A stretch of DNA of 64,000 nucleotides, from NCBI GenBank assembly GCA_963663035.1, contig OY760074.1:3072001-3136000 (forward strand). Direction: 5' to 3'. This stretch comes from Acidobacteriota bacterium. GTDB lineage: Bacteria; Acidobacteriota; UBA6911; RPQK01; JADFOI01. Under the pieces are notes generated by a model. The model was given only the letters and a program-made list of their open reading frames with translations. It searched no databases and was not told where the DNA came from. Positions within the stretch are counted from its first letter, which is position 1. The number at the start of each line of letters is the position of its first letter. Position numbers and translations under genes: made by a program. Below, piece after piece: positions 1 through 64,000 of the stretch.

Positions 1-1
1 C

Positions 2-979
2 AGTCGCCGTTCAATTGGGCACGGAGTTCTGGCAGAGCGAGCGATCTCGACGGTGTTGCCTGATGAGTCGATCTTTCCATACACCATTCGTATAGTTTCG
101 GACATTCTCGAGTCCAATGGTTCTTCTTCAATGGCCACAGTGTGTGGCGCTATCCTGGCTCTTCACGACGCAGGGGTCCCAATCCAGGGCTCAGTTGCCG
201 GGGTGGCCATGGGACTCGTCATGGGAGACGACACTCACGCCATTCTCTCGGACATTGCGGGTTTTGAGGATCATTATGGGGACATGGACTTTAAGGTGGC
301 CGGCACTGCCGAAGGGATCACGGCACTGCAAATGGATATCAAGATTACAGGTGTCACCTCTGAGATCCTGGCCCAGACACTGGAGCAGGCCAGAGTGGGC
401 CGTTTGCACATTCTGGAAAAGATGGCCCAAACCATTTCGGAACCTCGCTCCACCATCTCCCCCTTTGCTCCCAGGATCACCACCATGAACATTCCGATCT
501 CCAAGATTGGTGAGGTCATCGGTCCCGGCGGAAAGATGATTCGGAGCATCATTGAAGAGACCGGCGTCAAGATCGACATCGAAGATGACGGAACAATCAA
601 AATTGCTTCTATCGACGGCGAGTCGACCGAGAAAGCAATCGAGATCATAAAAGGACTCACCGTCACGGCTGAGATCGGCAAGAACTACCTGGGGAAAGTC
701 AAAAAGGTGGTAGACTTTGGAGCCTTCGTGGAGATCCTCCCTCGGACAGAAGGGCTGTTGCATATCTCCGAAGTCGCCGATCATCACATTAAAGACATCC
801 GGACCGAGATCCGGCTCGGGGATAAGATTCTGGTCAAAGTGCTCAACATTGATGACCAGGGCAAGATCAGGCTCAGTCGCCGGGCGGTCCTCAAAGAAGA
901 AGGCGGCACTAGCAACCGAGATGACCCCGCAAAGTCTGAAACAGGCGCTCCAGAGCTTCAAAGCAGGGAAGATCAGTGA
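2..979 (+). CDS. pnp: Polyribonucleotide nucleotidyltransferase, 5'-truncated by window edge
   Basis: Frame open from base 2 ([14 protein letters not shown]); [23 protein letters not shown] domain (IGPGGK) and S1 domain. Confidence 0.97.
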
Positions 980-1679
980 AGAGCAGATCCTTTCACGCCT
1001 GAAAGAACTGCCCTACCAGGATCTGGGATTTGCCAAGGTTGACCACCATCGCAGCTTGCGCCATGGCTTCCCTGAAGTCATCTTTGGGAAGGGGAAGAGC
1101 ACCGAGCAGATCATAGCCATTGCTGAGGCTTTGGTCAGCAAGAATCCGAACATCCTGATTACTTCTGCAGGTCCACAGGTTTTTCAAGAATTACAATCTC
1201 GCTACGAACTCTGTGAGTATCATTCCAATTGCCAGGCGGTGACCATCATCCATGAGCCCTTTCCCAGCGGGCGAGGCAAAATCGGGATCTTTAGTGCCGG
1301 CACTGCGGATATCCCAGTCGCTGAAGAAGCACTGGTTACAGCTCAGTTCATGGGAAACGAGGTCAGCACCTGCTACGATGTGGGCGTGGCCGGATTGCAC
1401 AGGATACTCGGTCAGCGAGAAGCTCTTCAATCATGCACAGTCGCCATCGTAGTCGCGGGCATGGAAGGCGCCTTGCCCAGCGTGGTGGGAGGGTTGGTGG
1501 ATCTTCCCATCATTGCTGTTCCAACCAGTATCGGTTACGGGGCCTCCTTCGGAGGCCTGGCGGCTTTGCTGGGAATGCTCAACAGCTGCTCTTCCAACGT
1601 GGCAGTGGTTAATATCGATAATGGTTTTGGTGCTGGCTACATCGCCAGTTTGATCAATCGACAACGGGAGAGTCGATGA
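921..1679 (+). CDS. larB: Nickel-pincer cofactor biosynthesis protein LarB (AIR-carboxylase-like)
   Basis: ATG at 921 in frame of ORF 717..1679; [56 protein letters not shown]. Confidence 0.92.
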
Positions 1680-3454
1680 AATTCGACGACTCCTTCATCG
1701 ATCAGGTTCGAAACAGCATCAGCATCGTGGATTTAGTGGGTGGATATGTTCGTCTGAAGAAGAAGGGAAAGGATTTTGCTGCGCTCTGTCCGTTCCATTC
1801 TGAGAAGACCCCTTCTTTCCTGGTCAGCGAGAGTAAGCAGATCTTCAAGTGTTTCGGCTGCCAAGCGGGAGGAGACATTTTCCAGTTCATCATGTTGATG
1901 GACAATCTGACCTTCCCTGAATCCATACACCACCTGGCTGAAAACCAGGGCATTCCGGTTCCAAGTGCTACAAAAAAGAGCGATGCCCAAAGTGAGAAAC
2001 GCCAGCGATTCTTGAAGATCCTGGACCGGGCCGCCCATTTCTTTTGTGAGTGGTTGAAAGGGAAAGACGAGGCACTCGCGTATCTCAAGAAGCGCCAGAT
2101 TACTGCTGAGTCGGTCAAGCAATTCTCTATCGGGTATGCTCCTCCGGGTCAGCAGCTCCTGGAGAAACTCAAAGCGGAAGGTTTCGATGTCGAAGAAATG
2201 TTGGCCTGTGGCCTGGTAAGAGAAGGAAATCCCGGCCAGTATTACGATAAATTCCGCAATCGCATTATGCTTCCCATCCATGACCTCTCAGGGAGAACCA
2301 TCGCTTTTGGGGGCCGCAGCCTGGGAGACGGCATCCCCAAATATCTGAATTCCCCAGAGACGATACTCTTTAGTAAGAGTCACAATCTCTATCCCCTGGA
2401 TGTCACACGGAATGAGATTCGACGGCAAGACTTCGCTATCCTGGTGGAGGGCTACTTTGACTGTATCGTCCCGTTTCAGTTCGGAATTCGGAATGTCGTC
2501 GCTTCCCTGGGTACCAGTTTGACCAAGGCTCAGGTCAAGATTCTGGGGCGCTACACGCGGAATGTGATCACCAACTATGACCCCGACTCGGCAGGAAAGG
2601 CAGCGGCCCTGCGCTCAATTGACCTTTTTCTAGAGGAAGGCTTCCGCCTCAACGTCCTGCAACTTCCCGAGGGAGAAGACCCCGACACCTTCGTGCAAAA
2701 ACAGGGGGCTGAGGTTTATCAAGGGAAACTCAGGGCTTCGCAGTCTTACCTGGACTTTGCGCTGTCTCAGTTCATGAGTGAACAAAGAGACGCTTTTAGC
2801 CCCAAAGGAAAGCAGGAGATCGTTTCGAAGATTTTGCCCTATCTAGTGAAAATTCCCAACCTGGTTGAGCGGGCAGAGTATCTCACACGCATTGCTTCCC
2901 GCCTCCAGGTCGATGAAGACTTGCTCATGCTGGAAATGAGAAAAATGCCCGGGCGCAAAAGGGAAATGGCTCAGCTGAACTATGCCCTCCCGGCCGATCA
3001 GGTCACCCCAGCTGAAAACACTTTACTGCTGGCTATGCTGGAGACGGAATGGGCAGCGATTACCTTCCAGCAGTTGGAACCTGAGCTTTTCGAGGGGTTG
3101 CGCACCCAAGAGATTTTCCAGAGCATCTTTCAGCTAAAGGAGCAAGTCGAGGAGATCACGACCATCGGCCTGAGGCAGGAGCTCGCCGATGAGGCAGATC
3201 GAGATCTCATCGAAGGGGTGGCTCTGCGTTCGACCGGCTTTCCTCTCTCGGAGGAGATCATCAGAAGCAGCATCCAGGCACTCAGAAAAAAACACCACGA
3301 GCGGCTCAGTCGTCAACTTCAGGAGGAAATCAAAGCAGAAGAAAAGGAGGGCTCCAGCTCTAGCAGAATCAATGAGCTGCTAGTCCAGAAAGAGCAGCTC
3401 CGCCAGACAATGAAGGAGGAGGAAACTGCTATTTCCTCCAAAACGCTCCAGTGA
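1676..3454 (+). CDS. dnaG: DNA primase
   Basis: Zinc finger [11 protein letters not shown]...[24 protein letters not shown] and DPD motifs; ATGA overlap with larB. Confidence 0.97.
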
Positions 3455-4877
3455 AAAGCACCAGCAGGGTGTAATACTCTAATCGTCCCGCCAGCATGCA
3501 AAAGCTCAACACCCATTTCACTAGCGGGACTAGCTGCGCATAATTCTCTGAGGGTCCGACATCACCCAGCCCGGGCCCTATATTAAACATAGAGGCCGCC
3601 ACGGCAGAGATGGCGGTTAAGACATCCACACCCAGAGCTGTGAGGGCCATGCAGGCTGCGAAATTGATCAAGAAAGCGATGTAGACAAGGTTCAGAAGAC
3701 TCTGAATCGCATTCTCGCTCACGGCTTCCGCGTTGAAGCGAACGGCAAAAACTCCCCGTCGCTCCACTATGCGCCGAAATTCACGTCCCACGACACGAAA
3801 GAGCAGGACTAACCTGGCCACCTTCATCCCTCCTGCCGTTGAACCGGTGCAGCCCCCGGCAAACATCAGCGCCAAAAGCAGCAATTGAGCAAAAGGAGTC
3901 CAAAGCTCAAAGTTGGCCGATGAAAAGCCTGTGGTGGTCATGATCGAAACCACCTGGAAAAGAGCCACCCGGTGAGCCTCGAAAAAACCCAGGGAACTGA
4001 GGCTCAGTGTGAGCGTCAAGGCCGCTGTCGCTGCAAACAGGAGCACAACATAGAATCGAGTCTCCTGATCCTTGAAGAAAGCCCGGGGACGACGCTCCAC
4101 GAGGAGACGATAGTGCTGGGTGAAGTTCAGACCCGCCACTACCATGAAGAAGATGATGATGTATTCGATTGTAGGGCTGGCGAAAGCTTCTATGCTGGCA
4201 TTTCGAGTAGAGAAACCTCCCGTTGCCATGGTGGAGAAGGTGTGGCAGATGGCCTCAAAAAGGTCCATCCCAGCCCCCCACAGGGCAAGACATTCAGCCA
4301 AACTGAAGACGACGTAAAGCTTCCAGAGCGCCAGTGCAGTCTCGGCCACTCGAGGAGTCAATTTTTCGGAGCGAGCACCTGAAAACTCCGCGCGGTAGAG
4401 CTCCATCCCCCCGGTGCCAATGAGAGGAAGTATGGCAATGCCCAGCAGAATGATCCCCATTCCTCCGATCCAGTGGGTGAGAGAGCGCCATAACAGCAGG
4501 CTCCTGGGCAAGGCTTCAATATCTTCCAGAATGGTGGCACCGGTGGTGGTGAAACCCGAGATCGACTCAAAAAAGGCATCGGTGAAATTTCCAAAGTAGT
4601 CAGAAAAATAGAAGGGTAGAGCTCCAACCAGGCCGGATGTGACCCAAATGATGATGACGAGCAGGATTCCTTCACGATTGGAGATCTCCTGAGGAGGAGA
4701 GCGGAATACCAGGCAAAGAACACCTCCCAGGCTCACTGCCATCAGTGTCGCCAGGGCAAGCGAACGGAAACCATCATCCTGAAGGAAAAGAGCAACCAGG
4801 GTTACAATACCCAAGGTCACGCCCAGCGCCAGGATAAAGAGTCCTGTGACCTGCAGAAGAATGCGCCAACTGATCAC
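3429..4877 (-). CDS. trkH: Trk potassium uptake membrane protein
   Basis: FESISGFTTTGAT, TMATGGFS, GSTAGGMKV, NIGPGLG pore motifs; downstream of trkA. Confidence 0.95.
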   Translation of the reverse strand: MISWRILLQVTGLFILALGVTLGIVTLVALFLQDDGFRSLALATLMAVSLGGVLCLVFRSPPQEISNREGILLVIIIWVTSGLVGALPFYFSDYFGNFTDAFFESISGFTTTGATILEDIEALPRSLLLWRSLTHWIGGMGIILLGIAILPLIGTGGMELYRAEFSGARSEKLTPRVAETALALWKLYVVFSLAECLALWGAGMDLFEAICHTFSTMATGGFSTRNASIEAFASPTIEYIIIFFMVVAGLNFTQHYRLLVERRPRAFFKDQETRFYVVLLFAATAALTLTLSLSSLGFFEAHRVALFQVVSIMTTTGFSSANFELWTPFAQLLLLALMFAGGCTGSTAGGMKVARLVLLFRVVGREFRRIVERRGVFAVRFNAEAVSENAIQSLLNLVYIAFLINFAACMALTALGVDVLTAISAVAASMFNIGPGLGDVGPSENYAQLVPLVKWVLSFCMLAGRLEYYTLLVLFTGAFWRK

Positions 4878-6250
4878 GCTTTCTCTCTTCCAGACCCAAC
4901 AAGAAAAGCCGACTCAAGCTCGGGCACCAGGAGTTCCAGGCAGAAAAAAATGACCCGGTCTCCATCTTGAATGACCGCATCGCCGCGGGGAACAATCACC
5001 TCACCGGAAGGTCGCACGATGGCTCCAACGATCGCACCACGGGGCAAATGAAGATCTCTCAATTTCTTCCCCAAGAACTTAGAACCGGGAGTAGCCACCA
5101 GTTCGATGGCTTCAGCTTCTTCCTCGCGTAAGGTTGTAACCGAAAGGACATGCCCTTTTCGAACAAACTGCAGGATTCGATCCACTACCACCAGCCGGCT
5201 GCTGAAAATCGAGTTGATCCCAAGAAGCTGGGCCATGGGAAGAAAGTCCAGCCGGTTGACCAGAGCGATCGCCTTTCGGGCTCCCAGACGCTTGGCCAGC
5301 AGCGATGAGATAATGTTCTCCTCGTCATCTCCCGTCAGTGCCAGATAAGCGTCAATGCCTTCAATGTTTTCCTCCAACAGAATTCCCTGATCTGAGCCGT
5401 CAGCATGAACGATGACCGTGCTTTCCACCAAGGTGGAGATCTTCTCACAGCGAGGCAAGTCATGTTCAAAGAGCTTCACCTGAACACCCATTTCTTCCAG
5501 CTGCAGAGCGACTTCGATGCCGATTTGCTTCCCGCCCAAGATGAAGACGCGTTTCACCTTCTGCGTTTCTTCAATACCCATGAAATCCAATGTTTCAGAC
5601 ATCTTGGAGGTGGGCGCGACGATATAGGCGTGATCCCCCACATGCAGTCGATCCTCTCCTCGAGGAATAATGACCTGCTGCCCCCGAAAAATCATAGCCA
5701 TGAGAGAATTCTTGGGAGGCCCACTTCTCTCCAGATCCGCCATACTCTTACCCACCACCCAGCTGTCTCGAGTGATATTGGTTCCGATCAATTGCACCTT
5801 TCCTTCTGCAAACTCCAGAATTTCGGAGATGCCAGGCAGGCCGACCACTCGAAGGATGCGTTGGGCTGTCTCTCGGTCGGGATGGATAACCAGATCAATA
5901 TTCAGAAGCTGGCCGGCACAGACTGATCGCCACAGGTCCACCTCATGGGTGCGAAGCCGTGCGACTTTGATTTTGACGTTTGAGTAAGCCTGGGCAATCA
6001 GACAGCCCAGGAGATTGGCCTCATCGCTGTTGGTGACGGCGATGAGCATATCCGCATCATCCAGACTCGCCCTCTTCAGGATCCGAATGCTGCTGGCATT
6101 CCCTCGGATAACCTTGGCATCGAGAAGTTCCTCGAGCTCAACACACCGTTCTTCGCGCCCTTCCACGATGATGACTTCATTTTTCTCTCGGATCAGACGA
6201 CGAGCCACCAGAGTGCCCACAGCACCGCCCCCTAAGATCAGAATTCGCAT
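4874..6250 (-). CDS. trkA: Trk potassium uptake regulatory NAD-binding protein
   Basis: Two RCK_N/RCK_C repeats (GGGAVG; GGKQIG), 458 aa. Confidence 0.95.
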   Translation of the reverse strand: MRILILGGGAVGTLVARRLIREKNEVIIVEGREERCVELEELLDAKVIRGNASSIRILKRASLDDADMLIAVTNSDEANLLGCLIAQAYSNVKIKVARLRTHEVDLWRSVCAGQLLNIDLVIHPDRETAQRILRVVGLPGISEILEFAEGKVQLIGTNITRDSWVVGKSMADLERSGPPKNSLMAMIFRGQQVIIPRGEDRLHVGDHAYIVAPTSKMSETLDFMGIEETQKVKRVFILGGKQIGIEVALQLEEMGVQVKLFEHDLPRCEKISTLVESTVIVHADGSDQGILLEENIEGIDAYLALTGDDEENIISSLLAKRLGARKAIALVNRLDFLPMAQLLGINSIFSSRLVVVDRILQFVRKGHVLSVTTLREEEAEAIELVATPGSKFLGKKLRDLHLPRGAIVGAIVRPSGEVIVPRGDAVIQDGDRVIFFCLELLVPELESAFLVGSGREKA

Positions 6251-6321
6251 TGGAGTCTTGGAGAATACACTGAAAAATCAAATGCCGCAAAGGGCCAGTC
6301 TTACTGGTATTATGAGCTCGG

Positions 6322-7212
6322 ATGAAGTTTCATGATTTTTACGCCAGTGGCCATCCCGTCATTTCTTTTGAGCTATTTCCTCCCCACACCGATCGAGGTT
6401 TGGCCAAACTCGAAAGGCGACTTCCAAAACTCATCGCCTTGCAGCCTTCTTTCTTAACCGTGACCTACGGTGCACTGGGGACGACCCGGGACCGTACCCT
6501 GGAAGTGGTCTCCAAGATTAAGAATATCTACCATCAAGACGTTGCACATCATCTCACCTGCGTCGCAAGCACTCAGGAGGAGATTGCCCAACTTCTCGAG
6601 GATCTCCGGCGAGAGAACATTGAAAATATTGTGGCTCTGCGCGGCGACCCCCCTCAAGGTGAAACGGAATTCAAACCTCCCAAAGGAGGCTATCGTTACG
6701 GAAATGAGTTGGTTTCCCACATTCGAAAATTCGGGGGGTTTGGGATTGCCGTTGCGGGCTATCCGGAGAAGCATATTGAAGCGACCGATTTTGAAACCGA
6801 TCTGAAGAACTTGAAGAGGAAAGTCGATGCTGGTGCCGATGTAGTCATCACCCAGCTCTTTTATGACAACCACCTCTTTTATGCATTTGTCGATCGCTGT
6901 CGAGCTATCGGTATCACGAAACCCATTGTTCCCGGACTTTTGCCCATCTTGAACCTCGAGCAGATCAAGCGGATCACCCGAATGTGCGGTGCCAGCATTC
7001 CCCGAGAACTTCTCGAGAAGCTGACCAATTCGGGAGACAATCAGGACCGAGTCCATGAAATTGGCATTAACCACACGGTTGCTCAGGCAGTAGATCTTCT
7101 GAACCACGGGGTTTCAGGGATTCACTTTTACGTACTCAACCAGTACTTCCACATTGCAGAAATCATGGAACACCTTCGGCCGATACTGGAGCAAGGCACT
7201 AATCCGAGATAG
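6322..7212 (+). CDS. metF: 5,10-methylenetetrahydrofolate reductase
   Basis: ISFELFPP, VTYGA, ALRGDPP, AGYPEKH, ITQLFYDN, GIHFYVLN. Confidence 0.95.
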   Translation: MKFHDFYASGHPVISFELFPPHTDRGLAKLERRLPKLIALQPSFLTVTYGALGTTRDRTLEVVSKIKNIYHQDVAHHLTCVASTQEEIAQLLEDLRRENIENIVALRGDPPQGETEFKPPKGGYRYGNELVSHIRKFGGFGIAVAGYPEKHIEATDFETDLKNLKRKVDAGADVVITQLFYDNHLFYAFVDRCRAIGITKPIVPGLLPILNLEQIKRITRMCGASIPRELLEKLTNSGDNQDRVHEIGINHTVAQAVDLLNHGVSGIHFYVLNQYFHIAEIMEHLRPILEQGTNPR

Positions 7213-7219
7213 CAAGCAG

Positions 7220-7771
7220 CTAGTGCGGTCTCGCATCTGGTTCTTCAGCGACACTCTCCCGGCTGACCCACCGGAAGGAGGAAAGCAAATCTTGGAAGGG
7301 AAGAAGGGCGCTCTGGAGTTGATCCTCCCGATTCGAGGAAAGGACAAACGTAATGAAGTAGCCAGGGACTTCCGTGACGGAAATGATCTCATGTCGCATG
7401 GTTGGGCAATGAAGGGCTTTTGTCAGGAAGGCCCGTGCTCCTATCAGTTCTAACTTTACATCCCCGGCCTCATAGAAGGGACAGCGCAGTTGAAACTCCT
7501 TCATGTCGTCGTCCAGAAAAGTCCGCAGGGTGGCGCCTGGCGCCTTGGGAACAAAGCGGCCAAAAGCAACCACATCAGACTCTCTCCAGGTGGTATTCCG
7601 AGGGTGCATCACGAAGTTGGCAATCTGTTGGGCGGAAGTAAAATCAACATTCCAACCCTCAGGCTCAGTAATGGAAAAAGAATAGTCCCTTCCACCAATA
7701 CGAAGAGTTCTGCCTCCCTGTAGAGGGTAAACTGTGCTCAAAAGGAGGATCAGGGTAAGAGTTCTCCCCAT
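7220..7771 (-). CDS. Hypothetical exported protein
   Basis: Signal-peptide-like N-terminus (MGRTLTLILLLSTVYP); alternative start 7792; no recognised domain. Confidence 0.65.
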   Translation of the reverse strand: MGRTLTLILLLSTVYPLQGGRTLRIGGRDYSFSITEPEGWNVDFTSAQQIANFVMHPRNTTWRESDVVAFGRFVPKAPGATLRTFLDDDMKEFQLRCPFYEAGDVKLELIGARAFLTKALHCPTMRHEIISVTEVPGYFITFVLSSNREDQLQSALLPFQDLLSSFRWVSRESVAEEPDARPH

Positions 7772-7947
7772 AAGGAAAAGACTACCATGCAATTGAGTCT
7801 GGGGGAATAGTGGGCTATCCTACAAAGCACGGCCGTATGGGAGGGGCACCAAAAAAGAAGCAACTATTCGGATCTTTTAATATCCTTGTTTGAGGGCTGT
7901 CATCTAGAGCAACAAATGCTATGATTAGCCCAAAAGGGAGTAACACT

Positions 7948-8433
7948 ATGAGAAAATTTGTGCTTTTAACCTTTATTGGGGTCGTTTTCACTTGGTCCCT
8001 GCTAGGCCAGGGTCGCGTCTCAATGACGGCTCCCGTCCTCAAAGCGGAAACTGAACAGATTAGCTTCACCACTAGATTCTCTGACTTTGTGGCTGGAAGC
8101 GATTATCGTTTGGGGGTGGGCACCACCGGTGACAAAATTGAGGGCGCCGAGTTTGAACTTTCGAAGGACAACGCTCCTCTTTCCACGGAGCTGATCAGTT
8201 TTACTCAAGGTTTTGCCAGCGCCTACTTTGAGGTGGAAGAGATTTCCGTCCAAGGATTCTCCTTCCCCTCCACAGACCTGCCCGGTGCAGGGGAAGAGGT
8301 GGCAATGAAGGTCACCATCCCACGAGCTGAGGCAGAGAGATTGGAAAGAATTTTCATCGTTGTGACAAAGCAATTCGGCCCGGACCGCTGGTACATTATG
8401 GACGGCGGTGAGATTAATTCCACCCACTGGTAA
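7948..8433 (+). CDS. Hypothetical exported protein
   Basis: GGGAG RBS, then MRKFVLLTFIGVVFTWSLLG signal peptide; beta-rich body. Confidence 0.7.
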   Translation: MRKFVLLTFIGVVFTWSLLGQGRVSMTAPVLKAETEQISFTTRFSDFVAGSDYRLGVGTTGDKIEGAEFELSKDNAPLSTELISFTQGFASAYFEVEEISVQGFSFPSTDLPGAGEEVAMKVTIPRAEAERLERIFIVVTKQFGPDRWYIMDGGEINSTHW

Positions 8434-8536
8434 AGTGTTGACCCCTTCGGGCTAGCCCGGATGGTTGATCCGTTCTCCTCGCTGCAGTAGAGCACTTTGC
8501 GCTGCCCCTGTTCCGCTGTCCTTTTGCTCCTTAGTT

Positions 8537-11137
8537 ATGCGCACCCTTCTCGATCTGCTTCCCGCCATGCAGCGTCTGGGCGACCGAGAGGCAGTCCGCT
8601 TTTCAAATGGTTTTCGCACCTGGAAACTCTCCTACCGACAACTTCATGCTCGAATTGGGGCCTTTGCTTGCTATCTTGAGCAGGAGGGGTTTCACCAGGG
8701 TGACCGGGTCCTGCTTTGGGGTGACAACAGGATCGAGTGGGTCGCTGTCTTCTGGGGGTGCCTGGTGCGAGGAGTCCAGGTTGTCCCGGTTGATGCCCGA
8801 TCCTCCCAGAAGCTGGTAAAGCGGATCCAACAAGAGGTCAACGCCCAGCTACTCGTGCACGACGACTCAGTCGAGTCGGACGAAATCCAGCTCAGGAAGA
8901 TTTCTTTCCGCGATACTGAAGGCCTTCCCTCCGGCAGCCCTTTTCAAGTCCAAGAAGCTTCCCCCTCTGACATTGTGGAGATCGTATACACCTCCGGAAC
9001 GACAGCAGAGCCAAAAGGGGTCGTCCACCGTCACAGGAATATCTGCGCCAATCTGAGACCTTTTCAAACAGAGATCGAACGTTATCAAAGGTGGGCCCGG
9101 CCTTTTCAGCCGCTCCGGATTCTCGACCTGCTTCCCCTCAGTCATATGTATGGCCAGTCATTGGGAATGTTTATTCCTCTCCTCTTGGGAGGAGCAGCCG
9201 TTTTCATGGTGGAGCTGAACCCGGGAGCGATCATGGATACCATCCGATGCCACAAAGTGTCTGTGCTGGTGGCGGTCCCCCGCTTGGTGAAGAACCTGCG
9301 AAACCATCTTGAACGGGGCTATGAGCTGCCCGAAGGGATCACCTCTGGCACGGGGTTCATCAGCCTGTCGCAGCGGTGGTGGCGGTATCGCCACGTGCAT
9401 GCTGCCTTTGGCTGGAAGTTCTGGTCCATTATCGTGGGCGGTGCTCAGCTGGATCCCCGATCAGAAGCTTTCTGGCATGAACTGGGGTTTTTAGTCCTTC
9501 AGGGATATGGGTTGACCGAAACCAGTCCGGTGGTGACGGTCAACCATCCTTTCGATTCCCGCCGTGGCTCCATCGGCAAGGCACTGAAAGGGCAAGAGGT
9601 CAGAATTGCCCCCGACGGGGAAATCCTGGTGCGGGGAGAGAGTGTGGTCAGCGAGTATCTGGGAAGTGAAGGCGAAAGCAGGACCAGTAAAGACGGATGG
9701 CTGCATACCGGCGACCTGGGGGAAATGGACCAGGAAGGCCGTCTTTACTTCAAGGGCCGCAAGAAAGACCTCATCGTTACCTCCGAGGGTCTCAATGTCT
9801 ACCCACAGGACGTGGAAGCAGCCCTCAATAGGCTCCCCGAAATCCTGGAGAGCACCGTGATCGGACTTTCCAAAGAAGGGGAAGAAACGGTTCATGCTGT
9901 GCTTATCCTGGAGGATGCCTCTCTCGATGCAGAACGGCTCATCCAGCAAGCCAATCGTGAGCTGGAGCCCCACCAGCGCATCCGTGGTTGGTCCATCTGG
10001 CCGGAAGAGGAATTCCCGCGTACCAGTTCCACCCTGAAAATCAAACGCAGCCAAGTTCAGCAGGTTTGCGCCGCACAACAGGGGGACTCAGCAGTCCTTC
10101 TGAAAGGTGGAATAGGAGGCGTTGAAAGCATCCTTTTCCAGATGACGGGCAAAGACGCTTCCCAACTGGAGGACAACCGGCGTCTCGATGAGGATCTGGG
10201 GTTGTCCTCGCTCGAGCAGGTCGATCTGCTCTCCCAGCTGGAAAATCAATTGGGAATCAATCTGGATGAGGAGCAGTTTACACGCCTCTTGACCCTTGGA
10301 GAGCTTAGAGCATGGCTCAAGGAGAAACGCCAAGAAGTGAAGGGACCATCGCTCCCTCGGGAGCGGTCCGCCACTTCTCTTGAGAGAGGCCCTTCCTGGG
10401 ATGGAGGTTCCAGCGGAAAGCAACCAGAGGAAGTAACGCCAGCCCCACCTCGCTGGACTCAGTCTCTACTGGTTCGCTGGATTCGCCGAGCCGCTCTTTA
10501 CCTGCTCATTCTCCCCACCTTTCGCCGCTACATTAAGTTGCAGGTCAGCGGCCTGGAACATCTCACTCAGGTTGACCCGCCAGTGATCTTTGTCGCCAAT
10601 CACGTGAGCCACTTGGACACAGTGGCAATTCTGTCCGCTCTCCCTTCACCCTGGCGCTTGAGCTTGGCGCCAGCCATGGCGCAAGAGTTTTTCCGCTCTT
10701 ACTTTCACCCCTCCGGGCTTCCCTGGAGAGAAAGACTGACCTCCGCAGCTCAATATTTCCTGGCCTGCGGCTTGTTCAATGCCTACCCCCTCCCACAAGA
10801 GAGGCGGGGTGTCCGGCGGGCACTCAGATACACTGGCCAGCTCATCGACCGAGGGAACTGCCCCCTCCTTTACCCGGAGGGCAGGCGGTCTGCAAACGGG
10901 AATCTTCAACCCTTTAAAACAGGAATCGGATTCATGGCCATTCGGCTTCAGGTCCCAGTGATTCCGATCTACCTCAAGGGACTCTACCAGGTCTATTCTC
11001 TCCATCATGAGTGGCCCCAATCGGGAGAGGTTCAGGTGAAGATCGGTTCCCCTCTCTCCTTTCAGGGGGAAAAGGATTACGAAAAGGTGACTCGAGCCGT
11101 GGAAGAAGTGATGCACCAGCTGAAGGATGAAGTGTGA
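8537..11137 (+). CDS. Long-chain acyl-CoA/ACP synthetase + ACP + PlsC-type acyltransferase fusion (Aas/ElbD-like without reductase)
   Basis: YTSGTTAEPKG, QGYGLTET, WLHTGDLG; carrier motif DLGLSSL; NHVSHLD and YPEGRRS acyltransferase motifs. Confidence 0.88.
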   Translation: MRTLLDLLPAMQRLGDREAVRFSNGFRTWKLSYRQLHARIGAFACYLEQEGFHQGDRVLLWGDNRIEWVAVFWGCLVRGVQVVPVDARSSQKLVKRIQQEVNAQLLVHDDSVESDEIQLRKISFRDTEGLPSGSPFQVQEASPSDIVEIVYTSGTTAEPKGVVHRHRNICANLRPFQTEIERYQRWARPFQPLRILDLLPLSHMYGQSLGMFIPLLLGGAAVFMVELNPGAIMDTIRCHKVSVLVAVPRLVKNLRNHLERGYELPEGITSGTGFISLSQRWWRYRHVHAAFGWKFWSIIVGGAQLDPRSEAFWHELGFLVLQGYGLTETSPVVTVNHPFDSRRGSIGKALKGQEVRIAPDGEILVRGESVVSEYLGSEGESRTSKDGWLHTGDLGEMDQEGRLYFKGRKKDLIVTSEGLNVYPQDVEAALNRLPEILESTVIGLSKEGEETVHAVLILEDASLDAERLIQQANRELEPHQRIRGWSIWPEEEFPRTSSTLKIKRSQVQQVCAAQQGDSAVLLKGGIGGVESILFQMTGKDASQLEDNRRLDEDLGLSSLEQVDLLSQLENQLGINLDEEQFTRLLTLGELRAWLKEKRQEVKGPSLPRERSATSLERGPSWDGGSSGKQPEEVTPAPPRWTQSLLVRWIRRAALYLLILPTFRRYIKLQVSGLEHLTQVDPPVIFVANHVSHLDTVAILSALPSPWRLSLAPAMAQEFFRSYFHPSGLPWRERLTSAAQYFLACGLFNAYPLPQERRGVRRALRYTGQLIDRGNCPLLYPEGRRSANGNLQPFKTGIGFMAIRLQVPVIPIYLKGLYQVYSLHHEWPQSGEVQVKIGSPLSFQGEKDYEKVTRAVEEVMHQLKDEV

Positions 11138-11173
11138 GGTCATCACAAGGAACATGAAATTGTGGAATTGCTG

Positions 11174-11203
11174 TTGACACAAAGTAAAAGGCCAGTCTAA
11201 GAT
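11174..11203 (+). promoter_or_regulatory. Putative sigma70 promoter for the Tat-exported protein
   Basis: TTGACA (11174) - 18 nt - TAAGAT (11198). Confidence 0.5.
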
Positions 11204-11378
11204 CCGCGTCAAGAAGCTTTCGTTTCCACGAGAGAATAGGCTGCCAGTTGACAACGCCGGCCACCATGAGGGAAAACGGAAAAACCCAGCCAATAGACTA
11301 TCCGGATCATGTCTCGGGAGTGGTACTCTGGGAGCACCACCCCACAAACAAATCCATCCGTTGATAAGGAGAACAAGT

Positions 11379-12950
11379 ATGTCCCAAAAAAAGAGGTCTC
11401 TGCCCAGACGCGAATTTGTCAAAAACTCCGCTGCCTCCCTTGTCGGGGCAAGCATGGCTCCGTCACTTCTAGCCGCGGGTAAGCAGGCAGCCAATATCCA
11501 GGAACTGGAACTTTGGGAGCCCGATCTGGCCGGTCAGTTTGATTATCCCCTGCCGCGATATCCCAAGAACCTTCCCAGTATTACCAACGTGAATCAGCTC
11601 CTTCCCATGGCTCGGCAACTGGCTTCCGAGCCTCCGCGTGCCGGACTGTCCCATTTGCCGGGTTACGGAATAGCTTCGGGAGAGAAGGCTTTACTCATCG
11701 CACCCAGCAACTATGATCGGCTCGTCGTAAACGCTATCTCCACTGCGTTGAAAGAAAGAGGAGTCAGGGTCGACGTAGCAATCATGGATGTTAGCGGAGG
11801 GCGCGGAGGCGGAATGAGAAGGGATGGTGAAACCGGGGACGGTGCGGCGGAAGGGGCTGGAACCCTCAACAGTCTTAAAAATCCCCGTCCTCGAACGGGA
11901 GGCAGGGCCTGGTTTATCGACCATGCAAGGCTCATGAACTACAACTTGGTGATTGAAGGAAGCGGCGGACCTCTGGTGTACACCACCGAGGGCGTCACTG
12001 ACTTTTTTCACCAGCACCTTCTGTGGCCCACTTCCCACAACTTCTTCGTGCGCACCGGAACACCTTCTGAGTTGAGGATGGCTATTGACCAGTTCACCAT
12101 GAGGCCGCTGCTGGAGGGTGGGGTGGCCAGGATCACGGATCCGGAAGGCACCGATTTGACCTTTACCATTTTCCCCGAACTGTGGAGCCTGGTCGAGGAG
12201 CGGGAGAGAAGACCCCGGGTCTTTCCCGGGCACCTGTGGGGGGTCCCTCAGATGGTGGTCGTACCCAAATCCGATGCCACAGGCATCGTGGCTGGATCCG
12301 CCAATCACTCAGGTTTTTATCCCACCATCAAGGTTCATCTGGAAAGGCAGCAGGTGGTCAAGATCGACGGCGGAGGCGGCTATGGGGATGTCTGGCGAGA
12401 AATCATAGACCGGGCAAAGGACATCCAATGGCCGGAATATCCGCGGAAGGGCTTTAGCTGGCTCATTGAGGCCGGTATGGGTTCAGACCCAGGAAATATT
12501 CCCAGTTGGTGTTGGAACAGTGGCGAAATTCGCAGCTCCGGAATCATCCATTTTGGTTTTGGAGTGGGCAGCCAGACGGAGAGATTCAGTCGCTTTATCG
12601 GGGAAACGGGACTGCCAGGAGGGCACAACCACATTCACATACGTTTTCCCACCTACGACATCACAAGCAACCGTGGGGAGACGACGAGAATCATAGACAA
12701 GGGTCGCCTGACAGCTTTTGACGATCCCGAGATCAGGCAGCTTGCCTCGAGGTGGGGAGATCCCGACAAGCTGCTTCGGCGCCTGTGGATTCCCGCTGTG
12801 CCGGGTATTAACTATCCGGGTGACTACCAACGGGATTTTGGTAACGATCCTCTGGTGTGGTTGAGAAAATGGAAAGGTCTTCTTGAGCAAGAGGTGGATC
12901 GCGTCCTTCTCTATGGTTACAGAATCCCCAACGACCCGATTACCGTTTAG
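11379..12950 (+). CDS. Tat-exported protein, distant aminopeptidase-T (M29)/NicX-like metalloenzyme
   Basis: PRREFVK twin-arginine signal; TDPEGTDLTF, EAGMG, SGIIHFGFG and HNHIH resemble the M29/NicX fold. Confidence 0.6.
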   Translation: MSQKKRSLPRREFVKNSAASLVGASMAPSLLAAGKQAANIQELELWEPDLAGQFDYPLPRYPKNLPSITNVNQLLPMARQLASEPPRAGLSHLPGYGIASGEKALLIAPSNYDRLVVNAISTALKERGVRVDVAIMDVSGGRGGGMRRDGETGDGAAEGAGTLNSLKNPRPRTGGRAWFIDHARLMNYNLVIEGSGGPLVYTTEGVTDFFHQHLLWPTSHNFFVRTGTPSELRMAIDQFTMRPLLEGGVARITDPEGTDLTFTIFPELWSLVEERERRPRVFPGHLWGVPQMVVVPKSDATGIVAGSANHSGFYPTIKVHLERQQVVKIDGGGGYGDVWREIIDRAKDIQWPEYPRKGFSWLIEAGMGSDPGNIPSWCWNSGEIRSSGIIHFGFGVGSQTERFSRFIGETGLPGGHNHIHIRFPTYDITSNRGETTRIIDKGRLTAFDDPEIRQLASRWGDPDKLLRRLWIPAVPGINYPGDYQRDFGNDPLVWLRKWKGLLEQEVDRVLLYGYRIPNDPITV

Positions 12951-13020
12951 GGATTTTACCTCAGCCCGCATTTCTCACACCAGGCCGTCGCGAAGCGGAG
13001 GAAGGGCCGGAAAACAGAGC

Positions 13021-13115
13021 CGTGGGCTTTAGCCCACGGGCCCGCAGGCTAAAGCCTGCGGGCCCGACTGGCGCGCAACGCAGTCAGGTCGGATCATTGC
13101 GCCGCTGTAGTAGAG
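13021..13115. repeat. REP-like palindrome pair plus a segment shared with the 36831 MITE
   Basis: CGTGGGCTTTAGCCCACG and GGGCCCGCAGGCTAAAGCCTGCGGGCCC hairpins, followed by AACGCAGTCAGGTCGGAT...AGTAGAG, also found at about 36979-37017; lies between convergent genes. Confidence 0.7.
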
Positions 13116-13141
13116 GGGGTGTGAGAAGTGCGGGCAAGAGA

Positions 13142-14305
13142 TTAAATCATCCCTTTGCGCAAGTCCTTCAAAGGGTAGAAGGTGTTCCGCCAGACGATGC
13201 CGCCCCTCCAGAGTGTGACCACCATGGAGCGGAGAAGAACATAGCTCAAGATGACTCCACCCAGGGGGAAGGTGAGGCCGTAAAGGGGTGAAGCCTGGCT
13301 GAGCCGGACTCCATTGTTCATATGCGTCAATCCTGCTGCCACAAGGCAGGCAACCGAAAGGTAGCGCACGGCTCCGCTGGCAAAGAAAAGACCGCCTAAT
13401 GGCAGGACACTCATGGTGAGTGTCAGGATGATGATAAGACAAGCATAGCTGGCACTGAATCCACAGGCAGCGAACATATTCTTGGTCAGATTCCGCACGT
13501 GCTCTCCCAGGCCTTCCACCCAGCGGATGCTGAGCCGCTTCCCTCCCAGGGCAACACCCGACCGGAAGCCGCCCAGCTTAACGAGTTTGCCAAGTTTGAC
13601 GTCTTCCACGACCTCCATGGCCAACCGTCGGTGCGTTCCGATCGTTTCGTAGGTACTGCGCCGAATCAGCTGAAAAGCGCCCACACCCACGTAGTCCTTT
13701 GATCTCGGGTCACTGACCCGCCAGGGCTTGAGTCCAAGAGTAAAACTTCCCACCCAGTAGCTGATGGCTGTCTTCTCCCAGAAGCCCTCCAGTTGGCCCA
13801 ATGGGAGGAGAGTGAGGTGATCCCATCCCTGTGCCAACGTCAAGCTCAGGGAGCGCTGCAGCAGGTCAGCAGCAAAATGGACATCCGCATCGGTAAACAC
13901 CAGCCACTGCCCCGTCGAGTGCTCATAAGCTCTCGTCAGTGCGTGAGGTTTGCCTAACCAGCCGGCTGGAAGTTCCGCTAGATGAATGACCTTGAGGTTG
14001 TCGTGCCCCCGGGCGAACTTGTCCAGAATCCGCGGGGTGGCATCTTGGGAGCGGTCATTCACAATGATCACTTCGTAATTCGGATAATCCTGCGCCAATA
14101 GAGTCGTCAGTGCCGAAGGGAGTTTCCTGGCTTCATCTCGTGCTGCTACCAGGATCGAGATCCGGGGGTATTGGGTCTCAGCCAGTGGAGGAGCGTCTTC
14201 CAGCGCTGGAAGGCTGGCCATTCCTCTGACTGCTCGAGTACCGTGGAAAACCCACAAGAGGGCAATCAGAACAAATAACGCCGGCCAGAAGTAGTCCACA
14301 GGCAA
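13142..14305 (-). CDS. Family 2 glycosyltransferase, membrane-bound (HpnB/HpnI-like)
   Basis: AARDE, VNDRSQD, GWLGKPHAL, FTDADV, VEDV motifs; N- and C-terminal TM helices. Confidence 0.85.
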   Translation of the reverse strand: MPVDYFWPALFVLIALLWVFHGTRAVRGMASLPALEDAPPLAETQYPRISILVAARDEARKLPSALTTLLAQDYPNYEVIIVNDRSQDATPRILDKFARGHDNLKVIHLAELPAGWLGKPHALTRAYEHSTGQWLVFTDADVHFAADLLQRSLSLTLAQGWDHLTLLPLGQLEGFWEKTAISYWVGSFTLGLKPWRVSDPRSKDYVGVGAFQLIRRSTYETIGTHRRLAMEVVEDVKLGKLVKLGGFRSGVALGGKRLSIRWVEGLGEHVRNLTKNMFAACGFSASYACLIIILTLTMSVLPLGGLFFASGAVRYLSVACLVAAGLTHMNNGVRLSQASPLYGLTFPLGGVILSYVLLRSMVVTLWRGGIVWRNTFYPLKDLRKGMI

Positions 14306-14449
14306 TGCTCTCTCAGAGAATGAACTGGAGTACTGACTGCTGTCAAGGGAGCACCTTGCCTTAATCCGCCCAAAGCCTTAGCATCTAGACCACGCGAATT
14401 TAAGATCGTAGAAATGCACCATTTACTGACTAGGAAAGGGGTAAGATAG

Positions 14450-15061
14450 ATGTTCCTTCAGAAAAGCCTCCTGGGCTTTATTTTTCTTCTGCTTTGGTCT
14501 TCTTGGACCTCTGCTGTGCCTCCAGCTTCGCCAGCAACCGCTGAGAAGACCGTAATCGTTCTGGCCATGCACGGTGAACCGCCCAAGGACTTCCCAAGGG
14601 ATGAGTTTGCAAAGTTCTTTAGTTTACACGCCCGATTGAAATTTACTGAGATGGGCGGTGCGGAACTTGAGGAAAGTTATGCCCATCTGGATTACAAGAT
14701 GCGCAACTGGCCCCGCACTCCCGAAAATGACCCCTTCCACGCTTCATCACAGGAAATGGCGCGACAACTCAGCAAAGCCACGGGCTCGGAAGTCATTCTG
14801 GGCTTCAACGAGTTTTGTGGTCCCACTCTGGGCGAGGCCTTCGAGGAAGCCGTTGCGCGAAAACCTGAGGAGATTATCGTTATTACGCCCATGATGACTC
14901 CTGGCGGCGGGCACTCCGAACGGGATATCCCGGCCGCCATCAGGGAAGCACAGTCCCGTCACCCCGATGTTCCCATTCGCTACGCCTGGCCGTTTAGCCT
15001 CTCCAAGGTGGCGCAGTTTCTGGCTGAACACATCAACCAAGCGAGTGAGGAGTCCAATTAG
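14450..15061 (+). CDS. CbiX/SirB-family chelatase with N-terminal signal peptide
   Basis: LAMHG, GFNEFCGPTL, PMMTPGGGHSERDIP; hydrophobic leader ending ..WTSA. Confidence 0.8.
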   Translation: MFLQKSLLGFIFLLLWSSWTSAVPPASPATAEKTVIVLAMHGEPPKDFPRDEFAKFFSLHARLKFTEMGGAELEESYAHLDYKMRNWPRTPENDPFHASSQEMARQLSKATGSEVILGFNEFCGPTLGEAFEEAVARKPEEIIVITPMMTPGGGHSERDIPAAIREAQSRHPDVPIRYAWPFSLSKVAQFLAEHINQASEESN

Positions 15062-15085
15062 TTGACCCTCGCCAAGGCTGGCCTG

Positions 15086-16261
15086 ATGCCATTGTCCCGG
15101 CGAGCGGGGCTGATCTCGCTACTCCTCTTGCTCACACTGGTTTGGGCGGCATGTACTTTCTTGCCGACAACTTCCCAAGATAACCTGGTGCCGGAGCGCC
15201 GAGCCTGGACATCCATGGGCACGACCCTCGAAGCCACTGTCTACAGGCCTGCCACGGCCAGCACGTTGGCCCAGGCCGACCTGGAGGCTGTCTACCAAGC
15301 GGTCATCGAGATCGACCAACTCATGAGCCTGTACCGGCCTGAAAGTGAGCTCGTGGCACTCAATGGCCAAGCCGGGGCGGGCCCAATTGGGGTCAGCGCC
15401 CCCACCCTGGAAGTCCTCCAGGCCGCACAACACTACGCACGGCTCTCTAGCGGCGCTCTCGATATCACTGTCCAGCCACTGGTCGAGCTGTGGGGCTTCT
15501 ATCGAATGGAGCGGACCTCGATTCCACCGCTGGCAGAAATTCAGGAGGTACTTCGCCAGATTGGACCTGATCGAATGAACCTGGATGCTGCTGCGCGGAC
15601 CGTGGTACTGGCAGCCGGCAGCCGACTCGACCTGGGCAGCATCGCCAAGGGCTACGCCATAGACCGGGCTTTAGCCTCAATGCGCGCTCGTGGTGTCCCG
15701 GCTGCGCTCATCGACCTGGGTGGCAATATCGGTGTCCTCGGCCAACCACCCGATGGGAGACCCTGGACAGTGGGGCTCCGCCACCCCCGCCGCGATCAGC
15801 TGATAGGGATTCTTCGATTCAGAAGCGGAGCAGTAGCCACCTCGGGAGACTATGACCGCTACTTCGAAGTGGAAGGGCGGCGCTTCAGTCATCTTCTTGA
15901 CCCTCGAACCGGCTGGCCCGCCGAGGAAGTTTACTCAGTCACCGTCCTTGCCCCCAACGCCACTGCTGCCGATGCTCTCTCAACCGCAGCCTTCGTCCTG
16001 GGCCCCGAACCGGGAATGGCGCTGCTTTCCGACTGCCCAGGCGTGGAGGGAGTGCTGATACAGCCGTTGGCCGGCCAGCTACCAGAAAAGCAGGACTCAG
16101 CCGAGCTGGCGGTGAGCACGACAACCGGGCTCAGCCAGGAGGGAGCGGCTTCGTTTGTCCTCGAGCCTGGGACGGACGCCACCTTACGCTCTCCGGCTCA
16201 GGGAGCAAAGCCATTTGTGATCGGTGACTGTGTCCTACCGATTCATCAAGCCCGCCGCTAG
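15086..16261 (+). CDS. apbE: FAD:protein FMN transferase (lipoprotein)
   Basis: MGTT, DLGSIAKGYAID, ATSGDYDRY, HLLDPRTG, ADALSTA; lipobox-like WAAC; alternative TTG start 15062. Confidence 0.93.
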   Translation: MPLSRRAGLISLLLLLTLVWAACTFLPTTSQDNLVPERRAWTSMGTTLEATVYRPATASTLAQADLEAVYQAVIEIDQLMSLYRPESELVALNGQAGAGPIGVSAPTLEVLQAAQHYARLSSGALDITVQPLVELWGFYRMERTSIPPLAEIQEVLRQIGPDRMNLDAAARTVVLAAGSRLDLGSIAKGYAIDRALASMRARGVPAALIDLGGNIGVLGQPPDGRPWTVGLRHPRRDQLIGILRFRSGAVATSGDYDRYFEVEGRRFSHLLDPRTGWPAEEVYSVTVLAPNATAADALSTAAFVLGPEPGMALLSDCPGVEGVLIQPLAGQLPEKQDSAELAVSTTTGLSQEGAASFVLEPGTDATLRSPAQGAKPFVIGDCVLPIHQARR

Positions 16262-16354
16262 CCAATGGATACTGCGCCCAGAAAAAATAGCGGTAGAAAG
16301 CATCAAACTTCCGAATGGCCTGATCGAATCGCGGATTTCCCAAGGGTTGAGACA

Positions 16355-17389
16355 CTAAGCTGACTGAGAGCTAATCTGAACCAACGGAGGGGTCTCACGC
16401 CTGGCCGCGGCTTTCTTCAGCACAAGCCAGTGGGGGCACTTCTCTTCATCCCGGTAAAGCCTCTCGCAGTCGTCACATCGAACACATTCGGTCACCAGGA
16501 TCTTGGGCCCTTCAATGGCTCCCCACTCACATGCCTTCTCGCAGACTTTACATGTCTTGCATTCACTCCATCTCTTGATCCGGAGAACAGTCAGGTTGGA
16601 AATTAATCCTAAGGCTGCTCCCAAAGGGCACAGATAGCGGCAATAGAAATTCCTGATGAAGACCGTGGTCAGCAGAAGAAGCCCCAGCATGATCCACATA
16701 ACCGTTGATCCACTGAGGGTGAACATCCAAAAGGGTTCGATGTACCGATAGATAAGATTGTCCCTGGTTATCAGAAAGTACGCTACGGCCGTCCCCAGGA
16801 GGAGGTACTTGACATAGATGGCGCGCCTTTCCAGCCGCACGGGAAGCTCGAACCTGAGTTTTTCCGGAAGGACCCGGTCAAGAAGCTGGGTGAGAGCACC
16901 AAAGGAGCAAATTCGGCCACAGTATAGCCTCCCCCACAGTACGGTGGATACAACCGTGAAGAGCATCAGGAGATACCAGGAAAGGTTGTATCGAAACAGG
17001 GGGAAGTTCCACTCCAAGAGTCCAAAGATATTGACGACGGACACGAGGCTGCTCTTTAAGAAACCAAGGTACACAATCGAGGCGATCATGGTCACATATT
17101 TGAGCACTGTGCTTTTCTTGAAGAAACTGAGCAGGGCCAGGGCAAGGAAAGCGGAAAGCACTAGCAGGTCAAGGAGCTGATCCCAGATCGCCGCAGCTAC
17201 TTCCTCGTCCTCACTATCCTCTTCCATCAGCGCATCCAGATCGGCAAGAGAAAGTTGTGGGGAATCCGACTGCTGGGAATCCTCTGCAGTCGCAGGTGTC
17301 TCTACCTGCGGGTGGGCTGCAAGCAGTCTCAGACAACAAAACAGAACCGCTGATCCCAGTACAAACGTTTTACCGTGCATGACCCCCAT
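16355..17389 (-). CDS. NosR/NirI/NapH-like membrane polyferredoxin
   Basis: TM helices, GRLYCGRICSFG, FYCRYLCPLGA, CKTCKVCEKAC, CVRCDDC. Confidence 0.85.
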   Translation of the reverse strand: MGVMHGKTFVLGSAVLFCCLRLLAAHPQVETPATAEDSQQSDSPQLSLADLDALMEEDSEDEEVAAAIWDQLLDLLVLSAFLALALLSFFKKSTVLKYVTMIASIVYLGFLKSSLVSVVNIFGLLEWNFPLFRYNLSWYLLMLFTVVSTVLWGRLYCGRICSFGALTQLLDRVLPEKLRFELPVRLERRAIYVKYLLLGTAVAYFLITRDNLIYRYIEPFWMFTLSGSTVMWIMLGLLLLTTVFIRNFYCRYLCPLGAALGLISNLTVLRIKRWSECKTCKVCEKACEWGAIEGPKILVTECVRCDDCERLYRDEEKCPHWLVLKKAAARRETPPLVQISSQSA

Positions 17390-17960
17390 CTTCTTTGACC
17401 AAGTACAGTCTGGCTATGCGGCGGGCAGTTTTTCTGATAACTCTTGACGCGCTGGCTACTGAGATGGTGGCCCGAGTGACAGCATCGATGTCTCTTCCAA
17501 CTCTGAAGGAATCGAGTATGCTCTTATTTCTGAATTGGGCAGCAAACTCGGGCTGATCTATTGAAAAATATCCGTATGGCTCATGGTTCTCGACCACTTT
17601 TATCTGTGTAATCATTCCTTTCGTGTTCATGGCAACGGCAATTTCTATGGGCCCGTCGTATCCCCGCTCTCGGGGGTCAAGATCGGTGGTGAAAAAAGCA
17701 AAACCAACCAGCGTCCTCTGGTTGGTCTGCGGGTCAATTTTGTAAGCCTGATAGTGAGGCACATCACCACCCTTTGATGAGACAGCATCCGCTTCCGGGA
17801 AGATCTCCCTGATATGGCGTTGCTCCTCCCCTGTGACTATCTCGATAAACTCGCGAAAGAGACCGCTAGAAACCACTGCAGCCGACTGAATCTGCGCGGG
17901 AAAAATAAACAGACCAAGGAGGAGAATAAGGATCACAGTTGCTTTCCGTTCTGGAGCCAT
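17370..17960 (-). CDS. Exported FMN-binding domain protein
   Basis: Signal peptide; GYDGPI and DAVTRATIS flavinylation-site-like motif. Confidence 0.85.
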   Translation of the reverse strand: MAPERKATVILILLLGLFIFPAQIQSAAVVSSGLFREFIEIVTGEEQRHIREIFPEADAVSSKGGDVPHYQAYKIDPQTNQRTLVGFAFFTTDLDPRERGYDGPIEIAVAMNTKGMITQIKVVENHEPYGYFSIDQPEFAAQFRNKSILDSFRVGRDIDAVTRATISVASASRVIRKTARRIARLYLVKEDGGHAR

Positions 17961-18145
17961 GATGTACTCCTCCAGCGATTATACATCGTAGAAAAAAAAT
18001 TTCCAGAGAATCGGCAGCATCCCCGGGCAGAACAGCCGCCTCTTCAAAACCTTGACAGGTCCAGTGTCCAGGCCTTACTTTACTGCTGTCTTAACGTAAT
18101 AGTCATCGGCCAGTCAGCTTCTCTCTCCAGCAGGATGACACCTTA

Positions 18146-19735
18146 ATGCCGGATCAGGAAATCATTCGGGCACTCCGCACCACTTCTGGAGACAGCCAGG
18201 GCCTTCCCTCTGATCTTCTTCAGAAAGCTTCCCGCCGCTTAGGCGTTGCGGCACTACTTTATGCGGGGTGCTACTTTTTTGCCTACACGATTTCCTTCAC
18301 GGCAGGGGTGATGGCAGGAGATCCCTTGCACTCCGAAATTCCTCTAGTCTTCGGACTCCCCATCACTCACTTTGTGGCGGCCACTTCGATCTCGATCTCC
18401 CTGGGCATGTTTTTCATTGCCTGGAGGGAGAAGATCAGTCCCCAGTTGCTCTGTGATCTGGGGCTCTTTTACGAGGTCATCGGAGCTATCGGCATTGACT
18501 TTAGCCTGACCTTTACGCCCATCCCGCCCGAATTTTTGCCTAGCGGTATTTCCTGGGTCTGTGTTTGGCTGATCCTGTTTGTTCTGATCGTGCCCGCTTC
18601 ACCGGGTAAGGCACTGATGGCCACACTCGTCACCGCATCTGTCTCGCCTTTCCTGTTGTTAGTGGGTATGGCACGGGGATCAGCCGATCCCTCTACAGCA
18701 GCCCTCATCCAACTTTTCCTGCCCAACTATCTGTGCGCCGGGATGGCTTTCGTTGGTTCTCGCATTGTCTACGAAATGGGAACGGGGGTCAGCGAAGTAC
18801 GGAGGATGGGAAGTTATCAATTGGTGGAGTTGTTGGGACGGGGCGGGATGGGAGAAGTGTGGCAAGCCAGACACCGCATGCTGGTGCGGCCAGCCGCCAT
18901 CAAACTCATCCGACCGGAAACGCTGGGTGGGGATGGCAGCCACAAGGCCAAGACGATTTTTCGTCGCTTCGAGCGGGAAGCCCAAGCCACGGCTGCTCTT
19001 CGCTCCACCCACACCATTACTCTCTACGATTTTGGGATCACCGACGATGGAGTCTTTTACTATGTCATGGAGCTGTTGAAGGGCCTCGACCTGGAGACCC
19101 TGGTAGAACGTTTTGGCCCCATCCCACCTAACCGAACCATCTTCCTGCTGCAGCAGGTCTGCCATTCTCTCGGTGACGCTCACCAGCAGGGCTTCCTCCA
19201 CCGCGACATCAAACCGGCCAACATATACGTCTCCCGTCTGGGTCCTGACTTCGATTTCGTCAAGGTCCTGGACTTCGGCCTGGTAAAATCCCACCAGGAG
19301 TATGAGGCCGGGGCCACCCAGCTGACCGGGCAGGGAGTCACGACGGGCACGCCGGGCTATATGGCTCCCGAGGTGGCCCTGGGGCAGGAGAAGATTGATG
19401 CCCGGGTGGACCTGTACGCCTTGGGCTGCGTCGGATATTGGCTCTTGACTGGCCAGCTGGTATTCCAGGCCAAGAGCCCCATGGAAATGGTCGTTCATCA
19501 CGTTCAAACACCTGCTGGACCCCCTTCACAGCACTCAGAGTTTCTCATCCCGCCCAGCCTGGACGAGATCATCCTATCCTGCCTGGAAAAGGACCGTGAG
19601 AAGCGGCCACCCAACGCCGAGACGTTGTCCTCTCAACTGGGCTCCTGCCAGAGCGAGGAGTTCTGGAGCCAGGATCTGGCGGAAAAGTGGTGGCGAACGC
19701 ACCGGCCCGACTTGGTTAACCCGGATTACTCCTAG
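18146..19735 (+). CDS. Membrane-anchored Hanks-type Ser/Thr protein kinase
   Basis: Several N-terminal TM helices; LGRGGMGEV, AIK, HRDIKPAN, DFGLVK, GTPGYMAPE. Confidence 0.93.
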   Translation: MPDQEIIRALRTTSGDSQGLPSDLLQKASRRLGVAALLYAGCYFFAYTISFTAGVMAGDPLHSEIPLVFGLPITHFVAATSISISLGMFFIAWREKISPQLLCDLGLFYEVIGAIGIDFSLTFTPIPPEFLPSGISWVCVWLILFVLIVPASPGKALMATLVTASVSPFLLLVGMARGSADPSTAALIQLFLPNYLCAGMAFVGSRIVYEMGTGVSEVRRMGSYQLVELLGRGGMGEVWQARHRMLVRPAAIKLIRPETLGGDGSHKAKTIFRRFEREAQATAALRSTHTITLYDFGITDDGVFYYVMELLKGLDLETLVERFGPIPPNRTIFLLQQVCHSLGDAHQQGFLHRDIKPANIYVSRLGPDFDFVKVLDFGLVKSHQEYEAGATQLTGQGVTTGTPGYMAPEVALGQEKIDARVDLYALGCVGYWLLTGQLVFQAKSPMEMVVHHVQTPAGPPSQHSEFLIPPSLDEIILSCLEKDREKRPPNAETLSSQLGSCQSEEFWSQDLAEKWWRTHRPDLVNPDYS

Positions 19736-19754
19736 ATTGGGGTAGTGAAGCGGC

Positions 19755-22526
19755 CTAAAAAGAGTACTTCAAGGCGATTTCTATTTCTCTGGCTCGTTTG
19801 GCTCCAAAGATCTGGCCGAAGTTGGAGGTTCCGAACTTCGAATCGGGCGCCTCGAAATTGGTGTGATTGAAAGCATTGAAAAGTTGCACGCGGAATTCCA
19901 CCAAACCTCCGTCGTCTGACAGCTTGGTCCGCTTCATAACACTGATGTCCCAGGTCATTTCACCAGGATCCACTAAGATGTTTCTTCCGGAGTTTCCAAA
20001 AGGAAAAAGCGTCAAGTTCGGGTCTGGGTCTGCAAAATCTTCGGTGGCAAACCATTGATCGATGGAGCGCTGTGAGGGGTCCAGAGTTCCCGGGCCGATC
20101 CGGTCGGGCCGATCAGCCGATACACCGTCATTATTGGGGTCCCCGCGAAGAGTCGGGTTAAAGGGACGGCCATCCTCAAATTTGGTGATACCGGAGAGAC
20201 GCCAGCCTTCCAGCAGCCACCCAAGCTTCCCGGCCCAGGCAGTCGGCAGTGAGTTGTCCCGACCAAAAGGTAAATCGATGATGTAGTTCAGGAAGAAGCT
20301 CTTGGACATATTGAAACCGGCAACCGCTCGTTCCGCAGCAAGGTTGCGGGGGTTGGAAGGTTGGCCGTGGTAGCCGTCGCTGAAGGTCCGGTTCCAGGTA
20401 AAACCTGACTGCAGGGAATACCCCTCGGAAAATCGCTTCTTGACCTCAAGCTCCAATTCATGCCCAGCAGAAGACCCGCTCCCCGTCAAGATACTCATAG
20501 CTCCAAAGAAAGGGTTGGGTCTTCGATCCTGGATGGAACCTGGTCCGGGCAAAGGTACATTGGCCGAGGTGTTTCTCGAGTTGCGAGTCTCCTTGGTTCC
20601 CCGATAGGAGAATTCCAGGTTCCAATTCCTGAGAATCTCATTCTGAACAGACAAGGTCCATTCCTGAATGTAGGAGTTTCGGATGTATGGGTCTATGCTC
20701 CGGACGTTTCGCTCTGTAGGCGTCAGGGTCTCAAAGGGATTGGAAAGATCTATTTCTGGGCTAGCGAGTGAAGTATCCGCTACGCTTTCTTCAACAAAGT
20801 AAAAGGGGAAGTTGCGTCCTATAAAGTTTGAAACCTGTCGCTCATAGATCGGGTCGTAATTGATCTGGTAGGAACTCCTGATGACCAGCCGATTGTTGCC
20901 CAGTGGACTGTAAGCCAGGCCGAGGCTAGGTGCCCAATCATTGCGATCGGGGTAGGCTGATTCACCACTGTCCAGCCCTGCCAACCCCAACATGGCAGCT
21001 CGTTCACTGCCGATCACAACCATTTCCCCGTCAAGAGGCGGTTCAAACACCAAGGGGTAAAAGGTGGCAACATTGTCATGAACGGACCGCCAGGGCGGGA
21101 AGTAATTGTAGGTCAGAGACCACGACAAGTTGAACCTGGGGTTAAGCTTCCAATCATCCCGAAAAAAGATTTCCCACTCCTGCCCTCTCAGGTCAGCCCG
21201 GTCAGAACCCACACCTCGCTCCGCTGAAGTTGGAATGCCCAGGAGAAAATCAGCAAAAGCATCACCGGTGTAGTTTCCATCGAAATCAAAACTCCCCCGC
21301 CGCAGTCCACCCGAGCGATTGTCGTTCAGCTGCTTGAAGGCGATCTCTGCGCCGAAGCCGAGCCTGTGTTGCCGGTGTGCGTAAGTAAAAGTTCCGTTGA
21401 ACTCGTATTCGTTCCTGAGAAATTTCCGCGGTAAGTTGGTGCGATCTCCCAAAGTCACGTAGCCCGCCAGGCTAAACTCTGGGTATCCTTCATCCAACTC
21501 GTCAAGAGTACTGACACCTGAAATTCCGAGAGATTCCAGAAGACCGGCCTGACCGGCATTTTGAGACAGGTCCCTATCCAAAGAACGGTTGAACTCGAGA
21601 CGCAGGGAACTCACCAGGCTCTCGCTGAAGGTATGTGTGTAGTCCACCGATACGTTCTGGTTTCGTCTCGCCCCGCTTGAACCAAAGGCCGGAAGAGAGG
21701 CGACCCTGACCGAATCGCCCTCGCTGTAACGGTAGTTGGCGAAAAGTTTGGAGTCCTGACTGAATTCGTAGTCCACTCGAAAGGAAAATTTGTCATTATT
21801 CTCAATCTCGGGCTGGTTGTTGACAAAATTCCTGTTCGAGTCTGCCCGGTTGGGAGAAAGCAGTGTGGGCAGCAGTGTCTGGGCAACCGGGTTTATTCGA
21901 GACTGGGGAATCTGATTGTTCTGGAAAGGCTGGCCCGTCAAAGGATCCACCAGTTGAATCGGGTCTTCTTGAGTCAAAAGGCTACTGAAATCTCCTGCCT
22001 TCATCTCAGGGGTGGGCACATGGGAGAGCTTGGTGGATCCTCGAATGAGGCGCAAGCTGTCGAAATCTCCGGAAACAGTCAGCCGATTGCTCACAAACGC
22101 TCCCAAACTCACCCCGAACTGATTTCGCTTGAACTCGGGCAGCGCTTCACCTACTGGATCAAAAAAATTCCGGGCATCAAAATTATCGTTGCGGTGGAAC
22201 TCGTAAAGTGATCCATAGTACCGCCCCCGCGTTTTCACCCTGAACGGATTCACAATCCCGGAGAGAGACTGGGATTCAGCTCTGGCAGGAGCAAACTCTA
22301 CTACAGCAATTCCGATCTCGTATGCTCCGATGCCGATGAGAGATCCGCCTTCAGGATCTGAAGGCTGAATCTGAGGGTTCTCCGGCTGGTCCTGGGTGGG
22401 AGGCAAGGCCGTGTCGGGCCCTTCCTGTTCCGCATTTTCCGCTGCGGCCTGTTCCACCTGTGCCGCTCCCTGAAGCAGAGCAGGGGCCAGGAAGACAATC
22501 AGGACAACTCCAAGGAAGGCTCTCAT
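19755..22526 (-). CDS. Oar-like TonB-dependent outer-membrane barrel protein with short N-terminus
   Basis: GSLYEFHRNDNFDARNFF, RNQFG, FADFLLG, FNAFNHTNF, C-terminal LKYSF. Confidence 0.85.
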   Translation of the reverse strand: MRAFLGVVLIVFLAPALLQGAAQVEQAAAENAEQEGPDTALPPTQDQPENPQIQPSDPEGGSLIGIGAYEIGIAVVEFAPARAESQSLSGIVNPFRVKTRGRYYGSLYEFHRNDNFDARNFFDPVGEALPEFKRNQFGVSLGAFVSNRLTVSGDFDSLRLIRGSTKLSHVPTPEMKAGDFSSLLTQEDPIQLVDPLTGQPFQNNQIPQSRINPVAQTLLPTLLSPNRADSNRNFVNNQPEIENNDKFSFRVDYEFSQDSKLFANYRYSEGDSVRVASLPAFGSSGARRNQNVSVDYTHTFSESLVSSLRLEFNRSLDRDLSQNAGQAGLLESLGISGVSTLDELDEGYPEFSLAGYVTLGDRTNLPRKFLRNEYEFNGTFTYAHRQHRLGFGAEIAFKQLNDNRSGGLRRGSFDFDGNYTGDAFADFLLGIPTSAERGVGSDRADLRGQEWEIFFRDDWKLNPRFNLSWSLTYNYFPPWRSVHDNVATFYPLVFEPPLDGEMVVIGSERAAMLGLAGLDSGESAYPDRNDWAPSLGLAYSPLGNNRLVIRSSYQINYDPIYERQVSNFIGRNFPFYFVEESVADTSLASPEIDLSNPFETLTPTERNVRSIDPYIRNSYIQEWTLSVQNEILRNWNLEFSYRGTKETRNSRNTSANVPLPGPGSIQDRRPNPFFGAMSILTGSGSSAGHELELEVKKRFSEGYSLQSGFTWNRTFSDGYHGQPSNPRNLAAERAVAGFNMSKSFFLNYIIDLPFGRDNSLPTAWAGKLGWLLEGWRLSGITKFEDGRPFNPTLRGDPNNDGVSADRPDRIGPGTLDPSQRSIDQWFATEDFADPDPNLTLFPFGNSGRNILVDPGEMTWDISVMKRTKLSDDGGLVEFRVQLFNAFNHTNFEAPDSKFGTSNFGQIFGAKRAREIEIALKYSF

Positions 22527-22536
22527 AGTCCTGCTA

Positions 22537-23268
22537 CTATAAGACAAGCTCACCATCCAGTACCATCCCCTTGACCAGAAACGTGGCCCTTAATTGCGGA
22601 CTTGCACCAGGGACCTCCAAGAGCTCAAAGGTGACGCCTTCGCTCTCTGGAGAGACCACCGGGATCCCGTCGACTTCTCTAGGGAATACAAATTTGGCTC
22701 CCACACCCTCTTCGCGAGGTGGAAAATAAGCAGACAACGCCACCTGGGAAAACTGCTCCGTAGACAGAAACGCTCTGTTTCTCAGGGTCTGGGTCGTTTC
22801 ACTTTGGAAAAACTGTCTAACCTCGCTTTCCTCAGCGGGATCGTTAGAACGAAAGCTGACCGCTACTACAATCCAATTTTCCACATCCAATTCTAGTCCG
22901 GGTCGGGTCAACTCATCGAACTGTTGCTTTTCTTCGTCTGTCAATTGGTCATACCCGAACTGGATCTGCTGAACGCGAGTGTAGGCTTCGCGGATGGGGC
23001 GAGCTGAGAGAAAGCGGACAAAAAAGGTGTTGTAGATCTCCTTTTCGCCCGATACCCCACTTCCCACGCCACTCACCACGCGAGTGAACGTTTCGTTGCG
23101 GGCCCAGGCGGACGAGTTCAAAATTTCAATGGCGTCCGATAGGGACCATTCCGCAAAAGATTCCAGCCGAACAGGGCCTCCCCATGCAGCTGCCATGCCC
23201 AACGTTAAAGTGAGAAAGAGAACTAATAAACGCAAACGCTTCCCTCCGATCATCAAATGCTCAGCCAT
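22537..23268 (-). CDS. Hypothetical exported protein
   Basis: Signal-like segment then soluble domain; immediately upstream of the barrel gene; start uncertain. Confidence 0.65.
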   Translation of the reverse strand: MAEHLMIGGKRLRLLVLFLTLTLGMAAAWGGPVRLESFAEWSLSDAIEILNSSAWARNETFTRVVSGVGSGVSGEKEIYNTFFVRFLSARPIREAYTRVQQIQFGYDQLTDEEKQQFDELTRPGLELDVENWIVVAVSFRSNDPAEESEVRQFFQSETTQTLRNRAFLSTEQFSQVALSAYFPPREEGVGAKFVFPREVDGIPVVSPESEGVTFELLEVPGASPQLRATFLVKGMVLDGELVL

Positions 23269-23460
23269 TAAGACCAACCGGTGCGGCTGAGCCTCTTCTT
23301 GGCGTATGGTAAGGGCTCTCGGTGTTGGTCTTGGCGGTTCTCCTCCAAGACACAATTCTGGAAATCTTCCCCAATCTGGGAGTCCTTCCAATCTCATTAT
23401 ACGTCACAGGTCTGTTTTCACGAAGCTACCTAGGGTGAATACTGTGGCGGGGACTCCCTT

Positions 23461-25287
23461 TCACTCGACTGTCACTGCTTTGGCCAGGTTTCGCGGTTGG
23501 TCAATTTCGCAGCTATTCTCTCTGGCAATATAGTAGGCCAAAAGTTGCAAAGGCACCACCATGAGAAGAGGCAGGAGGATTTCATCGGTGGCAGGAACCT
23601 CAATAAAGTCGTCGCAAATCTCCTGGAGATCCGTATCTCCTTCCGTTCCCACGGCAATGACCCGCCCGTTTCTGGCCTTAACCTCCTGAATGTTGCTGAC
23701 CATCTTCTCGTATGTACTGTCGCGTGGAGCCAGACAGACCGAGGGGAAATTCTCGTCGATGAGAGCGATGGGCCCGTGTTTCATTTCACCCGCAGCGTAG
23801 CCTTCTGCATGGATATAGGAGATCTCTTTCAGCTTCAGTGCTCCTTCCAGCGCTATGGGATAATTGAATTTGCGGCCCAGATAGAGGAAGCCTTTGTACC
23901 CGTGATAACGCCGCGCGATGTCCTCGATTTGAGAAGTACTCTCAAGAATCCTCCGGATCTTGTCGGGAATCCGCTTGAGATCGGCAATAAAAGCCTGCCC
24001 TTCACTGTTGGACATGCGCTGATGACGAGCCAGGGCCAGGGTAATTAAATAGAGTATGGTCAGCTGTGAAAGAAAGGCTTTTGTGGAGGCCACGCCGATT
24101 TCCGGACCAGCGTGATTGTAAACACCCGCATCCGTTTCCCGGGCTATGCTGCTTCCAACCACATTGACCATTCCCAGAACCAAGGCCCCCTTCCGCTTGG
24201 CCTCCTGAACTGCAGCAAGAGTGTCGGCTGTTTCACCCGACTGGCTGATGGCCAGGACCGCTGTTCCTTCCCTCATGTTCAACTTCCGGTAGCGAAACTC
24301 GGAAGCTAGATCCACTTCCACAGGAATGTCCGTGCAGGTCTCGATGATATAGCGTCCCAGCAATGCAGCGTAGTAAGAGGTCCCCATGGATACAATCATC
24401 AAGCGCTCCATTCCCAGGAATTCATCCCGCACCCGATCCAGGCCTCCCAGCTTAGAAATTCCCTCTTGCTCGATGAGTCGACCGCGCATGGCATTTTCCA
24501 CCGCTTCCGGCTGCTCAAAAATCTCCTTGAGCATGAAGTGAGGAAAGCCCTGCTTTTCGGCAGCTGCAACATCCCACTCCACCTGTTGAGTCTGGCGCAG
24601 GATGCTGTCGTAATTGAGGTTGCTGATGTTGTAGCCACTAGCCTTGAGGACAGCCACGTCATTGTCCTGCAAATAGATCACTTCCTTGGTGTGGCTCACC
24701 AGCGCACTCACATCAGAAGCAGCAAAGACTTCATCTTCTCCAATACCCAGGATGAGAGGACTTCCCTTGCGAGCCACCGCAATTTCCTCCGGATGATCCG
24801 CGCAGATGACACCAATCCCATAAGCTCCTTCAACCAGCCGAAGTGCCGCCTTCACCGCTTCTTCCAGATCGCCTTGATGATGCTCCTCGATTAAGTGTGC
24901 CAGAACTTCTGTGTCCGTATCCGAGGAAAACCGGTGCCCCCGCGACAGCAGTTGCTTCTTCAGGCTTTGGTAGTTTTCTATGATGCCGTTGTGGATGACA
25001 AAGATTTTCTCTCGGCAATCCTTCTGCGGATGAGCATTTTCCACTGAGGCCCGCCCATGGGTGGCCCACCGGGTGTGGGCGATGCCGCCAGAGCCTTGCC
25101 AGGTCACACCAGTCAGATTGGCTTCCAGAGCCTGGATTTTGCCGACCGCCTTTTGGCAGAGGACTTCCCCGCCCTCCATAATCGCCACGCCGCTGGAATC
25201 ATATCCGCGGTACTCCAGCTTCCTGAGTCCCTCCAGCAAAATAGGAAGGGCCGGTCGCTTGCCAAGATAACAGAGAATTCCACACAT
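23461..25287 (-). CDS. glmS: Glutamine-fructose-6-phosphate aminotransferase
   Basis: MCGI, HTRWATHG, SQSGETADT, PRNLAKAVTVE. Confidence 0.98.
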   Translation of the reverse strand: MCGILCYLGKRPALPILLEGLRKLEYRGYDSSGVAIMEGGEVLCQKAVGKIQALEANLTGVTWQGSGGIAHTRWATHGRASVENAHPQKDCREKIFVIHNGIIENYQSLKKQLLSRGHRFSSDTDTEVLAHLIEEHHQGDLEEAVKAALRLVEGAYGIGVICADHPEEIAVARKGSPLILGIGEDEVFAASDVSALVSHTKEVIYLQDNDVAVLKASGYNISNLNYDSILRQTQQVEWDVAAAEKQGFPHFMLKEIFEQPEAVENAMRGRLIEQEGISKLGGLDRVRDEFLGMERLMIVSMGTSYYAALLGRYIIETCTDIPVEVDLASEFRYRKLNMREGTAVLAISQSGETADTLAAVQEAKRKGALVLGMVNVVGSSIARETDAGVYNHAGPEIGVASTKAFLSQLTILYLITLALARHQRMSNSEGQAFIADLKRIPDKIRRILESTSQIEDIARRYHGYKGFLYLGRKFNYPIALEGALKLKEISYIHAEGYAAGEMKHGPIALIDENFPSVCLAPRDSTYEKMVSNIQEVKARNGRVIAVGTEGDTDLQEICDDFIEVPATDEILLPLLMVVPLQLLAYYIARENSCEIDQPRNLAKAVTVE

Positions 25288-25366
25288 AGGCCTAGCTTCT
25301 AGCTTTTAGCTTAGCAGAAGAGGAGTCTGGGTGTTTTAGAATGGAGGTTCGAGAAGAATTTCTTCT

Positions 25367-25726
25367 TTACAGCATTCCCAGCTGTAATTTGGCAGCCTCT
25401 GACATCATCTCCATGCTCCAGGGAGGATCCCACACCACCTCAACGGATGCCTCGGTGACCCCGGAAACCTTGCCGATTTTGGACTCCACTTCCGGAGGCA
25501 GTGATTCAGCAACCGGGCACATGGGAGAGGTCAGGGTCATCTTCAGTTCAACCGCTCCCGAGGGTTTCACATCGATGTCATACACCAACCCCAACTCATA
25601 GATATCCACCGGAATTTCCGGGTCATAAACCGTCCGCAGGACAGCGACGATATTTTCTTTGATCTCGTCGCTGCCGGCCGATTGGCTTGCATCTGCTGGC
25701 TGCTGCTGGTTAGATTGCTCTTCCAT
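25367..25726 (-). CDS. sufT: SufT/DUF59 Fe-S assembly protein
   Basis: VYDPEIPVDIYELGLVY, MTLTSPMCP, WDPPW; last gene of suf operon. Confidence 0.88.
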   Translation of the reverse strand: MEEQSNQQQPADASQSAGSDEIKENIVAVLRTVYDPEIPVDIYELGLVYDIDVKPSGAVELKMTLTSPMCPVAESLPPEVESKIGKVSGVTEASVEVVWDPPWSMEMMSEAAKLQLGML

Positions 25727-25740
25727 AAGGTTCTCCCCTC

Positions 25741-26184
25741 TCATTCTGTAGAAACGGACTGTTCTTTCTCCTGCAACGCCGCCTTCAGCGTATGCCAGAC
25801 CAGAGTGGCACACTTGACCCGAACCGGAAATTCACTGACGCCGTGAAATACCGCCAGCTTTCCCAACTGCTCAGGTTCACCCCCTTTGCCCGTCACCAGA
25901 GAATGAAATCTCCCAAAGAGAGCTTCAACCTCCATCACACTCTTCCCTTTCAGCGCCTCGGTCATCAGCGAAGCAGAGGCCGTCGAGATGGCGCAGCCCA
26001 CACCCTCAAAGCTGATGTCCTGGACAATTTCATCCTCCAGCTTCAGAAAGACGGTGACCTTGTCGCCACACAGAGGATTATAACCCTCTGCCTTCCGATT
26101 TGCCTCCGGTAGAGTACTGCAATTTCGAGGGTTCTTGCTGTGATCAAGGATAACTTCCTGGTAAAGGTCGTTCAGGTAGGACAC
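25741..26184 (-). CDS. sufU: SufU/NifU-like sulfur transfer protein
   Basis: ILDHSKNPRN, NPLCGD, GCAISTASAS, RVKCATL. Confidence 0.93.
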   Translation of the reverse strand: MSYLNDLYQEVILDHSKNPRNCSTLPEANRKAEGYNPLCGDKVTVFLKLEDEIVQDISFEGVGCAISTASASLMTEALKGKSVMEVEALFGRFHSLVTGKGGEPEQLGKLAVFHGVSEFPVRVKCATLVWHTLKAALQEKEQSVSTE

Positions 26185-26195
26185 TATGCGCTCAC

Positions 26196-27467
26196 TTAGT
26201 TGAAGACCTCGATCACCCCTTGGATTCCCTTAACCAAGGCATCGATTTCTTCCCTCGTATTGTAAAAGGCCAGTGAGACTCGCGCTGTTGCGGGTACCTG
26301 GAAACGGTCCATGGCGGGTTGCGCGCAGTGGTGCCCGGTGCGAACCGCGATGCCCTGCTGATCCAGAATCGTGCCCACGTCATGGGCATGGATACCTTCA
26401 ATCACAAAGGAAACAATGCTGGCCTTCTCTTGGGCTGTTCCAATGATGCGCAAGCCAGATATTGCAGAGAGTTGCTGGGTAGCATACAGGAGAAGCTCCT
26501 TTTCATAGGCGGCAATGTTTTCCAAGCCGATTTCGCTCACATAATCGAGGGCCGCACCGAGTCCGATGCTACCTGCGATGTTGGGCGTCCCGGCTTCAAA
26601 TTTATGGGGGAGAACATTGTAGGTGGTCTTCTCGAAAGTCACCGAGCTGATCATCTCGCCACCCCCCTGATAAGGAGGCATGGAGTCCAGCAAATTGGCT
26701 TTTCCGTAGAGAATCCCCACTCCGGTCGGCCCATAGAGCTTATGCCCGGAGATGGCATAAAAATCACAATCAAGAGCCTGAACATCCACTTCCACATGAG
26801 CAGCCGATTGAGCACCGTCAACAAGTACGGGAACATCCTGCTGGTGGGCTTGCTCGATGATCTCCTGAATCGGGTTGATGGTCCCGATGGCATTGGCAAC
26901 GTGAACCACTGCCACCAGGCGAGTGCGGGAATTGAGAAGCTTCCCATATTCTTCGAGCAATAGCTCTCCCTCATCATTCATTGGGATGACACGCAGGGTG
27001 GCACCCTTTTCCTGACAGAGGATCTGCCAGGGAACAATGTTGGAATGGTGCTCCATGGCGGAGACAATCACTTCATCTCCAGCTTGCACATGTTCCCGGC
27101 CATAGGTTTGGGCAACCAGATTAATGGCTTCAGTGGCACTGCGGACAAAAATGATTTCTCGTGACTCCGCTGCATTGATGAAACGCTGTACCTTGACCCG
27201 TGCTCGCTCGTAGCCGTCAGTGGCCCTCTGGCTCAAAAGATACACACCGCGATGAATATTGGAGTTATCCCTCGTATAGTAGTGATTGATGGTATCAATA
27301 ACCACCTGTGGCTTCTGGGTTGTCGCCGCACTGTCCAGGTACACAAGGGGCTTACCGTAGATCTTTTCTCTCAAGATCGGGAAGTCTGCCCGGACCTTCT
27401 CCACATCAAGCTTCGAACTCACACCTCGATAGGAATCTGTCTCCCTGATCTGCTGGCCTGCCTTCAT
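26196..27467 (-). CDS. sufS: Cysteine desulfurase, SufS type
   Basis: YLDSAATTQKP, SGHKLYGPTG, RTGHHCAQP. Confidence 0.96.
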   Translation of the reverse strand: MKAGQQIRETDSYRGVSSKLDVEKVRADFPILREKIYGKPLVYLDSAATTQKPQVVIDTINHYYTRDNSNIHRGVYLLSQRATDGYERARVKVQRFINAAESREIIFVRSATEAINLVAQTYGREHVQAGDEVIVSAMEHHSNIVPWQILCQEKGATLRVIPMNDEGELLLEEYGKLLNSRTRLVAVVHVANAIGTINPIQEIIEQAHQQDVPVLVDGAQSAAHVEVDVQALDCDFYAISGHKLYGPTGVGILYGKANLLDSMPPYQGGGEMISSVTFEKTTYNVLPHKFEAGTPNIAGSIGLGAALDYVSEIGLENIAAYEKELLLYATQQLSAISGLRIIGTAQEKASIVSFVIEGIHAHDVGTILDQQGIAVRTGHHCAQPAMDRFQVPATARVSLAFYNTREEIDALVKGIQGVIEVFN

Positions 27468-28813
27468 TAAACTGCCTCCTGGACGAGATGGCCTTCCGGG
27501 AGCCAGGAGAAGAGATAGTTCTCAAGCTCGTTGCGCACGGCTGCAACCTTGATCCGACTCACCACCTGGTTGGCAAAGGCATAAATCAAAAGACTGCGGG
27601 CAGTAGTCTGGTCGATCCCGCGAGAGCGCAGGTAAAAAAGCGCATTTTGGTCGAGCTGGCCAATGGTCGCTCCATGGGTGCACTTCACGTCATTTGCGTA
27701 GATCTCCAACTGCGGCTTCGTGTTAATCAGAGCATCGTCCGAAAGCAAGAGGTTGTTGTTGGTTTGTTTGGAGTCTGTTTTCTGAGCACCTGGGAGCACC
27801 ACGATTCGGCCGTGGAATACTCCAGTCGCTTTCTCGTCCAGAATCCCTTTATAGATCTCCCGACTGTCGCAGTGCGGCTTGGCATGCTCGAGTCGAGTAT
27901 GGTTGTCCACGTGTTGCCGGCCGGAAATTAGATAGAGTCCTTCCAGGCTGCACTCCGCACCTTCTCCATCCAGCACAATGTTGACTTCATTCCTGGTGAG
28001 GGCTCCGCCCAGTGTGGCGTTGAAAGTCCTGACGCTGCTGCTGCGATCCTGGTGCACTTGCAAAGTAGCAATGTGGAATGCCTTCTTGCTCTCATGGTGC
28101 AATTTGTAGTGATCAACTACCGCGTTCTCCTCGGCCACGATCTCCGTCACCGAGTTCGTGAAATAGACCGCCTCTGGCAAGCCCACATAACTTTCCACAA
28201 AAGTGACCTGGCTGTTGCACCCCACCAGGATCAAATTCCGTGGATGGAGCACTACCGCTTCTTCAGTTGCCGTCGAGAGGAACAACAAATGAATCGGTTC
28301 CTGGACCACCTCTCCCTTGGGAATATGAACCCAGGCTCCATCCTGGAACGAAGCCGTGTTGAGGGCCACGAATGAATGATCCTCATAGCGAGCGTGCCGG
28401 GTGAGGTGGGGTTTCACCAAATCTGGATTCTGCTGAAGAACTTCGGCAAGACTCTCCACCTGAACCGCCTCCGGCAGCCCTTTCAGTGAAGATAACTCGG
28501 CTGAGTAATGACCGTTGAGGAAGACCAGACGGGGGCATTGCAGATTGCCGAAAATCAGCCCATCCACCCTATCGGCCGACCAACCGTTCAGTTCATAGGC
28601 GGCAGGTTGAAAGGAAGTCCTCCGGATGGGCGCCACTTCGGTATATTTCCACTCTTCCTGGCGAGGTGAAGGAAAGCCGAGTTCAGAGAAACGGAGGATC
28701 GCCGCCTTGCGAATTTGCTCGAGCCAAGTCGGCTGCTTACCGGCTAGTTCCTTTTCCAGCCGCTCAAAGCTGGAAAGGTAAGCTTCGATATTTTTCTTGC
28801 TTCTTCCAGTCAC
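27467..28813 (-). CDS. sufD: Fe-S assembly protein SufD
   Basis: EEWKYT, KPQLEIYANDVKCTHGAT, FYLRSRGI. Confidence 0.95.
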   Translation of the reverse strand: MTGRSKKNIEAYLSSFERLEKELAGKQPTWLEQIRKAAILRFSELGFPSPRQEEWKYTEVAPIRRTSFQPAAYELNGWSADRVDGLIFGNLQCPRLVFLNGHYSAELSSLKGLPEAVQVESLAEVLQQNPDLVKPHLTRHARYEDHSFVALNTASFQDGAWVHIPKGEVVQEPIHLLFLSTATEEAVVLHPRNLILVGCNSQVTFVESYVGLPEAVYFTNSVTEIVAEENAVVDHYKLHHESKKAFHIATLQVHQDRSSSVRTFNATLGGALTRNEVNIVLDGEGAECSLEGLYLISGRQHVDNHTRLEHAKPHCDSREIYKGILDEKATGVFHGRIVVLPGAQKTDSKQTNNNLLLSDDALINTKPQLEIYANDVKCTHGATIGQLDQNALFYLRSRGIDQTTARSLLIYAFANQVVSRIKVAAVRNELENYLFSWLPEGHLVQEAV

Positions 28814-29574
28814 GACTTCACTGCGCTCGCAGCCTCTTCTTTCAGCCAGGAGTAGCCCTTCTCTTCCAATTCTAAGGCTAGACTCTTGTCACCCGACCTG
28901 ACGATTTGGCCATTGTAGAGAACATGGACCCGGTCGGGAACGATGTAGTTCAACAAGCGCTGATAATGGGTCACCACGAGAAAAGCCCGCTCCGGGCTGC
29001 GCAGAGAATTCACCCCGGCGGCAACAATCTGCATTGCGTCAATGTCCAAACCCGAGTCCGTTTCATCTAAAATCGCTAATTTCGGCTCCAACACGGCCAT
29101 TTGGAAAATCTCATTGCGTTTTTTCTCTCCACCTGAAAAGCCCTCGTTCACAGGTCGGCCGATGAGGGCCTCATCTATCTTGAAGAGCTTCATCTTTTCC
29201 TTGATCAGGGCTAGGAAATCCATGGCATCGACCTCTTCCTCACCACGCTCCTTGCGCAGGGCGTTCAGTCCTGCTTTCAGAAAGTAAGTGTTACTCACGC
29301 CGGGAATCTCCACTGGATACTGAAAGGCCAAAAAGACCCCCTGACGGGCGCGCTCTTCAGGGGCCATCTCCAAGAGATCCTTTCCTTGGTAGATCACTTC
29401 ACCGGCCGTGACTTCATAGGTTTCTCGTCCCGCCAGCACTTGAGCCAGGGTGCTCTTGCCGGAGCCATTGGGTCCCATAATCGAATGAACCTCGCCTGCT
29501 TCAATCTTCAGGTCAATCCCTCGCAGGATCTCCTTGTCATCCGCCTTCACATGTAAGTTCTTGATTTCCAGCAC
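28810..29574 (-). CDS. sufC: Fe-S assembly ATPase SufC
   Basis: GPNGSGKSTL, FSGGEKKR, LDETDSGLD. Confidence 0.97.
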   Translation of the reverse strand: MLEIKNLHVKADDKEILRGIDLKIEAGEVHSIMGPNGSGKSTLAQVLAGRETYEVTAGEVIYQGKDLLEMAPEERARQGVFLAFQYPVEIPGVSNTYFLKAGLNALRKERGEEEVDAMDFLALIKEKMKLFKIDEALIGRPVNEGFSGGEKKRNEIFQMAVLEPKLAILDETDSGLDIDAMQIVAAGVNSLRSPERAFLVVTHYQRLLNYIVPDRVHVLYNGQIVRSGDKSLALELEEKGYSWLKEEAASAVKS

Positions 29575-31023
29575 TTAGCCAACACTCCCTTCCAGATTCA
29601 CGCTGAGTAGCTTTTGGGCCTCTACAGCAAACTCCATGGGCAACTCCTTGAAAACCTTCTTGCAGAAACCGTTGACAATCATTGAAACCGCATCCTCAGT
29701 TGAAAGTCCTCGCGACTGGCAGTAAAAGATTTGATCGTCTCCGATTTTCGACGTCGAAGCTTCATGCTCCATGTGAGCAGTGCTGTTTTTAACCTCGATA
29801 TAGGGAAAGGTATGGGCTCCGCATTGGTCACCGATCAGCATGGAATCACACTGCGTGTAGTTGCGGGCACCTGTTGCACTTTTGCTAAATCTGATCAGGC
29901 CACGATAGGTATTTTGGCCGTGTCCGGCAGAGATTCCTTTGGAGACAACATTACTGCGGGTGTTTTTCCCAATGTGGATCATCTTGGTTCCCGTGTCGGC
30001 CTGCTGTCTTTTCTTAGTCAAAGCAACGGAATAGAATTCCCCGATGGAATTATCCCCCAACAAAATAACGCTGGGATACTTCCAGGTAATGGCTGATCCG
30101 GTTTCCACCTGGGTCCAGGAAATCTTGGAATTGCGGCCCAAGCATTTGCCTCGCTTGGTCACAAAGTTATAGATACCGCCCTTACCCTCATCATCCCCTG
30201 GGTACCAGTTCTGAATGGTGGAATACTTGATTTGAGCATCATCCAGAGCGATCAATTCCACCACTGCAGCATGCAGCTGATTTTCATCACGCATGGGCGC
30301 GGTGCAGCCTTCCAGATAGCTGACATAACTTCCCTTCTCAGCGATGATCAGGGTCCGCTCGAACTGACCGGTGTTCTTGGCATTAATCCGAAAGTAGGTG
30401 GATAACTCCATGGGGCAGCGCACACCTTCAGGGATGTAGCAGAAGGAGCCGTCACTGAAGACTGCCGCGTTCAAAGATGCAAAGAAATTATCGGTATGAG
30501 GAACCACGGACCCCAGATACTTCTTCACCAGATCGGGGTGGTTCTGTACCGCTTCAGAAAAGGAGCAAAAGATAATCCCCAGTTCGCCCAGCTTCTCCTT
30601 ATACGTTGTTGCCACCGAGACGCTGTCAAAGACCGCATCTACGGCAACCCCAGCCAAAAACTCCTGCTCCTCCAGCGGAATCCCCAGCTTTTTGTAGGTT
30701 TCCAGCAGCTCCGGATCCACCTCATCCAGGCTCTGAGGCCCATCTCCCGCCTTCTTGGGCGCCGAGTAATAGACAATGCTCTGGTAATCGATGGGTGAGT
30801 AACGGACATTGGGCCACCTGGGCTCTGTCATGGTGAGCCAGTGTTTGTACGCCTTCAGACGCCATTTCAGCATGAACTCCGGTTCTTTCTTCTTGGCTGA
30901 AATGAAACGAATGATCTCCTCATTTAAACCCGGCGGCGCCGAATCCGTTTCCACGTCTGTGTAGAAACCGTATTTATACTCCTGATTTGCAAGATCCTCG
31001 ATTTGCTGTGTTTCAGTTGACAT
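29575..31023 (-). CDS. sufB: Fe-S assembly protein SufB
   Basis: [34 protein letters not shown]. Confidence 0.97.
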
Positions 31024-31073
31024 TCTCTTTAATGCTCCTCGAATAGAAATTTACCAGCCACAAAACCCCAACC

Positions 31074-31526
31074 TTACTGAAGACTGACCAGCTCGCCCGG
31101 CCCACTGGCAATTGGGTCGGGAAACGAGCCGGTCAGATCAGAAAGAGTCATGCTGTCCAGGGCCTCGAAGACGATCTCGTTGATTCTCTGCCAATTTGTC
31201 CGGAGCCCGCAGACCGGCTCGTGCCGGCACTCCCCTGGGGCCTCGATACATTCCGTCACGGCCAGCGGCCCCTCCATCGCCTTGATAATTTCGCCTATTG
31301 AGATTCTCTCCCCACGTCGCACCAAACCATAGCCACCTTTGGCCCCCCGATGCGAAACCAACAGGCCTTCTCGTGCAAGAACCTTTAGAATTTTCCGCAC
31401 CATGGGCAACGGCAACTGACTCTCCATTGCCGCTTCCCGCGCGCTGTGCTTCAACCCGTCTTGATCCTTGGCGAAGTAGGCCAACAAGACAATCGCGTAA
31501 TCTGTCTCCTTGCTCATCCTAATCAT
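31074..31526 (-). CDS. Rrf2-family SUF system transcriptional regulator
   Basis: TDYAI, SHRGAKGGY, EGP...C..C...C; heads suf operon. Confidence 0.9.
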   Translation of the reverse strand: MIRMSKETDYAIVLLAYFAKDQDGLKHSAREAAMESQLPLPMVRKILKVLAREGLLVSHRGAKGGYGLVRRGERISIGEIIKAMEGPLAVTECIEAPGECRHEPVCGLRTNWQRINEIVFEALDSMTLSDLTGSFPDPIASGPGELVSLQ

Positions 31527-31544
31527 CGCTTCCAATCCTCGATA

Positions 31545-31600
31545 AATAGTACCAGATTGGTACTATTACACTCCAAAAGAATACCAATATGGTCCTCATT
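31545..31600. promoter_or_regulatory. Candidate Rrf2 operator(s) of the suf operon
   Basis: Perfect inverted repeat AATAGTACCA-gat-TGGTACTATT (31545-31567) plus a degenerate copy at about 31578-31600 overlapping a minus-strand TTGACA...TATTCT promoter. Confidence 0.7.
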
Positions 31601-31603
31601 CTG

Positions 31604-32590
31604 TCAACCCCCGGGAGAGTCACCCGATTCCAGCGGTGCATAGTAGCCGGGCCGTGTACTCACAACGACTCCTGGCTGCAGGGCCCGCACCTCGACATCG
31701 CGCCACTTCCCATCTTTGAGTATGTCGGAGGGGATATAAGAGATGTAGTATTGATTCTTCAGTTCTTCGGCGACTTGGCGATACACGTCGCCAAGACTAC
31801 CGAAGACCGTGGCATCCAACACCGTTCCACCGGTCTGCTGTGCGAGCCGCTGCAAAAATCTCTTGGCGCTGAGGATGAATGGGTCCGTCAGCACCTTGGG
31901 AACAAGCCGAGAGCTCGCCTGGTATGCCATCCGGGCAGCAATGGCACCAGCCCAGTACTCTTCCAACTTGGAGACAACGTACACCATGGCCTCAGAGCGA
32001 ACAGCCAGATTCATCGTCTCCTCTGAGTCGACCATGCTGTTGGTGTCGATCCCATCGGTCAGTGCGATGACCGCTTTCTTCCCTTCGACATCCGCCAGAA
32101 GATCGTCAAAGGTCACGTACAGAGCATCGTTGAAAACCGTGGAGCCCTTGGCGTAAATAGTTCCCAAGGCCAGTTCGACCTTCTCGATTTCATTGGTCCA
32201 GTTCAGAATGAGCCGTGGAGCATCGTTGAAGGCGATGATGGCCACTCTATCCTCGCTGCTCAGGCTGCTTGCAAATCCCAGGGCAGCACGCTGGATCTCC
32301 CCCTGGGCCTCACGGGTGCTCCCACTGATATCGATCAGTAAAACAACGTTTACCGGTACTCCTTCACTGTAAAAGTTGAGGATTTCTTGTTTGACTCCAT
32401 TCTCATACACCTGAAGATCTCCCTGAGTCAGACCGCTGACGAATCCTCCCGTGGCCGAACGGGCATTGACTGAAAGAAAGACTTGATTGACCGCCACTCC
32501 AATTCTAAAGCCCTCATCTTCCTGGGCCTGGCTGGATTCCTGCGGCTGACCAGAGAAGAGACCCAAAAGTAATAATGAAAGTGTCAACAT
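31604..32590 (-). CDS. Exported VWA-domain protein (Acidobacteria-type)
   Basis: MIDAS DISGS, TDGID, LAQQTGG, ELKNQYYISY, RPGYYA. Confidence 0.88.
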   Translation of the reverse strand: MLTLSLLLLGLFSGQPQESSQAQEDEGFRIGVAVNQVFLSVNARSATGGFVSGLTQGDLQVYENGVKQEILNFYSEGVPVNVVLLIDISGSTREAQGEIQRAALGFASSLSSEDRVAIIAFNDAPRLILNWTNEIEKVELALGTIYAKGSTVFNDALYVTFDDLLADVEGKKAVIALTDGIDTNSMVDSEETMNLAVRSEAMVYVVSKLEEYWAGAIAARMAYQASSRLVPKVLTDPFILSAKRFLQRLAQQTGGTVLDATVFGSLGDVYRQVAEELKNQYYISYIPSDILKDGKWRDVEVRALQPGVVVSTRPGYYAPLESGDSPGG

Positions 32591-32648
32591 TTCTCACCTC
32601 GACAACGCTGTTCAGAAAAGATTATATAGCACTTTCGCGGGGAATTTT

Positions 32649-33560
32649 GTGGCAAGCGAAATTAGCGTCTCGAATATCAAGCTTCTCTTGACCCCAGGGT
32701 CCTTTGGGATTTGCCTTGCCATTGCCTATCTTTCTGTTCACTCGGGAATGGTTCTTCTCGGCTGGCGGCGCGCGAAAAGCCCCGGGCGCATCCTTCTCAC
32801 CAATCTGTTGTTGAGTGGCTGCTTTGCAGTTCTGCTGCTAGGAGCGACTTCAGAATGGCCCGGCTCGGGATGGCTGCGTTTCCTGCGGCTGTGGTCTCCT
32901 CTGATTTTCTTTTGGTGGGCTTACCTATGGGCAGGGCACACCCTCCACTTATTCTATCCTCCCGAAGTATCCTTTGACTCAGTCATCATTCGCTGGGAAG
33001 AGCGATTCCTGGGTCAGCCTAGTCTGTGGTGGGCAAGAAATGGCTCACCCTGGCTCACCGAGGTTCTGCATTTTTTCTACGCCAGCTATTATCTCTACAC
33101 CCCTGTTCTGGGTATCTGCCTTTATGCCCAAGGGCGATTTAATGAGTTTGAAGCAATGACCTTTGCGGTCATGTTGGGTTATACAGTCTGCTATAGCCTC
33201 TCTGCAATTTTCCCGGTCTGGGGTCCACGTTGGGCCCTGGTGGCAACAGGACTCCTGGAGGTCTCTCAGCAGAAACCGCGTGGATACTGGGTCACCCGCT
33301 CAATCAACTTCATTATGTATGGAGGAACGGCCCACAAAGGGGCTGCCATGCCCAGCGGGCACAGCGCCACTGCGGTGGTCTTTCTCCTCTGGTGTTACTA
33401 TCTGTGGGGACCCTGGGTAGGAATCCCGGCCAGCATTGTCGTCCTCGGTATGTGGGTGGGTTCAGTTTACGGTCGCTATCACTATATTGCCGACATTCTG
33501 TGTGGGGCGGTTCTGGGAGCACTCAGCGTCTGGTTTGCCGACTGGTTTATTCTCATATGA
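32649..33560 (+). CDS. PAP2-family membrane phosphatase/phosphotransferase
   Basis: AMPSGH and RYHY..D motifs; multiple TMs; start uncertain. Confidence 0.8.
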   Translation: MASEISVSNIKLLLTPGSFGICLAIAYLSVHSGMVLLGWRRAKSPGRILLTNLLLSGCFAVLLLGATSEWPGSGWLRFLRLWSPLIFFWWAYLWAGHTLHLFYPPEVSFDSVIIRWEERFLGQPSLWWARNGSPWLTEVLHFFYASYYLYTPVLGICLYAQGRFNEFEAMTFAVMLGYTVCYSLSAIFPVWGPRWALVATGLLEVSQQKPRGYWVTRSINFIMYGGTAHKGAAMPSGHSATAVVFLLWCYYLWGPWVGIPASIVVLGMWVGSVYGRYHYIADILCGAVLGALSVWFADWFILI

Positions 33561-33567
33561 GGTGACG

Positions 33568-35133
33568 ATGGCTTCAAAAAAACGCTACGTGAAGATCATG
33601 CTACGGGGTGAGATCATTGAAGATCACCCCCAGTTTTCACTCTTCGGCCACAAACACCAACTCAGCCTGCCCCTCCTCTTGAAACTCATTCAAGCCGCTC
33701 GACGCCACAAACGTGTCGAAGCCCTGCTGCTGCTGCTGAAAAACGTTTCCATCGGATGGGGAGGAATCCAGGAAATCCATCATGAGCTCGAGCGCTTTCA
33801 CGCGGCGGGAAAAAGCTCACTGGCCTATTTAGAGACAGCTGACAACAAAAGCTACTTTCTGGCCTGTGGAGCCCAGCAAGTATATCTCCCTCCCTCAGCG
33901 AGCTTGGATCTGGTCGGCCTGAGAGCTGAACAGTTCTTTCTCAAAAACCTCCTCGACTATTTGGGTGTCGAACCGCAGATGTTTAGCTTGGGAAAGTACA
34001 AGTCAGCGGCTGAAATCTTCACCCGGGAGAGCATGTCCAAGGCCCATCGCTCCATGCTGGACTCCATCTTGACTGATCTCCAGGGGCAGCTGGCAGAAAA
34101 GGTCGCCGCCCGCAGCGGCATCACCCCCCAACAGGTACAGCAGTGGATCGACCAGGGGCCCTACACAGCCCGTCAGGCAGCTGAGAAAGGGCTGATCGAC
34201 GGCTGCCGCTATGAAGATGAAGTCGAAGAGCTTCTGAAAGGGCCTGAGGCAGCGCTTCGCGAGCTTCCCCAAGCCAAACTGCACGTGAGAGAGGGCTTAT
34301 TCAAAAGATGGCTCACATTCTACCGGCCCCAGATTGCTTACCTGGTGGCCGAAGGTGTCCTGACCACAGGTGCGCCCCAGCGACGGGGAGGCCAGCGGCC
34401 CACTCTGGATCTTGAAAGCTTAATCCAGTTTCTTCGTGACGCTCGCAAGCGCAAACGCGTGAAGGCTGTGGTTGTTCGAGTCAATAGTCCTGGGGGTTCA
34501 GCTATGGCTTCTGATCTTATCCACAGAGAGATTCGACTCACTGACCAGAAAAAGCCGGTGATCGTCTCGTTTGGGGATGTGGCAGCTAGTGGTGGTTATT
34601 ATTTGGCCACAGCGGCCCGGGGAATCCTGGGAATGCCCGCCACCTTGACGGGTTCCATCGGAGTCATTTCTGGAAAATTTAATGTCCAAGGGCTCCTCTC
34701 CAAGCTCGGCGTCAAAGTGGAGGGGTTGGACAAAGGCAAAAGAGCAGGCTATTTATCCCCCACGCGTTCATTTTCTGAAGAGGAAGCCCAAGTGATTCAA
34801 GACCAGATGCGGGAGTTCTATGAAGAAATGTTCCTCAAGAAGGTAGCCGAGAGCCGAAAGAAGTCGTTGGAGGCAGTGCGCAAATTGGCTGAGGGCCGGG
34901 TCTGGACAGGTGCGCAGGCCCTGGAGAACGGGTTGCTGGATGAAATGGGCGGGCTGGTCCAAGCCGTGGAGAGAGCCCAAAGAGAAGCTGGACTGGCGAA
35001 GGGAAAAAAGGTGAGGTTGGTGCGCTACTTCAGGCGACGCAGCTTACGAGATCTGTTTCCGTTCCCTCTACCCGGCGGTCTCCTGGACAATCACGTCCTG
35101 GCTCTGATGGCTGATGATCTGAATATCCATTAA
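33568..35133 (+). CDS. sppA: Signal peptide peptidase SppA (protease IV, long form)
   Basis: GKYKSAAE, RVNSPGGS, AASGGY, TGSIGV, GRVWTG; RBS GAGGTG before ATG 33568. Confidence 0.92.
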   Translation: MASKKRYVKIMLRGEIIEDHPQFSLFGHKHQLSLPLLLKLIQAARRHKRVEALLLLLKNVSIGWGGIQEIHHELERFHAAGKSSLAYLETADNKSYFLACGAQQVYLPPSASLDLVGLRAEQFFLKNLLDYLGVEPQMFSLGKYKSAAEIFTRESMSKAHRSMLDSILTDLQGQLAEKVAARSGITPQQVQQWIDQGPYTARQAAEKGLIDGCRYEDEVEELLKGPEAALRELPQAKLHVREGLFKRWLTFYRPQIAYLVAEGVLTTGAPQRRGGQRPTLDLESLIQFLRDARKRKRVKAVVVRVNSPGGSAMASDLIHREIRLTDQKKPVIVSFGDVAASGGYYLATAARGILGMPATLTGSIGVISGKFNVQGLLSKLGVKVEGLDKGKRAGYLSPTRSFSEEEAQVIQDQMREFYEEMFLKKVAESRKKSLEAVRKLAEGRVWTGAQALENGLLDEMGGLVQAVERAQREAGLAKGKKVRLVRYFRRRSLRDLFPFPLPGGLLDNHVLALMADDLNIH

Positions 35134-35609
35134 TCAACTGATTCTTCTTTGGTCTTCTCCACTAACCGAATCTCGCCAATAGCCATTTCCTTATCCACCG
35201 ACTTGCACATGTCGTAAAGAGTGAGGGCCGCCACTGACACGGCTGTCAGCGCTTCCATCTCCACGCCTGTGGCCCCTCGGCAACTCACCTGGCTGCGAAC
35301 GAGAAATCCCCCTTCCTGGAGCTCAATCTGGACATCGACAAAATCCAGGTTCAAATTGTGGCACAGAGGTATCAGTTGGCTGGTTTGCTTTGCAGCATGA
35401 ATTCCGGCCAATCTCGCCACTTCGAAAGGATTCCCCTTGGGAAGACCTGCATTGCGAATCACTTCCCCGGTTTGAGGCGAGAAGAAAAGCTGGCATTCAG
35501 CGGTGGCCCGGCGGCGGACCGTTGCTTTGCCTCCCACATCCACCATCTTGGCACGACCTCGTTTATCTACGTGACTCAGTTTGGTCTTCATTTCCTTCAT
35601 GAAAGTCAT
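35130..35609 (-). CDS. moaC: Cyclic pyranopterin monophosphate synthase
   Basis: MVDV, LIPLCH, TGVEMEAL, YDMCK; alternative start 35591. Confidence 0.95.
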   Translation of the reverse strand: MTFMKEMKTKLSHVDKRGRAKMVDVGGKATVRRRATAECQLFFSPQTGEVIRNAGLPKGNPFEVARLAGIHAAKQTSQLIPLCHNLNLDFVDVQIELQEGGFLVRSQVSCRGATGVEMEALTAVSVAALTLYDMCKSVDKEMAIGEIRLVEKTKEESVD

Positions 35610-36804
35610 TATCTAACAAAACCACTTCAACCCGTTGGCCGGCCTCAAGGCACTGCACCTCCGCTTCCATGATGATGAGCGAGTTGGCCGCGGAGAAAGC
35701 AACCAGATCAGCCGAGCCCTTCGTTTCGATGGGCTCCACCCTGAACTTGTCACCCGCCCAGAATGTCCGTGCCTGCTTGAAGAACTTCCTCCCCGGTTTT
35801 TGACTGGTCTGGGTCATCAGCTCTCCCCAAACTCTCTGCAGGCAATGGGTTGGAAAACCCATCCAACGACGAACTGCCGGCCGCACAAAGAGTTCAAATG
35901 TGACAAAGGCAGACACGGGATTACCCGGGAGGCCAAAAATCAGATGATCGCCTTTTCGCCCCACCACAATGGGTTTTCCCGGCTTGATGGCCGCTTTATG
36001 CAAAAAAATGCTGACCCCCTCTTTTGTCAATGCCTGATGAACATAATCGAATTCGCCCATGGAGACACCACCGCTGAGGAGCAGAAGGTCATACTGAAAC
36101 CCTTGGGACACCGCTTCCTGTGTGCGCTCGGGGTCGTCCGGCGTCACCGGAAAAACGGTGACATCCAATCCAAGCTGATGACACTGCGCCCACAATGAAT
36201 AGGCGTTAGAGTTGCGAATCTGACCAAAGGCGGGTTTCTTCTCCACCTCGATAATCTCATCACCAGTGGGAATCACGGCCACAGTGGGCGCTGCGTATAC
36301 TTCCACCTCCCCCTGGCCAAAGGTTGCCAGGACGCCTATCTCTGCAGCTCCCAGCACTCTCCCCCTGGCCAGGACCGTATCTCCCTGGCGCACTTCATTT
36401 CCTTTCGGTGCCAGGTTCGCTCCCTTGACCACCGCCTCAAGCAACTCCACTTTCTCGGCACCCATGGAACGGGTTTTTTCTATCATTTGCACCGCATCGG
36501 CTCCTGGTGGCACTGCCGCTCCAGTCATGATCTGGACTGCTTGCCCCGCCTTGACTTCAGGCTGGCTCTGACTGCCAGCTGCCACCGTCCCGATGACCTC
36601 TAGTTGCACCGGAGCTGCAGCCACGTCCTGGCTGCGCACGGCATACCCGTCTACAAAGGATTTCTTGAAAGGAGGCAGGTCATGGTCGGCCACCAGGGGA
36701 TGGGCCAAAACGCGACCCAAACTCTTCTGCAAAGGTACACGAATCGCTCTCGGCTCTGGAACCCGTGTGAGAAGTTCTTGGAGTGCTTCTTCGTAGGTTA
36801 GCAT
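35563..36804 (-). CDS. moeA: Molybdopterin molybdotransferase
   Basis: DGYAV, IMTGA, TGDE, SGGVSMG, KPGKP, GLPGNPVS. Confidence 0.95.
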   Translation of the reverse strand: MLTYEEALQELLTRVPEPRAIRVPLQKSLGRVLAHPLVADHDLPPFKKSFVDGYAVRSQDVAAAPVQLEVIGTVAAGSQSQPEVKAGQAVQIMTGAAVPPGADAVQMIEKTRSMGAEKVELLEAVVKGANLAPKGNEVRQGDTVLARGRVLGAAEIGVLATFGQGEVEVYAAPTVAVIPTGDEIIEVEKKPAFGQIRNSNAYSLWAQCHQLGLDVTVFPVTPDDPERTQEAVSQGFQYDLLLLSGGVSMGEFDYVHQALTKEGVSIFLHKAAIKPGKPIVVGRKGDHLIFGLPGNPVSAFVTFELFVRPAVRRWMGFPTHCLQRVWGELMTQTSQKPGRKFFKQARTFWAGDKFRVEPIETKGSADLVAFSAANSLIIMEAEVQCLEAGQRVEVVLLDNDFHEGNEDQTESRR

Positions 36805-36830
36805 TTGGCTTCGCGGTGCCCGCGGGCTAA

Positions 36831-37037
36831 GCCCGGATTATGCATAGGTTCCCGTCATGAAGCGCCGGAAGCGCCGACCTGGCCAGGCGCGCGAGGGGTA
36901 CCCGCCACGGGTCGACCCCCGCAAACGTACTCTTGAGTACGTTGAGGAGGCCGAGGGGTACCCGCTTGCGGGTCGCGTAACGCAGTCAGGTCGGATGATT
37001 TCGGCGCTGCAGTAGAGAATTTATGCATAACCCGGGC
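36831..37037. mobile_element. MITE-like element (family A)
   Basis: TIRs GCCCGGATTATGCATAGGTTC / GAATTTATGCATAACCCGGGC (18/21), TAA on both flanks; internal hairpin AACGTACTC-TT-GAGTACGTT and repeat CGAGGGGTACCCGC x2. Confidence 0.75.
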
Positions 37038-38641
37038 TAAATCACAATGGTTTCCTGGTGTTCTCCAAAAACATCCCTCATGGCATCAGCAATTTCTCCC
37101 ACCGTAGCGTAGACCTCCACGGCTTCAATCACGACGGGCATGAGATTGGATCGCCCCTGAGCGGCTCGGCGTATCTTCTCCAAAGCCGCGTCGACCTGAC
37201 CGGAGTCCCGTCGGTCTCGCAGTCTCTTGAGTCTGCCGATCTGCTCCTTTTCGACTTCAGGGTCAATGCGCAGCCTTTCTATGGGGGACTCTTCTTGACT
37301 CTCGAAGCGGTTGACCCCGACCATGATCTCCTCACCCGACTCCAGGCGTGCCTGCTGCTCATAGGCAGCTTCCTGGATCTCTCTTTGAACGTACCCGGAC
37401 TCAATGGCTTGGAGCATCCCGCCCAAGGAGTGAATCTTTTCCAGGTAAGTTTCCGCCTGATCTTCCAGATCCTTTGTCAGCTTTTCAACAAACCAGCTGC
37501 CACCCAAGGGGTCGACCACTTCCGGAACGCCGCTCTCATAGGCCAGAATTTGCTGAGTCCTGAGAGCCAATAGCGCGGCTTCTTCTGTGGGTAGGCCCAA
37601 AGCCTCGTCCATGGAATTGGTATGGAGTGACTGGGCTCCTCCCAGCACTGCCGAAAGGGCTTGGAGGGCCACCCGCACCACGTTGTTTTCGGGGTCTCGC
37701 CCACTGAGAGTGCTTCCTGCCGTCTGAGCGTGAAAGCGCAACATCCAAGACTTTGGGCTGCGCGCGCCCAACCGCTCTCGCATCAGACGCGCCCACAGGC
37801 GACGGGCGGCCCTGAACTTAGCCACCTCCTCAAAAAAGGTTCTGTGTGCGTTGAAGAAAAACGAGAGCCGAGAAGCGAACTCGTCGACTTCCAGACCGGC
37901 CTGGACAGCAGCGTGAACATAGGTTGCTCCATTGGCAAGGGTAAAAGCGATCTCCTGGGCTGCAGTGCAGCCGGCTTCTCGGATATGATAGCCGCTGATT
38001 GAAGCGGTGTTCCAGTGAGGCACATTCGTGCTGCAAAAGGAAAAAATGTCAGTGGTGATTCGCAGCGATGGCTGGGGAGGATAAATGTATGTACCTCGGG
38101 CGATGTATTCCTTAAGGATATCGTTTTGAACTGTGCCCCGAAGCGATTTCCATTCTCCCTTTTGCTTTCGGGCCACGACCAGATACATCGCTAGCAATAT
38201 GCACGCAGTCGCATTAATGGTCATGGAAGTCGATACCTCTGCCAGTGGAATCCCCTTGAACAACCGTTCCAGATCCTCAAGGCTGTCGATGGCAACCCCC
38301 ACCTTCCCGACTTCTCCTGCGGCCAGCAGGTGATCCGAATCGAGCCCAAGCTGGGTGGGGAGATCAAAAGCCACCGACAATCCTGTTGCGCCCTGAGAGC
38401 GCAGGAAATGATAGCGGCGGTTGGAGGCTTCAGGAGTCGCGAATCCGGCATACTGCCGCATCGTCCACAGACGCTTGCGGTACATCTGGGGGTAGATTCC
38501 CCGGGTGAAGGGATACTCCCCCGCTTCTCCCAAATCCTGCTTGTACTCGAGAGCCGCCGTGTCTTCAGGCCGGTAGGCGATCTTCGTGCGGCTCTTCGTC
38601 TGTTTGGATGGGGACCCTCGGCCTTGGGAGCTGATTTCCAC
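37037..38641 (-). CDS. Methylmalonyl-CoA mutase, substrate-binding subunit (no B12 domain)
   Basis: [50 protein letters not shown]. Confidence 0.92.
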
Positions 38642-38719
38642 TTTACATCAGGTCGGAGTTTGATATCATGAATTTAAGGATGAATTCGGATATTAGCAGA
38701 GCGAAGGCACCTGATTCAA

Positions 38720-38980
38720 ATGCAGGCTGAGGAACTCAAAGGCCATCGGAAGAAACTGGAAAAGGCCATCAATCAGGCCCTCACCGAATCGCCCCCCATC
38801 AATGCAGCCATCGAGTCGATCCGCGAAGTTGGTTACGATGTCTTCTTAATTGTTGAAGCTACCATCGGTTTCAACCGCAGAGAGGAGTCCTCCTCACCCC
38901 CAAAACAGCCAGCGGTCCGCCTCAAGCTGAGCACCCACGACCAGAAGTTCCTCAAGTCTCTCAAGATCGCCACCGAGTAG
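38720..38980 (+). CDS. Small hypothetical protein
   Basis: 86 aa ORF filling the gap between opposite-strand genes; GYDVFLIVEATIGF...DQKFLKSLKI. Confidence 0.7.
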   Translation: MQAEELKGHRKKLEKAINQALTESPPINAAIESIREVGYDVFLIVEATIGFNRREESSSPPKQPAVRLKLSTHDQKFLKSLKIATE

Positions 38981-39033
38981 ATCCCAGGAACTCAATCCTA
39001 GGCAGGGGAAAAGAAAGACCCGCAGGTAGGGAC

Positions 39034-40080
39034 TCATGGCTCCACCCGGATGTGTGTTTCCTTGAAATGGGAAACACGTCCGACCTGCTGCCCCAAGAAC
39101 CCTTCCGCTCGGAGCTCCTCGGCTAATTGCTTTGCCTCCTCTTCAGGCAGGCTGATGAGCAGCCCCCCCGAAGTCTGAGGGTCCAACATGATCTGCTGAC
39201 GAAGCGAGGAAACGCCGTTCCAGACAACTGACTGGCCGACATAACGACGATTCGACTCAATGCCCCCGGGAAGCATCCCCTGCTTCGCCAGCTTTTCAGT
39301 TCCCCTCATCACGGGGACCTCGTCTGCACTGAAGATCAGTGTCATCCCGCTTCCCTGGGCCATCTCATACGCATGGCCGATAAGACCATAGCCTGTGACA
39401 TCGGTGACAGAGTGAATGGGGAAGTTCTCCATTCGGTCGCGGGCTTTGGCATTCAATTTCAGCATCCACTCAATTGCCTCCTGGGCGATCTCATCAGAAG
39501 TTTTTTCAAACTTGATTCCGGAGGTAATAATCCCCGTTCCCAGCGGTTTGGTCAGCAACAGGGCGTCACCGGGCTGGGCGGCACTGTTGCTGTAGATTTT
39601 CTGTGGATTGACCAAGCCTGACACGCAGTAACCAAATTTGATTTCCGGATCTTTAACAGAATGCCCTCCAATGACCGCAACCTGGGCCTCATTCATCTTC
39701 TCACTGCCTCCACGCAAGATTTCATGCAGAACTTCCGCCTCCAGTTTGTCGCTGGGGAAACACACGATGGAAAGCGCAAAGCGGGGGATTCCCCCCATGG
39801 CATAGACATCGCTCAGCGAGTTGGCGGCCGCAATTTGGCCGTAGAGGAACGGGTCATCGACAACGGGCGTGAAAAAATCCACGGTCTGGACAAGTGCATT
39901 CTGGTCATCCAGACGGTAGACTCCGGCGTCGTCGGCTTTCTCAAAGCCTACCAGCACATTGGAATCTTTAAAAACGTTGATCTCAGCTAGAGCTCTCTGC
40001 AACACCTCCGGTGCCAGTTTGGAGGCTCAGCCGGCACAGTCAACCAGCTCTGTCAAACGCTTCTTTCTGCGGAACAGCAT
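39034..40080 (-). CDS. selD: Selenide, water dikinase, selenocysteine-containing (in-frame UGA at 40027-40029)
   Basis: ATG 40080 gives MLFRRKKRLTELVDCAG-U-ASKLAP, in frame with track ORF; DDAGV, TVDFFTP, DVYAMGG, TDVTGYGL, DPQTSGGLL. Confidence 0.95.
39997..40017 (-). promoter_or_regulatory. Putative bacterial SECIS hairpin in selD
   Basis: CUG-GCACC-GGA-GGUGU-UG-CAG stem-loop starting 10 nt 3' of the UGA, G in apical loop. Confidence 0.65.
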
Positions 40081-40183
40081 CCACTCATTATACTTGAACC
40101 ATCCCAACCTGAAACCCCACTCGCTCCTTAGCCGGGATTATGCAGTCTTTTGTCAGCTGTCAGTTGTCGTATAATCATTAACC

Positions 40184-42034
40184 GTGACACAGACCCATTA
40201 CGACGTGATCGTCATTGGCGGGGGGCACGCAGGCTGTGAGGCTGCCGTAGCGGCGGCGCGCATGGGAGCCAAGACAGGCCTGTTCACCCTCAATCTGAAA
40301 ATGATTGCGCAGATGTCTTGCAATCCCTCAATCGGAGGCATTGCCAAAGGGCATCTGGTCCGGGAGATCGACGCCTTGGGCGGTGTCATGGCTCAGGTTG
40401 CCGACCGCACTGCTATCCAGTTTCGCCTCCTCAACCGCAGTCGAGGTCCGGCCGTCCAGGCCCCGCGCGCGCAATGCGATAAGGAACTCTACCGAAAGGA
40501 GATGCAGGGGCTTCTTCGCGAACAGACCGGTCTGACCCTTGAGCAACTCGAAGTAGCGGCCATTGTTCGCGAAAAGAATCGGGTGGTTGCAATCGAGACC
40601 GCTCAGGGGCAGCGCATCAACTGCAGCGCCCTCATTCTCACCACAGGAACCTTTCTAAACGGTCTGTGCCACATGGGCGGCCACAAGTTTGTGGCTGGCC
40701 GGTCGGGAGAAAAATCCTCCCTTCAGCTCGCCGAGTCGATTCTGAGCATTGGCTTTCAGATGGGCCGCTTGAAAACCGGCACCCCTCCCCGCGTGGAACG
40801 TGACAGCGTCGACTTTTCCTCTCTGGAACCTCAGGCCGGGGATAAACTGCCCACCTTTTTCTCGTTCAGCAGTAAGGACGTTGCCCAGCCACAGGTGAAC
40901 TGCTGGATCACCTATACCAACGAGCGGGTTCACAAAGTTATCCGCGACAATCTGCACCGAAGTCCTCTCTATGGCGGAGAAATTGTAGGCATTGGGCCAC
41001 GCTACTGCCCCTCAATCGAGGACAAGATTGTCAAGTTCTCTGATCGAAGCCAACACCAACTTTTCCTGGAGCCGGAAAGCCTCAGCTCCAACACCATATA
41101 CATTAATGGTCTCTCCACGAGCATGCCCTTGGATGTGCAGCGTGCCATGCTCGATCAGATCCAAGGCCTTCAACAGGCCGTGATCGTCCGTCCCGGCTAC
41201 GCCGTAGAGTACGACTTTGTCCAGCCCAGCCAACTGCATGCCACACTGGAAGCCAAACAGGTGGATGGACTTTTCCTGGCAGGCCAGATTAACGGCACGA
41301 CAGGGTACGAGGAAGCGGCCGCTCAAGGCCTCATCGCCGGCATAAACGCCGCCTTAAAGGTTTCCCGCCGGGAGCCGCTCGTGTTGGGCCGCTCGCAGTC
41401 CTATATCGGCATTTTACTCGATGACTTGGTCACCCACGGCGTCGATGAACCCTACCGAATGTTCACATCGCGTGCGGAGTATCGGCTTCTGCTTCGGATC
41501 GATAATGCGGATCGGCGGCTGATGCCGCATGGTTTCCGCCTGGGCCTGGTTCCTAAGGACACCTACCAGCGCTTTCAAGGAAAATGGGCCCGAATTGATC
41601 GTGCATCTAACCTCTTTAGAAACAATCGCTTAAAAAGAGACCAGCCATTCTTTGAGAGGCTCCATCGAAAGTTCGGGTTGGAGGCAGGAGTCCCACTCGA
41701 GCAGATTCTGAAGCGGCCTGAAGTCCAGATCGAGGATCTGAGCGGGGTCTTGGCGGAGAGCGGGTTGGAATTGAGCCGAGAAGAAAGCCACGTCGTTGAA
41801 ACACACATCAAATATGAAGGCTACATCCTCCAACAGATGCGCGACGTCAAGCGCTTACAGTCACTTGAAAGCCGCCCTATTCCTTCCGACTTCAAATACG
41901 AAGGGGTCGCCGGGCTTTCGCGCGAGGTCGTGGAGCGCCTCGCTCAGGTCAAGCCGGATACCCTGGGTCAAGCCTCCAGAGTTCCCGGCATCACTCCTGC
42001 CGCAATATCCATCCTGAGCATCCATCTGCCCTAA
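40184..42034 (+). CDS. mnmG: tRNA uridine 5-carboxymethylaminomethyl modification enzyme
   Basis: [52 protein letters not shown]. Confidence 0.98.
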
Positions 42035-42035
42035 A

Positions 42036-42284
42036 GCGGGTGTCCGGGAAGGCCAAGCTCTTCGTTCTCCGCGCCCTTCGATCCTCGACGTAGCATAGTA
42101 CTCACTTTGATAAATACGATAGCGTTTGTTGGGAGCGCGACGGAGCCCAGGTCGAGGCGCGACGACGAGTCGATGTCAGGGACACCGGCGAGGAGAAGCA
42201 ACAAAGAAATGGGCCCGTCCCGTCCCCACCCTTCGGGCGGATGGGGCTTGTGCGGCCTTGATCTTGACCTTCCTGAACACCCGC
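42036..42284. mobile_element. MITE-like element (family B) with nested inverted repeat
   Basis: TIRs GCGGGTGTCCGGGAAGGCCAAG / CTTGACCTTCCTGAACACCCGC (19/22); internal IR at about 42131-42149 and 42210-42227. Confidence 0.7.
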
Positions 42285-42323
42285 CACCGAAATGAAAAAG
42301 CTTCTGGTCTCTTCCGGGTGCGA

Positions 42324-42339
42324 TGTTTCACGTGAAACG
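42324..42339. promoter_or_regulatory. parS centromere-like site
   Basis: TGTTTCACGTGAAACG, 15/16 to the TGTTTCACGTGAAACA consensus, directly upstream of parA. Confidence 0.9.
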
Positions 42340-42367
42340 TCGGCGGCGCATGCTATCTTACGCCCCG

Positions 42368-43189
42368 ATGGCCTTTTCGCGAACAATCGCAATCGCTAAC
42401 CAGAAGGGTGGTGTCGGAAAGACCACTACGGCTATTAATCTTGGGGCCTCTCTGGCTGCAGCGGATCTGCGTGTCCTGATTGTCGACCTGGATCCGCAGG
42501 GAAATTGCACCTCCGGCCTGGGAATGGACAAAAACAGTCTTCAGACCTCAGCCTACCATGTCCTGACGGAGGGCGCCGACCCGCTCTCGGCAATTTGCAG
42601 TACTGACCTGGACTCTCTTGATCTTCTGCCGGCAAATCGAGAGCTCACCGGGGCAACCCTCGAGCTGCTAGAGGTCAAAAGGCGAGAGTTTCGCCTGGAT
42701 CTGGCCCTGGAACCCCTGCGCGAGCGCTACGATTTCATCCTCATCGATTGTCCGCCCACTCTGGGGATTCTCACCGTGAATGCCCTGGTCGCAGCTGACT
42801 CACTGCTCATCCCGATCCAGTGTGAGTACTTTGCCTTGGAAGGACTTTCCGATCTCATGGACACCCTGGGCCGGGTTCAGCAGAGCCTGAATCCGAAACT
42901 GCGCATCGAAGGTGTGCTGCTCACAATGTACGATGAGCGACTCAACCTCTCCGCTCAAATCCGCCAAAGCGTACGCGGCCATCTGGGAGACCAGGTTTTT
43001 CGGATTATCATTCCTCGCAATGTCCGCCTGGCGGAATCTCCCAGCTTCGGCAAACCGATCTTGCTGTACGCTGTACGCTCCAAGGGAGCGGACAGTTACC
43101 TGCAGCTGGCACGAGAGATCCTCGCAAAGATGGCATCCCTCGAGGGAAAGGTTCCCTATCCAACCCATTCCATCGGAGTCACCTCATGA
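42368..43189 (+). CDS. parA: Chromosome partitioning ATPase
   Basis: NQKGGVGKTTT, DLDPQGN, IDCPP, QCEYFALEG, PRNVRLAESPS. Confidence 0.97.
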   Translation: MAFSRTIAIANQKGGVGKTTTAINLGASLAAADLRVLIVDLDPQGNCTSGLGMDKNSLQTSAYHVLTEGADPLSAICSTDLDSLDLLPANRELTGATLELLEVKRREFRLDLALEPLRERYDFILIDCPPTLGILTVNALVAADSLLIPIQCEYFALEGLSDLMDTLGRVQQSLNPKLRIEGVLLTMYDERLNLSAQIRQSVRGHLGDQVFRIIIPRNVRLAESPSFGKPILLYAVRSKGADSYLQLAREILAKMASLEGKVPYPTHSIGVTS

Positions 43190-44025
43190 AACGCCAAGCA
43201 CTTGGAAAAGGTCTCGATGTCCTCCTCCCTCCAACCCCGGTGAGCAGCACGGCGCTGATTGAGCTGGACCTGGACCGGATCCAACCCAATCCCCTTCAAC
43301 CCCGCCTGAGGTTCGAGCCGGGAAAACTCGAAAAGCTGGCGACTTCCATCAAAGAAAACGGAGTCTTACAACCGATCGTGGTTCGCAAGAGTGGTGGGGG
43401 TTACGAGATTGTGGTGGGAGAACGCCGCTGGCGAGCCGCTCAAAAAATCGGCCTGGACCGCATTCCAGCCATCGTGCAACACGTATCGGATGAAAAGATG
43501 CTAGAGCTGGCCCTGGTCGAGAACATCCAGCGTGACGAGCTCAGCCCCATAGAGGAAGGACAAGCCTACCAACTCCTGGCAGAGCAGTTTGCTCTCACCC
43601 ACGACGAAATTGCCAGCCGTGTCGGTCGCAGTCGCACAGCTGTCACCAACAGCTTGCGCTTACTGCGTCTCCCCAGCTCCATCCAAGAGGCGGTGATGAA
43701 TGACGAGCTCTCCATGGGCCACGCTCGAGCCCTCATCCCCCTTCCCACAAAGGAGCAACTCCTCTTGGCCCAGCAAATCGTCACTCGCGGACTTTCGGTG
43801 CGACAAGCGGAGCGCCGAGCGCAGCGATACCTGAGCCCTCCCCAATCCCGTACTCCCATCAAGGACGTCAACATCCGTGCGGCCGAACAGAAACTCGAAG
43901 AGCGCTGGAAAACCCGCGTGGAAATTCGCTGCCGTGGCCAGCGCGGCCAGGTTGTCCTCCACTTTCACTCCCCGGACGACCTGGAACGACTCTACCAGGA
44001 CCTCTGGTCCTGCCAGCCAGGATGA
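43186..44025 (+). CDS. parB: Chromosome partitioning protein
   Basis: LGKGL, GERRWRAA, ALVENIQR, HTH, GHARAL. Confidence 0.97.
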   Translation: MKRQALGKGLDVLLPPTPVSSTALIELDLDRIQPNPLQPRLRFEPGKLEKLATSIKENGVLQPIVVRKSGGGYEIVVGERRWRAAQKIGLDRIPAIVQHVSDEKMLELALVENIQRDELSPIEEGQAYQLLAEQFALTHDEIASRVGRSRTAVTNSLRLLRLPSSIQEAVMNDELSMGHARALIPLPTKEQLLLAQQIVTRGLSVRQAERRAQRYLSPPQSRTPIKDVNIRAAEQKLEERWKTRVEIRCRGQRGQVVLHFHSPDDLERLYQDLWSCQPG

Positions 44026-44034
44026 ATGTAGGGA

Positions 44035-45411
44035 TCACTTGCCAATGCAAAAGGTGGAGAAGATCTCCTCGAGGATTTCTTCGGCCGTAGTTTCCCCAGT
44101 GATTTGTCCCAGTGATTCCAGGGCCTTCCGGAAATCATAGAGAGGAAATTCTTCGCTCATTCCCCGGCCATAAGATTCGATGCCCGCCTGCAGGGATTTG
44201 CGGGCGGCCTCAATACAGAGCTTGTGTCGAATGTTCGTGATCATGACCCCTTCCTGTTCGATTCTGTGTTCCCGAGTTACGGCGCTCAAAAGGGAGCTCT
44301 TGAGTTCATGAAGATGGGTTCCCTTCAGCGCAGAGACTCGAACGGCGGCCACACAGGCTGCTTCCACCTCCGGGGGAATCTGCAGGCAGCCAGCCAGGTC
44401 CTCCTTGTTGATCACCAAAACACAGCGGTGCTCCCGGATCAGCTCCCAAACTCGGAAGTCCTCCTCGCCAAAGGGGGTCGTCTGATCCAGCACAAACAGG
44501 ACTACCTCGGCTTGACGCAGGTACTCCAACGACTTCTGGACTCCCAACTTTTCCAGGGCATCTTTGACCTCCCGGATACCGGCCGTGTCCACCAGGCGGA
44601 CCGGGATTCCTTCCAGATCAATGGTCTCCGTCACGGCATCGCGCGTGGTACCGGGGACATCTGTTACAATCACCCTGTCATCTAGCACTAAAGCATTGAA
44701 AAGACTTGACTTGCCTGCATTTGGCTTGCCTGTGATGGAGACCGTAATTCCCTCCTGGACAAGTCTTCCTAAGGAGAAGCTTTCTTCCAGCTGCTCCAGT
44801 TGCCGATCGGCTATTTGCAACCCTTCCAGGAGCTCCCCGCGTCCCTGCAACTCGACCTCATCCTCGACAAACTCCAGCGCTGTCTCCATCTGACACAAAA
44901 TCCGCACAATTTCAGCCTTGATGGGCTTGAGGGCTTGAGAAACCTTTCCCTCCAATTGCTCAGCCGCGACCTTGGCCTGAAACGCCGTTTGGCTTTCTAT
45001 CAAGCCTCGAACCGCTTCGGCTTGAGCCAAGTCCATCTTGCCATTCAGAAACGCTCGCCAGGTGAATTCTCCCGGCTCAGCCAGGAGAGCGCCCAATTCC
45101 ACCAAGCCCTCAACCACCTGCTGAGCTACCACTGGGCTACCGTGACACGAGATCTCGACCAGGTCCTCTCCAGTATAAGAGGCGGGGCCAGGGAAAAAGG
45201 TGAGCAAGACTTGATCCAGTGGGTTTCCGTGGCAATCCAGGAAGCGGCCCAGGAGGGGCCTTCTGGCAATCCAATCTGTCTGGCCGGCGGCGCGAAACCG
45301 CTGGCAGGCAAATTCCCTGGCTTGCAAGCCACTCAGGCGCACAAGCGTTATGGCGCCTTGGCCAGGAGGGGTCGCAATGGCGACAATCGTTTTGTCTCCA
45401 CTGAATGTCAC
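44035..45411 (-). CDS. mnmE: tRNA modification GTPase
   Basis: GKPNAGKSS, PGTTRD, DTAGIR, C-terminal FCIGK. Confidence 0.97.
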   Translation of the reverse strand: MTFSGDKTIVAIATPPGQGAITLVRLSGLQAREFACQRFRAAGQTDWIARRPLLGRFLDCHGNPLDQVLLTFFPGPASYTGEDLVEISCHGSPVVAQQVVEGLVELGALLAEPGEFTWRAFLNGKMDLAQAEAVRGLIESQTAFQAKVAAEQLEGKVSQALKPIKAEIVRILCQMETALEFVEDEVELQGRGELLEGLQIADRQLEQLEESFSLGRLVQEGITVSITGKPNAGKSSLFNALVLDDRVIVTDVPGTTRDAVTETIDLEGIPVRLVDTAGIREVKDALEKLGVQKSLEYLRQAEVVLFVLDQTTPFGEEDFRVWELIREHRCVLVINKEDLAGCLQIPPEVEAACVAAVRVSALKGTHLHELKSSLLSAVTREHRIEQEGVMITNIRHKLCIEAARKSLQAGIESYGRGMSEEFPLYDFRKALESLGQITGETTAEEILEEIFSTFCIGK

Positions 45412-45424
45412 GGCAACAAAACAG

Positions 45425-45892
45425 CTAGCTGGCTGGAAAGATCACAACGCGGCGTTGAATGCCGGTGTCTTCGCTCTCGGTCCTGACACCTGGCTCCTCG
45501 GCTAATGCCAGATGGATGACACGGCGCTCACTGGCAGGCATGGGGTCCAGTGGGAGAAGATCGCCCGAAACCTTGACTCTTTCCGCTATCGTGCCAGCCA
45601 GCTCTTCAAGCTCCGCTTCTCGGGTCGCTCGATATTCATTGCACTCGACCACGAAATTGCACTGTTGCGGTGATCTCTCATAGAAGGCACGGTTGAGCAG
45701 ATGGTTGATCGCATATAACAGGCGCCCATTATTGCTCACCACCATAGAGGCATCGTTGCCAGAGAGCCAAACCGTGACCACCTGCCCGTCTGGCTGGCAG
45801 TCAAACTCCAGATCAAGGCCAGTCCCCTTGAGTAAGCCATCCAGAAACTGGCCCACTTCTTTCGTCAACTTCTCTTTGTCCAAGTCCATCAT
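45425..45892 (-). CDS. jag: Jag/KhpB (KH + R3H) RNA-binding protein, short form
   Basis: PMPASERRVIH R3H motif; position after yidC; ATG at 45892. Confidence 0.85.
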   Translation of the reverse strand: MMDLDKEKLTKEVGQFLDGLLKGTGLDLEFDCQPDGQVVTVWLSGNDASMVVSNNGRLLYAINHLLNRAFYERSPQQCNFVVECNEYRATREAELEELAGTIAERVKVSGDLLPLDPMPASERRVIHLALAEEPGVRTESEDTGIQRRVVIFPAS

Positions 45893-47541
45893 TTTTTCTT
45901 GGTGGATTTCTTGGCGGGGACCTCTTGCGCAAGGTCTTGCCACCTTTGGAACGAAAACTGAAACATCATACCAAAGAGATTGCTGAACAGAAAATAGAGG
46001 ACCAGGCCGCTGGAAAAACTCAGGAAGAAAAAGGTAAAGACGACGGGAAGCATCATCATCATCTTGCGTTGGGTGGGGTCGCCAGCTGCTGGAGTCATCT
46101 TCTGCTGAACAACCATGCTTATTCCCATTAAAATCGGAGTTACATAGTAGGGGTCGTGCTGGGAGAGATCCTGGATCCAACCGATGAAGGGAGCGCCCCG
46201 CAACTCGATAGAAGAGTACAACATTCTATAGAAAGCAAAGAGAAAGGGCATCTGAATCACCAGCGGCAGGCAGCCCCCCAAAGGGTTGACCCCGTGTGTT
46301 TTGTAAAGGGCCATCACTTCTTCATTCATCTTTTGCTTGCGCGGATCGGTGCTCTTCATCCTCTTGTACCTGTCCTGAATGGACTTCATTTGAGGTTGGA
46401 GCTCCGACATTTTCTTCATGGAGGCCATCTGCTTGTAGCGCACCGGGAAAAGCACCAGATTAATGCCGAACGTCAGGAGAATGATCGCGAAGCCGTAGTT
46501 GTGAAGGTACTGGTAGATAAAATTCAAGCTAAACAACAGCGGTCGAACCAGGAAGGCAAACCAACCATAGTCAATCAGCTGGCCAAGTGTGGGGTCTACG
46601 GCTTCCAGGACCGGGTAGGCTTTTGGGCTCAGGAGGGCGCTGTAGAGTGCCCCCTCTTCCATCTCCACCTCGGCCAGCAATAAGGGGCCGTCTATCTCCT
46701 CGCCGTCAGGCGCTCCCGGCGCTTCACTCCGTAGAATTCTCCCTCCCAGGATGCCTCCAGGATTGAGAAGGAGATAGGTGAAAAACTTGCTGTCCAGCGC
46801 CACCCAGCGGGTGCCCGTGTTAAACCGTATCGGTTCCTCTTCTACATCGTCCACGCTGTGGCGCTCTACCGCTCCATCCAGAAAATATGCGGCTTGAGGC
46901 AGCGCGAAGTCCCCCTGGCCGCTGGAGGCGCCTTCGCCGATTCCGGGTCCTAAAAGGACAGAAAAGGGAATAGAGCGCCCTTGTGCGCGGACCTCTGTTT
47001 CCATCTCCACCAGATAGCCCGTCTCAGGGAGGCGGATTTTCCGATTCACTTCGATCACAGAATCCTGGTAATGCAGCGTGATCTCAGCAGGAGCCCGTAC
47101 CCTGGTCCCGCTAACCCCGCCCACTTCATATACGGCCTCTTTCAACCGCTGGTCCAGTCCTGAATCCCCCACCCGGATCCCAAACGTCTGTCTTTGGGAC
47201 TCAGGTAATTGTTGAGGAATCAGTTCCAGGGGATTCCCTTCAGCTGCGCGGTAGTTTTTGAGTAGAGCGCTCAGCAAAACTCCACCGCCATTACTCCAGC
47301 GCAGCAGAAGGTCCTCATTCTCTATCTCGAAGAGCTGGTGGGCCACGCGAGTAGGCTCTACCTCCGCTGCTTCAGGCAGCGGCAACTCCTGGCCGCTATC
47401 TGATGGGCCCGGCTCCTCGATTTCAATGGCTTGCTCTGCTGGGGGTGGTTGGGGTGGTTGGGGTGGTTGGCGATACAAAAACAGAAACAGCACCGCCATA
47501 GATAAAACCATGGCCAGCAGGAGCCGCTTTTCCATATCCAT
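45889..47541 (-). CDS. yidC: Membrane protein insertase
   Basis: MEKRLL, IDYGWF, NPLGGCLP, QMPFLFAFY, GLVLY; start 47541/47535/47565. Confidence 0.96.
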   Translation of the reverse strand: MDMEKRLLLAMVLSMAVLFLFLYRQPPQPPQPPPAEQAIEIEEPGPSDSGQELPLPEAAEVEPTRVAHQLFEIENEDLLLRWSNGGGVLLSALLKNYRAAEGNPLELIPQQLPESQRQTFGIRVGDSGLDQRLKEAVYEVGGVSGTRVRAPAEITLHYQDSVIEVNRKIRLPETGYLVEMETEVRAQGRSIPFSVLLGPGIGEGASSGQGDFALPQAAYFLDGAVERHSVDDVEEEPIRFNTGTRWVALDSKFFTYLLLNPGGILGGRILRSEAPGAPDGEEIDGPLLLAEVEMEEGALYSALLSPKAYPVLEAVDPTLGQLIDYGWFAFLVRPLLFSLNFIYQYLHNYGFAIILLTFGINLVLFPVRYKQMASMKKMSELQPQMKSIQDRYKRMKSTDPRKQKMNEEVMALYKTHGVNPLGGCLPLVIQMPFLFAFYRMLYSSIELRGAPFIGWIQDLSQHDPYYVTPILMGISMVVQQKMTPAAGDPTQRKMMMMLPVVFTFFFLSFSSGLVLYFLFSNLFGMMFQFSFQRWQDLAQEVPAKKSTKKK

Positions 47542-47581
47542 TTCGGGAAGATCTTGGATGGCCATGAGGTTGCGCTCGCTC

Positions 47582-47791
47582 TCAGGGAACCGGGTCGAAT
47601 CCCCCCGGATTCCAGGGATGGCAGCGAAGTATTCTCTTTACTCCGAGATAGGTGCCTTGCCAGCTTCCCAACTTGTGGATTGCCTGATACATGTATTCAG
47701 AACAGGAAGGGGTGAATCGACAGGCACGCGGCAGAATGGGTGCAATGCCCCTCTGGTAGATCCTGATTAGCCCCAATGCCAGAATTTTCAC
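47582..47791 (-). CDS. yidD: Membrane protein insertion efficiency factor
   Basis: [24 protein letters not shown]. Confidence 0.93.
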
Positions 47792-47816
47792 TAACCTTGC
47801 TTCTCCTCCTGAGGCT

Positions 47817-48173
47817 CTATCCTTTGCGCCTCCAGCGCCCAATCGCTTTTAGAAAATCTTCTTGGATTTGCTGAGTGTAAACGTTAGCAGCGGCCCGTTT
47901 TGCGTTTACTACCAAATCGCAGTGGGGGGTGATGGCTTGCTTGTTCGCTCTGAAGATTTCGCGCAGGTGGCGCTTGATTCGATTTCGGACTACTGCTCTG
48001 CCAATCTTTCGGGAAACCGTAATCCCCAGCCGGTTATAGGGCAACCTGTTCTCCAATAAATAGAAAACAAAATAGGTTGCCTGAACCTTATCGCCCCGTT
48101 TATAAACACCCAGGAATTCCCTCCTTTTTCGAAGGCGTTCCTCTTTGGGAAATCCACACCCGGATTCACCCAC
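47817..48173 (-). CDS. rnpA: Ribonuclease P protein component
   Basis: [21 protein letters not shown]. Confidence 0.95.
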
Positions 48174-48306
48174 TCACCGTCAACCTCTTTCGCCCTTTCG
48201 CGCGCCTCCTTCTTAACACGACTCGGCCTGCGTGCTGCCGCATTCGCTCACGAAATCCGTGTTTCTTGCGGCGACGTCTGTTCCTCGGTTGAAATGTCCG
48301 TTTCAT
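48166..48306 (-). CDS. rpmH: 50S ribosomal protein L34
   Basis: [22 protein letters not shown]...[10 protein letters not shown]. Confidence 0.97.
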
Positions 48307-48337
48307 GACCTCAATTTTCCTCTTGCAGGGAGCGGTG

Positions 48338-48366
48338 ATGGTACCAACTTTGCCCCCCCGGTTCAA
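48338..48366 (-). promoter_or_regulatory. Putative sigma70 promoter of the rpmH operon
   Basis: TTGAAC - 17 nt - TACCAT on the minus strand. Confidence 0.6.
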
Positions 48367-48381
48367 CTCCGATCTCGCTCA

Positions 48382-49230
48382 CTACATACCCTTTCGTTGC
48401 TGACTACTGTCGCGCGGATAACACCCAAGAACTTCCAGGAACTCGGTGAGTTCCTGTAAATGGGCCAGTGCCTTTCTGATGTTATCCTCTTTGGTATTAC
48501 CTAAAAAGTCTAGATAAAAGAGGTACTCCCAGGGGCGCCCCCGGATGGGCCGAGACTCAATCTTGGTCAGATCAATGTCGCGCAAGGCAAAAACGCTCAT
48601 GCACTTAAAAAGGGCTCCAGGGGTGTTCCTGAAGCTGAAAGCAACCGAGGTTTTATCTGTTTTTTTCCCTGCTTTAACTTCTGACGAGAGAAGGAAAAAG
48701 CGGGTGAAGTTTTCCTTGTCGTCTTGGATATCAGTCATCACAACTTCGCCGCCATAGTATTCAGCGGCTTGTTTTCCGGCAATGGCCGCACAGTCCCGCA
48801 AGTTCTGTTCCACAATTCGCTTAACACTCCCCGACGTATCATAGGCGCTACGCTTAATAAGGTTGGGAAACTGCTCAAAGAAGGTATCGCATTGATCAAG
48901 TGCTACCGGATGAGAAAGCACCGTGGTGACTTCCTCAAAAGTCGTGCCGGCCATAACAATCAGGTTGTGGTTGATTTGGAGATTAATCTCCTTGGCAATC
49001 CTGAGATGGTGCCGTAGTAGCAAGTCGTAGTTTTTGTGAATAGACCCGGCGAGAGAGTTTTCGATGGGGATTAAACAATACTGTGTTTCCTGGTTTGCGG
49101 TCAGTTGGAAGACATCTTCAAAGCGCTCACAACAGCGAAGTTCTGCGTTCTTTCCGAGAAGCCGCATTGCCGCCTCCTCGCTATAGGACCCCCGCTCCCC
49201 TTGGATTGCTACAACCGTCTTTTCCGTCAT
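48382..49230 (-). CDS. pheA: Prephenate dehydratase
   Basis: QGERGSYSE, PIENS, SHPVALDQC, NFTRF, LTKIESRP ACT domain. Confidence 0.94.
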   Translation of the reverse strand: MTEKTVVAIQGERGSYSEEAAMRLLGKNAELRCCERFEDVFQLTANQETQYCLIPIENSLAGSIHKNYDLLLRHHLRIAKEINLQINHNLIVMAGTTFEEVTTVLSHPVALDQCDTFFEQFPNLIKRSAYDTSGSVKRIVEQNLRDCAAIAGKQAAEYYGGEVVMTDIQDDKENFTRFFLLSSEVKAGKKTDKTSVAFSFRNTPGALFKCMSVFALRDIDLTKIESRPIRGRPWEYLFYLDFLGNTKEDNIRKALAHLQELTEFLEVLGCYPRDSSQQRKGM

Positions 49231-49239
49231 CCCCTTACT

Positions 49240-49511
49240 CTACCCCGCCCTCCACAGATCCTTCGACAACCCAAACCATTCTATCCTCTTTCCTTATCAA
49301 ACCCTTACACACTTCTCATTGGACAAGCCTTGTGGATCCCCTAAATCCTTCCTCGCCTTTTTCCTTTTCCCTGAAGGCTGTGCAATACCTACTCTTTATC
49401 CACAGCACCACCAACAAGCACGATGCTTTACTCTACATTGCTTTGCTGGGTTTTCAACAGAATCCACAGCACCTAATACGACTACTAAGATTAAACTAAA
49501 TTTATTTACTA
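49240..49511. other. Candidate chromosomal origin oriC
   Basis: Perfect DnaA box TTATCCACA (49396); degenerate boxes at 49331, 49451, 49460; then GCACC, seven DnaA-trio-like triplets (49474-49494) and an AT-rich tract; near parS/parAB/rpmH. Confidence 0.8.
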
Positions 49512-49528
49512 GGAGTTACCAATGGAAC

Positions 49529-49627
49529 TGGCGGAGGCACATGGGAATCGAACCCACCAACCCCAATTCTCATTGCGGCTCGGCTGGTTTTGAAGACCAG
49601 GCCCATCACCAGACAGGAAGTACCTCC
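49529..49627 (-). tRNA. selC: tRNA-Sec (UCA)
   Basis: 8-bp acceptor GGAGGTAC/GTGCCTCC, anticodon loop CT-TCA-AA, long variable arm, GGTTCGATTCC, encoded CCA. Confidence 0.95.
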
Positions 49628-49767
49628 CGGGTTGGAGTATACCACTCCCGAGACGCTTTTCTTCTGGCCCGATGATACCCCTCCTCGCTATACTTCCTTG
49701 GAACTGCAGTGAACAACACAAAGGGAGTAAACTCTACGTTCAGACTACCCAAAAGTTTGTAGAAAGC

Positions 49768-52700
49768 ATGAATAGAATAACAGAGGCTTTGGAGCAAAAA
49801 GTAATCTTTATCACCGGGGCTACTGGGTTTTTAGGTCAACCGCTGGTGGAGAAGATCCTGAGAGTTGCACCCGGTGTTAAGCGAATCTATCTTCTCATTC
49901 GGCCCAAGCGGCAACTTGCTGGTCAGGTCATGACGGCCGAGGAGAGGTTAGCGAAGGAATTATTCCAATCCAACATTTTTGAACGCCTGCGCTATAAGTA
50001 CCAGGACCAACTCAAAGGGTTTCTCCAAGAAAAGTTAGTTGCGGTTTCAGGGGATATTTCCGAACCTGGGTTAGGGTTGGACAGCGCCCTCAGGAGTCGA
50101 CTCGAAGAGGAGGTTGATATTGTCATCAACAGCGCTGCAGCGGTCTCATTCGATGCGCCATTGGATGAAGCTCTTAAAGCCAACGTTTTGAGCGCTGGCC
50201 GCATTGCCACCTTTACAAGTTCTTGTAAGGGAGCAATGTTGGTTCACGTCTCTACTGCCTATGTCAGCGGTGTTGCCGAAAACTTCGTCCCTGAGACGAT
50301 TTACCACTCAGCTTCGGGAGCAGAAGCAGCACAACCACACCCACCAGGGAAGTTCAGTGATGTGGATCAGGAAATTAAATATATCCATAAAATGATTGAA
50401 CAGGTTAAATTAGCCTCTCACGAGCCGAAACTCAAAAAAGTGCTTCTGAAAGAACCCCGCAAGCCTCGAAGAGGCGGTAAACGAGTGCCTCGTGCAGAGA
50501 AATGGGAAATCCTGCGCAAGAAATGGGTACAGGGCCGTTTGACCGAAGAGGGCATGAAGTGGGCGCGCCACCGAGGATGGAACGATACATACACCTACAC
50601 CAAGGCCATGGGCGAGCAGATGGTGGTTAAGAGACGGAATGGAATCCCTACCGTCATCATTCGCCCCTCAGTTATTGAGAGCAGCTTCTCAGAGCCCACT
50701 CCTGGCTGGCTGGACGGATTACGAATGGCCGACCCTCTCATTGTGGCAATTGGGAAGGGCCGCCTCCGGTCGCTACCCCTTGACGCGGATGTCATCCTTG
50801 ACCTAGTGCCGGTTGATATGGTCGTGAATGCCCTGCTGGCCACGATTCCGCCGGCCATTGAAGGTGGCGGGATGAAGGTGTATCACGTCGCGACGGGCGC
50901 AAAAAACCCGGTTACACTAGGTGAGCTCCACAGGCTTGTCTACCAGTATTTTCAAAAAAACCCACTATTGGACAAACGGGGCAACCCAATCCGCATCAAA
51001 CCACTAAAGTTTCCCAAACAGAGCGCTTTCCGGCTACAGCACAAGTTGAAAACGATGCCCTTACAGACAGCTGAGCTCACACTAGCAAGGCTGCCTTCTT
51101 TCAACACAACAGACAAAGTGAAGCGGAAGATCTCTACCGCTAAGGCTACCTACGAGAAGCTGTACTACTATGGAGAGATCTACCGGCCCTATCTTAATTT
51201 GGCCTGCAGCTTCGAAGTGCAAAACACGCTGCAGCTGTTCGATGCCTTAAATGAAGAGGAAAAAGAGCTTCTCAACTTCAATATTGAACGCTTAAACTGG
51301 CGCCACTACATTCAAAACGTTCACATTCCGGGTGTAAAAAAACACGTACTTAAGCTGGATGACTCCCCAACCCCGCTGGACGCAACCACTTCCTCCGATG
51401 CACTGACAATCAATGCGCTTGTTGACAACACTACAGAGAGATTTCCAAACAAGACCGCGATTCAAATGAAGCGCCAAGGTCACTGGCAGCGATTTACCTA
51501 TAAAGAGCTTCAATCCATCTCTCAGGAGATCGGGCAAGCTTTTTTAGGGATGGGACTTCGAAAAGGGGACCGCGTTGTCCTCTATTCGGAGAACAAGCCA
51601 GAGTGGGGAATCGCTTATCTGGGAGCAACCTCAGTGGGTTTGGTGGTTGTACCGCTGGATGCCCAGACGTGGCACAAAGAAGTCTGGGCGGCCGCACGGT
51701 TTACCCAGGCACGGGCATTGTTGGCATCCGAGGACTGCCTTGAGAGGCTTGCCCCGGAAGGCTTAGAAGAAAACGAGCGTCAGGATTCCCCGGTTCAATT
51801 ATTGAACCTTGATAATCGATGCACACCTTTTAAAGCGAAGGAATTTCCACGCAGCACTCGATTGTCTTCCCAGAAGAGGGAGGTTACGGAAAAGATCGAA
51901 GTGAAGCCTGGCGATCCGGCTTCGATCATCTTCACAAACAGCACCGCGGTAGACCCAAAAGGAGTGGCGCACAGCCATCGCAACTTCATCAACAACTTCC
52001 TGGGGGTCAATCACCACTTACCAATCGAACCAAGCGACCAGCTACTTTCCGTTCTTCCCCTGTCCCACGCCCTTGAATTCACTTGTGGATTCCTGATGGC
52101 GATCTATGGTGGAGCCACAGTGACCTACGTCGATTCACTCAAGCCGAAGGTCATTCTTGAATCGATGCAAAAGACGGGAACAACTTGCATGCTGGGAGTC
52201 CCTACTCTGTATGCTTTGATTCGAGATGATATAGAGCGGCGCATTCTGAGAACTCCTAAATCAGCTTTTAAATCAAACCTTCTCGCCACCTCGAAACAGG
52301 TGAGCCTGTCGGTGGAGCGGAAATTCGGAAAGAACATTGGCCGCCAACTTTTCGGCCGCGTGCACCAGGAATTTGGGGGGCAGATCAGACTTTTCGTGAG
52401 CGGTGGGTCTGCGTTGGGGGAAAAGCTCTACCAAGACTTCAAGGTGCTTGGAATGCCGATTTACGAGGGTTATGGCTTAACCGAAACGGCCCCCGTTCTC
52501 ACCGTCAACCCTTTAGGGCACAGCAGGAAAGGATCCGCGGGAAAGCCTCTTCCCGGTGTGGAACTCAGAGTCTTTCGTCCGGATAAGGAGGGAATTGGCG
52601 AGATTGTAGCGCGGAGTCCCAGCTTAATGGAGGGTTACTACAACAATCCTGCAGCCACGGAGTTCGTGATGAGAGAGGGCTGGTTTCATACCGGCGACCT

Positions 52701-54114
52701 CGGATGGATGGATGCCGATGGGTATCTGTACGTCACCGGACGAATCAAGGACGTCATTGTCACGGGGGCTGGCAAGAATGTCTACCCTGCTGACCTGGAA
52801 GCAATCTACCGAAGCCTTCCCACCGTCAAAGAGATTTGCGTTTTGGGGATCAAGAGTGGCCTCACAGAGGATATCCATGCCGTTGTGATTCCCGATGGAG
52901 GAGGGCAAGGCCAGCGCGAAGCGGCCGAGGTGAAGAAGGAGGTTCAACAGGAAATTCAGAAGATAGGAAAGGAGTTGCCGAGCTATCACCGACTCCAACA
53001 CATCCATGTGTGGCTTGAGCCCTTACCACGGAGCGAGTCAGGGAAGGTTTGCAGGGAGACAGTTCGGGGTAAACTCCTGGAGGATCTCCAGCATGAGCGC
53101 GATCGACCCAGCCAGGACTCTCCCCCAGAAGTGCACAAGGAAGAGGATCGAGAAGATGAGCTTTTGAGAGAACTCTCTCGGATCTCCGGTGTTCCAACTC
53201 TGGAAATCAAAGCGGATAGCCACCTTTATTCAGATCTGGGGCTAGATTCCTTGATGACAATCCAATTCCTTTTGTTTGTCGAACATCAGCTCGGAGTCAC
53301 CATCTCTGATCAAGCAGCGCCAGCCCTGGAGACTGTGGGGCAGCTTCTAGAGGAAATCCGCTCCCAGGTTTCGGTCAGGAAGCCGCGACATGGAAGCAAG
53401 CCGACAAAGCGGCCCAAGATTCGCTCGGCTCGGCCTTACACCAGGCGCTCGGCAGTTGATCGGAGATTGCTGAGTAGTTGCCAGTGGATTCTTAGAGTGC
53501 TTTACAAGACATATTTTCAATTGGAACTACACAACCAGAAAGACTTCCCCCAGGGTGGCCCTTTCATCATTGCAGCCAATCACGCTAGCCACCTGGATGC
53601 CGGAGCGATGATTTCAGCTGTCATCATTGCGGCAGGCGTCAAGGAGGCACGGAAATTACATGTCTTGGGGGCCAGGGATTATTTTTTCAACACCCCCTTC
53701 AAGAGTTGGCTCTTCAGCACTTTCCTAAATCTAGTGCCTGTTGAACGGGAAGAAACATCTCTGGCCGGTATACGGATGGTGAAATCCATTCTGTCTGCTG
53801 GTGAATCTGTGTTGATCTTCCCCGAGGGAACCCGCTCGCGGACGGGTCAGATCCAGGAATTTAAACCCGGCGTTGGTTTAATCGCACTGGAGTTGGGCGT
53901 GCCGGTTGTACCCGCCTATATCGGAGGGACCTATGAGGCGATGCCTACCGGAAAGGCTTTCCCCCAGCGCAGAAAAGTAAAGGTGTTCTTTGGCCCGACC
54001 ATCCGGGTGGAAGCCAATCTTTCAAAGGGCACACGAACAGTCGCCGATGAGCGCTATCGACAAATTGCCACAGAAGTCCGCACGGCCATCGTAGAGTTGG
54101 CAAATCTGTCATAA
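49768..54114 (+). CDS. ElbD-like multidomain lipid enzyme: fatty acyl reductase + adenylation + ACP + acyltransferase
   Basis: TGATGFLG, HVSTAY, YTYTK, IRPSVI (FAR); EGYGLTET, FHTGDLG (A); DLGLDSL (ACP); NHASHLD, FPEGTRS (AT). Confidence 0.88.
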   Translation: MNRITEALEQKVIFITGATGFLGQPLVEKILRVAPGVKRIYLLIRPKRQLAGQVMTAEERLAKELFQSNIFERLRYKYQDQLKGFLQEKLVAVSGDISEPGLGLDSALRSRLEEEVDIVINSAAAVSFDAPLDEALKANVLSAGRIATFTSSCKGAMLVHVSTAYVSGVAENFVPETIYHSASGAEAAQPHPPGKFSDVDQEIKYIHKMIEQVKLASHEPKLKKVLLKEPRKPRRGGKRVPRAEKWEILRKKWVQGRLTEEGMKWARHRGWNDTYTYTKAMGEQMVVKRRNGIPTVIIRPSVIESSFSEPTPGWLDGLRMADPLIVAIGKGRLRSLPLDADVILDLVPVDMVVNALLATIPPAIEGGGMKVYHVATGAKNPVTLGELHRLVYQYFQKNPLLDKRGNPIRIKPLKFPKQSAFRLQHKLKTMPLQTAELTLARLPSFNTTDKVKRKISTAKATYEKLYYYGEIYRPYLNLACSFEVQNTLQLFDALNEEEKELLNFNIERLNWRHYIQNVHIPGVKKHVLKLDDSPTPLDATTSSDALTINALVDNTTERFPNKTAIQMKRQGHWQRFTYKELQSISQEIGQAFLGMGLRKGDRVVLYSENKPEWGIAYLGATSVGLVVVPLDAQTWHKEVWAAARFTQARALLASEDCLERLAPEGLEENERQDSPVQLLNLDNRCTPFKAKEFPRSTRLSSQKREVTEKIEVKPGDPASIIFTNSTAVDPKGVAHSHRNFINNFLGVNHHLPIEPSDQLLSVLPLSHALEFTCGFLMAIYGGATVTYVDSLKPKVILESMQKTGTTCMLGVPTLYALIRDDIERRILRTPKSAFKSNLLATSKQVSLSVERKFGKNIGRQLFGRVHQEFGGQIRLFVSGGSALGEKLYQDFKVLGMPIYEGYGLTETAPVLTVNPLGHSRKGSAGKPLPGVELRVFRPDKEGIGEIVARSPSLMEGYYNNPAATEFVMREGWFHTGDLGWMDADGYLYVTGRIKDVIVTGAGKNVYPADLEAIYRSLPTVKEICVLGIKSGLTEDIHAVVIPDGGGQGQREAAEVKKEVQQEIQKIGKELPSYHRLQHIHVWLEPLPRSESGKVCRETVRGKLLEDLQHERDRPSQDSPPEVHKEEDREDELLRELSRISGVPTLEIKADSHLYSDLGLDSLMTIQFLLFVEHQLGVTISDQAAPALETVGQLLEEIRSQVSVRKPRHGSKPTKRPKIRSARPYTRRSAVDRRLLSSCQWILRVLYKTYFQLELHNQKDFPQGGPFIIAANHASHLDAGAMISAVIIAAGVKEARKLHVLGARDYFFNTPFKSWLFSTFLNLVPVEREETSLAGIRMVKSILSAGESVLIFPEGTRSRTGQIQEFKPGVGLIALELGVPVVPAYIGGTYEAMPTGKAFPQRRKVKVFFGPTIRVEANLSKGTRTVADERYRQIATEVRTAIVELANLS

Positions 54115-54185
54115 TTAAGGTGGTAGTTTGTTTGAGGCTTGTCTCAGCACAGAACATCTCTGCCCTGTGAATAGAAAAGAGGAGA

Positions 54186-54920
54186 ATGCTAATGCCCAAA
54201 AGCTTGTTTATCCTTTCAACCATTCTGTTGAGCGGTCTCTTTGCCTGCGGCGTGCAGGAAACCCAAGAGGGGGCCCAGCAACAGGCAGGAAGCCCGCCTG
54301 CAGATCAACTCGAAAGTGAAGCAACAACTCCCTCGATAGTTCCAGAGACCCAACTTGAAGCCGGCGCCGACCCAGCGGTTGCTCCTGCTGCCCCTCCCCA
54401 GCCCGCAACTGCCATTGTCCCGGAGGGAACGGTTCTGGAAGTCCGCCTGCCAGAGCCGCTGAGCACCAAAACCAATCAGAATGGCGACGCAGTAGTTGCT
54501 TTGCTGGACGAGGATTTGGTAGTGGATGGAAAGATCGTCTTTCCGGAAGGAAGTAAAATCTATGGCACGCTCTTGGCCGTAAAAGGCTCTGGGCGGGTTG
54601 AGGGCCTTGCGGAGATGACCCTCACCCTGACGGAAATACACCTGGGTCAAGATATCTATCCAGTTGGCACCAGCGCCATTACAATTCAAGCCGAAGGCAC
54701 CAAGGGGCGCGACGCCACAGTGATTGGAGGTGCTGCCGGTGTGGGGGCGTTAGTTGGTGGAATTATCGGCGGTAAAAAAGGGGCCGCTGTTGGGGCCGCT
54801 GTTGGGGGTGGGGCTGGAACAGCACAAGTGCTCACGAGCACGGGTGAGGAAGTTGAGCTTGAACCAGAGCACAAGCTCAGCTTTAACTTGAGCAGGGAGC
54901 TTGAAGTGAAGCTTCCCTAG
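54186..54920 (+). CDS. Lipoprotein with TrbI-like beta domain and glycine zipper
   Basis: Lipobox LFAC; VPEGTVLEVRL; GGAAGVGALVGGIIGGKKGAAVGA. Confidence 0.8.
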   Translation: MLMPKSLFILSTILLSGLFACGVQETQEGAQQQAGSPPADQLESEATTPSIVPETQLEAGADPAVAPAAPPQPATAIVPEGTVLEVRLPEPLSTKTNQNGDAVVALLDEDLVVDGKIVFPEGSKIYGTLLAVKGSGRVEGLAEMTLTLTEIHLGQDIYPVGTSAITIQAEGTKGRDATVIGGAAGVGALVGGIIGGKKGAAVGAAVGGGAGTAQVLTSTGEEVELEPEHKLSFNLSRELEVKLP

Positions 54921-54929
54921 TTCCTTGGT

Positions 54930-54958
54930 TTGACCAGGGACCCCGCATTTTCTACAAT
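54930..54958 (+). promoter_or_regulatory. Promoter of tRNA-Ser
   Basis: TTGACC - 17 nt - TACAAT, followed by a GC-rich stretch. Confidence 0.7.
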
Positions 54959-54998
54959 ACAGGCGCCATTCGGATCACTTTCTGATCCGTTGCCGGCC

Positions 54999-55090
<92 letters not shown>

Positions 55091-55197
55091 GAGCTATTAG
55101 CCTTTTAGACTCAAGAACTTGAGGGCTTTCCATCAGCGTTTCCAGTCAGCTTCAAACAGGCGCTCCCACTTTCTGTACTACTGAAGGACAATGAGCC

Positions 55198-56958
55198 GTG
55201 GATGAGGATCGCCAAAACACCCAGACGATGGACGAGCAGCCCTGGGGACATCGCTGGGGCTTTGCTGACACGCGCTTTATTCTCAATGACGATGGATCTG
55301 TCACCTTAACCGGCGCCCGCTACGATCTATGCGGTTATCGGATGTACGACTTTCTGCCCTATGTAGAGGGCGTTCTCGGGGTCCGGCTGGATCTGACCGA
55401 CCGCAAAGAAGAAGTTCGAGACAAGCCCGTTCAGGCCCCCAGCCGAAATGAAGCTTTCTGCCAGTCAGTGGAACAGGCGTTCCCATCCAGCCAGTACACT
55501 ACGGATGATCGGGAGCGCCTGATCCACAGCCACGGGCAGAGCTCCGCCGATGAAGTGTTTCCGGTTGTCTATACCCGGATCCAGCGAGTGGCGGACATGG
55601 TTTTCCACTGCGAGTCCCAAGAGGATGCACACAAGATCATCCAGCTGGCGAAAGAACACGATGTCTGCCTGGTTCCCTTCGGGGGAGGCACTAGTGTCAG
55701 CTGTGCGCTCAAGCTCCCCGAAAGCGAAAAGCGGATGATTGTCTGCGTGGATATGAAGCGGATGAACAAGATCGAGTGGATCGACAAGGATAATCTGCGG
55801 GCTGGCGTCCAGGCGGGCATCACTGGCCTCCAGCTTGAACGGGAACTGGAAAAAGCCGGCTTCACGTCAGGCCATGAGCCTGACAGTCTCGAGCTTTCGA
55901 CCGTGGGAGGGTGGATTGCCACCAATGCCAGCGGAATGAAGAAGAATCGATACGGAAATATTGAGGGCTTGGTGGAAGAGATCACCATGATTACCCCGGA
56001 AGGCATACTGGAGCAGGCCGAGGCGCTGCCGCGGACTTCTATGGGGATCCAGCCCCAGAACCTCTTCTTCGGCAGCGAAGGGAATCTGGGAATTATTACC
56101 AAGGCAGCACTCAAGATCCATCCGACTCCGGAGGTCAAGAAATACGGCTCCCTGATTTTCCCCAATTTCGATCTCGGCACTCAATTCCTTTATCGACTGT
56201 CCCATAGTGGCTTTGTTCCCGCCAGTATTCGTCTGGTAGACAACACCCAACTTCGTTTCGGGCAGGCCCTCAAACCGAGGCCGGCCGGCTTCAAGGCATT
56301 CCTGGAGCGACTCAAGAAGTTTTATGTACTGAGAGTTCGGGGATTTGAGCCGGATGAGATGGTCGCCGCGACCATAGTGATGGAAGGCTCTCGAGTGGAA
56401 GTCGAGTTCCAGGAGCGCAATACTTACGCTCTAGCGAAGGAGTTCCAGGGATTGCCTACCGGCTCTGAAAATGGGCGAAGAGGCTATCTGCTTACCTTCG
56501 CCATCGCCTACATCCGAGATTTTCTGGCCGACTTTCACGTGATGGGGGAGACTTTCGAGACCTCCGTCCCCTGGAGCAAGATTTCTGAGGTCTGCCAAGC
56601 GGTGAGAGCTAAAGCAGTCGCCCAGCACCAGGCCTTCAGTTTGCCCGGGAAGCCTTATCTTTCCTACCGGATCACCCAGGTTTACCACACAGGCGTTTGC
56701 ATTTACTTCATGTATGGAATTTACACCAGGGGAGTCGACCTTCCGGAAAAGATTTTCAGTACCATCGAGCACTCTCTGCGGGAAAGCATCATTGAGAACG
56801 GCGGGTCGATCTCTCATCACCATGGCGTGGGAAAACTCCGCAAGGATTTCATGAAGCAGGCGCTGTCCCTTTCGAGCATTGATTTGCTCAAGAAGATCAA
56901 GAACTGCGCCGATCCACAGAATATTTTTGGTATCCGCAACAACGTTTTCGCAGAATGA
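55198..56958 (+). CDS. Alkyl-dihydroxyacetonephosphate synthase (AGPS)-like FAD enzyme
   Basis: PFGGGTSV, GHEPDS.E.STVGGWIAT.ASGMKKN.YGNIE, GSEG.LG, RGYLLTFAIAYIRD, ETFETSVPW, SHHHGVGKLRK. Confidence 0.88.
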   Translation: MDEDRQNTQTMDEQPWGHRWGFADTRFILNDDGSVTLTGARYDLCGYRMYDFLPYVEGVLGVRLDLTDRKEEVRDKPVQAPSRNEAFCQSVEQAFPSSQYTTDDRERLIHSHGQSSADEVFPVVYTRIQRVADMVFHCESQEDAHKIIQLAKEHDVCLVPFGGGTSVSCALKLPESEKRMIVCVDMKRMNKIEWIDKDNLRAGVQAGITGLQLERELEKAGFTSGHEPDSLELSTVGGWIATNASGMKKNRYGNIEGLVEEITMITPEGILEQAEALPRTSMGIQPQNLFFGSEGNLGIITKAALKIHPTPEVKKYGSLIFPNFDLGTQFLYRLSHSGFVPASIRLVDNTQLRFGQALKPRPAGFKAFLERLKKFYVLRVRGFEPDEMVAATIVMEGSRVEVEFQERNTYALAKEFQGLPTGSENGRRGYLLTFAIAYIRDFLADFHVMGETFETSVPWSKISEVCQAVRAKAVAQHQAFSLPGKPYLSYRITQVYHTGVCIYFMYGIYTRGVDLPEKIFSTIEHSLRESIIENGGSISHHHGVGKLRKDFMKQALSLSSIDLLKKIKNCADPQNIFGIRNNVFAE

Positions 56959-57013
56959 GTGGAGAGTTGGTAGGATTGCGGGTTACACAACCCATTCGCC
57001 GGAGTGTTCCAAA

Positions 57014-57820
57014 ATCGTTCTGAAGGACAAAACAGCCATTATTACGGGAGCCTCTTCTGGTCTGGGAAGGCAGATGGCGCTGGATCTGGCCCGACAGGAG
57101 ATGAATCTTGTTTTGGCGGCCCGGGACGGGAACGCCTTGGAAGAGCTGGCTCGCCAAATCGGAGACCGGGGAGCATCCGTTCTGGTGCATCCGACCGACG
57201 TGACAGATGAGTCACAATGCCGCACGTTGATTACCAGGACAATAGAACGTTTCAAGAGGCTGGACTATTTAGTTTTGAATGCCGGGCTGGGCATGTGGGT
57301 CCGCTTCGATCAGGTCACTGATCTAAGCATCTTCAGACGGCTCATGGATGTGAACTATATGGGGGTGGTGCACTGTATCCATCCCGCTCTTCCCTACCTC
57401 AAAGAGGTTTGCGGAACCGTTGTCACCATCTCCTCCGCCCAGGCCTTGATCGGCATCTCCAAGCACACGGGCTACTCGGCCACAAAACACGCCCTGAGAG
57501 GATTTCTGGAGGCTTTGGAATTCGAGATGGGAGGCCAGATCCGGTTCCTGACGGTAATGCCCGGCTGGGTCAGCGGAACCAAGCTGAGGACTAATGCCCT
57601 GGGAGCGGCTGGAGCTCCACTAGGCGCCTCCAGGCTTCGCCACACCGATGAAGCAGTCAGTCTGGAAGAATGCAGCACAAGAATTGTTCGAGCAATGCAG
57701 GAGGGTTCCAGTGCTGTTTACATCCCCTGGAAGATCCGTGCCATCCCCTGGCTCAAGCTGTTGGTTCCGGGGTGGCTTAGGGCCAGGATCAAGAGATCAA
57801 TGGCTCAGCAGGAGAAGTGA
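57014..57820 (+). CDS. Classical SDR oxidoreductase (DHRS7-like); start codon uncertain
   Basis: TGASSGLG, NAG, S..YSATK, PGWV; no ATG/GTG/TTG in frame between the AGPS stop and the Rossmann motif. Confidence 0.85.
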   Translation: MVLKDKTAIITGASSGLGRQMALDLARQEMNLVLAARDGNALEELARQIGDRGASVLVHPTDVTDESQCRTLITRTIERFKRLDYLVLNAGLGMWVRFDQVTDLSIFRRLMDVNYMGVVHCIHPALPYLKEVCGTVVTISSAQALIGISKHTGYSATKHALRGFLEALEFEMGGQIRFLTVMPGWVSGTKLRTNALGAAGAPLGASRLRHTDEAVSLEECSTRIVRAMQEGSSAVYIPWKIRAIPWLKLLVPGWLRARIKRSMAQQEK

Positions 57821-57854
57821 AGCGTCGCTTTCGACGCTTCAAACTTCAAGAAGA

Positions 57855-57878
57855 GAACCTATGCATAATCCCGGCTAG
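57855..57878 (-). repeat. Solo end of MITE family A
   Basis: Reverse complement CTAGCCGGGATTATGCATAGGTTC matches the 36831 TIR. Confidence 0.6.
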
Positions 57879-57969
57879 AGCATCTTGCGATCCATGGCTT
57901 CAGCCGCTGGATGAGTCCTTCATTCGAGCGGATCTCTTCTACCATTACAGGGTAATCCATGACTTACGC

Positions 57970-57998
57970 TTGCACATGTGCCCCACATGTTCCATGCT
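57970..57998 (+). promoter_or_regulatory. vapBC promoter with operator palindrome
   Basis: TTGCAC - 17 nt - CATGCT; ACATGTG-ccc-CACATGT between the elements; ATG follows after 6 nt. Confidence 0.6.
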
Positions 57999-58004
57999 AG
58001 GTGC

Positions 58005-58244
58005 ATGGCCAAGATGCTACAAGTTCGAAACATACCCGACCGGCTCCACAGGGAACTGAGGAGACGAGCGAAACAGCGGGGTCAAGCGCTGACGGACTAC
58101 GTTCAACAGATACTCGAGCGTGAAGTCACTCGCCCACCAGCCTCGGAAGTGTTTGACCGAATCAGCCGACGCCCTAGAGTGAAATTGGACGTCAGCGCCT
58201 CCACCTTGATTCGGGAAGAACGAAGAAAGCGAGTTGCATCCTGA
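58005..58244 (+). CDS. Ribbon-helix-helix antitoxin (FitA/VapB-like)
   Basis: MLQVRNIPDRLHRELRRRAK RHH pattern; upstream of PIN toxin. Confidence 0.85.
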   Translation: MAKMLQVRNIPDRLHRELRRRAKQRGQALTDYVQQILEREVTRPPASEVFDRISRRPRVKLDVSASTLIREERRKRVAS

Positions 58245-58252
58245 GGCTTGTC

Positions 58253-58645
58253 GTGCTGGATGCCTCGGCATTAGTGGAATACCTCTTACAGACACCCAGA
58301 TCCACTTCAATTGAGGGTCTTGTCACAGCATCCGATTGTGATTTACACGGTCCCACCCTATGTGATGTCGAAGTTTGCTCGGCACTGCGTAGAGCTTTGC
58401 TCGCCAAACGTCTCTCCGAGAAGCGTGCCACTGAGGCGTTGGAAGACTACCTTGACTTGCCCTTGATTCGTCACGGACACCTCAACTTGCTAGAGAGAGT
58501 GCTCCAATTACGAGACAATTTCTCAGCCTACGACGCCACGTACTTGTCTTTGGCCGAGTCATTCGGAGCTATTTTCGTTACTGCGGACGACTCCCTAGCG
58601 CGAGCAGTCCGAAGACACCTCCCTGACTTGCAATTGAGAAAGTAG
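58253..58645 (+). CDS. vapC: PIN-domain toxin
   Basis: VLDASALVE, E, AYDATY.SLAE, VTAD; start may be slightly upstream. Confidence 0.88.
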   Translation: MLDASALVEYLLQTPRSTSIEGLVTASDCDLHGPTLCDVEVCSALRRALLAKRLSEKRATEALEDYLDLPLIRHGHLNLLERVLQLRDNFSAYDATYLSLAESFGAIFVTADDSLARAVRRHLPDLQLRK

Positions 58646-58763
58646 GTGCTATTTGCAGCAGACATTGCAAGCATTGTGATCTACCCAGACTTGCTGGAGC
58701 AGAATCGATTGCTGCTGCTCAGCGAGCCCTTTTTGTGGGCTGAAGGGGGCAGACCATTGCGGC

Positions 58764-59636
58764 CTAGTCAAAAGAGATCAGTGTACGGATCCTGTCCGCC
58801 GCTTCTTCTCCAACGGCAGCCGCAACCTCACTCAGGTCGTCAATTCTCGCTCGCTGTCTCAAGTCAAGAAGTCTGTCGGCGCCCTCCTCTGAAATTCCTG
58901 GGAGCATCAGCAATTCCTCCCTGGCAGCCGAGTTGACCTTCAGAGGAATCTCGACTGTGGGGACATCCGGGCCGAAGTGTTCGGCGAGGTAGCGAGCGAT
59001 GATCGGAACCTCCTCTTCCGTGATATACGCGATCTGGGCGTAGATCATCCTTTCGATTGTGGTCTCCCAACCCGCCTGATCTGCGCGGCGCTCACCCACG
59101 ATGTACTTCAGATTGTGGCAGCTCATGCAGGCGACACTTGTGACCTCGCGCCCCTCTCCCTCCGGCAGCAGCGCCACCCAATCGATGCCCTGAGGACGCG
59201 CGTCGTTCCCTGCTCCGGCCGCAGACTTATTCGTCCCGGCCGCGGCTTTATCGCCTGGTGGATGAGCAGGATCGACCAACGTGAGGACATCCCCTGTCTT
59301 GATGAAGACGGTTCTGCCGTCCGGGTCGGCGTAGTGAATCTCAGTAGCGTCATCTATTGTTTGGATTGGATACTCAAAACGCTCCGAGAACTGCGCTCTC
59401 ATATCGGCGGTAATCCTGTAGCCGGCAGCCGCAAAGGCTTCTCCAAACTCATTGCGCGCCCCGCCGCCGGCTGCGCTGACGTGGCACGTATCGCAGCTGT
59501 TTCTGAACTGGGGAGAACTCAAGGGATCGGCGGCGAAACGAGCCAGATATTCCGGTGTGGCCGCAGCGGGTACGATGGTAAACACCATGACGATAAGGCA
59601 GGCTGCAAGTGCCAGCGCGCCGCACAGAATCTTCAT
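58764..59636 (-). CDS. Exported diheme cytochrome c with C-terminal helix-hairpin-helix domain
   Basis: Signal peptide; CDTCH and CMSCH; VNSAAREELLMLPGI ComEA-like HhH. Confidence 0.8.
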   Translation of the reverse strand: MKILCGALALAACLIVMVFTIVPAAATPEYLARFAADPLSSPQFRNSCDTCHVSAAGGGARNEFGEAFAAAGYRITADMRAQFSERFEYPIQTIDDATEIHYADPDGRTVFIKTGDVLTLVDPAHPPGDKAAAGTNKSAAGAGNDARPQGIDWVALLPEGEGREVTSVACMSCHNLKYIVGERRADQAGWETTIERMIYAQIAYITEEEVPIIARYLAEHFGPDVPTVEIPLKVNSAAREELLMLPGISEEGADRLLDLRQRARIDDLSEVAAAVGEEAADRIRTLISFD

Positions 59637-59818
59637 TGGGTCCTCCTTGCCTCTATGGGACTAGAAGCCATCCGAATCCGTATGGGATGAGGATTCAAAG
59701 GGGTCATCATGTAGGGGTCGACACCTCGATAATGGTGTAGATTCAAGCACTGTTGAGTGCGACAAGTCAAGGAACTCATTGACAGCCTGCGGCGGGAGGA
59801 GCTAGCCCAACAGCCGCT

Positions 59819-60201
59819 ATGACCACCAAACTGCTGGACGGCCCGCTAAAGATGGTTCAAGCTCAGTTACATTTTCTTCCTGATCGTGCTGGCCTTCCCC
59901 CTCTTCTTAGCCAACGTCGGACCGAGGAAGAAGCCGCAGGAAATGCCACCGCGGGGAAGGAGGTTTTCGCAAACTACTGCCAGACCTGCCATGATCCCGA
60001 GTCAGAGGAAACCATTGTAGGACCAGGTTTGAAGGGCCTGTTCGAGAGCCCCCCCATACCCTGGCGGACGGCACCGAGCACGAGGAGCACAGGGTGGAAC
60101 TGATCCGCGATCAGATCATCAACGGCAGCAGCATGATGGCCCCCGTCACTCTCTCTTATGAAGAGCTTGAGAACCTGATCGCCTACCTCAAGACTCTCTG
60201 A
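59819..60201 (+). pseudogene. Frameshifted class I cytochrome c
   Basis: GKEVFANYCQTCH...GPGLKGLF, continuing in another frame after a C7 run (..GSSMMAP..LIAYLKTL*); signal peptide in a third frame. Confidence 0.75.
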
Positions 60202-60237
60202 TCGTCTCCAGATTCCAGGAAACCCGGCGACCCACGG

Positions 60238-60352
60238 TCATTTCCCTGCGAGCAAAGGTATCTCGGAGGGGTCCGGCGTCGGAGGGATGGACTGCAGGAA
60301 CTCGTAGATCATCTCGAGCTCCTCATCGCTCAGGACCTTCGGCGAGTAGCTC
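60238..60352 (-). pseudogene. 3' remnant of a cytochrome c gene
   Basis: SYSPKVLSDEELEMIYEFLQSIPPTPDPSEIPLLAGK*, typical cyt c C-terminal helix; no heme motif seen upstream. Confidence 0.55.
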
Positions 60353-60490
60353 CTGGTCGCAGCAACGGTTCCATCGCTTAAAGTCTCCTCATCTGATACA
60401 GGACGTTTATCGAGGAGTCACGTACGTCAATGGAGTGGCCGCCAACAAGGTGTCGGAGGAGAAAGCTGCCTGATGCTTTTTACACACCTC

Positions 60491-60530
60491 TTGACAGAAC
60501 CTCCCTTACATCTTATTCTCCCTTACATCT
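60491..60530 (+). promoter_or_regulatory. Promoter with 13-bp direct repeat
   Basis: TTGACA - 17 nt - TATTCT; CTCCCTTACATCT at 60501 and 60518. Confidence 0.6.
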
Positions 60531-60578
60531 CCGTTCGCGACTTGCTGGCCATCGAGATCAACGACATGGAGGGCGACC

Positions 60579-62237
60579 ATGGATAGGGAACGTCGGGATC
60601 TCAGCAGAAGAGATTTCATCAAACAGGGTACGGCGGCGGGTGCCGGTGTGACGGCGTTGACCGTCGTCGCTTCGAGCCGAACATCGACCGCTTCCGCGGC
60701 TCAAGCCGACTGGCAGCACTCGGCGGACGTCGTGGTAGTGGGCGCGGGCGCCTCGGGGCTCCCCGCGGCCATCATGGCCCGCGACCAGGGAGCGTCAGTC
60801 GTCGTGATCGAGGAAAACTACTCCATAGGCGGTCACGGCATGGTCAGCGGCGGCAATCTCGCCCTGGGGGGAGGAACCAGCCGGCAAAAGAAATACGGGA
60901 TCGAGGATTCCGCCGATCAGCTCTACCTGGATCATACCGACCACACTTACGACTACGGCAGGTACGCGGACCGCGAGCTCATTCGCGTTTGGTCCGAGGA
61001 GAACGCGCCGACCCATGAATTTCTGATCGAAAACGGCGTCCGTTTCTATGACGATGAGCCCCAGCGCAGCGGCCGCATGAGCGCTCCCAGATCGGCCAAA
61101 ACCCGGCCCTTTTCCAACGATCTGAACGAAACCATCAACGGGAGGCCCGGCTCGGGTCTCGTCAGACACCTGGAGGCCAGCGCCAGGCGAAAGGGCGTGA
61201 GGTTCCTTCTGCTACACAAAGCGATCCGGCTTCTCAGACAGGGCGGATCCCGGGGAAGGGTCACCGGAATCTCGGCGCGATTCGAGGACGCGGAGGTGAA
61301 CATTCAGGCCAGAAGAGGGGTCATCCTGGCCACCGGCGGGCACACGAGTAACGTGGACCTCCGAAGAATGTTCGACCCAAGACTGACCGAGGAGTATCAG
61401 GTTGCAGGCGAACCCTGGACCAAGCAAACGGGTGACGGCGAGATCATGGCCATGGAAATCGGTGCCGCGTTGTGGGCCACGGCGAACCAGACGGCCAGCA
61501 GTCGCCCGGTTACCAAGCCAGAGCACATTGGGTGTCGGTACGGTTACGGGAACCTGAAGTGGAATCCCAAGAGCCCGATGTTCCAGCAGGCAGGGGCCTC
61601 AGGTCTTTCGGTAAGGGACTATCAGGATGTGGTTTTCATCAACCAGGTGGGCCTGAGATTCTGGGATGAGCTGGACGGCTCCCGTGCCTTCGTCGACGCT
61701 TGCCTGGGAACCAACGGAAGTCTGGGCAGGAGCGGCCAGAAGGCCAACGGGGGGGGGCCCATATGGGCCATCTTCGACTCTGAGGCGGTGAAACGGGAGC
61801 GCTGGAACCCCAGGCCCCCGCACGTGGATCCAAATGGTTTTTTCTTCCGCGCCGACACGATCGGGGAACTGGCCCAGCGTATTTCCAACCCCTATCAATT
61901 GCAGCCGGTTCCTCCCGCCGTCCTCGATGAAACGATCAGGAAATACAATTCCTACGTCGATCTGGGCAGGGACCCGGACTTCGGGAGACCGGTCCTCCTG
62001 CACAAGATCCAGACACCTCCCTTCTATGCCGCCTGGGCGACGCCGATTCTTCACGATTCATGCACAGGCCTTCGAATCGATCCCAGATGCCGGGTGGTGG
62101 ACATTCACAGCGAGGGCATACCCGGCCTCTACTGCGCCGGCGAATCGGCGGGCGGTTTCGCGCTACACGGTCTTCCCAGAGTGGTCGTCTTCGGTCGGAT
62201 TGCCGGCAGGGAAGCCGCGCTGGACCAGGCTTCGTAG
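60579..62237 (+). CDS. Tat-exported FAD-dependent oxidoreductase (flavocytochrome c flavin subunit / FAD_binding_2 family)
   Basis: SRRDFIK; VVVGAGASG, VILATGG, TGDG, PGLYCAGE, FGRIAG. Confidence 0.88.
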   Translation: MDRERRDLSRRDFIKQGTAAGAGVTALTVVASSRTSTASAAQADWQHSADVVVVGAGASGLPAAIMARDQGASVVVIEENYSIGGHGMVSGGNLALGGGTSRQKKYGIEDSADQLYLDHTDHTYDYGRYADRELIRVWSEENAPTHEFLIENGVRFYDDEPQRSGRMSAPRSAKTRPFSNDLNETINGRPGSGLVRHLEASARRKGVRFLLLHKAIRLLRQGGSRGRVTGISARFEDAEVNIQARRGVILATGGHTSNVDLRRMFDPRLTEEYQVAGEPWTKQTGDGEIMAMEIGAALWATANQTASSRPVTKPEHIGCRYGYGNLKWNPKSPMFQQAGASGLSVRDYQDVVFINQVGLRFWDELDGSRAFVDACLGTNGSLGRSGQKANGGGPIWAIFDSEAVKRERWNPRPPHVDPNGFFFRADTIGELAQRISNPYQLQPVPPAVLDETIRKYNSYVDLGRDPDFGRPVLLHKIQTPPFYAAWATPILHDSCTGLRIDPRCRVVDIHSEGIPGLYCAGESAGGFALHGLPRVVVFGRIAGREAALDQAS

Positions 62238-62399
62238 GAACCTGACCGGCTGAAGCACCGGGGTGCGTCCGTCGCGACCGGCTTGCTGCTGATCCGGTCT
62301 AATCGAATGAAATGAGCGAGTGGATCTTTTCCACCGTCTCCGGGCCAACGACGGATTCGAGCTGATTCAGGTCGGTGATCCTCTAGCGCCCTCTCAGAT

Positions 62400-62438
62400 T
62401 GACCTGCCCCCACTGACAAGACCACGTACTAAGTTAGA
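62400..62438 (+). mobile_element. Possible IS3-family terminal remnant
   Basis: TGACCTGCCCCC...AGTTAGA resembles IS3-family ends as I recall them; no transposase follows. Confidence 0.3.
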
Positions 62439-62541
62439 CCGGTAAGATCCCGGCCGTGTAGCGGGATCTCAAGAATCGCCTCCCCCGTATCGTGGGCTCG
62501 TTGCCGAACGTCAACATGTCGCTCATAGGACTAGCGGCACG

Positions 62542-63999
62542 TTACTGACGCTCACTGTTGGAACCCTCCTGGTGGTCGGGAATTGTCGCGCCCAACTTGA
62601 CGAGCAGGGCCATGGTGTCCTCGTATTTATTGTTCGCGGGCGCCAGCCGTTCGGCGACCTGATAGGGCGTCACTCCCCGGCGGTCCGCCGCATCCAGGTC
62701 CGAACCATTCTCCGCCAGGAATCGAACGATTTCTTGCGCGCGAATATTGACGGCAGCGTGCAGTGCTGTTCGACCATCCGAATCCCGCTCAGCGAGATCG
62801 GCTCCCAGCCCCACGAGAAGTTTCACGGCCTCCAAGCTATTCGCGTCCTCCGCCTCCTTGCTACCATGAAGGTCTTCCCGCGGAACGCCATCCGCAAGCC
62901 GCTTTGCTCCCGCTGCCAGCATCAGCGGCGGCGTCCCATCGAGCTCCAACTTCAGATGTGGGTCGGCGCCTGCGTCCAACAGGGCGCGCATGATACGCAC
63001 ATCGGCGGCAGCAGCGGCGAGAGCGAACGGCGTGCCTCCGATGGGGCTGTTATTCGACGTTTGATTCGTAAACTGCGAAAGAGGCGAGAAGTGTCCAGTG
63101 ATTCGGGCGTTCGGATTGGCTCCATGCGAGAGGAGCGCCTCGACCAATTCCGGCATGTTCGGCCGCCGTTCGGGTCGAGGTTTGTGATGCCCTCCTGTAA
63201 GAGTTTTACCAATGGCTACCCAGCCCTCGGGCACGGCATGATGCAGGGCCGTCCAGCCGTATGCATCCGTCGAGTTCGGATCCGCGCCTTTATCCAGCAG
63301 GAACAGCGCAAGCGCTTGATGCCCGTTCGCGGTTGCCATCACCAAGGCGCTGGGATTGGCGTCTGGGACAAAACAAAATGGACCCTCCCCGGGCCATCCT
63401 CGGTTATTGCCGTAATTGTTCACACAGGGACCGCCGGTCAGGTCCCGGCGCGCATCAGGTCCTCTGGCCGTCACTTCATTCACATCCACGCCCGCCCCAA
63501 GCAAGATCCGAGCCGACTCCAGATCCCCCTCCTGAGCGGAAAACATCAACGCGGTGAACCCATCCTTGGAACGTGCGTTGACATCCGCTCCTGCCTCAAT
63601 CAGCGCCTGCACAACCGGAGAGTGCTTCCCTGCCACCGCCCGCATCAGCGCGGTATGCCGCTGCCGCTCCTCTGTCACATCGACATCCGCCCCCGCTGAC
63701 AGCAGCAACTTGACCGCCTGGACATCGCCCGTGCGGGCGCATGTGATGAGTGGTGTCTCTCCGGTCCATTGGACCACGTTCGGATCGGCGCCCGCCTTCA
63801 GGAAAGTCGCCACCATGGCCGCACTCCGATTCTGACAAGCCAGCGTGAGAGGCGTGACGCCATAGTCGTTGGCCAGGTTCGGGTTGGCGCCGGCGCGAAC
63901 CAGCAGGTCAGCCGTCTCCAGATCGGTCCAGTGAGCGGCCCAAGCCAATGCGGTGGTTCCATCACCTTGCGTGGTATCGACATTCGCGCCCTGTTCTAT
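62542..63999 (-). CDS. Ankyrin-repeat protein, 5'-truncated by window edge
   Basis: Repeated G.TPL/TAL..A, LL..GAD.N; frame open to the window end. Confidence 0.92.
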   Translation of the reverse strand: MEQGANVDTTQGDGTTALAWAAHWTDLETADLLVRAGANPNLANDYGVTPLTLACQNRSAAMVATFLKAGADPNVVQWTGETPLITCARTGDVQAVKLLLSAGADVDVTEERQRHTALMRAVAGKHSPVVQALIEAGADVNARSKDGFTALMFSAQEGDLESARILLGAGVDVNEVTARGPDARRDLTGGPCVNNYGNNRGWPGEGPFCFVPDANPSALVMATANGHQALALFLLDKGADPNSTDAYGWTALHHAVPEGWVAIGKTLTGGHHKPRPERRPNMPELVEALLSHGANPNARITGHFSPLSQFTNQTSNNSPIGGTPFALAAAAADVRIMRALLDAGADPHLKLELDGTPPLMLAAGAKRLADGVPREDLHGSKEAEDANSLEAVKLLVGLGADLAERDSDGRTALHAAVNIRAQEIVRFLAENGSDLDAADRRGVTPYQVAERLAPANNKYEDTMALLVKLGATIPDHQEGSNSERQ

Positions 64000-64000
64000 G

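Follow-up and report, generated by a model that had tools for sequence, protein, structure and literature searches.

The window analysed here is a 64,000-nucleotide stretch of contig OY760074.1 from an Acidobacteriota genome (G000). Positions 49768 to 57820 hold, on the forward strand, an ElbD-type gene, a lipoprotein-like gene, a tRNA-Ser(GCT), an AGPS orthologue, and a gene for a classical SDR (Table 1). A preliminary description had noted an ElbD-like fusion, an AGPS-like flavoenzyme, and an SDR on this strand with a lipoprotein gene and a tRNA-Ser between them, and this arrangement is confirmed by ORF and translation analysis, tRNA searches, and Pfam matches. The gaps separating ElbD from the lipoprotein-like gene, the latter from the tRNA, and the tRNA from AGPS measure 71, 78, and 107 nt, with the AGPS-SDR pair placed just past the tRNA. 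G002, an independent genome within this genus, has the identical gene order on one contig (C55) at ~89-92% protein identity, and the arrangement is therefore not an assembly artefact. The tRNA-SeC is a conserved left-hand neighbour of ElbD that lies upstream in most relatives' loci across the order. The lipoprotein-like protein (244 aa) carries a signal peptide, a lipobox-like start at a Cys residue, and a Gly-rich tail, and it matches no family in Pfam or NCBIfam. Its gene adjoins tRNA-Ser in AGPS-type and ADH-type relatives alike and is part of the conserved backbone, outside the pathway considered below. The idea that ElbD, AGPS, and SDR form a single operon does not hold, because the lipoprotein gene and the tRNA intervene and ElbD is unlinked from AGPS in most AGPS-bearing relatives.

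Table 1. Features of the ElbD-AGPS-SDR region, in window coordinates.
Feature	Position	Strand	Evidence or remark
tRNA-SeC(TCA)	49529..49627	-	ARAGORN; context, not pathway
ElbD-type gene, FAR - adenylation - ACP - acyltransferase	49768..54114	+	ORF, Pfam, motif conservation
FAR domain, NAD_binding_4 + Sterile	49810..51354	+	Pfam, residues 47-387 and 491-561 of long ORF
Adenylation (AMP-binding) domain and C-terminal subdomain	51427..53064	+	Pfam, residues 586-990 and 1027-1131
Acyl carrier (PP-binding) domain, LGLDSLM serine motif	53158..53352	+	Pfam, residues 1163-1227
Acyltransferase domain, HX4D + FPEGTRS; proposed DHAP acyltransferase	53521..53922	+	Pfam, residues 1284-1417
Lipoprotein-like gene	54186..54920	+	Translation: signal peptide, Cys, Gly-zipper tail
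tRNA-Ser(GCT)	54999..55090	+	tRNA search; right-hand anchor of conserved ElbD backbone
AGPS (alkylglycerone-phosphate synthase, EC 2.5.1.26) orthologue	55198..56958	+	Pfam, match to solved AGPS, catalytic residues
Classical SDR, proposed alkyl-DHAP reductase	56879..57820	+	Pfam, NCBIfam, linkage to AGPS; start uncertain

The longest ORF of the ElbD-type gene spans 49672..54114. Alignments of its relatives begin at residue 29-36 of this ORF, and the ATG at 49768, the start given previously, is therefore the likely one. A single polypeptide carries FAR, adenylation, ACP, and acyltransferase domains in that order, with Pfam E-values of 3.5e-68 for NAD_binding_4 (accompanied by a Sterile match), 1.1e-71 for AMP-binding, 1.3e-09 for PP-binding, and 4.3e-25 for Acyltransferase. 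The catalytic motifs are TGxxGxxG and YxxxK (both in the FAR domain), A5/A7/A8, the DSL serine, HX4D, and PEGTRS, and they are at least 90% conserved among 52 ElbD orthologues. When G000 is searched with PF07993, ElbD scores 234 bits and the 11 other matches, in ORFs of 314-414 aa, score at most 54 bits. As the sole strong FAR-type domain of the genome, it leaves no plausible source of fatty alcohol other than ElbD. Six acyltransferases encoded beside AGPS in three other phyla all match the ElbD acyltransferase domain best among the five PF01553 proteins of G000 (87-196 bits, versus 69-117 for the runner-up). Within G000, this domain is thus the best equivalent of the acyltransferases that are linked to AGPS elsewhere.

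The AGPS orthologue is a two-domain VAO-type flavoenzyme (PF01565, FAD_binding_4, 1.4e-34; PF02913, FAD-oxidase_C, 1.2e-38). It matches the solved guinea-pig AGPS (4bby) with an E-value of 7.2e-160 and 536 bits over 566 residues (query 16-581, chain 93-656), a match that at the N-terminus takes in chain residues 93-191. The Dictyostelium enzyme (2uuu) follows at 7.5e-82, and the next non-AGPS families, namely lactate, glycolate, and 2-hydroxyglutarate dehydrogenases, reach ~1e-21 or weaker. Wild-type residues are present at two positions altered in solved mutants, with Tyr where 4bca has Phe and Arg where 4bc7 has His. Also kept are the HHH loop (aligned with chain 615-617) and the Arg of the AY(I/M)RD motif, here AYIRD. 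In Dictyostelium, R352, Y508, and R447 are described as important for catalysis (PMC3509576). The AGPS-like identity originally assigned is thus borne out by the full-length match to mammalian AGPS and the retention of the catalytic Tyr, Arg, and HHH loop; the protein is a true AGPS orthologue with predicted AGPS activity. Translation presumably begins at the GTG at 55198, which has AAGGA 6 nt upstream, with the ATG at 55228 as an alternative.

The adjoining SDR matches adh_short (1e-44) as well as adh_short_C2 and KR in Pfam. It contains TGASSGLG and YSATK, the classical SDR cofactor motif and part of the Ser-Tyr-Lys triad, and scores 266.8 bits against NCBIfam PRK06181 (cut-off 215), a family with a generic SDR name. 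The stretch from the AGPS stop codon to the Rossmann motif of the SDR contains no ATG, GTG, or TTG, and the SDR gene must therefore start at a TTG within the 3' end of AGPS (56879 or 56927) or at a non-canonical codon. Relatives can be aligned from about residue 44-50 onward (~57010). In the order, 38 of 61 genomes carry AGPS and 37 carry the SDR. The two sets differ by a single genome, G031, in which AGPS lies at a contig end. The two genes are adjacent, AGPS then SDR, in 32 of the 38 AGPS-bearing genomes, and an SDR gene directly follows AGPS in 45 of the best 80 AGPS loci from public genomes, these 45 belonging to Acidobacteriota, Neomarinimicrobiota, Poribacteria, and one Lentisphaeria. 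This distribution upholds the proposed partnership and supports functional coupling of the SDR to AGPS as its conserved partner.

In other phyla, AGPS is immediately preceded by genes for FAR and acyltransferase functions, some fused and some separate, and such genes recur beside AGPS in four phyla. In 27 of the best 80 loci, the gene just before AGPS, in the same orientation, encodes an acyltransferase. The arrangements include four separate genes for FAR, AT, AGPS, and SDR (locus L033), A-ACP-reductase, AT, and AGPS in Cyanobacteria, and a contiguous ElbD-type fusion, AGPS, and SDR in Poribacteria (L062, L063, and L065). An ElbD-type gene is present in all nine AGPS-bearing high-quality genomes of our phylum sample and in 36 of the 38 AGPS-bearing genomes of the order. 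Physical linkage is much less common, with ElbD and AGPS within 5 kb of each other in only seven of these 38 (G000, G002, G038, G047, G051, G057, and G060), and in five of these seven AGPS-SDR is on the strand opposite ElbD. The expectation that all three genes would be syntenic and co-occur in Acidobacteriota is therefore upheld for co-occurrence and for AGPS-SDR adjacency, but not for linkage to ElbD.

ElbD was found in 55 of the 61 genomes of the order, and its partners fall into two kinds. Every one of 49 high-quality genomes has exactly one of two cassettes, either AGPS-SDR (34) or HAD-Zn-ADH (15), and the ElbD tree requires at least six switches between them. The HAD-Zn-ADH cassette, often with a LarAH14/15/16-type protein, sits directly behind ElbD. 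Among the 20 relatives that carry the Zn-ADH cassette, the mark of the AGPS-less type, 19 have no AGPS, and in the twentieth (G002) the cassette is on a mis-binned contig. An ElbD sequence is held by 18 of the 20, and in one carrier, G004, none was found. Because AGPS-SDR alternates with a cassette located directly behind ElbD, AGPS-SDR appears to be functionally tied to ElbD. The alternation also shows that ElbD is not dedicated to AGPS, since the Zn-ADH-type relatives keep ElbD without it, and the ElbD route in Myxococcus is independent of AGPS (PMC9131029).

Together, these features suggest that the locus probably encodes an oxygen-tolerant alkyl-DHAP route to ether lipids that does not use Ger. 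We infer all substrates and products of this route from gene identities, conserved catalytic residues, linkage, and co-occurrence, which support it. ElbD would adenylate a fatty acid and load it onto its own carrier domain, after which part of the acyl-S-ACP pool would be converted by the FAR domain to fatty alcohol. Another part would be moved by the acyltransferase domain onto DHAP to give 1-acyl-DHAP. AGPS would then replace the acyl group by the fatty alcohol, and the SDR, encoded by a gene overlapping or closely following AGPS, would reduce the C2 keto group of the resulting 1-O-alkyl-DHAP. The product, 1-O-alkyl-sn-glycerol-3-phosphate, would enter ordinary phospholipid synthesis. ElbD and AGPS-SDR would be separate transcription units that cooperate metabolically. 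The earlier proposal that the fusion supplies both fatty alcohol and acyl-DHAP gains comparative-genomic support from its sole strong FAR domain and from the similarity of its acyltransferase domain to AGPS-linked enzymes. The absence of a Ger-type route, also suggested earlier, is supported, as G000 (96.6% complete) has no match to DUF2229 (PF09989; Ger/PlsA type), which was detected in the controls Thermotoga maritima and three other genomes. Lipid_desat (PF10520; PEDS1/CarF) likewise has no match in G000, and none in any control genome either.

Several observations run counter to this route. The A3 P-loop of the ElbD adenylation domain is a variant that departs from the glycine-rich form canonical for such domains, and searches of PDB and the Atlas with the SDR return generic SDRs only, revealing no particular resemblance to a characterised acyl/alkyl-DHAP reductase (EC 1.1.1.101; PexRAP/DHRS7B, Ayr1). 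Two genomes (G012, 90% complete, and G014, 75%) have AGPS-SDR and no detectable ElbD or FAR. In addition, deletion of the AGPS gene of Myxococcus xanthus is reported to lower ether lipids only slightly and deletion of elbD to abolish them almost entirely, so that ether-lipid formation by ElbD does not depend on AGPS in that organism (PMC9131029).

Comparable systems are known. A published Myxococcus operon combines AGPS with a single FAR-AT polypeptide and an NAD(P)-dependent reductase, following the logic of the peroxisomal route (PMC9131029, PMC13012113). Judged from the published description of that operon, the window differs in that the FAR/AT partner is an ElbD-type protein, whose four domains include adenylation and carrier domains of its own, and in that the genes are not in one operon. 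The reductase is also a classical SDR (adh_short) with no Pfam match to PF01370, whereas that of Myxococcus belongs to the epimerase/dehydratase family. The window protein corresponds by described architecture (FAR1-like, acyl-CoA-synthetase-like, ACP, and AGPAT-like; PMC9131029) to ElbD (MXAN_1528) of the M. xanthus elbABCDE cluster, which also encodes the HAD protein ElbB and the NAD-dependent ElbE. In congeners of the window's organism, ElbD is directly followed by an ElbB-like HAD gene, but in G000 the lipoprotein gene follows ElbD and there is no HAD, ElbE-type, Zn-ADH, or LarA-like neighbour. The AGPS-less relatives also differ from elbABCDE by pairing HAD with Zn-ADH, often with the LarAH14/15/16-type protein, rather than with epimerase-family proteins. 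In comparison with the eukaryotic peroxisomal pathway (FAR1, GNPAT, AGPS, and PexRAP/DHRS7B), the same four activities are predicted and AGPS is clearly orthologous, but acyl activation would occur on an integral carrier domain rather than on CoA. No plasmalogen step is predicted for G000, since no PEDS1/CarF-type desaturase was found in the search that also gave no match in the control genomes. The fusion of FAR and AT is shared with the protist FARAT (PMC13012113).

Homologues of ElbD and agps in Acidobacteria are likewise in print (PMC9131029, PMC13012113, PMC13159169, PMC11868695, bioRxiv 10.64898/2026.06.23.733905), and the last of these finds the two together within single genomes of Poribacteria, Acidobacteriota, and Latescibacterota. 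Sponge symbionts from Poribacteria and Acidobacteriota, with their elb-like clusters, are among the closest known systems. The novelty is smaller than the preliminary description implied: a bacterial AGPS route with a fused FAR/AT has been published, and the window presents a new arrangement of a known route. In their available text, the published surveys handle elbD and agps as alternative pathways and make no mention of the SDR partner or of the alternation between AGPS-SDR and HAD-Zn-ADH.

A different reading of the locus is that two independent ether routes are neighbours, with ElbD acting by its own chemistry and AGPS-SDR being a minor route fed by other enzymes. The Myxococcus genetics separates the two routes in this way (PMC9131029, PMC13159169), 31 of the 38 AGPS-bearing genomes show no linkage of ElbD to AGPS, and three further large proteins of G000, A-ACP-AT or AT-bearing, could supply acyl-DHAP. 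However, a further FAR-type reductase that could make the fatty alcohol needed by AGPS is lacking in G000, and the AGPS-linked acyltransferases of other phyla resemble the ElbD domain, not its G000 paralogues. Moreover, the HAD, Zn-ADH, and LarA-like proteins that accompany ElbD in AGPS-less congeners have no match in G000, and the either/or distribution of the cassettes would not be expected if AGPS-SDR were unrelated to ElbD. We therefore regard independent routes as unlikely.

Still less probable, in our judgement, is that the AGPS homologue and SDR act on other substrates, such as an acyl-ketol phosphate or a secondary-metabolite precursor, or that they lead to a neutral or signalling ether lipid instead of a membrane phospholipid. 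Whole-length similarity to mammalian AGPS, including the N-terminal part, the retained catalytic residues, and the recurrence of FAR and AT genes beside AGPS all speak against it. This option draws on the lack of an assigned product for acidobacterial AGPS proteins, on solitary AGPS genes in family f9 of the order and in the Chloroflexota-titled loci, where FAR, AT, and SDR genes are all missing within 10 kb, and on gene carriage that is not always matched by detectable ether lipids (PMC11868695). We assign a similarly low probability to the adjacency being a chance by-product, devoid of functional meaning, of a recombination hot spot at tRNA-Ser. G000 and G002 do lose synteny just past the SDR stop (~57828), and two lineages have AGPS-SDR beside tRNA-Ser(GCT), in both orientations. 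Two runs also contain a weak joint, 55091 to 57854, which would skip exactly the cassette and is based on one contig per run with only 23 letters on the shorter side. Yet the neighbouring genes that were inspected included no recognised integrase, a direct repeat of the tRNA end was not seen flanking the cassette, and the functional link is built on co-occurrence, cassette alternation, and operons in other phyla rather than on adjacency.

Acidobacteria are prime suspects for the origin of ether-bound branched tetraether lipids, which serve as palaeoclimate proxies, and how aerobic bacteria form ether bonds is unsettled. For one acidobacterial order, ElbD, AGPS, and SDR offer a coherent and testable gene set for a Ger-free alkyl-DHAP route, and linkage evidence points to a classical SDR as the standard bacterial AGPS partner in several phyla. 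Sister genomes that keep ElbD and swap cassettes constitute a clean natural experiment on the product of ElbD and on what replaces AGPS. One tentative model, which we consider possible though not the likelier outcome, is that ElbD is a common front end, providing fatty alcohol and an acylated C3 phosphate, for two interchangeable back ends. These would be AGPS-SDR or a HAD protein with a Zn-dependent polyol-type dehydrogenase, often joined by a nickel-pincer LarA-family isomerase. As pure speculation, the second cassette might oxidize C2 transiently and thereby activate C1 for acyl/alkyl exchange. If the model is correct, the HAD-Zn-ADH cassette would represent the long-sought AGPS-independent ether-bond chemistry of ElbD-type clusters, and comparison of the two cassette types would make the ether-bond question directly testable.

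ORF, translation, tRNA and Pfam searches confirmed the gene set that the preliminary description placed at 49768-57820. In the ElbD-type gene, the domains follow one another as NAD_binding_4 and Sterile (the fatty acyl reductase pair), AMP-binding with its C-terminal subdomain, PP-binding and Acyltransferase. This order bears out the proposed fusion of fatty acyl reductase (FAR), adenylation, ACP and acyltransferase (AT), and it matches the published architecture of Myxococcus ElbD (PMC9131029). Relatives align only from residue 29-36 of the longest ORF, which favours the start originally chosen. The lipoprotein-like protein has no family match in Pfam or NCBIfam. There is no ATG, GTG or TTG between the flavoprotein stop and the Rossmann motif of the short-chain dehydrogenase (SDR); the SDR start codon is therefore non-canonical or one of the TTGs at 56879 and 56927, within the flavoprotein gene. 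Whichever start applies, the two genes are tightly packed. Consensus scans of 49200-58400 returned no excess of promoter-like sites (5 vs 4.8 in shuffles) or terminator-like sites (7 vs 10.2). Elsewhere, the window encodes a protein with ankyrin repeats almost throughout, a composition that is unusual in free-living bacteria.

Features of the window, of its genome (G000) and of compared loci (G, genomes; C, contigs; L, loci around AGPS or ElbD in other genomes)
Feature	Location	Strand	Remarks
tRNA-SeC	window 49529-49627	-	immediately upstream of ElbD
ElbD-type gene	window 49672..54114 (longest ORF)	+	likely start ATG 49768
Lipoprotein-like gene	71 nt after ElbD	+	244 aa; signal peptide, Cys lipobox-like start, glycine-rich tail
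tRNA-Ser(GCT)	window 54999..55090	+	78 nt after lipoprotein-like gene
AGPS flavoprotein	window 55198..56958	+	586 aa; 107 nt after tRNA-Ser(GCT)
Classical SDR	window, ends 57820	+	last gene of the set
Small ORFs	window 57817-58645	+	directly after SDR; PIN-domain gene at 58253-58645
Ankyrin-repeat protein	window 62542-63948	-	467 aa
Second adenylation-ACP-AT fusion	window 8465..11137	+	890 aa; no FAR domain
Third adenylation-ACP-AT fusion	G000:C1:3166468-3169017		no FAR domain
Acyltransferase-bearing ORF	around G000:C1:223241-223657	-	1007 aa
HAD-IB hydrolase	G003, G005, G006, first gene behind ElbD		TIGR01490, 125 bits vs cut-off 98
Zn-dependent medium-chain dehydrogenase (Zn-ADH)	G003, G005, G006, second gene		threonine/polyol dehydrogenase kind; under all NCBIfam cut-offs
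LarA-family protein	G003, G005, G006, third gene		NF052592 (LarAH14/15/16 NPN-dependent hydroxyacid isomerase), 770 bits vs cut-off 740
ElbD-associated HAD-IB, Zn-ADH set	L095:9136-12618		also L094, L100, L104, L106, others
IS481-family transposase gene	L094:5935-6879 (G005)	-	between Zn-ADH and LarA-like gene
FAR / AT / AGPS / SDR	L033 (Neomarinimicrobiota)		four separate genes (Pfam on neighbours)
ElbD-type fusion / AGPS / SDR	L062 (Poribacteria)		contiguous; fusion 1407 aa (Pfam)
ElbD-type fusion / AGPS / SDR	L063, L065 (Poribacteria)		contiguous (by tblastn)
Adenylation-ACP-reductase / AT / AGPS / fatty-acid desaturase	L039 (cyanobacterial MAG)		Pfam; desaturase-family gene at 9727-10668, directly downstream of AGPS
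Adenylation-ACP-reductase and adenylation-ACP-AT	L047 (Dulcicalothrix)		both divergent from AGPS (Pfam)
HMG-CoA-reductase-family gene	L057:8044-9201 (Neomarinimicrobiota)		in FAR's place, directly upstream of AT / AGPS / SDR
FAR-containing ORF	G128:C25:105862-107409		similar ORFs in G074:C33, G075:C21, G200:C22, G105:C119

By sequence, the flavoprotein is assigned as an alkylglycerone-phosphate synthase (AGPS), as had been suggested from its general likeness to these enzymes. In a PDB sequence search it matches the solved guinea-pig AGPS across residues 16-581 (E 7.2e-160) and the Dictyostelium enzyme at E 7.5e-82, and the flavoenzymes next in rank, lactate, glycolate and 2-hydroxyglutarate dehydrogenases, reach 1e-21 at best. 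The protein retains the HHH loop and the AY(I/M)RD Arg, and it is wild-type at the positions altered in the AGPS mutant entries 4bca (Tyr to Phe) and 4bc7 (Arg to His). In the Dictyostelium enzyme, the counterparts R352, Y508 and R447 reportedly matter for catalysis (PMC3509576). The host remains a probable acidobacterium, as first proposed from the DNA alone, since the 16 closest loci among the public-genome matches listed are all titled Acidobacteriota or Acidobacteria. In a quickly searched AGPS tree of 81 rows, the window protein falls in an acidobacterial clade of 21 rows (SH-aLRT 94). The comb-like topology of this tree points to no cassette donor and separates neither gain from loss.

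Within the order (61 genomes including G000), AGPS and SDR behave as a pair. AGPS is present in 38 genomes and the SDR in 37, and the two sets are identical except for G031, in which AGPS sits at a contig end. Coordinate comparison places the SDR immediately downstream of AGPS in 32 of the 38. The five genomes with non-adjacent genes all belong to one family, f9, and carry a weaker SDR match (40-44% identity) elsewhere; the neighbours of the stand-alone AGPS (MFS transporter, GFO/IDH/MocA oxidoreductase, sulfatase, HAD-AIRS fusion) differ between two f9 genomes. The pairing extends beyond the phylum: among the best 80 of at least 571 confirmed AGPS relatives, from a collection with one genome per species, the SDR directly follows AGPS in 45 loci, titled Acidobacteriota, Neomarinimicrobiota or Marinimicrobia, Poribacteria and one Lentisphaeria. 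The Chloroflexota-titled and cyanobacterial loci among these 80 have no SDR after AGPS. The nearest relatives of the window SDR in PDB sequence and ESM Atlas searches are generic SDRs only, and the nearest Atlas clusters are bacterial, most commonly Fidelibacterota.

ElbD occupies a setting of its own, a backbone of rnpA, pheA, tRNA-SeC, ElbD, (lipoprotein) and tRNA-Ser(GCT) that is conserved across the order. The stretch from pheA through tRNA-SeC to ElbD is kept in most relatives' loci. In only seven of the 38 AGPS-bearing genomes do AGPS-SDR and ElbD lie within 5 kb. Two of these, G000 and G002, belong to the window's genus; the other five (G038, G047, G051, G057 and G060) belong to family f7 and have AGPS-SDR and ElbD on opposite strands. 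In the remaining genomes the distance is large; in G016, for example, the two positions are 3.40 Mb and 0.88 Mb. ElbD was found, full-length or in pieces, in 55 of the 61 genomes and not in G004, G007, G010, G011, G012 or G014; G012 (90% complete) and G014 (75%) carry AGPS-SDR nonetheless. A dedicated three-gene unit, as the window first suggested, is therefore not upheld. Among 151 high-quality genomes sampled across the phylum, nine have AGPS (eight in the window's order), and all nine also have an ElbD-type gene; ElbD-type FAR occurs in 27 genomes of this sample and Zn-ADH in three, all in the window's order.

The physical join between ElbD and AGPS-SDR deserves separate comment. Several studies have public sequencing runs with near-identical DNA, the share being 0.90-0.99 for runs from four of them, and contig depths on either side of tRNA-Ser are similar in four runs (11.9/8.2, 12.7/11.9, 7.3/6.5 and 32.3/29.6). 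No contig listed for these four runs bridges tRNA-Ser, as the pieces end inside the tRNA gene, and contiguity therefore rests on the single-contig genome G000 (3.59 Mb, 96.6% complete) and on contig C55 of G002. Synteny between G000 and G002 ends near 57828, so that AGPS-SDR sits at a synteny break beside tRNA-Ser. An island at this tRNA was nevertheless set aside: no direct repeat of the tRNA-Ser 3ˊ end flanks the pair, and checks of downstream genes (PIN-domain, weak haem-binding match, FAD-binding, ankyrin-repeat) revealed no integrase. The small ORFs and PIN-domain gene after the SDR probably form a toxin-antitoxin pair. In two public runs, one contig each connects 55091 directly with 57854, so that precisely AGPS-SDR is missing. 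With 23 letters on the shorter side, this joint was discounted as evidence of cassette absence; it may reflect a cassette-less strain or a chance join.

Loci from other phyla show which genes accompany AGPS there. An acyltransferase gene is immediately upstream of AGPS on the same strand in 27 of the best 80 loci, and FAR or ElbD-type genes join it in several arrangements (table). Genes for the same four activities as in peroxisomes thus recur beside bacterial AGPS, separate in some loci and fused in others, and this is the strongest support for the functional model of the preliminary description. In L057, the HMG-CoA-reductase-family protein may be an alternative four-electron acyl-thioester reductase that supplies fatty alcohol; downstream of AGPS-SDR, this locus has another SDR gene and a strictosidine-synthase-like gene. 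In the cyanobacterial loci L039 and L047, an adenylation-ACP-reductase replaces FAR and there is no SDR. The product of the desaturase-family gene in L039 may modify the alkyl chain or form a vinyl ether. FAR-containing ORFs of ~790-810 aa occur in other acidobacterial families and may encode FAR-AT fusions like Myxococcus MXAN_1675. The genomes of the phylum sample with these ORFs, including the five in the table, yielded no AGPS.

A different cassette stands behind ElbD in relatives without AGPS. In the same-genus genomes G003, G005 and G006, ElbD is followed by genes for a HAD-IB hydrolase, a Zn-ADH and a LarA-family protein, and then by the lipoprotein gene and tRNA-Ser. Further relatives share the HAD-IB and Zn-ADH genes, often with a LarAH14/15/16-type nickel-pincer isomerase, and one locus has a transposase gene within the set. 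None of the three congener proteins has a match in G000. Zn-ADH occurs in 20 of the 61 genomes vs 38 for AGPS, and only G002 has both. Its Zn-ADH contig, C64, is 96.7% identical in DNA to G003, against ~72% for the ElbD-AGPS contig, C55, over the same G003 region. C64 also carries a second copy of the lipoprotein/tRNA-Ser segment, and bin contamination is 6%; C64 therefore represents a second strain that was mis-binned. Four genomes, 65-81% complete, have neither cassette. All 49 high-quality genomes of the order (≥90% complete, ≤5% contaminated) have exactly one, 34 AGPS and 15 Zn-ADH. Leaving out G017, an unpublished high-quality genome of Zn-ADH type, gives 38 AGPS and 19 Zn-ADH among 60 genomes, and 34 and 14 among the 48 of high quality. 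HAD tracks Zn-ADH (19 genomes), and G019 alone combines HAD with AGPS-SDR. Eighteen of the 20 Zn-ADH genomes have ElbD, HAD and Zn-ADH as an unbroken run; in the other two, the genes lie at contig ends. The LarA-like gene is less regular, adjoining ElbD in some Zn-ADH genomes and lying elsewhere in others; in the AGPS-bearing family f9 it is directly behind ElbD. An ElbD tree of 52 rows (35 AGPS, 16 Zn-ADH, one unlabelled; G017, the fragments G001 and G037, and six genomes without ElbD left out) requires at least six changes between the AGPS and Zn-ADH states, six being forced by starred branches, and all 500 label shuffles required more.

AGPS-SDR chemistry is known from eukaryotes, and its inputs are fatty alcohol and acyl-DHAP. 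The ElbD FAR domain would supply the alcohol to AGPS and its AT domain the acyl-DHAP. In G000, the ElbD FAR domain is the sole strong PF07993 match (234 bits), the remaining 11 scoring at most 54 bits in ORFs of 314-414 aa, and fatty alcohol plausibly comes from ElbD only. Five G000 proteins carry PF01553, the fusion at window 8465..11137 being one. Among the five, the ElbD AT domain is the best match for six of six AGPS-adjacent acyltransferases from three other phyla (87-196 bits vs 69-117 for the runner-up), and it is the best candidate for the acyl-DHAP step. All four ElbD domains have their catalytic motifs, with conservation of at least 90% across 52 orthologues, although the adenylation P-loop departs from the usual form. 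In agreement with the claim that a Ger route is absent, no DUF2229 (Ger/PlsA-type) protein was found in G000, the Thermotoga control being positive. The PF10520 (PEDS1/CarF) profile has no match in G000 or in any control genome.

Because ElbD alone can plausibly give the alcohol in G000 and its AT domain fits the acyl-DHAP step best, we consider the proposed pathway the most likely reading, and a reasonably probable one, in a qualified form in which ElbD and AGPS-SDR cooperate as separate units. The functional interpretation is supported in part, by the FAR and AT genes beside AGPS in other phyla and by the two ElbD domain matches, but not as a dedicated three-gene unit. In the published work consulted, the ElbD route and the AGPS route are alternatives that operate independently of each other (PMC9131029, PMC13012113, PMC13159169, PMC11868695, bioRxiv 10.64898/2026.06.23.733905), and the Myxococcus ElbD route is reported to run almost unchanged without AGPS (PMC9131029). 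The either/or pattern of the cassettes also raises the more tentative idea, drawn from distribution, that ElbD works with one of two partners, AGPS-SDR or HAD-Zn-ADH.

The same five sources jointly cover the elb cluster of Myxococcus and its MXAN_1676-1674 operon, which encodes AGPS, FAR-AT and an epimerase-family protein; the FARAT fusion of eukaryotes; homologues of elbD and agps in subdivision 4 of the Acidobacteria; and elbD plus agps co-occurrence in Poribacteria, Acidobacteriota and Latescibacterota bins. In the available parts of their main text there is no mention of a classical SDR as the standard AGPS partner, of ElbD as an AGPS feeder or of cassette alternation; supplements (sponge preprint table 2, PMC13159169 table S21) may list such loci, and Sinninghe Damste et al. 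2018 (Org. Geochem.) lies outside this scope. A full-text literature search gave no match for ElbD together with lactate racemase. The kind of pathway is thus already known, and the window adds a variant of it together with the comparative cassette pattern. This alternation of cassettes makes the question of ElbD's role testable by comparison.
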